Source: Thalia democratica (taxonomy: Eukaryota). From it: a DNA stretch of 64,000 nucleotides. The translations under genes were made by a program, and so were the position numbers. Below, one piece after another: positions 1-64,000 of this stretch (position 1 is its first letter; every line of letters starts with the position of its first letter). A model generated the notes under the pieces. It had not been told where the DNA came from and ran no database searches. It saw only the letters and a list, made by a program, of their open reading frames with translations. The stretch is taken from the NCBI GenBank assembly GCA_965202585.1, contig OZ241828.1:23436001-23500000 (forward strand), read 5' to 3'.

Positions 1-929
1 AATTTGGTTTCGAAACAGCACTGATTAAAAAAGGACTAATTAGATTTAAAAAAACAACAAGCAACCTTAATTAAACCATACTTTATATTTTCAATGAAAT
101 ACTACTAAAAGAAATAAACTATAAGGATACAGAAAATCTTGTTATTTGTTGTTTGTTTTTCAAAAACACTACTAAAACAAACATTCTTTAACAAATATTT
201 GTTTCTGTTTCGCTTTTTTAGCAAACAAATGAACATAAATTTCTTTTTGAAGTAGAACTGAAAGTTTTCTTTTAAATGAACTTAGTGACGCAACATGTTT
301 ATAAAATGAAAAGGTGACAACTTTTTTATTAAAACAATGTTTAGATATAGCTATTGTAAATTCTTTCTTTCGGCTTGTAGTTAATTTAAGAATCACTGTA
401 GTGTGATTGTAAAAAAGTATTTTTAAATCTTTATAACTTTAAAATTCATTTTTATTTCACTACTTACTACCATTAAAATTGCATAACAAATATTTATTGG
501 GTTTTATTATTTAGAAGCAAAGCATTAAGGTCAAGCTGTAAAAGTAATAGTTCTAATTAACATTAAACTGCAGTAAACTTGTGTCGTCGGAAATAACCAA
601 ACTATTAAGCAGAATTAATTATGTTAACATTTATTAATATTAAGCGTCTGATATTTTTAAATTTGTAAACATTTAAATTGTAGGTCTTAAATCAAAACAC
701 TACATAAAATAGCAGAAAAACTAGAAAAAATTAAGAAAAGTTTAAGGTGGTTATTAAAGGAAGTTAAAAGCAGTTCATTTTTTTATTACAAAAATAAGCT
801 AAATTTTTTAGTTGTCAATAAAAAACGTATTTATGGAAATACGTATTACACTAAAACTTTTATTTTCAGCAAATAACTTGGTTGTATATTTTATAAATAA
901 ATGTTTTAGTACATACTAACTGTTTAGTT

Positions 930-1180
930 CAGAGTTTCCTAAACTTTTTTTTACAAATTGCTCCTTTTGAAAAAATTAAAAAAGCTATTGCCCCCTTTAA
1001 CAAGAAGACTACAATTTTAAACACCTTAGACCTTTTTTTATAGCTCTTCATCTGCAACTCAAGAATATCTAGTGTAAATTTTAAAATCGCACCCCCCCTT
1101 TTGCCCCTTTACTAGTTATTGCCCCCCCAACTTACTAAAATCGCCCAGGGGGGCGATACCGCCCACTTTGGGAAACCCTG
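930..1180. mobile_element. Non-autonomous hAT-like MITE (family B, CAGGGTTTCCC termini)
   Basis: Termini CAGAGTTTCCTAAAC ... CTTTGGGAAACCCTG; flanks GTTTAGTT / GTTTAGTA (7/8 target-site duplication); internal sequence shared with 17534-17956. Confidence 0.8.
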
Positions 1181-4088
1181 GTTTAGTAGTTACATTTAAA
1201 TAAGTTTTTTTTAATATATTTGAAAAGTTCAAACTAGTTACGAAATTTATTACGCTCCCAATGACAGCTGCATACTGTATAATATAATGTTTTTGATTAA
1301 GAAAAATATTAAAATAGTATAGAATACTACAATTTTAATTTAAAATAAAATTTATTTGATTGTTTTTAAGTTTAAACCAGCCTTTTTACCAAAATAAAAG
1401 ATTTTTCATATGTTGTTTGAATAGTGACGTAGTATAATTTTCAAATATATAACATATGCTAAACCATATTCATAGCATTTAATTATTTAACACTGATCAT
1501 GATAATAGTAGCTTATAATATTTGTGTATTGCAAAAAAAAGGGTGTTTCAAGTGTATAAAAGCATTTAAAAATTCAAATGTTAGGACAATAGTGTCCGTA
1601 TTAGTTGGACAGCAACATCATTTAGTTTTAATAATAACATGAAAACAAAAAATATGTAGAGTCTGTAAAAAAACATTCTGCCACATGTTAAAAACTTGTA
1701 TAAAATTAGTTTAAGAATAAACAACTTAATTTGTTATTTTAATAAATTAATTTACTATAAAACATGAATACATCATTAAACTTTACCAGGTCTATACTTA
1801 ACTTTACACATGTTAAAAATAAAGTTACTTCTAATAACGGTTTTCTTATAAACATTATTTTTAAATATTTAAACTTTTTTTCATTAATTGTTTACTTTTT
1901 TCATACTAACAACATACTCATTGAAACAGTAAGTTGAAGAAAATATCAAAATTAAATGTTTAAGAAGCAAGTTATCAAATATATTTATAAAAGCAAATTT
2001 ATAATTTTAGTTTTACTGTATTTTGACTTTTTGTTATACAACAATTTATTAAAGATAAAAGTTGCATGACAAAACAAAAAAAAAACGAGCCAAAGTTAAG
2101 TAACAATTTTTTTAGTTGTAAAGACACTAACAATATTTTTTTAAATAAAAGAGTCATGCATATATATACATTTATAATAAGTATTTGAACGCTTGTAGAA
2201 ATTTTCAAGTTTTCATAGTCTTTGTAGTAATCGCATATATAAAATGTTTTTAAGGTTTCAAAATTTTATGCACATTTGCAATTGAACAAGAATTAAAAAA
2301 GAAACTCAGTAAGTATGCCTGATTTATTACGAAAGGATAATATGTTTAAGTTAATTTAAAGCACAAGCAACTAAATTTAAAACTGTTTGCTTTTGTTGTC
2401 AACAAGGTTATAAATATCTTAAATTTTATTGCATTAAATAATTTCAAATAAAAAGCTTGTATACACTGAATACTAATTTATGTAAGCTATTAAATCTTCC
2501 AGACTGGATAGAATTAAAAAAAGTATTACTCCAAAAATATAAAACTAATAAACTACAAAAACATGTTCAAAATGGGTTTTTGTATATCTTCTTGATTTCA
2601 ACTATCAAAAAAAGTTTTTTCTTGAACTAACTTATAAACAGATTTCTTTTTGGCAGTGAATTGTATGACTGGTCAGAAAATTTGCTAATTTTTTGATATT
2701 TAATAACGATTTTTAAATAAAAATCAGCTTTTTTAAACAACTTTTTGTTTCTGACTAGATGGAATTAAAAGCTAATGATAATTTCTTTGCAAATATTTTT
2801 GACTCTCGAGTTGGAAATTACAACTTATATATCTAAATACCATACTGAAAGTGCTTCAACTTTTCGTTTTTTAATTTACCTTAATTTATTAAAGATTTCA
2901 ACAACGATCTTTTGTTAAATAACCTATCAAGGACAAACATTGCAAAAATTTTCTGAATAAATTTCATGTAGACCTTTATTATAATGATTAAAAAAAATAT
3001 ATAATAACCTTTCAATTATAGTAATTCTTTTTAAAACTTATACAACTAAGTTAATGATCAATTTTATTCTGCTGAAGTTTTGCTTTTTTTTTGGAAAATT
3101 TATATAAAATTTTGAGCTCAATTCTGTTTTAATTTATAAATAAATTCTTTAAAACAAGTTTAAAAAATATTTTTTGGCAAGTGAACTAACGAATTGTCTT
3201 AGTTTTGAATAATTTGTTGTTTCTTGAAAAAAAACTTTACTCTTACAAAAAAAACATATATTACTACAACTAATTAGCAAAAAAATAAAACAGGTTTTTT
3301 GACTAAAAATTAACATGATGCTGTTATTTATTTCAAAATAATATTTTATAAGTTTCAGAAAATTAAAACTCTTCATTGTCTAATAATTTTAAACAATTGA
3401 ATAAATTTGTTTCTTTTATTTATTGTCTACCAAGACTAGTCTAGTTATTGTAAACCAATAATATTTTATTTTTTAGTGGGCATAATAACAAAAAAAAGCG
3501 ATTGTTTTTGGAAATTTCGAATTCAAGATAACAAGTGGTTTACCATAAACAAAAAAAAACACAACACTTCGAAATAAAAAGTTCAAATAACTTATCAAGT
3601 ATTGTAATGGTCTAGCAACTAAATACTCACGTATAACTATTCATGCATTAAACAAAAATTAAAATATCTTTGTTTGAAAATCTATTACATCTATTACAAA
3701 TTATTTTGGAACACAGTAATATAATAAGTTTTGTAACTTAAAATGTAAATTGACAATCTTTTTAAATTTTCAAAAATAACAATAGTACAACAAACATATT
3801 AAGAATGTAAGAATAATTCTTAAAAAAACATTAAAGCAAAACAGAAAGCTTAAGATTACTATTAAACTGAGATTACACATTTAGATTACACAGTTTGAGA
3901 GTTTTTAAGTTTTTTCAAAAGATATCAAGTATTATAAAAGCTTTAAAATAAACTTATATTACATGTTACTACAGTGAAAATAATTAAAAATTATTTATAT
4001 ACTTCTTAACTTTAGACTTTAAAATAAATTTTCAACTAATTAAAATATGTTTTGAGAAAAAAGTGCGTTCTAAAAGATAAATTTAATT

Positions 4089-7000
4089 TTACTCATTATT
4101 TTTCTGATCTTTTATTTCCTGAAGTTTTGTTAATTTTGAATCCCACTGAACGAACTGCACTGATAGTGCGTTTATCTAAAAAAAAAATTATATTTACAAA
4201 CTACATTGAAATTTATCTGAATTTTTTTTTTAGTTCTTTATACTCATTTACTTTAATTTATTGAAATCAGATAGTGTATAAAGCTTATCAAGTTAAACTT
4301 TAATAAAATCAACAAGCATTTAGAAAAACTACATTAAGCATTCCATTAATATTATCAACAGCTTGGCTTAATAAAAGCTCTAATTAATTTAAGTTGCAAC
4401 ATAGATTGTTCTATTCTTTATTGTAAATATGTGGCATTTTGTAAATTAAAACTTCCAATTTCTATTAAAAAACAAAGCACAAAAATTATGAGATATGTTA
4501 CTATCAATTGGAATATTGCCACTAAGCATACTAAAACTTAAACTCAAACTATTGGTATCATGTTACAATCATCATGAAAAATATTAAAGTTTATACAACA
4601 AGCAGTTTGTAAGTCTGCACAAAAACTTTAAATTTTAACCTATATTTTAGATGTTCTTAAAAATAAATTGACCAAAAAAAATGTACATATCTAAGTCATA
4701 TAACAACATTTTGAAATTTTTCGTTTTCTTTATTGTTTCAAAATTTATAATTGATGAATAGTTTGAAATAGTTGTGTTTAGATCAGAATAACTAATGCAT
4801 TAATTAATCAAAAATATATTAACTAATTACTAGGTATATTGTTTAATAAATCATTTACAATCACGTTAAATTTAACTAATGTTCTTTATAAACTTACAAT
4901 ATCGTTGTATGTCGTCATCAAATGCAAAACTTCATCTGAGACATTGTCCAATTTTTCCTGTGAAATAATTTATATTACAAAATTGTTCAAAAAAAAAAAA
5001 GAAGTTTAAATATTACCACACAAATAAACTTTATATCATTTTAACTATAGTTCTAACTAGGTAAAAAACCTATGAAATTAAGTTATTTTAAGTAAAAAAA
5101 ACTGTACAATTGTTTTTATTTTGAGTTATTTGTATACACATGTTACTAAATTTAAATTATTGAGACAAAAAAATGACAACGTTCTGTTCTTATTTTTTAA
5201 ATTCGGTTTTTTTCATGGTTGTTTACTTCTATACCTTAGGCACTGATAACAAAGAGAGAAAAACAATTGTAAGCATAAGATAGATAAAGATTACTTTAAT
5301 ATCGTTTTTACTTTCTAAGAGTTTGTTGACCAGTAACATTGTAATAAGCTATTTTACTGTTCAATATCAAATTTGTGCAAATATTTGACAACAAATATGG
5401 TGCAGCAAACTGTACGCATCATTGAGTCACGTTGCTATGGTTATGTTCATCCAACCGTTACAATGTTGGATAATCATTCAAGCATAACTGTGATACGTGG
5501 AACAATTTTGATTGGACGAAAATTGCTTGCTTGACTAGGAGCAAACTTTCTTGCTATTGTGAAATTCTTTGTTGTGTAAAAATTAAAACAACAATATATA
5601 TTATTGAAATGGTTTTGAAAATATTATTTGATTTTTAAATATTCTATTATTAGAAACATTTTTAAAGCTGCACAAAAACATTATTTAACAAAGTTTTATA
5701 TTAATAAACGTTATTTTAATTCTCTTAAAATGAACCTAGTTCGATAAAACAAAACAAAATAGGATCAATTTTTAAAAAACCAAGGTGGACCCATGTGGCC
5801 TTAATCATTTACTTTTATAAATATAGAGATAACAATTTTTAATAAAATCTACCCATCAAAGTTTTAGTAACAGTTAATGAGTACAGTAATTGTAACTTAG
5901 TTTATAGTGTGGTATCTATTAGTAAACGTGATAGTTGAAATATACTTGATTAAAATTCCGATATCAGTCATAACATATTAGTAATATTGAAAAGTCGCTG
6001 GTATAAGTTACCTGTTTAATTTTTATTTCCATATCAAACATACTAAAAAGTTAGTTCTTTTATTTTCTATTAGTAAGGTTAAGTTTAAAGTTTTTTAATT
6101 AACTAAATATGCTAAACTTAACTAAAATTTTATGTCAGAGTTTCTAAGTGGGCAAAATTTTCACATCGGTTAAAATTTAACTACTGAATAAAGGGGTAAA
6201 AGTGAAGGGCAAAAAGTTAAACGGGTAACTATGATATGAAACTGTTATAATATAAGCCTTTCTTATTGTGCTATTTTTGAAATAGCTTACAAGTAAAGGT
6301 TTTTACAAAATTTCAAATTAACCTCCAGATAAGTTTAGTTTGGACCCACTAACTACATGAGATTAAAAATTACAAAAAAAAACAATATAAAATGTCATAA
6401 ATAATAATCAAATTCAAGCTTCTTATTAATCTAAAATTGAGAGTCTTCATAGAGTCTTCATAGAGTACCATCATATACAACTTAAAACAAACATGAACAA
6501 AAAGCTCAAAATTAAAACGCAATGGCCTTTATACATCAATATTCTATCATTGTTCTCAAATATTTAAAATTAACAAGTACAAAAAAGCAAACTTTACTTA
6601 ATTAAGTAATCTTACCATCGTATAATTTATTCACATATAAAACTTTTATAAATCACAAACAAAGAGTTTAGGTCTCATCATAATCTGAACAAACAACTAT
6701 TAGAACAATTAAGGTTTTCGAAAGTTAAAATAGTAATAAATACTACATGCATTTTGATCAGTTTGAAACAAATTAACTAAAAGTATAAACAAGTTTATAG
6801 GCCTCATAATTAAAAAATATATAAATATACCAATCATACCTTCTGATCAATCTGAACTTTTTCCAATTGAGCCAGTTTACCATCATGTTTGTGCAATTTG
6901 GACATTTCGCCCTCTTTGCTAAAACACTGTTTCTGAAGCTCGTCAATAACCTCCATTTTGTGACACGCATCACTGATTTCCTTCTCACGTGACAACAAGT

Positions 7001-8232
7001 ATTCTGTTCGGTATTGAAGCTCATTGTGATCCGATGTTTCGGGCTGGTAATCAGCATTTGTCAGGTGGGCTATTTGGGGCGCTGTGAGGAAAAATATGGT
7101 ATAACAAATAACAATGAATATAAATACCAAAAATAATATAACACACAAAAATATGTTATAAATTAAGTTTCGGGTTGGTAGAGTTGGCATTTGTTAGGTG
7201 GGCTATTTGGGGAGGTGTTATAAAATAAAAAGTTTTAATAAGAATATATATACTTGGAACCAATGGAAAATAGTGAATAATGAAAAGTCTCGAAACTATC
7301 CAAAGCAGGGTTTCCCAAAGTGGGCCAGGTGGCCACTTGGGGACCATTACAGAAATTTAGGGGGACAAAGGAGGGAGGCCATGAGCATATACAAATTGAG
7401 AAAACTATTGAAGTTTTTTTTAACTTTTTTAAACATCACTTGCAACTACTTTATCTCAAAAAATACCACTGCAAAGGATGACAATATCTCTGCAAAATAT
7501 TATTTATTTATATTTGAAGAATACCTTTTTTTCTTAAAATTTTAAAACCAAACTCAAATTTCTTAACACAATTTTTCCACATTAAGGCAATACAATATTA
7601 AAAATTAAGTACTAAAAAAACACTTTGAAAAATTGCATGTAATTATTATATTAGTTTTTTATGCTAAAACCTTAAAAACTAAAATGATAACAAAAGTTAC
7701 CTTTATCGAAAGCCTGTCGGAATCTATCTCTTTTTGAAGCGATGTTTTTCAACCCTTTTTCCACGTTTTCTATGGTTTGCAAGAGCTGTGAAATGAGGTT
7801 CAAATAAGTTTCATTTGTTAGAAACTACTGTTATATATTAGTAAATAAAAATAATAAATTAAAACAAGTAAGCATTACATAATACCGCATGTACAAGATT
7901 GTTGATAATAAATTTAAACTTAATAAATAACTTTAAAGTTTTTTTGTTTAGATGTTATTTGGAAATGTTTAAAAATAAACAATTAATATTTTATAAACTT
8001 AAAGTACAGGTTTCGTTGTTTTAATAACTTAACACATAATATTTTAAAAAATAAAACTTTCAACATAAATAAGAGTTATCGTTCATTAAAGTTAAAAAAA
8101 CAATAATTTAAGTTCGCAACTATTTATATCACCAACATGATCTTTTGGTTTGTCATCACCAGAACCCAATTTCAACTCCAATTGTTCGATTCTATTGGAC
8201 AGACTTCTACACACTTCATCAGTGAGCGCCAT
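4089..8232 (-). CDS. DCTN3: Dynactin subunit 3 (p22/p24), 5 exons, 189 aa
   Basis: Exons 8232-8137, 7785-7701, 7081-6840, 4957-4898, 4175-4089, all GT-AG with consistent phases (570 nt). Protein MALTDEVCRSLSNRIEQLELKLG...NIASKRDRFRQAFDK...YRTEYLLSREKEI...LMTTYNDIINALSVQFVQWDSKLTKLQ matches DCTN3 hallmarks (NISSKRERV and SKQFVQWD in the human protein) and length. Confidence 0.88.
7306..7385 (+). mobile_element. Terminal fragment of hAT-like MITE family B in DCTN3 intron 2
   Basis: CAGGGTTTCCCAAAGTGGGCCAGGTGGCCAC... is the reverse complement of the right end of the 17534-17956 element. Confidence 0.7.
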
Positions 8233-9596
8233 TTGAAACGTTTTAAATAAAATATTAAAACTATTGGTTAAATACAGTGTGAGTTACTTGGTATTATAAT
8301 ATTTAAGTAAAAACTGCAAGTTTTAAGGCTATGTGGACTGCATATTAACTTGAATTTCAAAACACACAAAATTTAATGTACAACTTTGGTAAATATAAGA
8401 TAAAGGTTTGTGTATTAGCAATGTAAAAAAGACATATTAAAGTAATTCTACACAGAGTTCTATTAGAAAAAATAACTGAGAAAGTTAATTCTTTAATTAG
8501 AAGCTATACAAAAAAAGATGTTTCATCATATGGAAACACATTTACACAAAACGATTTTTGATAAAAAGAAAAATTGTTAAGTTATAAAACCACACAGATA
8601 GATAGAACCATAATAAATGTTATATTATTTTCAAAACATCAACATTACAAATGCTGATATATTACAAATTATGATTAAAAATTACCACTGTAGTATTTAA
8701 ACATGATTTTTGATATTTATAAAAGGCAAATCAAAAGTTCATTGAAAAAAGTTCATTATATAAAATTCAAACTTGAAAGGACACTTTGTGAAAAGATTAC
8801 TCTGATAAAAAATAATATCAAAAAAAAATTAAAAAGTGTGTTAAAAATAACACATATATAGTTTGGCATAAATTGTTTAGTACATTAGTAAATATTACAC
8901 TAGAAACTTTATATACTTATTCTATAAAAAATAATAAGACTAAATGAATAAACTATAAAACAATTATAAACAAGGCAAAATAAAACTAGCAGTTAAACAT
9001 TAAAACTATCATGTTCAAAGTATGCTAAATATTAATACATAATGATCTTCTCATAATTAAAACGTGCAAATAAAATTTAGACGGATTACAGCTTATTAAT
9101 TAAAACTAAAATATGTGAAAGATTTTTAAACAACTAAGTTTGTTTTACACTGCTACATATAAACTGGTTCTTTCAAAAAAATTAAGTGATTTTTCAAAAG
9201 CTGTACAGAAAAAAGTAAAAAATAAACTTAACGTAGGGGTTTTGTTCGATAAAGCTTACATAATTAGATTCAAACAAAATATAAAGTTTGTTAATGAACA
9301 TTTATGCTTCAAATGATTTATGAAAGTTCAATAAAGTTGTAAACAGCTTTGTATTTTACAAATAAACTAACATAACACTCAAAATGTTTGAAAATCCATA
9401 ACTTAGTTAAAAATAAATTTCAAAGTAAATAATGTACTGCAAATGTCCCAGACTTTACACGCAAAAATGTTCCATATTTACATTTCCCATTCATGAATAG
9501 GAGATACTGGCTTCAATCAAATATCTGATGAACAAAATCGAAATGTCTTATATACAGTATATATACAGGATGGACAAAAATCTTCAAACTTTCTCT

Positions 9597-12500
9597 CTAG
9601 AAAATCCTGTTATCAGCATACCTATCCAACTTGCACTTTCTTCTGAATTCCTGACCTCTTTCGTGAATCCATTTGTTTCCCACCCACTTGATACCTTTAT
9701 AAAAATATTATATTTAGTATAGCAAAGGATTGTTGAATATAACTTTTAAACCAGTTATTATAGTTGTATTCATAAAATTTTAACACACTAACAATCACTT
9801 AAAACCTGTCAGTATTAAAATTTTGTACTTGTGTTAAAACATCATATATTACTGTTACATCAATATGATATTGTTACATTATAAATCACTTTATATATAT
9901 GCCAGTAAAACTATACTAATATGTTATTATATTGCATAATACTAAATCTGTTAATACAATTATTTTAATATTTTATTTTAGTTTTAAATTGATAAACTTG
10001 TAAAAAGAAAAATATCAAACTAATATTATATTATTTATCAAATACCTGTCAATACTGGGCAAGCAGCATGTCTTGTTCTCATATCTCCTTTGCCATTAGG
10101 ATACAAATTGTACCAAAATACTGCTGAACCTGTTTAAATTAAAATTTGTTTAGATTATATTTATTTTTATCAATTTGCGTTATTGTTCTTCATTTATAAT
10201 ACTAATCTTGTAATATTTCTCTGATTTGCACTAAATTTATTTTTTTTTATTTGAAGCAATCTAATAATCTAATTTAACTATTTAAGTTAAAACTTCATAC
10301 CAATTTTTTACCAAGTGTTACAAAATATATCAACTCTGTATTATTTTCATTTGTTCAAAATTTAATCTTAAATGCAATTATTTTTCTCCACTTCTTGTTT
10401 ATCAAATTTTTTTTAAATATATTTTCTTATCTCAAATGTAACTAATAATTTTCACCTTTCACGGGCCTTGCAGCGATTTGAGGTGTAAGAAACACAGTTG
10501 AACCTCCGTATTTAATATCAGTGAAATAAAATAAAAATGTTGCGATCCTGTTTCCTATTTCTTCATCGAACTGGCCTGCATCCGTTTCTCTGTATAAAAT
10601 ATTCAATTTAAATGTTTTTTTTCCTAAAAAAAATACACTAGATATTTTCTCATTGTTGCCATACTTGGTAAGTTAATTATTCCATGAAATACTAATACAT
10701 TGAGTACTTTACGAATTATTTATATCGCATCTAACCAAAAAAAACTTGTATAAGCCTTACGCTTACCTTTACTTGGTCGACTTTAATAATTAAAATTAAA
10801 AAATAATAATTAATTAACCTTGCATGTAATAGTGAGGTTTGTAACATCCAATTATTGAAAATATCAAGATACTTAAAAAATTGAATTTAATTGAAATATT
10901 ATCAAAATTATATATTAAAGCTTTTATTTCCCATAATACACTGTGATTCATACTATCCACCAAATCCATAGTTAATAAAATTACAAGTTATAAAAAAGTG
11001 AAAACAATAAATTAATTTTTATCTTGTCATAAACAACTAATGTCTGAATTAAAACACAAACATATATGTGTCAGCCATATAATGAGGCTCACACTGTCCA
11101 CAAATACCATAAATACTACAAATATAAAGAAAAAAAAACTAAATTAAAATATCTAAAAAAGAATTGCAATATCTACCTTGCCATATCGTAATGTGGTTCA
11201 TACTGTCCACCAATACCGTAGTTAGCAATCTGAAGATCTTCTGCTGTCTCCATAGTAAGTCCTGTTTAATAAATTTAATTTCTAAAAACATTTAAAATCA
11301 TTTTAACTTATTTCAACTTTTCATTTAAAAGTGTTATTTAATATTAAACTTGCGGATAATAATACGAATAATGGTATATTTTATTCTCAGACACACTCTC
11401 ACAAAAATAATATATCAAGATACAATCCTATCATGTTGGAAGTTAAATCATATTTATCATAATAATATTTTATCATATTCAAACCTGTTATGTCTTCAAT
11501 ACGTTGGCACACTCTCTTTACAACTTTGTCATCGTGATCTTTTAACCATGCTGACTTGCTAACACGATAATCAGCACTCTCAAGTACTCCTGTTTGTTTA
11601 TTTATCAGTTAGTTACAACTGTGTCTTATCAAATACAATTTACTTATCCGCAGTCTGCAAAAAACTCTAGAACTCATGTGGTGGTTGTAATATTAAAAGT
11701 TTCATTATATGCACAAAACAACTAGTCTACTTATAATAAAAAGATGCACACTTTTACCAAGTTATAAACTCAAATTTTATGGTTTATATGTCTTTTTGGA
11801 AAACCAGCTTTTTAAAATTTTAAACTTGATTTTGAAGAATTCGAAAATAAACCCATCTTACAAAAATACAAGGAAAAATTGTTAAAAAAAGATTTGTTTT
11901 TAATATTTACAAACAAACCTGTCAACGGGTTCTGAACGGTCGCTCTGTACAGTTTTGGTTTAGCAAGTCTCTGGATTACTTTTATTTCACTGTCGCTTAT
12001 GACGTCATAAAACCTGACGATGTGAGGAGAAGGGTACATCTCCTCCATCTTAATTGGAGAAATTATTAATCTGTTTATAAAAATTTAATCTCAGTTATAA
12101 AAAAACACTAAGATATTATTTTCTATGTACATTAAATAAAAATAATATCAAACCTTTTATAATTACACAAATTTAATCAATGGCGTCTAAACTATTATAA
12201 ATAAATTTAAGTTTTTCCTACTTTGATGGGAGAAAGTATTAATCAGTTTATAACAATTTAGATGCCAACAATATTTTATTAAATTGAAACAAGTAGAAAG
12301 AGGATAAAGTTAGTCTAGGTGTTATAATACAATATTTGGTTAATAATGAACTTGGGTTTATAGTTGATATGAAAAAGATTTTTTAAGTAGATTAAAACAT
12401 AAATTTATTTACAAATGTTAAGAGACAAAATAATAACATTCTATTCACGTGAAAGTAGTTTTATGTTGGCTTATTGCCAATCCTCCAGTAGAAGCACTTC

Positions 12501-15500
12501 TACTTTCTCTAAATAATCACAACCAAAACTATTGATAAATGTTTATTAGATTAGTATTACCTTGGTTGATTGCCGTTGGTCCAGTAGTAACACTTCAACT
12601 TCCTTTCTACTTTCTTCTTAAGTTCCGGTTGAACCCTGCACAGTCTCTCGTAGTTACCTATTAAATATAATTAAATAACAATAACAATAAATACAGCTTC
12701 TTGTAATTGCTTAATTAAATATAATTAATAATTATCATTGTAATGCAATGAACTAATTCAGGTTTCTAATTTATATAGATATATTAATTTTAAAAGTTAC
12801 TAAATACTTAAAAATACAGCCTAGCTAAATAATTATTAACGAGTCTTTTGTAATTTACCAAGTACGATTAACAGTTGTTAATTAGATTTTTTCAAAATAT
12901 AAAATACAATTCAAAATATAATTATAATAATTATGACTTGTGATAATAATTATTGATGCAATTACCAAGTTTAAACTAATAGATAGAAAAATATATGACA
13001 TATAAAATTTAATGAATAGTAATTACCAAGTTCAGGTCTCTTGGCGGGCCCATCCTGCCCAGAAAGGTAAACTTCGTCTTGTCTCGAAAGAACTGATTCA
13101 CCCCTGCGGTTGCTGCCCAGTAGTTTCTGGAAGTACCTGTTTGGATTAGGAGTTATTATTAAAGTTATTTTATGTATTCAATGTTTTATGAAATGAAATG
13201 AAAATCAAATGTTTATACTAAAATGTACAATTTTTATTAATAGAATATAAGTACTAATGTTTCTAAAATGTTAAGAGCTATGTCAAGTAGTTTCTAAAAG
13301 TACCTTTTGAAAAGATTAAGTAATAACTAAATGCATTGAATAAAGCTTATGTAAACGATATATGAAATATAATATATGTTTGTTTAATGACATATTATGG
13401 TTGAAAACTTTTGTACAAAATACTCAATGTTTTTTTCATGTAATTACTTATTACTGCTTAAATGTAATATTTATATGTTTAATAAGACACATTATAAGGC
13501 GTCTACACCGTCTTAAAAGTTTCTTGAAGTATATGCTTTAACTTTAACGTTTGGATTTTAAATAAAAGTTAAAAGTTTACTTAATTTATTTTTACCTGTA
13601 TATGTTTAGTATAAGTTAAATTACGCTCACTAGTTTTGCTATTTTTTCTTATTTTGTCTTACCTGTATGACAAAAAGATATACTTAAAACTAATTATTAA
13701 TATGAAAACTTTAAAAAAAGTACTGTTTATTATTTCAAAATACCTGTAATTTCCCTGAATCCTAGCATCGGAAGGATCAATGTCCATCATTTTAGTCGTG
13801 ATATCCATGGCTCTCTTCAGATTACCAGTTCTTGAAAGACAGTACGATAAATGGTCCATCACATCGAATTTCGTGAAGTAAGTGTACTCCTTTTCGTCCA
13901 TACTCAGTGTTTGGGACATCCAAACCTTTGAAAATTGGTTAAGTTGGTAAGTAATCTTAAGTGGAAAAAAGTATATTGCTTAACCAAACGGGAAAGTGTT
14001 ATAAAACATTGAAAAAAATTTAAAAACTTACAATTGTTAGAAAAAAAAAGTATTTTTTAACAAAATAATTCTATTATAAATCAAACATTTGGACTATTAA
14101 GTGTACATCAAGCCTTAAACATTTATTATGACAATTTTAAATTTTTTTTGCTAAATCTGTGTGTTAAAAAATTAAAAATTTTTTAGTACATATTAAACAC
14201 AATACAGTAAGAACTAAAAACTTATTATACTATTTTAAACACACTATATTGTAATTTAAGGCCATAGGGGGGTAAAACACTTGACTTATATTTACAAAAT
14301 TTAACTTTGACTTTTATATGAAAGCTTTAATTACAAAATATATCCCAGTTTTTATAGAATTTGAAAATATCATTCAAATTTTCAGATATTTTTTTTACAA
14401 AAAGTTTTCAATACAAATGTAGGAACCCAGATTTTTTGGGGTCAATTTTCTCAGAAATTTTAAAAACCACTAAAAATCTATCTCCTCCTTCATTTTTCAA
14501 ACAATCTTCTTCAAATTTTCAGAAAATGTTCCTTACATTATAAGAAAAAAATGTTACTTATGAATTTTGATAATTTAAAATATTAAAAATTTTATGGCAA
14601 AAACTTAAGGAAAAGGTACTTTTGTGGCAAAAAAAAAATTTTTACTTAAATTTTTTTAAATTCACAAAGAAAGTTTTTTGGTATTGTATAAAGATTAGAC
14701 TGTGAAAGTTTGAAGAATATTGCTTAAAAAATGTAGGAGGAGATAGATTTTAAACAAAATAGTCTTTATTTGCTGTTTTAGTTTTCGCTTCCTATAGAGA
14801 ACCTATTATGCGGCCTGACTTTGACTGGTCATATCTCAAAAATTAATTCGAATTTTTAAAACCATAAAAAGTAACTTAAAGCTTAGAAAAAATCTATAAA
14901 ATAAGATCAACTAGTAAACCATGGCTACCCCTCTATGGCCTTAAATTTCAAAATGAGTTATTCCTATCACAATCAAACCAACCTTGCAGTGATAGTAGTC
15001 TTTAGCCAGGTACGACTCCCTGCCAATGTAGTAGCAATCTTCAGCTGAAAGGGACTGGTTTGACAGCTGTCCTTTTATGTTGCCGCTTGCGAACATTTTG
15101 GTGTCCAGTTTGTATGTGTCCTGCAACCTTAACAAGGCCATGGCAGAACCTTTCAAGTCGTTCTCACCTGGTAAAAAATACGTTTTTATAAAATAGATAC
15201 AAGGGTTTTCCATTAACAAAAAAAACTTACTTACTTGAGCGAAATGACAAAGATGAATTTAAATTACTGTTATTATTAATATAAAAAAAAATCTTAATCA
15301 ATCAAAATTGAGACATTAACAATTTTTAGGAACTGCTTACTTCTTCAGTTCTAAAACTGTATCTTATTTAATGTATAAAGTATAATTTTATTTTTTAATG
15401 AGTTTCTGGTATTCACATGTGAATGTTAAAGCATGAGGTTTTTAGATAAATGATTAAAAACTGTCAAATCAAAACTGACCTGGAAAGTTAGCCTTCCTAG

Positions 15501-17440
15501 AGTTGAAAAGCTCCATGAACTCCTGGCTGTTGTCTGCATTGACCTGATTAAATATTAAATAGTTTTTATTAGTTTTATAAAGTAAAACTATTTTAAAAAT
15601 TTAACATCTATACCTATTGTATATACCTTTCAGAAATATAAATTCACAAATTGTAGTTGTTTACTCAAGTGTGTTTTATTTTCGTTTTTTAATCAAAAGA
15701 TTAAAGCTTGGTATTCTTTTAAAAATGTTATGAAAAGATTAAAAGTTGAAATATAGTAATTTTTGTTTCAATTTAAACAAATAACTATTATTTAGAATAG
15801 TGGGCAAACTTATACTATATTTTTTTAATAACTTAAATTATTTTTAAAATTAAACTTAAACAAGAATTAAATTCTTACATTAGTAACGGCTTATTTGTGT
15901 AATTAATATTTTTAGTTACAAGTAAGATACTTATCAAATTAAAGAACAAAACAATCATTAAAAATAAAACAAACTAGCTTTAAGATCAATAAGTTTCTTA
16001 ACTATTTATATCTACTTTTATGTTCAACTTTTATTACATACATTTTCCCAGTTTTTACTTTTTATAAACTAGATAAATATACGACTAATCTGAAATTACT
16101 TTAACAAAAGAAGTTCGAATACGCATAATTTTTATATTTACATTAGCATTACATTGTGCTTTTTACACAAGTATTAAAATGAGTTCAAATGGTTTTGATG
16201 AAAGTTCATATTGAATGCAAATAGATTTGATATCTACCTGATCTAATACAAATTTATAAAAAATTAGTTTAGTAATCATTATAAGCCTTATAAAAATATT
16301 TTGAATAAACTTGCTTGGTTTTTAATTAACTTTCATAATAGTTATATATCTTATATGGCAGGGCAGACAAACTGCGGCCCCTCGGTCACAATCATAACTT
16401 TATTTGAAATAACTAAAATCAATAAAGTTTTTTTTATAAATTTTTCAAAAATTTATGTAACCTTTTTAAAGTATGTATACCACAAACAACTTTTTCTTAA
16501 AAACCTTGTTAGCTTTTATTTTATAACATTTTAAACTATTAGTTTTGGAGGCTACCTATTATAAACAGTGAACTTTTTTTTAATTCCTTATGTATCTATT
16601 TTTGTTAATATACATCATACTTTTAAAATACTATTAATATAGATATTATAAAATATTTAATAATATAAACATTCATAAAGATCTTACTTGATCTTCCAAT
16701 TGACTCCATTCATACCCCATCCTCTTGATCAACCTGAACTGGTTGATGGGGTGACTCAGGTACTTATCAACATCCAACTCAGCCTGGTTGTTCACCTGGT
16801 ATGTGTATAACTTTGGAAAAAGTGTTATTTTGTTTAAACTTAATTTTACTTTAATACTTTTAACACTTTATCACTTTAAATATTTGGTTTAATACTTTAT
16901 AGACAAATCACAGCAACATACTATACATGATGCAAAAAACATAAGTAAACCACTTTTTGTTTTACATTTTTAGCACTATAATAATTCTAATAGTATACCA
17001 TTTATAAATTATATAAATAAATACATAGACCTACTAATATAATCTTATACTTATAAAAAGTAGAATCACTAGACATAGAAACTTTTATCAACATAACAAA
17101 AATTTTACATTTTACAATATGTTTCATTGAAGGCAACAATTATATAACAAACTTTTATACTTTATGGTAATATAAACTCTTTCAAGTATAAGCCTCATTA
17201 GACTTAAAAGAGTCTTAAAAACAACAAAATGCAACTCACTTGTTCAAACTGATTGAGTGCGTTCTTGATATTATCCAATCTTTTCTCTTCCGCTTGCAAG
17301 TAATCTTCCAAGTTCTTCACCAGGTCCTGCTCGTTCTTCAACAGCTCCTCCATGACACCAAGTGACGAAAACCACTCCTTGGTGGCTGAACATGTGAGAG
17401 TGGTGAGTGAATATACGAACAGGAACAGAAGAGCTTTCAT
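9597..17440 (-). CDS. P4HA: Prolyl 4-hydroxylase alpha subunit (collagen P4H-alpha), 13 coding exons, 534 aa
   Basis: Exons 17440-17240, 16795-16688, 15543-15480, 15167-14983, 13925-13744, 13136-13027, 12657-12561, 12070-11919, 11589-11485, 11261-11177, 10589-10456, 10129-10046, 9694-9597 join in frame (1605 nt). Features: signal peptide, YLSHPINQFRLIKR, ALLRLQDTYKLD, YRVSKSAWL, catalytic GGQYEPHYD (HxD), TRHAACPVL (distal His), KWVGNKWIHERGQEFRRKC (2-oxoglutarate Lys). Vertebrate paralog number cannot be assigned. Confidence 0.96.
14260..14940. mobile_element. Complete TTAA-flanked MITE with GG...CC termini (Kolobok-like) in P4HA intron 4
   Basis: TTAA|GGCCATAGGGGGGTA ... TACCCCTCTATGGCC|TTAA: terminal inverted repeats, TTAA on both sides, internal inverted motif AATCTATCTCCTCCT / AGGAGGAGATAGATT. 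Superfamily is inferred from TTAA plus RR...YY termini. Confidence 0.8.
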
Positions 17441-17533
17441 GTTTGTGTTACTACTTTGTTCTAAAAATGGAATATATTTAGCACAAAACCACTTGAATAA
17501 AATCTGTAATATGCTTACTAGATCTATGTTAGC

Positions 17534-17956
17534 TAGGGTTTCCCTTTTTTCAAATAACCCCCTTTAAAAAATTTAAAAAAAAGCTCTGGCCTCCTCCAAA
17601 AAGATTTCTTCTTTAAAAACTACCTTTAAAATGCTTAAGAACTTTTTTTTGCTCGACATCATCTACCCCAGAAAATCTAGTGTAAGTTTAAAATTATGGC
17701 CTTGTGGCTCTCCCCTTTACAGCTTATGGCCCCCTAAATTTTCTTAAATTTTTTCATAATATCTAGTATAAACTTTAAAACTACCATTCAAAACGCCTAA
17801 GATTTTTTTCTGCTCTTCATTGTCAACTCCAGAATACCTAGTGTAAGTTTCAAACTATGACCTCATGCCCCCCTGTGGCCCCTTTGCTGCTTATGGCCTC
17901 CTAAATTTATGTAATGGCTCCTAAGGGGGCCACTTGGCCCACTATGGGAAACCCTG
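17534..17956. mobile_element. hAT-like MITE family B with an internal ~160 bp tandem duplication, just upstream of the P4HA start
   Basis: TAGGGTTTCCC ... GGGAAACCCTG termini; internal units at about 17617-17745 and 17777-17910 are similar to each other; homologous to 930-1180. Confidence 0.75.
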
Positions 17957-18343
17957 ATGTAGACAAACCATGTGGTTTAATTTAGACTTGATTTTGTGCA
18001 AAAAGGAAGATAGAGCTTTCATGTTTATGCTAATGTGTTGTGTATAAACACTTAAAAATTTAAGAACAGGAAAAAAAACTATAATGTATGTACTAGTTTA
18101 ATCCACTCTATATTTTTTTGCTGAGAAATTAGTGAAACTATTGTAAGAAATAATATTAGAAATAATTTAACTTGGACAGAAACAAAAGAGATTTTACGTT
18201 AACACTATTGTAATCTTATGAAATTATTTTATGTAGTTATTATATTTGTGTGTATAAAATTTATTTCTAAATACAATTTATTTTTTTTAATAGTACACAT
18301 GTTTTATGTAGCCTTTTGCCACAATCATCAGCTACTCGATTAA

Positions 18344-19060
18344 AGGGCATAGGAGAGTGTAAGATTATTTTTACAAAAATTAACATTTGCTCTTTTATGA
18401 AAGCTCAAACTACAAGCCCTTTTTTCTAGAATACAAAAATTTTAATTAGTTTTTGAGATATAACTATTCAAAATATAAATTTAAGTGTTTATTAACAAGT
18501 TCACTGGAATATAAAATAAAAACAAATTATACAGTAATCTTCCTTTATTGTACCAACATATGTTTCTGTGTATTAACGGATTGACACACTTCAACTGGGT
18601 TCTGTAAAATATTTAATAATTTAATGAAATAATAGAAGCTAAAGTAGGTGTATACACCTCTAAAGTTTGTAGAAATTATTTTTATTTTAATGAACACATC
18701 TATACACCTACTTTAGCTTCTATTCTTACATTACAGCATTTATTTTTTACAGAACCCAGTTGAAGTGTGCTAATCCGTTAAAAAACTAAAACATATGTTG
18801 GTATAATAAAGGAAGATTACTGTATAGATGGTTTTTATTTCTGAGATATAGGTATTTTTGTAAAAAAAAAATCTAATACAAATGCTTGGAACGCAATATT
18901 TTCAAGAATTTCTTAATTCAAAATTTCCCTACAAATTTATCTCCTCCTTTATTTTTCAAGCTAAACACGTAAAGTTTTCAGCAAACATTTATTTAAAGTT
19001 TTAAAAGACGTTTAAAATTAGGATTTTTAAAACATTAAATAAATAAAATTTTTCCATAAA
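18344..19060. mobile_element. Decayed copy of the TTAA (Kolobok-like) MITE interrupted by a foldback element
   Basis: Starts TTAA|AGGGCATAGG, aligns with the left part of 14260-14940, and resumes after 18845 (AATACAAATG..GGAAC, ATCTCCTCCTT). Confidence 0.6.
18500..18842. mobile_element. Foldback (long inverted repeat) MITE, copy 1
   Basis: Arms such as TATACAGTAATCTTCCTTTATT..ACCAACATATGTTT..CACACTTCAACTGGGTTCTGTAAAA and its near-exact reverse complement, plus AGAAGCTAAAGTAGGTGTATA / TATACACCTACTTTAGCTTCT; second copy at 54109-54421. Confidence 0.8.
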
Positions 19061-19073
19061 AAAACAAAAAAAA

Positions 19074-19346
19074 ATGGTGGTTTTTTTAATAAATAATACT
19101 ATAACAGGGTTTGTGACAGGGCACAATAGATTTACACTAGCTAGCTCTGTTCACTCACACAACACATGGTTTTCAAAGAAAATAAATATCATAACCAAAA
19201 GATGTGGAACAAGACTTGGCCTAATCTGCTTTAGGTATTTGGGTCCCGAGTTTTGTTTTAAAGTTTCTGAAACTTTTAAAAACTTAAAAAAAGATTGTTT
19301 CAAATTTAGTTATAAAAACTTTTTGTTAAATAACTACAAGAAGTAG
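19074..19346 (+). mobile_element. 3' remnant of a non-LTR retrotransposon (CR1/L2-like LINE ORF2 C-terminus)
   Basis: ORF text VHSHNTWFSKK...RYLGPEF...FKFSYKNFLLNNY resembles the C-terminal HxxNTR...RYxGPxxWN...FKxxxKxxLL pattern of CR1/L2-type ORF2; no reverse transcriptase core is present. Confidence 0.55.
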
Positions 19347-20975
19347 ATCTAGAGTGCTTCTGCATGTGTGTTTTGTTTGTGTTGAAATTTGATTCATGTT
19401 ATTTGGGCATCAGATTGTGATGTGTTGGTCTTTTATTTTATGAATTTCCTGGTAATAAAAGAGTGATTGTTATAAGTTATTGAAATAAATTTTACTTATT
19501 GTTAATTAATTTTATTTGTTGTGTTTTCTTTATTGCGCTAAATTTAAGATAAATTATTTTATTCATTTAAACTTTTATTTTATTAGAAAATTAGAGGTAA
19601 AAGTATAAAGTTAATAAAATCTTTTTATTTTTTATTATTTTAGTTTTACATCAGGTTAAATACTAACCAGTTTATATACTATATATATATATTATATATA
19701 TAATTATTGTCTTGTCGACATATAAAAAAGCTTCTTTTAAAACACAACAAAGTTTGAAGCATTTTATAGTCAATTAACTGTTGTTTTTGTTAATTTTAGT
19801 TGTTTAATTAGTTAGAAGGTAGATCGATTTTTGTACTGAATATTTGTAATGTACAATATTACGCCATACTGTTTTTTGTTTTTTTGCATAACTTTTGTAT
19901 CTTTGTTTAGTACAGTGCTTTGTATTTTGAATTTAACTGGCTGATGATCAAAGCTTTATGAAAAATTAAAGCTTTGTGAAACATATGTTCCAGTATTTTT
20001 AAAATCGCCATTTGAATAAATTATTTAAAAGCCCTTCAAGTGGGCTCAGTTGAAAGTGTTTACGTTTAAACATTAACCTTATTTTATATATTATATATTA
20101 TATATAAATATAATACTTATTATTGTTTTTTTTTCAAATACAAGCAGTATTTCTTTATTCTAGTTTTTTTTTCAAATAGAAATTAATACTTTCAATTAGA
20201 TACTGGTTTATTTGAGTTTGCAACAGCTGATTGTGAGTTCACACTGGTGGCAGTGATCACATGATTGGATTGTTAATGTGTTTTTTGTTGTAGCAAATAC
20301 TTTCTTGGGGATTTGAGCTTTATGATTTTCCCACACTTTGTGTTTTTTTGTGTTGAGATTTTAACCTTGTGATTGTTTTCCAAATGACTTGTCACCGGAG
20401 GTTTTTCAATAAATGCTTAGGACTAGTTTTTAGTTTCATTTTGGTTGGTCAAAAATAAAAATTCTACTTTTCATTTTGTTTATCGATAGATATAGTTTTA
20501 TTTTCCATTAAAGTGTTAATTTTTTTTTGATAAATTCAAAGATATGGCAGGTGGAATAACATATGATGAGCTCAAATTCACTCATTGACCTTCAGAAAAC
20601 GTTTATCATTGCAGAGAAGAGAGTGAGTTAAGATATTTTTCTACCTTAAAAAGTTTTATGTTTCTAAATTAAATAAATTCATGCATTAAAACAATTTAAA
20701 TATTACTAATAGACTAAAATAAAAATTTGAAAAGATTGTTTAAAAAATTAAGGAGAAAATAGATTTTTAATGAAACAGAGTTTTTTTCTTTTTTGGTTTT
20801 AGCCTTCCATAAGGAACCTATTGAGGTCATCAACTTTGATCCCTTATAAATCAAAATTTACTTTAAATTTTTAAGCAGTAAAAAGAGTCTGATGGCAAAG
20901 ATTAAACTCTAAAAAATAATATTAACTTATAAAATCAATTTATTTCCCCATGCTCTTTAAGCCTGATACTAAATA

Positions 20976-21691
20976 CAGGGTTGCCACTCAATTTTTCAAT
21001 TTTTTTACCAGGTTTTCCAAATTTCTTCTAGGTTTCAAAAGTACACATTTCTGGGTGTATTTTAAGTTGAAAGTTAATTTTAAGGTAAGAAACTGTGTTA
21101 AATAGTATAAAAACATTGAAAAGATACTGTAAAGCTACTTCAAATATGTATTTTAATAATAAAAAAATTATGATGACCTAAATTTTTTATTTATATGAAA
21201 GAAAGAAAAATGTGAATGCTCACAACTATGGTTGATGGATTGGTGTGGAGAAAAATCTTTTGGATCATCACACCATATACATTAACTTTTTTTTTGAGCA
21301 GTTTTAACTAAAACAATAAAAAGAAACTTAAGATCAACAAAAAATCAAAATTATCATTAATATAGAATATGATAAATTTTTAGATTCAAATAGAAATTTT
21401 ACTACTGAAATTGTGCACCTAAAGGCGGTGGACTACATAGTGTGTTGACAAAAGCTTGAATTTTGCTTGATTCACGCATACACCGGTTTGATTCCCAGTC
21501 AAACCTCCCGGTCTAACAAGCTATCAAATCAACACATTATAACAAATCAATCTTCAGTACTGAACAAGTTAAAATGTTAAATAATCCAGGTTTTTTTCGA
21601 GATACCTCAAATTCAAGGTTTCTTTAGATTTTTTTGCCTAAATTGTCAAATTACAGGTTTTTCCAGGTTTCCAAGTAAAGTTGCAACCCTG
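20976..21691. mobile_element. hAT-like MITE family A (CAGGGTTGCC termini), opposite orientation, with extra internal sequence
   Basis: CAGGGTTGCCAC ... GTTGCAACCCTG; internal CCAGGTTTT motifs are the reverse of the AAAACCTGG motifs in the 27.8-33.1 kb copies; about twice their length. Confidence 0.7.
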
Positions 21692-22638
21692 TAAATGTAC
21701 AGAAAAAGAATAAACGAATTACACAAAAACAAAACTATGATAACGTGAAACTTCGAATTTGTCCAGGGAGTTTTAGTATAAAATATTTTACTTTACTTTA
21801 AATTAACAATCAAATCTACAAAGTTAACTATAAATCTTGTTCAACTTTCACAGTAATATTTTTATGTGCTAAAAAATGAAACAAACTTGCTGTTTGCTTC
21901 TTGAACATTTAACCAAGAAGCTTGTCAAGAAGAATCTGTTTTTGTCAATCTGGCTTTCTTTAACTAAAAAATTTTTTTCTGAATATGACACAGAATAGAG
22001 ATATATGGACCGACTATTTAGATAAATAAGTAGTGTGTATTAGGGCGCTTACAAAAACAGTAAGCTCTTAAATTTTCAGCTCATAAACCTGTGCAAAATT
22101 GCAGATGGTTTGACAAAACTTTTATGCTAGCAAAATATGATTTTCTGAAAACCTCCCCAATGCAAACTGTATGCGACGCAAAAAAAAACAGACTTTGAAG
22201 TTTTTGCTGGAAGTTTTTTTCACATGACAAAATTTTTACACGAGGTACTTCTTGATTTTATGTAGCTTTTATCAAAATTGTAAGTTTACAGTAGTTTCCA
22301 GTTTTTTTTCTTTTAGTAATAAAGATAAAAAATTAAAACCACAATGTACGAGTATAATAACCAATTTACAACTGAATGTAGTAGACACATAAACACAAAA
22401 CTTACTAACAAATGCAATGTATTTTAATCTGCATTTAGAAAATTTATTATTATTAGTTATCTTTCTGCTTGACTAGTTATGTGCATAACTTTTATAACAT
22501 TAAGGCTTCGTGATAAGGGTATTTTTTATTGGTTGTAGAAATATTTATTAGAAGGGTAAAATAATTCGGTTTGAGATTAAAGTAAGCGAATAAAAGATGC
22601 TCAACTAGATCTGTAAAAGTAGAAAAACATAACTTCAG

Positions 22639-23609
22639 TTTTTAGGTTTTTTTTTTGCAAAATTTACTTATAGTTTAACTCTCTTAACTACTGCCCAAGG
22701 TTTTGAGGAGGAAGAAGGGAAGATCCTGCTGAAAGACTTGCATGTCCTCACTTTACACGAGAGTCAAATGACCACTAGAAGAAGAATTTCACCCGTGCCA
22801 CAACTGAACTGTGTTGGAGGTAATGAGAAATTTAAAAATTATATTTTGAAGTCAGTTATTTTTACTTGTACTAATTTTAAATAGTTTATTTTAATTAATG
22901 ATTAATTCTTTTGATCATTGAACTTTTAAACATTTTGATAATCTAATTCAATCTTGATCCAAACTTAAAGAAACTAGATATATGTTTATTTGATACTTTC
23001 TTTTAAGTTATCTTTTTTCTATTTCTGTTTCAAAAAATTTTGTTTTCAGTTTTTTTTCATGAAACTACAAACTCTCTGTTCTTTTAAGTTAAGCAAGTTG
23101 AAATTGGCAGTATTAATAACAACTGTTTCTTAAAAGTCTAAACTAAGCTATTTGTGTTAACTTAGTTTACTAGTTTTAAGCAATTAAATACTAACAAAAT
23201 TCTTAGATGATGCACAATCCAAACGCTCGCTCCACCCAAAAGTGGTCCAGTGCACCAACAAACTACAAACAAATTATTTGTAGTCAATTGCTAAAATTTA
23301 ATAGCTAACTTATTGATGATTTAACAGTACAATAATAATCCCAATACCAATTTTTCAGGCAGTGCTAGATACGAAAAACTCCACCCAAAACACGTCCAAT
23401 GCACCAACAAGGGTTTCAACGTACAGGACTTTCATTTGGAATGTAAAGCAGACATGTCAGACAATTTTAGATTCGGAATGATCAGTGTCACCTGCAAGGG
23501 ATATGATCACCCAAATGATGATTACATGCTTGCTGGATCTTGCGGGCTGAACTACAATCTTGAGTTCACCGAGAAAGGAAAGGAACTTGTCAAAGATATA
23601 AACTATTGA
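22639..23609 (+). pseudogene. Truncated SARAF duplicate (luminal domain only); pseudogene or short soluble paralog
   Basis: Exon A (~22639/22678-22819: TLLTTAQGFEEEEGKILLKDLHVLTLHESQMTTRRRISPVPQLNCVG) and exon B (23359-23609: GSARYEKLHPKHVQCTNKGFNVQDFHLECKADMSDNFRFGMISVTCKGYDHPNDDYMLAGSCGLNYNLEFTEKGKELVKDINY*). Same phase-1 intron as SARAF, with homologous intron 3' sequence. No in-frame ATG in exon A. Confidence 0.85.
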
Positions 23610-24143
23610 AAATTACTTCCTTACTCTAATATTGTTCAGGAGGTGTTTAAAATAGTTCTTGATAGTTTTATTTATCTAATCGGCAAAATGTAAGAAGTTC
23701 TTTACATAAGTTAAATAAACATTTAGATAAATAACTACACGTAAGTAAACTTAAAATTACCTTACACCAGACTTGTTATCTTGGAAAGATAACTAAGTCT
23801 AGCTGTTTTTGGGGATTTGCCAAGGGAAATTTAAATCTCTCATTCAAAGGCAAAAAATACATAACTCCATAATATATTAAATAAACATATGAAAATAATT
23901 TTTAAAAAAGTAAATAAAAACCATGTTAATTATTATATTACGTTTTTTAAAGTTTATTTTATTATTTCCTAACTAAGCTTTTTAAATCTTGTTTTAACAA
24001 TTTAATTTTTCGGTCCTTTTTTCATTAAAAATCAGTAAAAAGGTCTAATACTAACAACTATTTTATAAATTAGTCAAACTTCGCAGATATGTTGTTAAAC
24101 GTACAGTTATTTATCCTTTTGTTTTTTTTTGTATTATCTAATG

Positions 24144-24624
24144 CAGTGATCGTTAAGGTGTACACTGGTGCTCGCTAGTGTACACGAAACTTTTTTTTGG
24201 GGTGCACGAAACTTTGAGATCACAAAAAAAATACATAGAGTTAGATTGAGTATGTAGTTCATATTTGATAAAGTACTTAAAGAACACTGAACTGGGGATT
24301 TTGTAGTAATTGCGGACTGCGGAGAAGTGTTCAATTACAAGTTTGTAAGACAAAGCCATATAACAAAAATATTATTAAGAAAATAAGGTAAAACAACTAA
24401 AGAGGTCAATTAAATATAGGATCAAATAAAAAATTTCAGCTTCAGTTGTTAAAGGTTTGCATGTAAATACAAACTGAGTTATGGCTTTTACGGATAAATG
24501 CACTAATAAAAGTGTTTACGTAGTCCCACCACTAGCAACGCTTATTAAAACTAGATCTTGGGGTCACCAATTTTAATTTTTGTAGCTTGGTGTACCCAGA
24601 ATATGATTAGCTTGACGACCACTG
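24144..24624. mobile_element. hAT-like MITE family C (CAGTGGTCGTCAAG-type termini)
   Basis: CAGTGATCGTTAAG ... CTTGACGACCACTG with a perfect 8-bp target-site duplication ATCTAATG. Confidence 0.9.
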
Positions 24625-27600
24625 ATCTAATGTGTTGAAATTTTTATGACTATCGGAACTTTACCCTTAGTATAAATATTTGTTTGCTTTTATCAAAGTA
24701 TAAACCATTACATAAAGTACTCTAACATTTCTATAATAATAGTATTCAAATTTTGCAAACATGTTGTTAAATGTACAGTCATGAATTTATTTCTTTTATT
24801 GTACTATGTAGTACATTACAAAGGTTAAAACTGTTTCTACTTTCCCTTATAAAATATATATTTTATCCAGATTGATTTGGTCTAGTTATAAAAGACTATA
24901 AATTTTAAAAAGTATAAAACTTGGAATCCTTTTTAGTTTAACAATAATTTTAATAAAGCTTCATATTTTTGCATAGAAATGTTTTGAATTAAAGTTACTT
25001 TAGAGAATAAAAAAACTTACTTAAACTGCTGTTTTCAGTTTCAAGATAAAGTATAGTCTTACACTGACTATGCTATTGTTTTAGGTTTCGTAAAAAAGCG
25101 ATTAAAAATGATTGGATTTTTTTATACTAGCAAACACTCGTAAATTACTATCATGTCTAGATAGCGCTAAAAAATAAAGATTTAATGTATTTTGAAATAA
25201 TAAGTAATTTTTTGTCTTATACATAATGTTAAACTAGAAAATAAGTTATATTCTAAACACTATAGGTTTGTTTTCAAGGAAGCTTTTTGTCTTAAAAACC
25301 CTATATTATCGTTATCAAATTATACGAAACTAATAAATACAAAAAAAAAAAGCAAAAATCTAAAACAACAACTGAAGTCAAAAGTATGTTATATTTCAAA
25401 TTTTGAAACTCTCATTAATTTTTTTTTCAAGCAATTAAAAAACAGCCATTACACCGCATTCTTTGGACCGAGTTGAAAAGTTTACTTTAAGTTAATTGAT
25501 ATATTTTTTGATGCGCAGTTTTACACTAACAACACAGATTTAGATTAAGAACAAAGAAAATTTTTTACTTTATGTTTCAAAACTAGAAAAATTTTCAAAA
25601 ATTATTCGTATTAAAAACTTAATTGTCTTTATAGTTTTTTTTATATTAGGATGAAAGTATTGTAAGAAAAAAAATTTAGTTAGTAAGTTGAATAGTTTTA
25701 TACAAACTTTTAAGTTTTTTATTACGTAACTGCTTTGTAATTTATAAATAGTTTGCTTAAATATCACAAACTACTCGGCATTAATTTTTTACTTGTTCTT
25801 GTAACATTTAATATTTAACTAGTGTTTCTGAACTCTTTCTTTTAGCTTTTATCATTTTCCAAATATTTCTCATTTTGGCTAGGTATAAAGTTTACAGCTT
25901 ATCAATTTAATTATAAATTAACTCTATTTTGAAAGCATTGCTAAACTTCTTTAAAAATAAGCTATACGAAAAGTAATAAATAAAAATGTTTAAAACTTTA
26001 ATTCTAATTAATAGATTTAAGATAGTTCTAGCTTTAAGAGTTCGTTTGGAAATTGTAGCATTAAAGTTGTAATAGATCAAATTCTATTAACAAACTTTTA
26101 ATAACAAATAGTGTTCGGAATGTTTCGATAAAAATTAATTTTAAAGTAACAATAGTTTTTAATAAATACTACGTGCTCTTCTGTTTTAAAAGAGATACAA
26201 ACTACAAAGTTTCAAGATATTTTTCGACAACAAAAAACGTAATAACAAAAATTAACTTAAGCGTTTCTAATATTAAAATCCTAAAACAAAAATTTTACGT
26301 GCTACACTTTTAATCTAACAAGTTATTTTTTGAGCAATAATTGACGTACATTCAAACCAAACATATTATGATTTTTTTAGCATATTAGCAAGATTTTTCT
26401 TACAAAGTGATCATACAATTACTAGAGCACAAAATGTATAGTTTTAGCGAACAGTTACTTATAAGTAGTCAGAAATAATTTTATCTAATATCTTCTTAGT
26501 TTGCAGAATGCAAGTAGTATCGCAATTTTGACCTGTATAAAAAGACTAAACTTAACAAAAACGATAAACTTTTTGGATGTATAAATATATATCCATAAAG
26601 TTTATTGCAAAAAGAACGTAATCTAAAGATTATTTCTTGCAAAAATTAATTAATTTCTCCTTTAACTAAATGGAGTTTAAGTAACTTAATTTATTTATAT
26701 AACCATTCTTTATATAATATCACGGTTACCATTACTTTTTTAATATCTTTTTTATTAAAAGATTAAAAGCTAAACTTGAGTTAGTTTAATTAAGCAGTTA
26801 AAAATTTTATACATTCATATATAATAAAAGATGTTGTAAATAATAAATTACATTATGTTTTATAGTTTAAACTTTAATCAAAGTACAAAAGTAAACTTTC
26901 GAAAGAAAAAAAAATGCATATTTAAAAAACAAACAAAATCTAAGGTTGAAGAATGTATAAATGTTTTCAAAACTAGTATTTTCAACAGAGCTAAAGAAGC
27001 ATTTAAAATAAAATTCAGTAAATATAAAAACATATAGACAGCTTGTTTATTACTTGAATAGAATAGAAGTAGTTTTTATTGAACGACAAAAATATCAAAT
27101 AAAGAATGACGTGTACTTTATAATAGAAAAGATGACGTGTACAATTGTCAAGTCCAAGTTATAAAAAAGTAATACCGATACATTATTCATGTAGGTATCG
27201 CGATATAAATTTTTTATAGTTAAGTAAGACTAATGACACTTTTTATTCAAAAAAAAAAGACTGACTAAGTGATTTTTATTGTTAAATATATTGAAAGTTT
27301 ATATTGACATTATCATTATAAGCCATATAATCTTCTTTTGTTTATAAATGTTCTATTAACTCATGATTTCAAATACTACAAAAGAGTGGAAAAATCTAGT
27401 AAGTTCTTAACAAAAATGTATTAATTTAGATACAAAAATGTGTTTAAAAAAAAGTTGGTTCATTGAATATATAAAATAGCATAAGAATATTTTTTGGTTA
27501 AGATTAAAGCAGACTCATAAGTTTTTAAGTTCCACTTTAATAAAAAAACAAAAATCAGATTTTTTTAACTCCTTTAAGTTCTAATCCTATAATGTTGAAT

Positions 27601-27803
27601 AGAAATGATGTATTTTTTGTTAAGTTATATTGATCTTGACATTACTATAATGATATTTAATTTATGCTTTAAAGTTATTGTTTTTACTTTAAAAAGAGTG
27701 TGACTTTTCATATTTTAGAAATATTTATGTTTTATACATTACCACAAGTTAAATTGTTTAATTTTATCAACTAATGTTTCAATAAAAAAAAATCTCATCT
27801 GTA

Positions 27804-28145
27804 CATAGTTGCCACTTTACCTGGAAACCTGGAATTTGACAATTTAGGCAAAAAAACCTGGAAAAACCTAGAATTTTAAACAATTTTTACATGTTAAGTA
27901 GAACAATTTTGATTTAACATAAAAACTCTACCAAGTAGATAAAAAAATTTTGCCATCATTTTTTATTTTTTAAACACAGTTGAAGCTCTACAGTATCTTT
28001 TCAATGTTTTTATACTATTTAACACAGTTTTTTACATTAAACTCATGTTTAATCTCAAAATAGATTAAAAAACAAATACTTTTAAAAACCTGGAAAAAAT
28101 TTTGAAAACCTAGATAAAATTTGCCAAAATTCAGTGGCAACCCTG
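27804..28145. mobile_element. hAT-like MITE family A
   Basis: CATAGTTGCCACTTTACCTGGAAACCTGG ... GTGGCAACCCTG; TCTGTA is present in both flanks; aligns with 32301-32684. Confidence 0.8.
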
Positions 28146-29238
28146 TCTGTATTAATAAAAAGGTTTGGACTAAGTTAGTCAACTTAAGATATTTTGACCT
28201 GTTTGAAGTTTTTAAAACTCATGCTAGTTAGAAATTTTCTAAAAAAAATTCTTACTGACTCAGGCTTGTTGGTTTTATTATTGCTAAACTAAAATAGTTT
28301 TGATAATTACCTAGTATGTTTTTGAACCAATTTTGAGCTGAAATTACATAGTTAGCCTAATATTAATGTTTAAATTAAATTTCTTTTTAACCATATTTTC
28401 ATACTTTTTGTACCCCCTCTAATTCAAAAACTTGATTAAATTTAGAAAAAAAATAAATTTGTGTTTACTTTTAGGTTGGTTTATACTTAAAAATATAAAA
28501 CAAATTGCAAAAAAAAGCATAACATACTTATAATCTTTACTAATTATTTACTTTATTACTTAACTTACAATTATATTAACTACTAATGTATTTATACAGC
28601 TTGTTTAATTTAAAGTATTGTTTTAGACTAAACATATTATGGTTAATAAAGAAATTAAATGAAAATATTGATATAAGACTAACTACATAATTTTAGCTCA
28701 ATACTGGTGGGACATCATGCTAAGTAACTACCCTAATTTTGAAATTTTTCCTTGATATCAGCTGTTGTATTAAGTTTGATTATTTTTCCTAGAAAATTGT
28801 GTTTTTTTTAACATATTTTGTCATTGTTTTGGTATTTTTAGGTATTTAATTTTGTTAATTGAATTTTTCAGTTTTTTACACTTGAAATTATTTTCTTCAA
28901 TTTTAAAATAAATTCTGGCTGAATCAGTTTGGTGGGCTGTTTTTTAGCCACTCAGGATGAATTTTTGCTCTTAAGAGTGGTTGCCTTTTAAAATAAAGTA
29001 TAAACTACATAACCAATATCAAAAATATAGATCTAGTTTGATATAAAATTTAAAAATTTCAATACTTTGGGTAACAAGATTATGACAAGCTACAATTATA
29101 AGAAGACCAAGTAAACCTACCCATTTGGTATTTTCAGTTTGGTAAACCCACTTTCATTGGTATTTTAACAGGGGTGGCTGTTTTAAATCAATCTTATTTT
29201 TATACCCCAGTTATCAGAAATTTTTTACCACTTGGTTT

Positions 29239-29500
29239 CAGGGTTGTCAAAAAACCTGGAATCTTAAAAAAAGCCAGAAGTTGGGCAATTAAGGCAAAAT
29301 AAAAAACTTGGGAAGTACTTTTTATTTGAGAAGTTTGAAAATTTAGAAAAACCTAGAATTTTGAACAAAACTGACTCTAAAACCTGGAATTTATACACCA
29401 ATTTTTACAGGTAAAATATAAAATTTCAATTACATACAAAAAATACACAGTTTAAAAGATTTTTTTTGTCATTTATTGTTATAATTCTAAAACACATTTT
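29239..29500. mobile_element. Partial hAT-like MITE family A
   Basis: Left terminus CAGGGTTGTCAAAAAACCTGG and internal AAACCTAGAATTTTGAAC motifs; right terminus not seen. Confidence 0.6.
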
Positions 29501-29619
29501 TTGTGGTAGAAAATCATCTTCTTCCGTCTACAACAATAAACATTTTTGAAGGTCAGGCAATTTGTCATCACCTGTAATTCTACCTGACCTTGAAAATTAC
29601 CATTAAACTAACCAAAAAA

Positions 29620-29942
29620 CAGGGTTGCCAAAAAACCTGGAGTTTGAGAAATTTTGAAATAAAACTTTGAAAAACCTGGAATTTTAAACAACTTTTACAT
29701 GTTAAGTAGTAAAATTTTGATTTGACATGAAAAATCTGTCATAATAACAAATTTTTTTGTCATCATCAAACATTTTTTTATCAAAAAACACATTTAAAGT
29801 AGCTTTACAGTATCTTTTCAATATTTTTGTACTATTAAACACAGTTTTTTACCTTGAACTTAATTTAAAACTATAAATAAATCCTAAAATGTGTAATTTT
29901 AGAAACCTTGAGAAAATTTGCCAAAAAAATTTGGCAACCCTG
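29620..29942. mobile_element. hAT-like MITE family A
   Basis: CAGGGTTGCCAAAAAACCTGG ... TTGGCAACCCTG with conserved internal sequence. Confidence 0.8.
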
Positions 29943-30758
29943 GAAAAAAAAAGAAAAAAGTTTCTTTGTAACAGAGAATGACTGTGACATCATTTGTTAA
30001 ACACTCAAAAGGTGCCAAATTTGCCAAATTTAAAGTAGCATTACAGTATATTCTAAGTATAATATAATTTCAAGACCTTGAGTTTAATTGTCTGCTAAAA
30101 ATATTCAAAAAACTGTGAATAACCTCAAAACTTGAAATAAATAATTTTAAATAAATTAATTTTGAAAATCTTAAATTTCACAAAACCTTGAAAAAATCTT
30201 TAAAAAACTCTTGATATCTCTCTAGTTGCAAAGCACTCAAACTATTAAAAGATAGAAAAAAAATCATCTGAATTAGGTTAGCATGATGTAACTCAGATTA
30301 ATTTTTGCTCACTCAGGCTATCAATAGACTGGTGGTGGAAAGGCATTTTATTCATCAAGCTACACACAATTTGCTTGTTAATACTGTTTTGAACTGTTTT
30401 TATTTTAATAATAATAAAATAAAAACTACAAGATAATAATTATTTTTTAATATTTTTTCTTAAAAACTCCTTTTGTTTAGCTATTTTGTTAATGTTTAGT
30501 GTTTTAGGTATAAAGTTTGATAAACATTATTTTTACAGTTGTTGCCTTATACTATTATATATTTTTCTTATGGTTGTTCTTGGTCAATTAGATAGGTTTT
30601 TTGTTTGTCTTTGAGTGTACTCTAGTTCAAAATATATATCATAAAGATTTGTTTGCAAGTCTTGTCCAAGGTTGCTTAGTTATAAAATTCATTATTGCTT
30701 GAAAATCTTGCGTCAGAAGAGTAAATAGAGCTAACATATATTGTAGTCAACAGTTTTT

Positions 30759-31116
30759 TAGGGTGGCCATTTAACCTGAAATTCTGGAAAACCTTGTATT
30801 TTAATATTTAAGTTAAAGTGAACTGAAAAACCTTGAGTTTTGAACATTTTTTTTACACTTTAAGTATAAAGTTAGATCAGATGATAAAAATTACAAAAGT
30901 AAACAAAATATTTATGACTATTATAAACTTATATTTTTATTATTCATAAAAAGCACTTGAATTAGCACTAGTCTTATCTTGTTAGTTAATTTTTTTATTA
31001 AATATATTTTTTGACCCAAAATTTATTTTTTTACTTACAAGAATCTGTACTTTCACAAACCTAGCAGAAAACCAGCAAACATGGAAGAAGTTTCTAAAAA
31101 ACCAATGGCAACTCTA
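30759..31116. mobile_element. Divergent hAT-like MITE related to family A
   Basis: TAGGGTGGCCATTTAACCTG ... ATGGCAACTCTA; degenerate termini and motifs. Confidence 0.5.
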
Positions 31117-32300
31117 ACTTGTTATAAATTTAATGTAGCATTAGAGTAAAACCTATACTATTTTCAAAAAACCGCAAAGCATAATGGCAGTAATGAACTT
31201 GAAATCACTTATAGTTTATTAAAAATTCTACAAATACATAAAGTATTGATTTTCAACAAAAATAGTCTGTATTTACTATTATAATTGAAAATTATTATTG
31301 ATTAACTTTAAATACAAAAAAAAACTCTGCCTTTCTACTATGACTTATTTTTATTCACAAAAACATTTTAATATATACTTATTTGTTTTTTAATTTCTAT
31401 TTTCGACTATATATGTTTAATACTTAAAATAGTATTTTAGTTTTTACATTTGGCTGGGTAACATTTTAAATTTGGATAGCTTGAATGATTTTAAATAATT
31501 TCTTTAAAAAAGTAATAATTAATCTTTTTAAAATTATTATCTTAGTTAGGTTGAGACTCTGGTAAAACTACAATATTTTCAATTTAAGTTTGTTGTAAAA
31601 TACAGCCAAAAAATATTTTAAACTTTACTTCTTTTTTAATCTGTTTGGTAGCTGTTTTGATATATTTTTCTATTAATTTTCAATAAATTTTAAGATTTTA
31701 TTTTATTATCCTTATTAATTGGCACTTTTGGTACATTTTTATGTATTTTAATCAAATTTCTGTTATATTGTCCCTAAAACTCTTATTATTATTCTCATAG
31801 GTGTGCAATGTTTTTCTGTTTTAAACTATATAGTGGTATTCAGAAAATCAGTTGAATACTAATTCATTTCTTTTTTGTATCTGTAATTTGTAAGTTACAA
31901 AAGTGTGAATTTTTGAATAGGTTAAAAATAGATATTTGATATTTATATTTTAGTCAATAACTTTTTTGTTAATTTGATTCTCTTCTAAAGTTTTCTGACT
32001 TTATAAGTTTACTTAAAAATCTAAATAACAAAAATCCAAATTAAATGTATCTGTATATTTTGAAACAAGTTGAATTATAATTACTTGTACTTGGAGTTTA
32101 AATTGTTTAATTACTAATATTGCCACACACTCAAGCTACTCAGGATAAACTCAAGGTTTTTTTCTAGATCTCATTAGATTATTTCTTACCAAGGAACATT
32201 TTTTCAAAGCCCAGGCTAGTTTAACTGTTAAGTCAACCTCAAACTAGGGATTAATTTGTTTTAACTATCAATGAAAGTCAAACTGGTTTTCATACTAACC

Positions 32301-32684
32301 CAGGGTTGCCACTTTACCTTGAAACCTGGAAAACCTGTAATTCCACAATTTAAGCAAAAATAACCTAGAAAAACCTGGAATTTGAGAAATTTTGGAAAAA
32401 ACCTGGAATTTTAATTAATATAAACATTTTCAGTAGTAAAATTTCGATTTGGCACAAGAAATCTATCATATAGGTGAGATTTTTTGTCATCATCAAATTA
32501 AAAAAAAAAACATATTTAAAGTAACTCTAAAGTATCTTTTCAGTGTTTTTATACTATTTAACACAGTTTCTTATAAAAAAAATAAACTTAAAACTAAAAA
32601 TAGACCCAAAAATGTGTACTTTTAAAAACCTGGAAGAAATTTGGAAAACCTTGAAGAATTTTGAAAAAACGAGTGGCAACCCTG
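32301..32684. mobile_element. hAT-like MITE family A, best-preserved copy
   Basis: CAGGGTTGCCAC ... GTGGCAACCCTG with a perfect 8-bp target-site duplication TACTAACC. Confidence 0.92.
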
Positions 32685-32790
32685 TACTAACCCTATAAAT
32701 TTAAGTTTCAGAATTTATACCGTAAAGTAGTTATGTGTAAATCTATGGTAAAAATCATGTTTCTCACAATTTTCATTTGTTTAAATTTTG

Positions 32791-33145
32791 CAGGGTTGCC
32801 ATTTTACCTGGAAACCTGGAATGTGAAAATTTATGCAAAAAAAAATCTGGAGAAAACCAGAATTTTGAACAATTTTAACATTTTAAGTAGTAAAGTTTTA
32901 ATTTGACACAAAAAATCTATTATATAAATAATATTTTTTTGTCATTATCAAAAAAGTTTTTAATAAAAAAACACATTTAAAGTAACTTGACAGTATGTTT
33001 ACGATGATTTTTTAGTATCTAACACAGTTTCTTACATTAAACTTAACTTAAATCTAAAAATAAACCCAATAATGTATACTTTTAAAAACCTTGAAGAAAT
33101 TTGAAAAACCTGGAAGAATTTTTGATAACACAAATGGCAACCCTG
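32791..33145. mobile_element. hAT-like MITE family A immediately upstream of SARAF
   Basis: CAGGGTTGCCAT ... ATGGCAACCCTG; ends 124 nt before the SARAF ATG. Confidence 0.85.
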
Positions 33146-33268
33146 TTTTTTGTAAAAGTATAAATAATTTTAAGCTGGTTATATTATAGTGGTTTGATAA
33201 GAGCTGTATGATGTTTAAGACAGTATATATTAATTTCATTTATTTTTTAGAATTTTTATATAAAAATT

Positions 33269-34565
33269 ATGTGGAAATCCATAGTAACCTTTCTACTACT
33301 CACCACACTTTTCACAACCACCCACGGTTGGGGTGAGAAGAAAATCAAACTGAAAGACGTGCATGTACTCACATTGCACGAGGGTCAGATGACCACCGGA
33401 AGGAGAAGTTCACCTGTGCCTCAACTGAACTGCGTTGGAGGTAAAGATTTTTAACTATTTTAATTGGTTTTATAATTTTTTTTAATAAAAAACTGCTCAG
33501 TATACAAAGTGTTTGTTCAAAGAGGTTGCTAGTTTGTGATATTGTTTAAAAACTACTCTGTTTAAAATTAAACATTGCTAGTTTTATATACAGAACTATC
33601 AACTGAAGTTTTTTATAAGTAATTTATTATTATAAATAGAAAGTTAACTTGAATGAACTTTAATCTAAAGCAAATAATTTGGAGTCAAGTGCCAAAATTT
33701 TATAGCTAATTTATTGCAAACAAATTGTAAAAGCTTTTAATAATTTGTTGGGTCATAGTACAATATTAATCCCAATATTTTTTTTTCAGGCAGTGCTAGG
33801 TATGAAAAACTCCACCCCAAACACGTCCAATGCACCAACAAGGGTTTTGACGGTCAGGACTTCCAGTGGGAGTGCAAAGCAGACATGTCAGACAATGTCA
33901 GGTTCGGAATGATCAGTGTCAGCTGTGAAGGGTATGATCACCCAAATGATGACTATGTACTTGCTGGTTCTTGTGGACTGAACTACAATCTTGAATTCAC
34001 TGAAGCAGGCAAGAAGAGGCAGCATCAGCAAAGCTCTTTCTACCACGGCAACAGTTACCATAGCGACTACAGCTACCAGGACTCATGGTTCTTCTCCTTC
34101 TTTGATGCCATCTCTGGTTTGGTTCCAATCTTTCTCATCTTGGGAGTTTTTCTTTTGATCATCAACTGCTGCACCACTGACCAATCAGATTCCACTGACA
34201 GAAGACCAGGTCACGACTTCAGAGACGGAGGCAGAGGGGGTCACAACCCGCCGCCTTACGGTTGGAAGTTCCAGGACAGCCAGCAACAGTATCAGCCCCC
34301 ACCTAGCTACCAGCAGTCAACCCAACAAAACACTGGTAACCAAGGCAACACAGGAAGCTGGTTTCCAAGCTTTGCCACAGGGGCAGGATTGGGCTACCTG
34401 TTTGGAAGCAGCGGAACCAGAAACAGGGGCTGGGGGTCAAGGACTTACACGGGTTATGACGGGTTCGGGGGCAGGACTGGTGGTTGGGGAAGAAGCAGGT
34501 CTTCATCCAGGGGCAGCGGAACTTCGAGGCAAACCAGTGGGTTTGGGGGAACCACCAGGAGGTAG
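33269..34565 (+). CDS. SARAF: Store-operated calcium entry-associated regulatory factor (TMEM66), 2 coding exons, 315 aa
   Basis: Exons 33269-33440 and 33790-34565 (948 nt). Signal peptide; LTLHEGQMTTGRRSSPVPQLNCVGG; VQCTNKGFDGQDFQWECKADM; SCEGYDHPNDDYVLAGSCGLNYNLEFT; TM helix LVPIFLILGVFLLII; PPPY motifs; C-terminal GATGAGLGYLFG and TSRQTSGFGGTTRR typical of SARAF. Confidence 0.96.
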
Positions 34566-37500
34566 ACTAGTTTCTGATTGACTGAAGTGAACTGATATGC
34601 ATGTGACTTATCTTACTAATAATTTTTAAACGGTTCCTTCTTATAGGATTAAAGTAAATGTTAATATAAAAATATACTAAAGTTAATTCTAATATTTTAA
34701 TTTAAAAATGTAATTTTTGATTATTTTTTTGAGATTAAAGTTACATCAGCTAATACACATGCTAAAGTTTCAATGATTTACTGTTTTTACATTCTGACAT
34801 TTTTTTATGTATAGTAACAGTTTATATCCAGTTTTGTATACTTGTAATGTGTGTATATGTGTTTTTTTATTTGAGCTGTGTAGTGCATTGCAGTTGTTAT
34901 TAGGTCTTCAGTCCATTTTGTTTTTGAAATCCTGCTTATTTACACAAGTCTTTACACTTTTGAGATTTAAATAAATATTAAGTTATCTATTGAAGCAAAA
35001 ACTTGAAATATATGTCGATTTTAAATTGTGTAAACAACACATTTTGTTATTTTAGAGACTATTCTTTAAAAATTAAATATACTACATTTATAAGCTTAAT
35101 TTGGAAGCTTTGATAAAAAGTTTTTCATTTTGTAAACCAATTGTGTTGTGAATATTTTCTTTATTTGCAATATTTCTTATTATTTATTTTCTTATAAAGC
35201 CTTGTAATTCTATTTGCTAAATATACGTATTTTTACAGTATAAAGAGTGTTGTATTTGTATAAGTTCTGTCAACCGTTGATTAACAGTTGTATTTTGTAG
35301 ATAAATTTGTAAGTAAGGAAATAAAGAAATACCATATTTGTTTACAATTACTTGTGAGGTAAGTCAAATTTGTTATGTTCAATAAATTTTGTATAAAACA
35401 TAACCAAGAAATGAAGAATTAGAAATATACATTTATTACTTTCAATTGTCAATTTTCCCTTGTCTTTGTAAGTTATCTCTTAAGCAAATAAATGATAGCT
35501 TGTAGATTTAAATAAATGCTGGTCATTTTAAAATATAACTTTGTGCATATTAAATTGAAAAAATATTGAGTTTCAAACAAAAATGTGTTACACATTTTAC
35601 TGCCACTTTCTGTTTTTCATTTATTGAGCATTAGTGCACTAATGCATTTAACAATATTTCATTGTATATATAAATTAACTATCTCAACTTTCTATGTATT
35701 AGGCACGTTTTAAATTATTTATTTACATAAAATTTTATTGAACAGTTAGTTGCCCATCATATTCAAAAAAGTTATTATTTTTATCACAGAATTATGTAAA
35801 CTTATTTACTAACATAGTGTTTTTTGTAATAACTTATTAGGTAATAGTTATGCCATTTTTTCCTAAAAGGTTTCTAAATCCTGTTTAAACTTCATTTAGG
35901 CCATAGAGAGTCCTTCTTGACTCATCTTGTTTTGTTTTATGTTAGATATCAAACAGTTAATAAAAGTTAAAGTTAAGTTTAAGAGTGAAGAGGTCCACAT
36001 TGGTAAGTTCAGTAGGTTTCTGAACAAGTACAAACTAAGAGGAGTTTTCACTGTTTTTTGTTTATATTTTAACTTGAGACATATATTTTAATTTTTTTTA
36101 CCGTCAGTCCATTACTTAAATTAGGTCATTGAAAAAATTTTAATCAGCCACCATTTATTTAAACTTTTATCTAATACCTACTACCTTTTTAAAAATCATG
36201 CTTGTAGAAACTTAAAAAATAATTATTGAATGTTTTTTGAAAATGTGAGGTCTACAGCTCAAAAAACAAAAAAAGTTGACTGAGTTTTAAATTTTTTTAA
36301 ATTGTTATAAAAGTTAACAAAGATAAAATTTCGGTCCATAGGTTATTATTTTTTATATATAAAATAAAAAGTTTAAAAAGAAAAAAATATGGTCCATTCC
36401 TTTGTATTGGAAGCTTTTAAATAAAGTTGACAATAATTTGTAATTAAAATTTTTAGCTTAACAACAATTAAAAAGTCACTTTATATAGTTCAAATACTTA
36501 TATATGAACCATGTTGATTTAAAAACATGTTGACTCTACTATGACCTTAATTTCCATGCACTAAAGTAACAAAATTAGAAAATTGTATTAAATGTTTTTA
36601 GATAGCCATATTTTTATTAAAAGTCTTCTAATTATTTTGTGGACAGTAGTCGAAGTCTAAACAGTTAGCCATTGCTTATATCAAAAACTTTTTACTATAT
36701 ATTTTTTATTGAGTTTGTGAAAACAAAATTTACTGATAGAAAAAGTTAATATACATAGTTTTTTGAATTTATAAGAAAAAATAGATAAAAACTTGTTATG
36801 TGATTAAAAAATAATGAAATTGGTTTGACACACCAAGAAAAGAATAACACAGGCTACCTAAAAGTTTTTGAAAATAACACCTTGAAGCTAACTTTGATTA
36901 CATAAAAAATATAAATTTAGTTATTAAGTTAGTGGTAACACTTAGATTTGGGTAATAATAACAGTTTGTACTATAGATTAATAGTTTCATAATTGTAAGA
37001 TAGCATTTATAATTTTTTAAGATACTTTAAGCTGGTTTTTGGTCACTCAAGCTAGTTTTTTATTGAAAGATTGGAAAGTATAATACTATTAAAAGTAAAC
37101 ATTGTACTAAGTTGTACTAGTTAAACTAGGTTTATGAATATAAAAAAAATATATTGAAGAAAAACCTAGTTGTTTTTTGTCAAAAATCAAGAACTGTAGT
37201 TTTACTACAATATAAGTTTTTGTAAACAGAGCTGATAAACTTTGTCTAGCATTAGAATTGGTAAATATTTGAAAGTGAGAAAAAGATAATAACATTTAGT
37301 TTTTACCAAGATAATGTAGGCAAAACACAAATAAGTAGTGTTTTATGTATATACATATATTTTTTTTTAATTCAATTTCTTTCTTTATTAAAGTCTCGGC
37401 AACTTGATTAAATATTGTCATGCATTATTGGGTTAAATTTTAATAAAATAAAATAAGCTTTTAAGTTATAATTAACCTAAATAGCAAAAATATGAAACTA

Positions 37501-37619
37501 TTAAAAAAATAATTTTAACTGCATTTCAAAGAAAACTACATGGAAGATAACTAACTACCATTTTTTTAACATGTTTGTCAAAGTTTGTAGATTTTTCAAA
37601 GATATCTGACAATTTTACA

Positions 37620-38870
37620 TTATAAAAAAAAAGATTAATTTTTGACACATAAGGAATTAAAGTCGGCAAGTTCAAAAGTTTCCATATTAAAAACACATTT
37701 TATCGAAAATAAAAACTATTTAAATAATGTTGTGTCTTTTCTTTAAATTTTAATCAATCTTATTTCAACTTAAAAAAGGTTATGAACCACAGCCTAAAAA
37801 TATTTCAAATAGTTAATACTATTTGTTCGTATTCTTAATTATTAATTTTAAATAGCATATATTTAGTTTTAATAACAAAAAAATAGACTGTTAGCATAAC
37901 AAAAGAAAGTACTTGATATAAGTAATAAAAGAGCTATGGACATGTGGCTAGGTACTGATGAAGTAGCTGTTACTAATGTATTTATCAAATTGGAAATAAA
38001 TTATTAAAAATAATTATTTTGCTTAAAAAACAATAAATGCCTAAAGCAAATCTGACATGAGTTTATATCAAAAATTTTATAATTATATTTTATAATGTCA
38101 AAACTTATAAATATTAGTATACAAAGGGTTGAAAATGGGGATAAGATTGAAACTGACTTTTTTTTGGACTTGAAAATCAAAGTAAAGAAAAAATGAATAA
38201 AATTAAAATGTTGTGGTATAGAGCTGGGTTTTTTCCTTTGAAATTGGATTTATTTATTTTTTCTTTAAGTATTTCTTTCAAAAGTTTTTAGATTTTAAAG
38301 GTATTTGTTGATATATTCAGTTCAAATGTACTAGTATTTCCAAAAAAATGATATAAAAGCAAAATATCAAATAAAATAAGCTTGTTTTAATAAATCCCTT
38401 TTTTAAAGTTCCACACTATTTAGGTAAGACATAAGTTAATTGTTAATTAACATTAAATACAAAACAAATATTTATGTACATAAAAATAACAAACACATAT
38501 CACATACTTAAGAAAATATAATTTCTAATTGTGTGTAAAGTATTAAGTTTGTAATGTTTTAGTTTTTTACCCAGGTTAGTTTTGTCTCAGCTAATGTTTT
38601 TTATTTGTTTTCAGGCCAAAGTTACTGAAATAAATTACATTGGTTGAGAAAATCTAAATAGAAATGGTTTAATATATTGGAAAGCAAGGTCTAACAGTCA
38701 AAATGTAAAGCAGTTTTTCTTTAAGCGTGGGTTGCTGTTTTAAAGAAAACACATTTTAGGTAAGTGTATGAATTGATTAATATTTGTAAATAACTTATAC
38801 TAATGACTTTTATGTTTGTAATTTTTTTTAGACTTTCTATTAGTAGAAAGGCAACCGAACATCTAAAAGA
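37620..38870 (+). pseudogene. Possible highly decayed annexin-like gene remnant
   Basis: Scattered frames read KELKS (~37650), KRAMDMWLGTDEVAVTNVF (~37927-37983) and KARSNSQ within an AG/GT-bounded 145-nt block (38615-38759) carrying two stops. The resemblance to annexin repeat motifs is by eye only. Confidence 0.3.
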
Positions 38871-41800
38871 TTGATATAAAAAAAAAGCATTGATAGAAAT
38901 TAAATTCTGTTTAGAATTTTCAATGGTTTTAAATGAGAATAAAAAATTAAGTTTTAACTGATTACAGTTTTTTTACAACTATTATGAGCTTTCCATAGCT
39001 AATATCTTAATACTTTTTTTTGTATCAAATTGGAAATGTGAAAAGTAATATAGAATTTGTTTTAAAAAAAATTATTGGTAAACAGATCAAGTCATAAAAT
39101 AACTTTTAAACTTTAACAAACATGAATAAATTTACTCAACTTTTGAATGTAACATTGGCTCCCCTCAAATAATGTTTATTGAAGTCAAACTTTTAGTTTA
39201 ATATTAAATTTATTTTTATAAATTACAAAGCTAAAAGAGCAAAAGATATTTGTAATCCAGTTGAAATACTTTTTCATATCAAAGTTTTAAAACTCTTCAA
39301 CTTTTAATTACTAAAGTATTTAATAAGTTACATATAAATTTAAAATCCCTACAACATACTTAATGATTGTAAAAATATTCATTAAGACAAACTTTTTTCT
39401 TTTGTAGTATAAGAGAAAACTCATACAAAATTTCATTGCACTTACATAAAAACTACTACACATTTTTATAATTGGATAAAACTATAAATTGTGTTCCTTT
39501 AAATTAAAAATGCAGTAATTTTTATTTTTGAGTAGAATTTGCAATCCAATGGAGTTTCTTCTTAGACCACAAAAAGTTCTTGTACTTGCAACAAAAATCC
39601 ACAATTTTTTATGAAAAATTAAAACTGATAAAAAGGTTAGTATAAATTTATTTAATGAAGTTTTCATTGTAAAAAAAAGATATTCAATTGTACAAATTCA
39701 TTAAAAAAAAAAATATATATATATACTAAATATATTTTAAAGTTTAAAAATTCTCAATAGTACAGCTTTATTAGTGTAGCTAATTGAAAAAATTTTTTAG
39801 GTGTATGAATGAATGTCTTTTTTGTATTTCTGTTGAATAATATATGCATTTGAATTAAAATGAAAATATTAGACAAAGTTTTTGTACATTAGTTGTGAAG
39901 GTTTAGTCCTTTGAATATCCAATTAGTTTGAAAACATTTCGAAAACATATCTTTGAATAAATAAATATATGATGCTGTGTTTTTTTTATAAAATAAGATA
40001 TTTTTTTTCGTTTTACTAATGTTTGTATTATCTTAAAAGTTTCACTATAAACCAGCCAATTTTTTTTCTGAATTTTACCTCAAAAACTTTGTTACAAAAT
40101 AAAGGTTTTTATCTAAGTTGGTTATTAAGATGTCTCTTATTTTCATAAACATTGATAATTTAGATGATTGTTATTAGCGGTATACAATAGTTTACTTGAA
40201 CAAATTATGTTGGAAACTACTATTGTTAAAGTTATGTGAAGAAATTGTATGTGCAAGCCAATATTTAAATGTTCCATTGTTTAATTCAAATTGGAACGTG
40301 ATATTAAAAATATCACCAATTGAAATTAAATTAGCCTTACATTTTTAAGTAAATAAAAATAATATTGAATAGTATTTTTTGTAAACGTTTTCTTCCTCGA
40401 TGGTATTTATTTGGTATAAAACAATAAATTTTAAACACACTTTAAACTAACAAATAATAAAACATTTTTTCACAAGTAAAAAAAGAGACTTAGTTACAAT
40501 AGTGAAGTTATTAAAATTTTAAGGTGAAATTAGACTTCTAGGGTGATTAAAGCTTAAGTTTATAATATAGTTTCAGCCTTAATTGCTTGTAAAAAATATT
40601 TATACTGGAACTATATAAGACAAAGTTATATTAGTAAAAACTAGTTTTGAAGACTGTAAATTAGTTAAAAGTTAAAGAGACTGATTAAAAGTTTAAATAA
40701 TGAATAAAATCGTCGCATTAATTGTTATCTAATTTGCAACAGCTTAAAGTATTGAAACAAAGTTTAAACTGAGTTTATAAAGACGATGCTATAGTTTAAT
40801 TACTATTTAAAGACAATACAGATGAACCTAAAAAATGCCAATTAAAATTTATATTTTGTATTTTTAGTCATTACGGTTTTTTTACTCTTCTAATTTAATT
40901 TTTTATTATTATTAAGAAAAAAAATCATTCACTTTACGTAAATTGAAAATATTTCTATCTTACATGCAATAAATAATTTTACTTAAAGTAGAGTAATTGC
41001 TTTAAAACATTCACCCAATTTTAAACAAAAATATAATTAAGAATTAATTCACTAATATTTTTATCCCACATGATTCATTTAGTGCGTGGGTTTTAAGTGC
41101 GGATGATTTATTTTCTTTCTCTTTGTGTGAACTCATTTAGAGTTTATTAAAAGAATAATATATTTAGGTCACTTAAAATCAATTTATCTTATTTGCTGAA
41201 CATATGACCCCTTGGGCATATAATAAGATTGAAAAAACGTTTTTATTAGTATGCCTCAAATAAATACTTAAACGTGTTTTTATTAAAAAAAAAGTTATAA
41301 ATGAAAGTTTATTTAAAATTTCGAAATCTATAGATAATTCTAGATAAAATAAATTTTGATAGATATTTTAAACTTTTACTTCTTCTATTAATTAATTATT
41401 TTGTGTGGAACCGATTTTTTTTATTGAAATTTACCTCAAAAACTTTGTTTTTATACATTTTAAAGTGTCAAAGCAAAAAAAAGTTGATTAACAATTGTCA
41501 TAAAATGTTGGTGGAAAAAAGTTAGAGACATAAAACAAAACAACCACACTGTTTTTTGTACTAAATATTATAGTTTTATTTTTATTATGAATAAATATTT
41601 AAAAAATTAAAGTTGTTGAATTTTTATACAATTGAAATGCTGTGTATGCATTAGTTAAATTGTAATAGGTTGTAGCATTTTTTTTCAAATGGTCTTTTGA
41701 ATTATGTTGTTTTTATAATTTTCAAATATAAGTTATTATATTATATCTAGTATAAAAACTATTTCATTTTGATTATTGTTCTAACTCAGTTTGCTTAAAA

Positions 41801-42182
41801 ATAACATTGATCAAGCAATAAACAATATCGTTAGCAAAGATAAAAAAGTTAACAGTATTTAGTAACAATTAAATAAAACTTAGAAAAATAAATAGTTATG
41901 GTTGAATATGCTTGGTATCATATATTTTTCATTAATTTGATTGAAATTTACCTTGATTCATTCTCAGTTGTATTGTTTGTATTTTGTGTCAGTTGTAAGT
42001 ATAACAGTTTACTAAAATGTTTTTACTTGTTTTGAAAACATACTTCATGAATGAAAGTTTTTATTTAGTTTAAACATAAAATGACTCTTAGTTTGATAAC
42101 CTTTGACAATTTACAAGACTATTATAAAAAAAAAATATAGGTTTACTTGAATTAAACATATCAAAACTACTGTTGTTTAAAT

Positions 42183-42471
42183 CAGTGGTCTTCAACTTTT
42201 TTAAAAAGCTGTGCACACTAATTAACTGGAAAACAAATTCTGTGCACACTTGACTGTAAAAAATATGTAAATATTATTGAAGAATACTCTTTTTTATGTT
42301 TTGAGATCCTTATTATATAAATAGCGGTTTGATGACTGTAATTTTATGCTACAATTAGTTTTTTATTCCCGTAGAAAAGACAAAACAAATATCATCTAGA
42401 AAAATTTTTTTACCTTATTAAATTTTCTGTGCACAGTAAAATAATTTCCATTCACACTTTGACGACCACTG
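42183..42471. mobile_element. hAT-like MITE family C
   Basis: CAGTGGTCTTCAAC ... TTGACGACCACTG; flanks GTTTAAAT / GTTTAAGT (7/8 target-site duplication). Confidence 0.85.
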
Positions 42472-42825
42472 GTTTAAGTTATGCGTGCTTAAAAATTGTA
42501 TGTGCAAGCTAACACTTAAATGTTTTATTGTTTTATTTAAATTGGAACGTGTTATTGCAAATATCATCTGTTGATGTTAAATTAGCTTTAAACAGATATA
42601 GATGAAAATATTATAAAATAGTATTTATTGTGAACGTTCTCTCCTATGTGGTATTTATCTGCTGTAGAACAAAAACCTTTAACCCCAACTTTAACAAACA
42701 AGTAATAAAACAGCATTTTGTAAATTGAAGTTCCGACAATAGGGAAACTTTATTACAGTAGTGAAGTTATTTTGATTTTAAGTTCGGAATTGACTTAGAT
42801 TTTTAGTGTAAAACTTAAGTTTTAA

Positions 42826-43430
42826 GGGCATAGGGGGGTCCACTTTGATTTTTACAAGTTGATCTTATTTTATAGAGTTTTATCTGAGCTATCAGACATT
42901 TTTAACCGCTTGAAAAAATTCAAAGTAATTTTTGAGATATGAGCGATCAAAGTTGGTGACCTCAATAGGTTCTTGATGGAAGGCGCAAACTAAAAGCGCG
43001 AAAAAAGGTTATTTCATTAAAAATCTATCTCCTCCTTCATTTTTGAAGCAATCTTTCTCAAATTTTCACAGAAAGTGTATTATTAAATTAAAAAAAGAAA
43101 TATTGCAGGATTTTTTTAAATTTTAAAAAATAAAATTTTTATAAAAAAACTACCTTTTTTTTTGTTTTTTAGTCTAAATTTTTTATTTTTTTTTTTTATA
43201 CAGCTCCAACATTAAAATTATTTTAAACTATAAAAGGAACGTTTCCTGAAAGTTTTAAGTCTCTAGCTCAAAAAAATAAGGAGAAGATAGATTTTTTGTG
43301 ATTTTTTAAATTTCCGAGAAAATTGACCCTGAAAAATTTGTGGTCCATATGTTTGTATCGAAAACTTTTTATAAAAATTACAATATCTTAAAAGTAAAAT
43401 AGGAATTTTAAATTCTATAAAAACTGTCTT
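42826..43430. mobile_element. TTAA (Kolobok-like) MITE copy, one terminus visible
   Basis: TTAA|GGGCATAGGGGGGT start; internal similarity to 14260-14940 (AAAAATCTATCTCCTCCTTCATTTTT, GGAGAAGATAGATTTT). Confidence 0.7.
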
Positions 43431-46400
43431 GTAGTTTGATTAATATTTCTATCTTACCTGCAATAGATAGTTTTATTTCAATTAGAGTAATTGCTTTAAA
43501 TTATTCTCCCAATTTTAAACAAAAACATAATTAAGAATTAATGCACTATTATTTTTATTCCACATGACTCATTTAGTGGGTGGGTTTTCAAGTGATTTTT
43601 TTTCTTTCTCTTTGTGTGAACTCATTCTAAGTTTATTTAAAGAATAATATATTTAGGTCACTTAAAATTAATTTATTTTGTTTGCTGAACATATGATTCC
43701 TTGGGCATAAAATAAGATTAAAAAAAGTCGTTTTTGTTAGCATTTCAAAATAAATACTTTAACGTGTCTACTTTTTATATTTTTTATATTAAATTTTTTA
43801 TTTCATTCTGAAATGTTTAAATAACTCTAGATAAAATAAATTTCAATCAAAAGTTGAAACTTTTTCTTCTTTCATTTATTTAAAATTTTATGTTGTCGTT
43901 AATGTTTAACTTAGTTGCTCTATTTTTCTTTCCTAAGGTAGCTTTTATTAAACTTTTTTATTTTCGGCAAGTATTTTTTAGTTACATGATTTTTTTGTCT
44001 GTTAGTACCAATTTTAAAGTTCCGTAATAATTGTGGCAGTATTTTAAACAATTTTCACACGAAATTCACATTAATATCGTAATTAAAACAGTTACATTAA
44101 AGTTAACTTAATTTTATACTGTATATGGTCTTATTTATCAAGCTAGTATATGACATTTACACAATTTACTTTTGTTAGAAAATAAATTGAAAAATAAATT
44201 TTTATTAGAAAATTTACTACTAAACTTAACTATTGTTATGTAATACTATTTTGGTTAGAATTTATTAATAAAACTTGTAACAATTATTATAATTGTAACA
44301 TTTATAATAGATAAGTTGATGTTTGTAATTTATAGTGCTTTATAGTAAAAAATGATGTTTAAAAACACTTTATTTTTACATTTTAGAAAATTTAATTCAG
44401 TATTTGTGCTGTAAAAATTAATTTTTTTATTCAATTTAGTTTCGTTTCAGCTGAAAAAAAAAATTTAAGCATTTGATACAAATGACTTAAAGTAGATAAA
44501 CTAATTCTATGACAACACCTTGAATTAAATTGAAAGTATTATACTAGGGTCTAAGTTATCTATTGTGACCTAAGTATTTCTAATTAAATAAATAATTTAT
44601 TCCTAGATTTACGGTTCATTCGATGCGTAGGCTATAATTGCATATAATTAAAATTTTATTTCTTTTTTGGTTTTGTTTTTATATTCAAGTTTATTGTATG
44701 AGTATAGATGTTTTATTGAGTCTAATGTGATAATGCTATTGTTTTGTTAAACATATTCGTTTAAATTAATTTTTATCTGCTACTTTTTTGAACAAAGTTT
44801 TTCTAAATATTATTCTTTAAAATGAAATATTGAAATTACCAATGTATAACATTAAAATGAAAAATAAAGAATGTTATCAAGTTTGTGTTCAAATAAATTT
44901 TTGTTGATCCGAAATTAACATTAACTGCTTCCGAAAAATAATGACTTTGTAAATTTATAAATTGAAGTTTAGATTATACACTATGTTTTACTTCAATTAA
45001 TTTTAGATGCAAGAAAAAAAGAAAGATTAATTATAAATGAATTTCAAACACATGGGTTGAGATCGTTATAGCTATTTCAAACTAATTTGCATTGAAGTTT
45101 TGTAGCAAATTTTAAGGAATATTTTTAGATTTAACAAACATAAGCCTATTTTTTATATTTTTATCAGTTAATACTTTTAACATTATTGTTTTTTTTTTCA
45201 AAGAACCAATCTGCTAAATTTAATTAAAATTTGATGTGTGTTTTTGTTCATAGTATGTTTAGAATCTTAGTTAAATTACGTAGGTAAAACAAGTTTGTAA
45301 TACTTGATTATAATATCTATGTCATTTAATACTATTTAAATAACTCATGACTCATTGAATACGTACGATCTAAAACATATTGATTATTTTAAAACTTCTT
45401 TTTTCAATTGCTTTAAGTACTAAAGGTAATCACCGTAAAATCTAAGCTGTAGTTTTCTTTAGGTAAAAATGTTCTTGTCAATTTTTTTTAGAACTTTTTC
45501 AGATTTTTTAATACAAATTGACTGTAGCTATCTAAATGAAAATTAAAAAATTGTTTAAATTTGAGTTTATATTACTGTAATGTCGAATGCTAATTTGCTG
45601 CAAGTTTTAATAAAACTATTTATGTAATTAAGTTGAAATTGCTATTTAAGGAAGTGATTATCATTAAAGATACATTTGATACACAATAAAACTGTTTTTA
45701 TGACTTAGACAAACAATTAAGTAATTAAAACTAAACAGTTTACGTTTAGGGAATTGATTAAAGTTGTTATTTTATTTAATTTTATATTTAAATGGTTTTC
45801 ATCATTGGTAATTGGTTAATGTTTAAAAGTTGCAAATTTTGTGACTTACAAGTGAATATAAGTGAAAAACAGTTCTGAATATATTTTTTATTCAACCAAA
45901 ATATGTTTTGTCTGTTTTTAAAGAATTTTATATAAAATTTTGCTTTTAAGTTATAAAAAAAAGTTTTTCAATATAAAACAATAACTTTTGTAACCCCTCT
46001 AATTTTTATTAAAACATTTTCAATTTTATACTTATCAAAACTTAACTTACTATTTACACTGTTTAATTGTTTAAAACATTTTAAATTTAATTCACTCGAT
46101 ATTAAAAAAATGATGAAATTACTTAGTTTTTAGTACACTTAAATGCAGTTATTTTTAGAATACAAAGCTTATAAATAAGTTTTGACGTTTTGAATTTCGC
46201 TGAGATAAAAAATATAAATTATGTAATGCTTCTAAATAACTGAAGTAGCCAAGCTAAAACCAAAAGTTATGTAAAAGTAAAACTAAACGGGCCTGTTTAT
46301 TTAGTTTTACCAAATAATTAGGTTCGCTAAAGAAGACTGTGCATGAAACGGCAGAGAAATATATTTTGAAAATATATTTACATTTAATCTTAACTCTATC

Positions 46401-47759
46401 TGTTAGGTTTTATTAAACATTATTTTCAATTTATTTCAGTTAGTTTCAAAAGTTGCCATGACTAAATGAAAAACTAAACCAACTAAAAATTAATTTTTTA
46501 AAGTGTTTGAACATTAGAGTAAGTTAAAAAAACTGCAGTTATTTTTATACATAATATTTATATACTAGTTTTAAACTAAACTATTAAAATATATTTAAAA
46601 ATGTCTAGTAAAGTTTACAAAGTGTTTGACTAATTTTTCATTTCAAATCTCGTTTATACTTTTTTTTAAGTATCTTAGCTTTATAACAGATTCCTATTTC
46701 CTGATACATATAGAAATATATAAAATTTGAAATTGTTGTTTTATACTGTTGAACTTAGTATAATATATGCCTATACTATATTTAAATTTGAAAGTTAGTA
46801 ATGAAATAATAAAAATAAGTTAGTGTCCTGTTTAAGTCACTTTATCAAAACTAGAATGTTCAACTTTAAGTTTTTGACTGTTTTGAAAACTAAACTGTTT
46901 GATATTGAGATAAAACTAATTGAAATAAATTATTAAATTGGAAATTTTAACACCGTTTTATGCGGCTTGACAAACTAAACTTTTCTACTAACTTCTAACT
47001 TAGTTGTCGAAAAAAAAGTTACTTTTAGTTGTGTTTTAAATACAAAAATAACTTGTTAAGTTCTTTCTGCTTTTTTGAAATGGTTTTATTTTTTTCAACA
47101 AAAAGTTTCTACAGAGGCTACAACAGTTTTTGAAGATGTATAGATAACTTTTTTTATTTAAACAAATCTAAAAATAACTAATTTATAATGGTAGATTTTA
47201 CTTTGCAAATTTCTACTTGGTTTTAACCTAACTAAAATTTTGTAAATAAAGTGAGATGATCATATATAAAGTATGCTATGAATAAAACCAATCAAAAAAA
47301 TCATTAAAAGGTTTATTTGACTTATTTACAAATGTTTAAGATAATTTATAATATGCAAAGCTAAAGTAATTTTAATAACTTATCAAAATCTTCTTAGATA
47401 GTTTATAAATTAATATTTTGAAACAGTATTTTATCAACTATTTCAGTTTATTATTATTTTACATACTTTTTTCAATAAAGAAATTAATACGTCGTCATTT
47501 AAACATTTTATTTTTATCAAAATTTGTTATGTTTTAAAGGAAGTTTTGAATGTTAAAAATGTTATTTAAAAGTGTACAGAACTAATTTTTTACAATTTAA
47601 ATAACATTTTTTAAATAACGAGCTTTAAATTTAATAACAACTAGTGCTTATTTAATATTTAACATATTTTAACTCACCTAATGACGTAGTGCATCTAAAA
47701 ACAGTAAAAATTCGTAATTTTTTAATAATAATAAAGTTTTAATAGATAGAATACAGAAT

Positions 47760-48960
47760 GTATTTGGCTTTGCCATGTACACCAATCATGAGGTGTGAAT
47801 TTTAAAAGTTGCAATTTTGTAACTAAATAATTTATTAACAAAAATAAAATATTTATCACATGTGTGAATTTATTGAAAGTGCAAAAATCTGACTAAAAGT
47901 TTAAAAATGGTTTAAATAAATATATAAAAAGGAGTTAATCTTATAAGTTGCAAAATTGTGACTAAGTTGATATAATTTAAAGTTTTCAATTTTGTGAATA
48001 GAAAGAAAAGAAATTAATTGAACTAATAATTAGTTGTGAATTTTAAAAGTTAATAATTGCGACTATAAATTTAAATAAATCTAGTTTTAAATGTTAGTTA
48101 AAAAAAAAAATCGTGACTAAAAAATAATAAAAAAGTTAGTAAATAATTAAAACAATAAAATTATTTATGATTAGTTTGAAAACTTTAAACTAAAGATAAA
48201 AAATAGTTTAATAAATCTAATCATTAAAAGATAATTTTTAGAATTTGTAAATTTTTATCTAAAAACAATATAGTAATTTAAAAAAAAGTTATATTATTTA
48301 ACCATTAATTAGGTTTTATATAAAAATTTTTAAGTTTATGACTAAAAAATAAAACTTTATTAATCACTAAAACAATAAAGTCAATTATCTCATTAAGTCT
48401 TAATTTAAAAAGTTCAAAATTAATGACCAAAAATAAATTTAAATAAACATATCATTGGATCTTATTTTTTAAAGGCCGGAAGTTGTGTTTAAAAAAATAA
48501 TAGATTATACTAAATAAAAAATATTTAGGTCTTAATTGAAAATTTTCAAATCAATATTTTACAAAGCTACTTATATATTGTTTTTGAAAGTTTAGAAAAT
48601 AATACTACCAACTCTAAAACTTATGTTTTTTCACACTGAGTGACGCGCTACATGAAAAAATGTGACGTTTCGGTTGTATTTGAATTATGATAAAAAAAAA
48701 AATAAAAGCAAATTTAAGAACTTAATTTGGCATGCACACCTATCATGAGGTGTAAATTTTAAAAGTTGCAAAATTGTGACTAACAATACAAAAAAAAAAT
48801 TAAATACAACTATCAAAAATTTTTTTTATTAAAGTTAAAAGTACTAATTATATAAATTAAGTACTTATTTTAAAGTTTGCAAAGATGTGACTGAAAAAAT
48901 AATATATTAATTTAAATAAATATACGGTGTTGATTTTAAAATTAAAAAAAGATGTGACTG
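47760..48960 (+). repeat. Degenerate repeat array built on an AAAAGTTGCAAAATTGTGACTAA-like motif
   Basis: TTGGC..GCCATGTACACCAATCATGAGGTGTGAATTTTAAAAGTTGCAA at ~47764 recurs at ~48727; the short motif recurs many times in between and once near 45830. Confidence 0.6.
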
Positions 48961-51329
48961 AGATTAAAACATGATAAGTAACACAAATCAATAGAAGCAT
49001 CTTTTGTTTGTTAATTTAGTTTTTTTGTTTTAAAGTTATAAAATATAATTAAACATGCTCAAATTACAATTTAGATTATAAAATAAAATAATGCTTGGTT
49101 CAGATACATTGTTAGACTAAAGTTTAAACTTTAAAAGTTGTGAAACTTCTTGCTTTCAAGTGATATTTATTTTCAAAATAAAAACTGTTTGAAAAAAGCT
49201 ACAAAATTCTTTATTAAAAAAAGCAATTTTATATTTGGTTATATGTCAAAACAAATTTTTTGTTTTGAAATTGAAGTAAAATTGATAAGATAAATCGTTT
49301 AATGAAATGTGTTGTGAATCTTTTTACTTCTCTATCTTTAATTTTTAAAAATAAATTACATTCTAAAAATATTGAAACTTTACTTTGCATATGATAATAA
49401 AAGAGTTTTAAGAAGATATTAATTAAATGTTTACAATAAAAGAATATACAAAAAAAAAAACTAGTATTTAAAGTAAAGTTACATTCACTCAAAATTTTCA
49501 CAAAAAACTTTTAACTTCTATAAATATTAATTGCTTGTTAACATAAATGTAAGTTGTAAAGTGAGTTACAAAAACAGTTTATATAAAACTAAAAATTTTT
49601 TAAAACTAAAACCAAAAGTTTTTTAAAACTAAAACTGAAGCGTCAGTGAACTGTGAGTTTTACTGGATAACTGCATTTGTAAAAGAAGCTTATTTTTGAA
49701 AGGGAATAAACATATTGAAATAATTAACTTTAATATTTCTAAATTATTTTGTTGTATGTGACAAAATATTCTTAATTTATATTAGTTTAATGTTCGTCTT
49801 AATGTTATATTAATTTTATGGTATTTTATTATTGACTTGCAATTTGTCTATTTTTGAAATGGCGTAGTATTATATCAAAAATATAAACAAGTTTTTTGGT
49901 TAATTTATTTTAGAATAACTGTTTTTTATTATTTTTTCCAATTTTTATAAGTGCTTATAAATAAAATTAGACGTTTATTGGCTAAATAAACGAACAAAAT
50001 TACATTTAAAACTTTTGTAGTAAAACTTCATTGCTATATTAAAGTGACGCAGCTTGTTTTAAACTAGCAAGTCAAGCATTTAATTTTTAGATTAATATAA
50101 AAATACTAATAGTTATATTAAACCACCAAATATATAAATTTTATTGTCATAACTTAAAATTTCTAGGCCGACGCATGGCTATAAATAATTTGATTATTTT
50201 CTTTTCAATTTATAATTAAAAAAAAAATTAGAGCTGTATATAGATTCTTATCAAAACTTTTAAAATAATTATTTAAAATGTTATATTAGTTTTAAAAAAT
50301 TTTATTCTTTTCATAATATTATGTTAAAATCTTTACCAAACTAAAGTAAAATATGAGAAAGTTTCAGATCATTTTTATTCCAATTTAGAGATAAAATATA
50401 CCTTTTATTAACTTAATTTTTTTTTTTTTGAATATTTAAAATATATCTTGTATCAATTTATATGAAAGTATTTATCTGTATAAAAATAAGTGAAGAATAA
50501 GTTTTTTGTTTTACTAAATATATGTTAATGACAGTTTTACTTTTACACCGCTTTTAGTTTTGTTTAATATTTTTTAAGCACTTTAATACATACAGTGCCA
50601 CTATGCTTTTAATTTTGTTCAATAAAAAGTATATTACTTTTGTTATTATTTTTTATTACCTGTTTTAATAAGTATGATAATAATTACGTGGTCTTTGCTT
50701 TCTAAAGTTGACCTTTTTTGTAACAATCTTTAAATCAGAAACAAACAAACCAATTGATATTATTTGATTTTACTTTTGCTCTGGTCTTTAGTAGTATTAG
50801 TAATTGTTGATTAATTAGCTTATCATAAAGATACTTTTCAGATTAAGTAAAAAATTGGAAGATTATTACTGTTATCAAAAAAACAATTTTTCTGTTGAAA
50901 ATAAGTGAAAGCTTATGAAAAAGTAAGTGATTATTTGATATATGAGATAAAATTAAAAATATCTACTAAATGATTTTATTTATATTAAGTTTACTGTATA
51001 ATAGTAAACTTTGCAAATGGTTATCTAATAACTTATAGTTTGTAGAAATTTGAACTACTTGTAAAACAATTAACTATTACATAAACTTATCCCAGTATGT
51101 AGGGTTTTTAGAAAATGTTTTTAGAAACAAAAATAAAAATGGTCTTTCACTTAAAGTTAAACAAAAATTGTTCAAAATACAATAAAAACGTACTCAAGTT
51201 GAACAAAATACTATAAATCATTGTTTAAATAAGACTGGAACTAAACTTAAAACATTCCGTTAAATTTCATATATATTTTTGTTTTTTACAGCTTTTTGTG
51301 TTTAATCTTTTCTGTCTGATAAAAGTTAT

Positions 51330-52050
51330 TGTTTTGATAACTTTTACCACCTTACAAAATTACGTCAGAATAGAATATTTACTGTTATAAAAAAATTTTT
51401 AACTATAAAACTCAAAATTTTGATTTGCCGTAGTTTACTTGATAAAAGCAACTGCATTTAAATTTTACCTGTCTGAGTTTCTAGCGGTTGCAAACGTTAT
51501 AAATTTTTATTGTCTTTACAACAAACCATAGTATTTTAAAGCTTTTCCTTTTTAAACTATAATCCTGAATATTAAACTTTCAATTGTGATGTAATGACAA
51601 AAAATAATACTTTGCTTTAAACAATATAAATAATAATGATACACTAAATTTAATTTTAAGTTTTTTGCACTAAATCCGCGTATTTAATCTTGTTTCTTAC
51701 GGTCATACAGTTTTATTGTTTACTACTGCATAATATTTTTTTTATTAGTTGTTCTGTAAATAATGACATAAAACAATTTTAGCTGTTAAAGAATGTGATC
51801 GATAAAAATATTTCGATTGAATTTTTTATGTTTAAATTTCTAACGGTTGCACAAAACTTCACACAGTTTTATTGTTTTTACAAACAATAATGTATTTATT
51901 AATTATACTGTGATTGATGACATACAAAAATTTTTACTGTACAGAATTTTATTGATAAAAATATTTGCATTCAAATTTTGTCGCGTTTAAGCTTTTAACG
52001 GTTGCACAAAACGTCATAATGCTTTTTTGTTTTTACAAACAAACCATTGT
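51330..52050 (+). repeat. Degenerate tandem repeat, units of about 155-180 bp
   Basis: CGGTTGCA(C)AAAAC motif at ~51485, ~51844 and ~51999 with recurring GATAAAAATATTT and TTTATTGTTTTTACAAAC context. Confidence 0.55.
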
Positions 52051-54108
52051 GTTATAGCTTCCCTTTTTCTAAAAATTTCCATTGTTGTGTTTGCCCACTG
52101 AAATGTGAATTTTCAACCATGCATTCAAAAGTCCATACTGACGTATTGAAATTAAAACTTGCTCGTTCAACATTTTGCCAATGACTAATTGAAAAGTTGT
52201 TGTTCACACGTGATAGTTTTGAAAATTAAATCTATCACATTTTTGTAAATTTTAAAAGTTGCTCCATTGCGACCATTAATTTTTATTTTTAAGTTTTATT
52301 AGGAAGTTTAAAAATAACGTAATTCCATAGTTGATTATATGTATATATATGTTTTTTTTTCGTATAGTAATTACCTCTATTTATTAAATATGTTTGTTTC
52401 TTATACCTTAAGTAAAATTTTTCTGAAATAGCTGATTTGAAATATAGTTTGACTTAAAAGTTTGCTTAACAATAAATATTTGTTCGACCAATACAATGTT
52501 AAATAATTAATTATTTAATAATAGTTAATTTGATAATTTTAAATAGCAGTTTTAAATTACTTTTTTTAATTTTCTAGCAAACTTTTTACATAGCTATCAA
52601 TGTAAGTGAATTCAAAAATTACCTTCTAACTAAAATACTAACCAGCCTTGGTATTTTATTTATTGATACTAGATTACAACCGATTTTTTGTTAGCTTAGC
52701 AAACAGTGAACTTAAAGTGTATTTTTTGAAAGTTGAATATTCAATGAAAAGCTCCTAGCTGCGTCATGTAAGATATACAAATAATTTTTCAACATTTATT
52801 TAAGTTAATACTATTTGGTACATCGCATATATACCAACCGCCAAATATGTAGATTTTTTCATCGTAAATTTAATACTCATCATAATGTGAGTGGTACAAA
52901 TAAAATTATTTTTTATATTCTTCAAGTGAAATATATGTTTTCCATCTAAAAGCCGTTCAAATAATAAGCTTAAAGCATTTAAAATTATTTTAGCACTTTC
53001 ATTTTAAAATTTATTATATTGAATTTTGAATTGCTGTATAATTTTTATAAATTATTTACAATAACTTTTAAGCTTAAAACAATTCTTAGATGTTTATGTT
53101 TTTATAATAAAAACTAGTTTACACTGACCGTTAAAAAATTATTGCTTTAAAAATATTGTTTACACAGTTATGTTTGTTTAACATGTAAAACCGTTATAAA
53201 AAAAGCGCAAATATGTTATAAGTTTTTCTGTTAAACGAAGTGACTCTGCTTGTGTTAGTAGTTTGGTTACCAACTAATATAATTGTTAAATATAAAACAA
53301 TTTTAAATGTAATAATAAAGTAATAAAAAAGAAATAAATAAAATCATTGAATTAACATAATGTTTATAAAAGCTTATTGTAAAGCTTAAAAAACTGTTAT
53401 AATCTTAAAAAGAATGTATAGTAGCAGTTATTTACTTATGTTTAAGTTTATGTATAAATTAAAAATAACTGTTTAGCATTTATATCTATAAATGTTTTTG
53501 ATCACATTATTTTTGCTTTGTTGTCATCTGCTTATTTAATGCCACATCTTTTGTCTCGAAACTGATTTACTTTAAAACTAAAATTGTAATGTTATTGAAA
53601 ACACTGAAAGCTTAATTTATATGAATAAAATAAATGCAAAACCTTCAAAAAACTTTTTTTTTTACAAATATTTAGTTTGTATTAGACTGGGACTGAAACT
53701 TTAATTATATTAATGAAGTTGTGTTAAAGTATTTTATAGCATACATTCAAGATCTTGCATTGTTGAAAAGCCAAAAGTAGTATAAAAATAAAGTAAACAA
53801 GTAAAAAGTTTTAGTGAAAGATATTTAGTTATTTAGTTTAAAGTATTAATAATAACTTAGTACTTAAAGTTAACTGTATTTTGTCAGATTTAGGTAAAAT
53901 TAATTTAATTTTTTTTTACATTAAGAGATAATCATTAGGTCAATAGTAACTTTAATAAAACTTATACTCAAACTTATTTTTTAAATTTACAAGTTTTTTA
54001 ATATCATAAGCTTACATTGTAATATTTAAAAAAAAACTATAAGGTTGAGTAACTGTTCAAAATTTAGGTTTAAATTGTTTGCTAACAAAAGATTCTAGTG
54101 AAGTAACT

Positions 54109-54421
54109 TCACTGGAATATAAATAAAAACAAATTATACAGTAATCTTCTTTTATTTCTAAAATGTTGCTTCTACTCTTGGTATCAACAAACATCATTAA
54201 GATCATTTATTATGTTTTGTTGTGTAATTTAGCTTACTGTAAAAAATATCTTATTTTAATGAAAACATGTATACTCCTACGTTATTCTATGATTCTATTC
54301 TCTCATTACAGTAATTTATTTTTTATTTTTTACAGAACCCAGTTGAAGTATGTTGATTCGTTGACACACAGAAACATATGTTGGTAGAATAAAGTAAGAT
54401 TACTGTATAATTTGTTTTTAT
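54109..54421. mobile_element. Foldback MITE, copy 2
   Basis: TTCACTGGAATATAAATAAAAACAAATTATACAGTAATCTT ... AAGATTACTGTATAATTTGTTTTTAT; homologous to 18500-18842. Confidence 0.75.
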
Positions 54422-55912
54422 AAGGTTGAGTAGAAATATTACCACTTATATGTTGTAAATATTATAAAGCTTATAAGTTTTGAATTTTTTTTTAGAAGTA
54501 TCAACAACTAAACATTGGATTCTCACCAAAATGGATCAAAAGTAACTATCTACGGAGAGGATAGTGAAAGTCAAGGGTACTTTTCTGGAGATAGACACTC
54601 TTTCGCAGTCACAACATAGGTACACTTAACTTATATTTCACATATTAAAGTCATCAAATATTTTAAGATGTATAGAATATGCTAATTAATTTTCTTTTTA
54701 CCTTTTTAACTTAAAAATAAAAATTAATCGAAACTTATATTCCTTTTACATATACAGTTGTATATAAAACACTATTCACTAAGCTAACTTTCTACTATAT
54801 ATCACTATATATAAGCTTTTCAACAAATATGTTTCTTTTGCAGAATGTTTTCTGATGGGTTCATTTTAGAAAGAGGGACCCTATTTTTAAAATTGACATC
54901 TGACAGGAAGTTCCAATAAATCCTCACAAATTTGCAAATGAACAAGAACCAAACAATGAAACAAGAGATAAACCTTAGATAAATTTGTTATCAAAGTTTA
55001 TTTGGGTTTTTGGTTCAGGTTTATCTTCGATTGAAAAATTAAAATTTTTATGATTCAACTTTTATTTTAGATTGAATCGTTATAATATAAAGTATAGCGA
55101 TGCAAACAATTTTACTAGGAACATGTAATCGAATTTATAATAAAAATTAACTTTCACATGAATCTTTGTTTTAAATATGCTTATTCAATATATTCTTGGT
55201 TTTATTTTAAAGAAGTATGTTTTTCTTGAATTTTAAGAGAATGTTTTAAACCAAAAAGTTTTTAGTTTTTATCATCAAATTTTTATATTTTTTTTGGTAC
55301 TTATTTATAATAATGAGTATATTTAGATGCTAAAAATCTGAAAGTTTGAAACTATTATGCTTTGAAAAATTATATTTTTTTTAATATTGTTTTTTAATTC
55401 AAATTTAATTTTTTTTTCAACATACAAAATTGTTGTTACTGTTTTTTGTTTAGAGCTTTTAGTAACCTTCATGGTTATAAATTGTAATCTTTCATAATAA
55501 ACTTTAGAATTTGACATTTTGAAATTCTAAGAGAATTCTTTTTCTATAAAAGTAGTTTAAAGTAATAAATTTTATTATTTTAATTTGTTAGAAGATTTTT
55601 ATTGATTGTTTGTATGAGCCAATATTTCATAAGTAATAAAATATAAGGTTCTTTTCAATAATTTTCTTTAAAATGTTGTAAGTTATTGATTACTTTGTGT
55701 TGTAATAACAAATAATATAATTCAATATGATCAATTTTTAAAAACTAAAACAACTGTTTTATTAGGAGTTAAAATCGTGTTATGTTATTTTAATAAAAAA
55801 ATAATTTTAACGTTCCCGTGATTACTACAGTTTGCACAATTTTTAAACTTAAGAATCACAAAAAATATAATTGTTTCAAAGTTTAGCAAAAAGCATTTAA
55901 ACTAGTATAACT

Positions 55913-56217
55913 CAAGGTTGCCAAAAAACTATAAAAAAAGACAAAGAAAAGTCAGAAAAATAAATATAAACATGCTAATAATAAGGAATTTTCTCATCAC
56001 TAAACACTGCACTTTGCTAATGTCATTTTTCATAAAGTTTTGCTTTTGCAATTCATATTTTCTCAGGGCCAATTGAATTTTTGGAATAAATTAAAAGCTT
56101 TTATTATCTCTGTTTTTTGAATGTCTTTGGTTACATATTTTTCTATAGGTGTTAGTTAAGAATTTTTGTTTAGAAAAGTCAATATTTTTTTATTCAATTG
56201 GATCTTTGGCAACCTTG
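55913..56217. mobile_element. MITE with family-A-like termini but different interior
   Basis: CAAGGTTGCCAAA ... TTTGGCAACCTTG perfect 13-bp inverted termini. Confidence 0.6.
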
Positions 56218-59200
56218 ATAATTTTTCTACTGAACTTAAGTCTTCAATTTTACTACAAAGTATCATAATGCACTCTGACACGCTTAGTGACGTCATTAAC
56301 TTTTTACACACTAAAAAGTAGTTTTAATCTCATATAATTATCTATTCATTAAATATTAATTAATCTTCTTTCCAATGATAACGACAACTTGGAATATTTT
56401 AAGGCACAATTATGTGTCCAATACACTTTGAAAAATTAGTAAAATAGCTGATTAGGTTTTTTTAAAGTTTTAAAATTTCTCTAGTTATTAGAACTTGTTG
56501 TCTGAATTTATATTTGTTTGGTCTTTTGCTTACATATAAGGTTTATGGTAAGCTGTTAGCAAATATATTGAAAATTATATAATAAATCTAGAAGGTATAT
56601 CATTTATTTGATATTTCAGTTTTACAAAAAAAGTTAATTACACATTATAAGCGAAATGCACTCTACCACGCTTAGTGACCTTATCAACTTTTACCCAAAT
56701 CAAAAAGAAAGCTATTTGTTATTTCGATATTGTAACTACTTTTTCATATCAACACTAATCAATAGAGATATGTGCATCATTATAAAAAGGGCAGACCAAT
56801 CGCCTTATATATATTTTTTGTATGGTTTCCTAATGTGGGTAATACCGCTTTAAAGGTAGTAAAGCGGCAAAAATGTAAATGGGTAGTTAACTAGAAAAGA
56901 GGCGGTTTTCAAAAATGAAAAAACTATTCATTTAAATTTTGGTTAAGGCGGCGTTTTTATAAATTATTTTGGCATACCCTGGTATAGCCTAATATTCAAT
57001 AAAAGCATCTTGATAAGTATTTCCATGCTTTTCGATAATTTTAAGCTTACACTCTAAGCTTATAGTGTAAATTTTTATTAGAAAAGTTTTACCATACTAA
57101 GTATTTTTAAACCAAAACTTTATAGTTTAATATCTTACAATGTTTACAAAAGTTTTTTAAAAATCATCATCAAATTTTTATTTTGATTCCTAGCTACAGT
57201 TTTGTATGTTGAAAACCACTAAACTAAAGTTTTTTTTTTGTTAAAACTTTATGGTAAATGTTTTTATTCAAAAGCTCTGTAAACCGAAAAACGTCTGGAA
57301 ATTTGAAGAACTCAAATACAAGTGTGTACTAGCTGATTACAAGTCTGATTAAAAATGATTCAAATTAAATTTTTCATTTTAAATTAATAACTAAAATAAT
57401 TGTTAAAATTTGTTTGGTCAACTGTGTAGTTTGAGTGAATCACCACTTTAAAGAATATTGCGATTAAATTTCGTTTAAAATTTTCTAAAATTTGATTATG
57501 TGTATCAATTTTTATGTAAATTTTTGATGTCTTATAATTGATTAATATTTTTAGCCAAAATAAGTTAAATAAAAAACTTGTGTATACAGAACTTTTTGCA
57601 TTTGCAACACAAAAAATACGTTAAATCATCATAAAACTAGTCTAGAATTTATACTTGTAGATGTTTGAGTTAATAAAAAACGTGTGTTTTCAAATAAAAA
57701 TTAAACTTTTTAGAGTTATTTTAAGTACACTTTTTTATCATTTTTAAAATACTTTAGTAGTACAAGACACCAACAATTGTTTTCCAAATCATACCTAAAA
57801 CAAAACTAGTTTTTGACATAGCTTATTTTTTATTTATTAGTATTTTGCTAGATAGATACGTTAGCTATCAGCATAAAAAGCCAAGAGCACTCAATACAGT
57901 TTATTTTTAGACTTTGTTTTACTTTAAGTTTTATTCTTAATATTGTAGGTATTTAAAGTCGAAATATTGCTCAGTTTAAAGGTTATGACCGCATTTTTTT
58001 ATCTGTAAACTTTACACCATTTTTTTGTACTTTAGTAGCTGATATTCAAACTCAAAAAGAATTTGCTAAATTGTTGTTAAAAATTGAATACGTTTAACAG
58101 TATTGAACTTATAGCTCGAAGTCGGTTTGAAATACTTGCGGGTCACGTCTCGTCTGTCCCGTAATTTTCCGACCCCTGCCTTACATGTTTGGCATGCGAA
58201 ACCAAAAAGTAATAGAATATATGAACTGTCACCACATATACTCTCTAAATAGAATAGTTAATGTATATTTGTTTTAAAAGGAATTAACTTTTAGTATTGT
58301 GTAATCAACTTTAAATATTAAACTGTACTTTTTTAAATATATTTTAAAAACACTTACCACATAACTACTAACTATAAACTTTCAGTGTAAAAACATGTAA
58401 AAATGTCAACCGTTAATAGATTTAAAGTTCTTTAAAAGTCTAAGAGTATTTAAAGTTCTACAAACTTGATGTTTTCAAAACTTAAATTGTTAACCATTAA
58501 TTAGTTTTGGTTTAATTAGATTTAAGAATGTTAGTAATATTAAAGTTAGTTTTGTATTTTTAACAAAAACACATTAAAGTATACTTACAAAACAAGCATT
58601 ACTGAAGTTAACTATAAATAAAGTATAACCAGCATTAGTTAAATTTTTCAATTAAAAACTAAGTTTCCGTTAGACATTATTTAAACTTCATAAGTAAAAG
58701 CTTCTATACGGTTCTTATACTTAACAGCGTGTATAATTGTAAAAGTAACATCAAGTTACTAATGGTGCAAAACAGTAAACCAGGTTTTTATTACAAATTA
58801 AAAAAAAATTGGTTTTTAACATTTGTTCATAGAAGATGTGTCAGTTTTAATTGCTTAAATATATTTTATTAAAAGAAACTATACAACTATTTCGCGAAAC
58901 AAGCTGGTTACTGATAAAAAAAATATTAGAATATAAGAGTACTTTGTTTTACTTTAATGGTAGTAGGCAACAAGTTTAAAGAAATAATATAATATATATA
59001 AATGTATGTAAAAAATACGTTCATGTTCAATCGTAATAACTCATTGAATTAAATACTAGTTCTAAACATTGTTAACTCAAATTTAAAATAATTTAGCCTA
59101 TTAGACTTTTCTAATAGGCTTCAAGTTTCACTTCAAGTTTAAAAAAGTTGTAAAAATTTGTAACAATTTATAAATAAAAACTTTTAGTAAACATAAATAC

Positions 59201-60803
59201 TATTTGATTTTTTAATAACAGTTATTTGTATGCTGACCATACAGATTTTTTGCAAAACATCAAAAAAACATTAGTAATAACAAGTTTTTACGAATCAATA
59301 GAATAATCTTTATAATTTATCATGACTATAAAGTATTTGAATTTATATAAACGCTGACCAACTATACCGAAGTTATAATATTTTTGGCATACATAATATC
59401 AAAACGAGAAATATTATTTTGTCGTCTCTTTTTTTTTTACAAAACTGCACAAATCACTAATTTTACGTTTCTGTAGGGTGCTACGGTAAAGGTTGTTTTT
59501 TATACAAAAAATTATACACTTAATATTATAGTAGTTTAAATCGAAATCGTATTTTTAATATTAAATTCCATTTTGTAGATCAAATAGTTGAAGTGAATAA
59601 TCAGAGTGCAGCTGGGAACTACTTGTACATCAGAGTCTGATGATTTAATTCTATTTTTAAGAATCTTTGACCATATTTACAAGCTTTGATTTGTTTTTCG
59701 TGCTGATAGCTTAAAAAAATAAGCTTACAAAACAACAAAAATATCCACACAAATTTTTGTGAAATTAGGTAGTTTTTACTCAAGTTTTTCCACGTATTTT
59801 AAACAGTAAAAAAAAATAAAAATTTTATTGAATTCAGTGTTTTACTATAGCAATTTTAGTTTGTCAATTTTGTTTCAAATAAAAATGAATTCTTTTGTGC
59901 AATTGTAAGAACAATGTAACTACTACAAAACAACTTAAACTACTACTATCCAGTAATCCTTTTCAAACAACGTGAACATTTATTCTAATGAAATTAGCTA
60001 ATAACTATAGATTTTTAAGCAACTGTTTTTTGGTCAGTGTTTACATTTTATGATTACTATTAACATGAAATAAAACTTAAAACTTTTTCATAATGCAGAT
60101 TATAAGCCACTGTTTAGTTTTATTGCTTTGGTTTTTAAATTTTAAAACAAGTTAATCTTGCTTAGAAACAAATAAAAATTATATTATGTTTCAGCTAAAG
60201 TCATTGTATTAATAGTAGTTTGCACAAACCATTGTGTAACCTCTTTTTATTACAAAAATGCATAAATACAGATCATCAAACGTAGCATTCAATTAAAGTA
60301 AAAAAAGTATAGAATGTTAGTTGATTAGGTGCTTGGATTATTACAAAAATTAGTAAAAATTTTTGTTTAAACTATTGATATGTTTGAGCTGAAAATAAGG
60401 ATAAATAAAATCAAGTACTTTCAAATGTCATTTTAACTTTTAATTTAAAAAAAGTTTGTCTTGTCTAAACTAGTTATGTATGTTTAAACTACTTTTAAAA
60501 ATAAACATTTATATTCTTTCCATCTGATAAAGATTGAGACTTTCCAAAGTTGTGAAGTATAACTGAACTAAAGTAAATTTTTAGGTATTCATACCAAAAA
60601 ACTATTTTATGTTTGCCACCAAAAATCTAATTATAAAACTAAAAATTTTACTTAATAATACCTTAAGAGCAATATTATTTTAAACTTAAGCTGACAACTA
60701 TGGTTTACATTGAAAGTTAAACAAAAACACACTTGTATTCGATCAAAAATAGTTCGACGGTCTAGCATTCGGTCTAGCAAAATATTTTTTCAAACAGCAA
60801 GTA

Positions 60804-63712
60804 ATGAGAAAATTACTTCTCATCCTTTCGCTGGTGCTGTTCACTATTGGCTGCAATGCGGATCCTGACTCAACATGGACTGCGAGGATGAACGAAACTT
60901 GGGCGAGGCAAACACATGCCCGACAAAACTTACGTAGGGCTGTGGACAGGATATCGGAAAAAGATTGGAATTGGTTTTATAATTGGAGAGCTGAATACGT
61001 TCGGCAGAAGATTGAAAGTTACGAGAATCTCGTCAATTTTATGGATCTTGACGAGATACCAAGTAAGTTAATTATCTTAACATTGTTTTTCTTAGTATGA
61101 CATTGTTAGCAGTGCGTTGCGTTAATGTTGTTGAAATAGGTTGTTTGAAAGTACGTAGTGTGTCAATTGTTATTGACTTTTAGGGAAGTTTTTAATGAGA
61201 ACTGTGGCAATGACTTTCCCACTAAAAAGACTTTCTTTTTCAACAGACCGAAAGAGAGCGGGATCGTGCGACCAGTACCTCCACTTTTACAAAAGAGGGG
61301 AAACACCCGAAAGCGGAATGAAGATGATCTACAAGCCTGACGGGAGGGAGGGAAGAGTTGCGTACTGTTACGTCACACAAGGATACGACAACTACGGACT
61401 TGTAAACGACCAGCATTCTGTAGGTTATGGAGGACTGATCCAATCGGACGGCACTTTCAACACGCAATCGCATCCCTGGTCGGCGGAGGCGCGGGACTGC
61501 ACCGACGTGAGAAATTTTGTGACCAACAGGGTCTTCAACAACATGCTGGTGTGGGACCCTTTCAAAGTTCAGTACGACAACTTGACCGAGTCCGCGTACA
61601 CCCGGGGAGCGTATCACGTTTCTTTCGACGAAAAAGACGCGCGAGTTCAGTGCGACGCCGATGAAAACATGGTTTGTGACGTCATAGTTGTTCTTTAAGC
61701 TTTGTATATAGTATGACGGTTCAGTTTGTATTAATTGATAGTTGGTGTGCGCTCAAAGATCTGTTACAAACTTTTCTCTCCATAAAGACTCTATTTGGAT
61801 GTGTTTGAAAACAAAAGCGTTTAAAAACTGCTTACAGACACTGTATAGAAATTTAAATATAAAATACAAAAAATATAAAATAAAATAAATATTATATAAA
61901 ATTTTAACACAATTAAATATAAAATTTAATATAAATTAAAATTAAAAAAAGATATAAAATATTTTTCACAAACAGCTGGTGATGCGCAAGAAAACGGGAA
62001 GGTACAGGTTCAACAGGAGACTCGGGGATTGGGAAAGTGGGTTCGGTTCGCTGACCGACGATTACTTCCTCGGTGCGTGTGACAAGTTACCTTTGTTTCA
62101 AATGCTCTTCACAAACAGAGCTTGATGTTTCTATGAACTACTAGTTAAAAAAAATAACAAATAATAGTATGGAATTAAATGAATACTACAAATGAATAAA
62201 CTAACAACTAAGCATGTGGAACTAACTTAGTTTTTTTTTCTATTTTTGTTAAAACGTGTTTGATGCCAAAAACAGCTTTGCCGTTTAAGTTATTAACTTT
62301 TCACAGAACCACCTTACCAGGTTTTTGAACTTTTTTAAATATACTACTTTAATATAACTTTTTTATTTTTTAAATTTAACAAATCTAAATAAAAAACCTG
62401 CATGAATAGTAAATATATTTGAACCTTGTATCTATTATATTTGTGTACTTAAAAACTAAAGCTTAATTTAGCCACCCTCTAACAGAATACTTTGTTTTGT
62501 ATAGGATTGAGAAAACTTCACCAGTTGACTATGAGAGACGGAGGCCAGCATGAGTACAATCTTAAAATCACAATGAACGCAAGATGGGTTGTTAATGGCG
62601 AACGGCAGGTGACAAGGGATAATGTAGCGAAAACCAAGTCTATTTACTACAAGTAAATGAACTTTATTTTATCAAAAGGCCTCACTGAGTCTAGAAGCTA
62701 TTTACAAAACTTACCTGCATTTTTGAGCTTTTTATGTTGAAATAACATTATCGGCTTGTGTATATATAGTAGTTTTTAAATATTCACCTTTCTTATAGTT
62801 ACAATAATAAAAAAATTTTACAGAGGTATTAAGTTTGGACCTGCCCCAGAATATACTCTCACATACAAAAGTGTCGAAAATCCGTTTAAAATTGGTTAGT
62901 GTTTGAAATTATAAGTAATTATAAAGTTATTATTAAAAAACTGCACAACCAAACTATACTTACGAATATACTTCATCATACTTTGTCTTATTTCGCTTTA
63001 GCTCAGGTTTGAGTAACCATCCTGTTAAATAAGTCTAACATAAGAGTTTAAAACTGTTCATTTATGACATTGAAAATACAATTTTCCTCACAAACTACAC
63101 CTTCACAACAGACATTTATTTTTACAGCGTGTTTTTTTCACAGACGACGCTTTTGCGCGGTACAAGACGAACGGGCAGCCCTTCTCCCACTTCGAGCTGA
63201 ACTTGAGCAGGGATTCCGACGGCAACCGGGCCAGGCACAACTGCGCTGCGGAAATGAACAGTAACTGGTGGCACAACGGTAACAAGTCAGTCGCAAGTTT
63301 TATCCGCGTTGAAACGGCTCCCCGCAACTTTGAGCTACTTTTCAAAAGCTGAAAACAGCACTTGAATAATACGGTTTAAAAAACTTGAGCAGCAAAATAA
63401 TATCAACTATAATTAAATTTTATAACTACTTGCTGCGAAACCCAACTTATTGTACAAGGTTTTCAAAAGATTTAATTAATTTTTAGATTTAGATTTAATT
63501 AAATAGTAAAGTTTAATTTTTCTCAACTTGAACACAGCTGCATGAGATACCGCCCTCTCACGAACGATCCCGGCAAGGGAAGAGGTTCCGCCGAGTGGGT
63601 GGCCGGCCAGCCGATCATTTGGAGCGAAGTGCGCATCGGGCGCGTGAGGAAGCCGACCGCGTGGGACGAATACCTCATTCCTGCCCAAAAACTGTATTCT
63701 GTGTTTTTGTAA
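60804..63712 (+). CDS. Secreted fibrinogen-related domain (FReD) protein, divergent, 7 exons, 438 aa
   Basis: Exons 60804-61062, 61247-61671, 61976-62072, 62505-62652, 62824-62894, 63144-63285, 63538-63712 join in frame (1317 nt). Signal peptide; ARDCTDV; FNRRLGDWESGFGSLTDDYFLGLRKLHQLT (FReD 'F.R.W..Y..GFG.....WLG...LH.LT'); NGQPFS...RDSDGN..HNCA....NWWHNGNNC. The exon 2 and exon 6 donors were chosen because they keep the frame. Confidence 0.85.
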
Positions 63713-64000
63713 ATATTCATAGTTCAACTACGTTGTCTACTTTCCTCGTGTTTCATATGTTACGTTTAATCTAATAAAAAAGTATACTGAGTAAAAAGAG
63801 TGTTGTGCTTTTACTTTTTACTGCATGCAATTTTATTCTACGAAATAAAAAAAAATATCGCAAAAAAATAAATGATACAGATCTAAATTATAAACTGTCA
63901 TTGCTTTAAAATAAATAACACCCTGTGTACCTAATAGCTGCGAATAGTTTAACTTAGTTTTGCTCCTTGTTGACATTAAATTTATATTCAAGTTTGATAA

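Follow-up and report, generated by a model that had tools for sequence, protein, structure and literature searches.

Does a SARAF copy that keeps only the luminal domain represent a working gene or the remains of a dead one? SARAF (TMEM66; PF06682) is an ER-membrane regulator of store-operated Ca2+ entry. In the planktonic tunicate Thalia democratica, a partial copy of SARAF lies 10 kb upstream of the full-length gene, within a 64-kb stretch of DNA (approximately 24% GC) that was analyzed as a whole and is referred to here as the window. The original prediction allowed for a soluble luminal protein that could modulate calcium entry and for a simple pseudogene. The results described below make a gene that died recently more probable than a functioning soluble regulator.

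Structure and surroundings of the SARAF copy

The parent SARAF is an intact two-exon gene on the plus strand, encoding 315 amino acids (PF06682, E = 5.9e-51; 115 homologues). Exon 1 (33269–33440) carries the ATG and encodes the signal peptide and the beginning of the luminal domain. Exon 2 (33790–34565) supplies the remainder of that domain, followed by the TM helix and a tail rich in Gly, Ser, and Pro with GFGGTTRR at its end. The partial copy, also on the plus strand, occupies 22633–22819 and 23359–23609 and has its counterpart in the parent at 33269–33440 and 33790–34013; its DNA was 83 to 85% identical to exon 1 and to the 5' 224 nt of exon 2 of the parent. The repeat search of the 64-kb window paired 22719–22826 with 33340–33447 (83%) and 23326–23582 with 33757–34013 (85%). 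The Pfam SARAF profile PF06682 matched the exon 1' peptide at E = 4.5e-13 (profile positions 18–53) and the exon 2' peptide at E = 1e-28 (101 bits, cut-off 30.8; profile positions 62–134), and exon 2' matched PDB 6O2U, the human SARAF luminal domain, at E = 1.3e-19. The repeat pairs and Pfam matches confirm the predicted DNA-level duplicate of SARAF 10 kb upstream of the gene. Only two SARAF luminal-domain loci, the copy and the parent, were found in the genome, and the copy locus was covered by unique-depth contigs in two DNA runs from a single sample.

Exon 1' of the copy (22633–22819, plus strand) has an open frame from 22633 and starts with a Met-less, signal-peptide-like hydrophobic stretch, LQFLGFFFAKFTYSLTLLTTAQG. 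Its homology to parent exon 1 was clear at approximately 22710–22819, with similarity at the protein level from approximately 22663. The copy intron (22820–23358, plus strand) is a GT..AG intron of 539 nt, compared with 349 nt in the parent; both splice sites are kept (donor GT at 22820, acceptor AG at 23357–58), and the phase is 1, like that of the parent. The two introns could be aligned only over their last 85 to 100 nt, the remainder having been reshaped by large indels. Exon 2' (23359–23609, plus strand) encodes the luminal domain up to LEFTEKGK. Its homology to the parent stops at 23582 and is followed by eight unrelated codons and a TGA at 23607–09; the predicted distance of eight codons holds when counted from the last homologous residue, K, and the stop lies nine codons past LEFTEKG. 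The TM helix and cytosolic tail are lost, as had been proposed, and the 3' 58% of the SARAF coding sequence is missing from the copy. A tblastn search with the C-terminal 185 amino acids of the parent found no remnant of this part elsewhere in the 64-kb window.

Across the 106 codons aligned between copy and parent, there were no stops, no frameshifts, and no indels, and the frame of the copy was intact through 145 codons spanning the retained intron. All five cysteines of the parent SARAF domain were present, and the copy was 77.5% identical to the neighboring full-length SARAF over the shared region. The predicted retention of the intron, both splice sites, the five cysteines, and the open frame was borne out over these 106 codons. 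Among the haplotypes seen in the reads, which differed at 23347–23369, no variant disabling the copy was observed. The second haplotype carried a 1-nt deletion in the polypyrimidine tract at 23347 and, in its coding part, only a synonymous T>C at 23363 and a GA>AG at 23368–69 that exchanges Arg for Lys conservatively; the sole change in a third read contig at the locus was A>G at 23369.

The copy intron itself contains a third version of SARAF sequence, a decayed mini-copy that corresponds to the beginning of exon 2 (23230–23261, plus strand; 88% identical to copy exon 2). The region around it (23200–23262) corresponds to the first approximately 19 codons of SARAF exon 2 behind an AG and reads DDAQSKRSLHPKVVQCTNK before it diverges and runs into stops. 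In the SARAF frame, it gives ..SLHPKVVQCTNK, with the VV and CAG states of more distant SARAFs. The extra codon, Val-Val, and CAG are as in distant SARAFs (L004), and CTC CAC CCA AAA is common to the copy and the parent, so the mini-copy may predate the split between these two. It was not seen in the introns of the parent SARAF or of L003, the closest public relative of the parent.

High-copy MITE-like repeats were found at 21000–21800, 24082–24750, 27800–28160, 29630–29960, and 32300–33166, with a summed contig depth of 10^4 to 10^6 compared with approximately 50 in unique DNA. They flank a unique 2.3-kb block that carries the copy and also occur just upstream of the parent SARAF, and such repeats could have driven the duplication. 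The window also carries, at 5386–17440, a minus-strand gene for prolyl 4-hydroxylase alpha (first coding exon, 17204–17440). The motif agagctttcatgttt occurs at 17430 and 18014, on both sides of an internally repetitive, GC-richer block of approximately 570 nt, which may be an insertion with duplicated flanks. Downstream of SARAF, 35000–54000 is a long gene-poor stretch of 19 to 23% GC, and GC-richer, exon-like blocks resume at 60755–63748. The Rfam search of the 64-kb window gave no match.

The missing start codon and the spliced leader

As read from the sequence, the 5' tract of the copy (22630–22674, plus strand) begins with an in-frame TAA at 22630–32 and continues into a T-rich tract that includes three AG dinucleotides and lacks an ATG. 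If used as acceptors, these AGs would give exon starts at 22639, 22646, or 22674. No in-frame ATG, GTG, or TTG was found between the TAA and a TTG at 22738. The first in-frame ATG is at 22768, within the domain, and is preceded by an out-of-frame ATG at 22742; the reported absence of a start codon was upheld. The hydrophobic stretch at the 5' end of the copy is in frame, ends AQG, and resembles the parent signal peptide in hydropathy. In the parent, the ATG lies 18 nt past an acceptor-like AG at the equivalent place.

A Ciona-type spliced leader, ATTCTATTTGAATAAG, was present in the genome. The 16-nt leader followed by GT had more than 100 exact genome matches, and with up to two mismatches there were 2650 matches, compared with 442 for the reversed control. 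This leader ends ..GAATAAG and contains no AUG, which rules it out as a source of the start codon. The exact matches with GT on contig C26 (7129, 22214, 37299, 52384, and onward) recur mostly at intervals of 15,085 nt, and others are clustered on C4 at 80.16–80.42 Mb; they look like SL RNA genes inside long tandem repeats. In the 2.6 kb scanned upstream of the copy for ATG exons with a strong donor and a compatible phase, no credible start exon was found. The sole upstream candidate with a strong donor (20950–21084) was rejected, as it lies in a high-copy repeat and would encode an implausible N-terminus.

Age of the duplication and selection on the copy

The closest public relative of the parent SARAF was L003, a 2.8-kb metagenome contig from Tara Oceans sample run ERR1726819 that is colinear with 33145–35034 and 81% identical over 1967 nt, whole intron included. 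At third codon positions, 25 changes were specific to the copy, compared with eight specific to the parent and 11 specific to L003; in the alignable part of the intron, the corresponding counts were nine, two, and seven. These counts suggest that the duplication probably occurred somewhat before the split from the L003 species, at approximately 1.5 to 2 times the age of that split under a clock. The two tree shapes were only 0.6 lnL units apart, so an older duplication is likely, not proven. The intron was rejected as a neutral yardstick because the approximately 85 columns that align are too few and too biased, probably representing the constrained branch-point and polypyrimidine part. The outgroup L004 was likewise rejected for polarization; its third positions are saturated (agreement 10 versus 11), so changes on the stem are not separable from those on the copy branch.

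In L003, which comes from the sister species, approximately three repeats of the 5' part of SARAF exon 1 precede the real exon within 287–780 (287–444 and 472–651, followed by the real exon region from L003:653). At L003:599, a repeat carries an ATG and a signal-peptide-like ORF, after which comes a strong donor (GTATGAGT). Traces of such exon 1 repeats in the window were weak and confined to 32685–32775.

Over the shared part of exon 2, 19 codons differed between copy and parent by synonymous changes only and nine differed in the amino acid, exactly as had been counted originally. In a maximum-likelihood branch codon model, the dN/dS of the copy branch was 0.115 to 0.18, compared with 0.06 to 0.08 on the other branches. 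Crude counts gave approximately 0.3 for the copy branch, and on this sample of 106 codons our crude omega is closer to 0.3 than to 0.15. A dN/dS of 1 on the copy branch was rejected on the tree with the copy as sister to the parent (2dlnL = 34) and on the older-duplication tree under a clock-type constraint, by which the copy branch is at least as long as the sister path (2dlnL = 26–36, p <= 3e-7). When the older-duplication tree was left unconstrained, dN/dS = 1 was not rejected (2dlnL = 1.7), with a copy branch approximately nine times shorter than the sister path. The proposed branch-specific dN/dS with an outgroup accordingly returned a value well under 1 and a rejection of neutrality, except on that unconstrained tree.

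Changes specific to the copy were distributed over codon positions 1, 2, and 3 as 9/5/25 (binomial p = 8e-5), and the skew persisted (p about 0.02) after a clock-sized share of the third-position changes was moved to the parent stem. An always-neutral copy would require a third-position rate approximately 3.7 times below that of the functional sister path (p = 0.001). The NG86 pairwise dS was 0.83, which is probably inflated, and 11 of 35 four-fold sites differed. Gene conversion was rejected as the source of the low dN because it would also have lowered the synonymous divergence. These analyses show, at the level of the codon comparisons, that purifying selection acted on the copy lineage, as a spliced protein-coding sequence, through most of its history; the past constraint inferred at the outset is strengthened, with neutrality since birth rejected on the copy branch. 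A two-phase model combining SARAF-like constraint with a period at omega = 1 fitted as well as a single omega and was best with 10% of the branch neutral (support 0–25%), with either order of the constrained and unconstrained phases compatible with the one sequence.

The amino-acid replacements were compared with an alignment of about 265 SARAF domains from two database searches. The 15 replacements in the copy fell on positions with a mean family conservation of 0.71, compared with 0.68 at unreplaced sites. In six functional relatives, 157 replacements had a mean conservation of 0.48 (Mann-Whitney p = 8e-5 against the copy), and each relative, with 22 to 32 differences from the parent, had a mean of 0.45 to 0.51. 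The copy had replaced two of the 11 invariant columns, whereas none of the 157 replacements in the relatives fell on such columns, and four of the 33 columns that are at least 90% conserved were replaced in the copy. The Trp of QWEC, found in 261 of 261 aligned domains, is Leu in the copy, and the Glu of CEGY, found in 263 of 263, is Lys. Four further replacements, including Gly>Val in GFDG, introduced residues unseen in 240 to 263 homologous domains. The changes of GFDG to GFNV and of QWEC to HLEC, noted earlier, were seen again in the codon alignment. Among the first- and second-position changes in the copy, 11 of 14 were G/C>A/T, the direction of the genome's mutation bias. With replacements that are random as to family conservation and biased by mutation, the copy appears to have lost SARAF-like constraint.

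Competing readings and comparison with known systems

We give about an even chance to the copy being a once-functional tandem SARAF paralogue that is now a young pseudogene with an unbroken frame. A segmental partial tandem duplication of SARAF would have taken place somewhat before the split from the Tara Oceans relative. For most of the time, as shown above, the copy lineage evolved as a spliced coding sequence on which purifying selection acted, so that it was once part of an expressed SARAF paralogue. Recent inactivation would have left the copy with no start codon, no TM helix or STIM-regulating tail, and mutation-biased replacements at invariant positions; we infer that a recent death explains why the ATG is gone, why invariant residues have changed, and why the replacements follow the mutation bias. 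The best-fit neutral phase amounts to about 15 substitutions in the ORF. Given a noncoding indel:substitution ratio of 17:217 and a stop-creating share of 5.2% of substitutions, the frame and splice sites would survive such a phase approximately 15% of the time, which is uncommon, not implausible. Against a young pseudogene, the ORF, splice sites, and five cysteines are intact, and the second haplotype adds only a synonymous change and a conservative R>K. Neofunctionalization, with an early relaxed burst and constraint regained afterward, has an equally good likelihood, and catching a long-maintained gene just after its death is a priori unlikely. A duplication breakpoint within exon 1 would mean that the parental ATG was never part of the copy and that a different 5' exon was used while the copy was constrained; that exon could still exist. 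The suggestion that the copy may simply be a pseudogene is, on balance, the better bet, with the amendment that for most of its life the copy was selected coding sequence.

An exon of this kind is the basis of the main alternative, a live luminal-only SARAF paralogue whose Met and signal-peptide start would come from an unrecognized upstream exon spliced to 22639, 22646, or 22674, which we regard as possible though doubtful. Its product would be a soluble ER or secreted domain with a diverged function; it might, for instance, serve the domain-swapping luminal domain of full-length SARAF as a partner or decoy. The low dN/dS of the copy branch and the rejection of dN/dS = 1 argue for a live gene, as do a 145-codon frame that stayed intact across an intron whose neutral parts became unalignable, the retention of the five cysteines and of the counterparts of the beta9-beta10 strands that human SARAF swaps, the hydrophobic stretch read in frame up to AQG, which resembles the parent signal peptide in hydropathy, the three AGs behind a T-rich tract as possible acceptors, and the second haplotype without a disabling variant. 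However, the copy has no ATG and no credible upstream exon in 2.6 kb, and the spliced leader has no AUG. With the invariant Trp and Glu replaced, the fold must tolerate changes that no other SARAF has, in addition to the four replacements to residues unseen in 240 to 263 domains, and the replacements as a whole are blind to conservation and mutation-biased. The C-terminus of the copy lacks a KDEL-type retention signal, and no homologue of similar architecture was found. A live gene accounts for the intact frame and cysteines; on this reading, the unusual replacements would date from a burst of change early on. We think it unlikely that the copy is a living soluble luminal-only gene with an unseen 5' exon in which the W>L and E>K changes reflect a new function, such as pairing with or capping the SARAF luminal domain and so tuning calcium entry. 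The proposed soluble modulator of calcium entry found no support, given the lack of a start and of an upstream exon, the lost invariant residues, and the conservation-blind replacements.

A partial duplication that never functioned and has drifted neutrally since birth would explain a copy that is cut off at both ends and has no start codon; the mini-copy at 23230–23261 is another small local exon duplication, and dN/dS = 1 is tolerated by the older-duplication tree when no clock constraint is applied (2dlnL = 1.7). That fit, however, demands the roughly nine times shorter copy branch, and under any clock-type constraint dN/dS = 1 is rejected (p <= 3e-7). The 9/5/25 codon-position counts (p = 8e-5) and the absence of indels in 106 codons next to an intron reshaped by indels also stand against a copy that never functioned, and we consider this origin improbable. 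We regard as more improbable still that the two exons are used in a longer transcription unit, by read-through into SARAF, in a chimeric transcript, or in a regulatory RNA. The copy lies on the same strand as SARAF, 10 kb upstream, and some public proteins contain two or three SARAF luminal domains (P0116–P0122), but exon 2' ends in a stop with no good donor near the end of homology, and no intron interrupts the parent exon 2 at the corresponding position. The preferred reading is that of a recently inactivated paralogue.

The luminal domain of human SARAF folds into a beta-sandwich of 10 strands, contains three disulfides, and dimerizes by a beta9-beta10 swap; it modulates channel inhibition and is not required for it, the work on STIM1 being performed by the cytosolic tail (PMC8391525). 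Compared with the human luminal structures (6O2U, 6O2V, and 6O2W), the copy encodes the whole luminal beta-sandwich region (profile positions 18–134). It keeps the five cysteines of its lineage and the C-terminal strands that swap in the human dimer, whereas the start codon, the TM helix, and the cytosolic STIM1-binding tail are all missing, and the family-invariant Trp and Glu have become Leu and Lys. What the copy retains is only the part of SARAF with the least-understood role.

Among related planktonic tunicates, short-tailed SARAF paralogues of 197 to 222 amino acids (P0006, P0008, and P0027) were found on environmental cDNA-like contigs, which indicates that SARAF has been duplicated repeatedly in this group and that paralogues with much-reduced tails are expressed. 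Unlike the copy, these proteins still begin with Met and a signal peptide, have a TM helix, end in GFGGT.RR, and carry Trp and Glu at the invariant positions, and the copy is nearest to its own neighboring SARAF (77.5%) and not to them (61–64%). In searches for an orthologue of the copy, the exon 2' protein search found no protein of 45 to 143 amino acids sharing words with it, the JGI metagenome scan found no relative, and a HMMER scan of 1.84 billion representatives returned ordinary SARAFs only, blanks that do not amount to absence. Short database entries that end just past the domain were rejected as luminal-only SARAFs, as they look like exon-bounded ORF fragments. No natural luminal-only SARAF was found in the public protein data searched, and no description of one was found in the literature searched. 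Some public proteins (P0116–P0122, P0151, P0184, and P0190) carry two or three tandem SARAF luminal domains before one TM helix; unless these are fused gene models, the luminal domain has been duplicated internally in other organisms.

A living copy would be the first SARAF known to occur naturally with the luminal domain alone, and a ready tool for testing the role of the poorly understood, domain-swapping luminal part. As a pseudogene, it would be ordinary, yet a clean case of a tandem paralogue that is past the loss of its start codon and before the break of its frame. A simple reading of dN/dS would label the copy functional, whereas the placement of its replacements argues otherwise. Like duplicated (non-processed) pseudogenes, the copy keeps its intron, lies in tandem 10 kb from its parent, is cut at the 3' side within an exon, and has no initiation codon, and its replacements are mutation-biased and blind to conservation. 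Unlike them, it has 145 codons without a frameshift or premature stop, and the dN/dS of its branch is 0.12 to 0.3 and not approximately 1. As a partial tandem duplicate, the copy is of a known kind, and its evolutionary signature is somewhat unusual.
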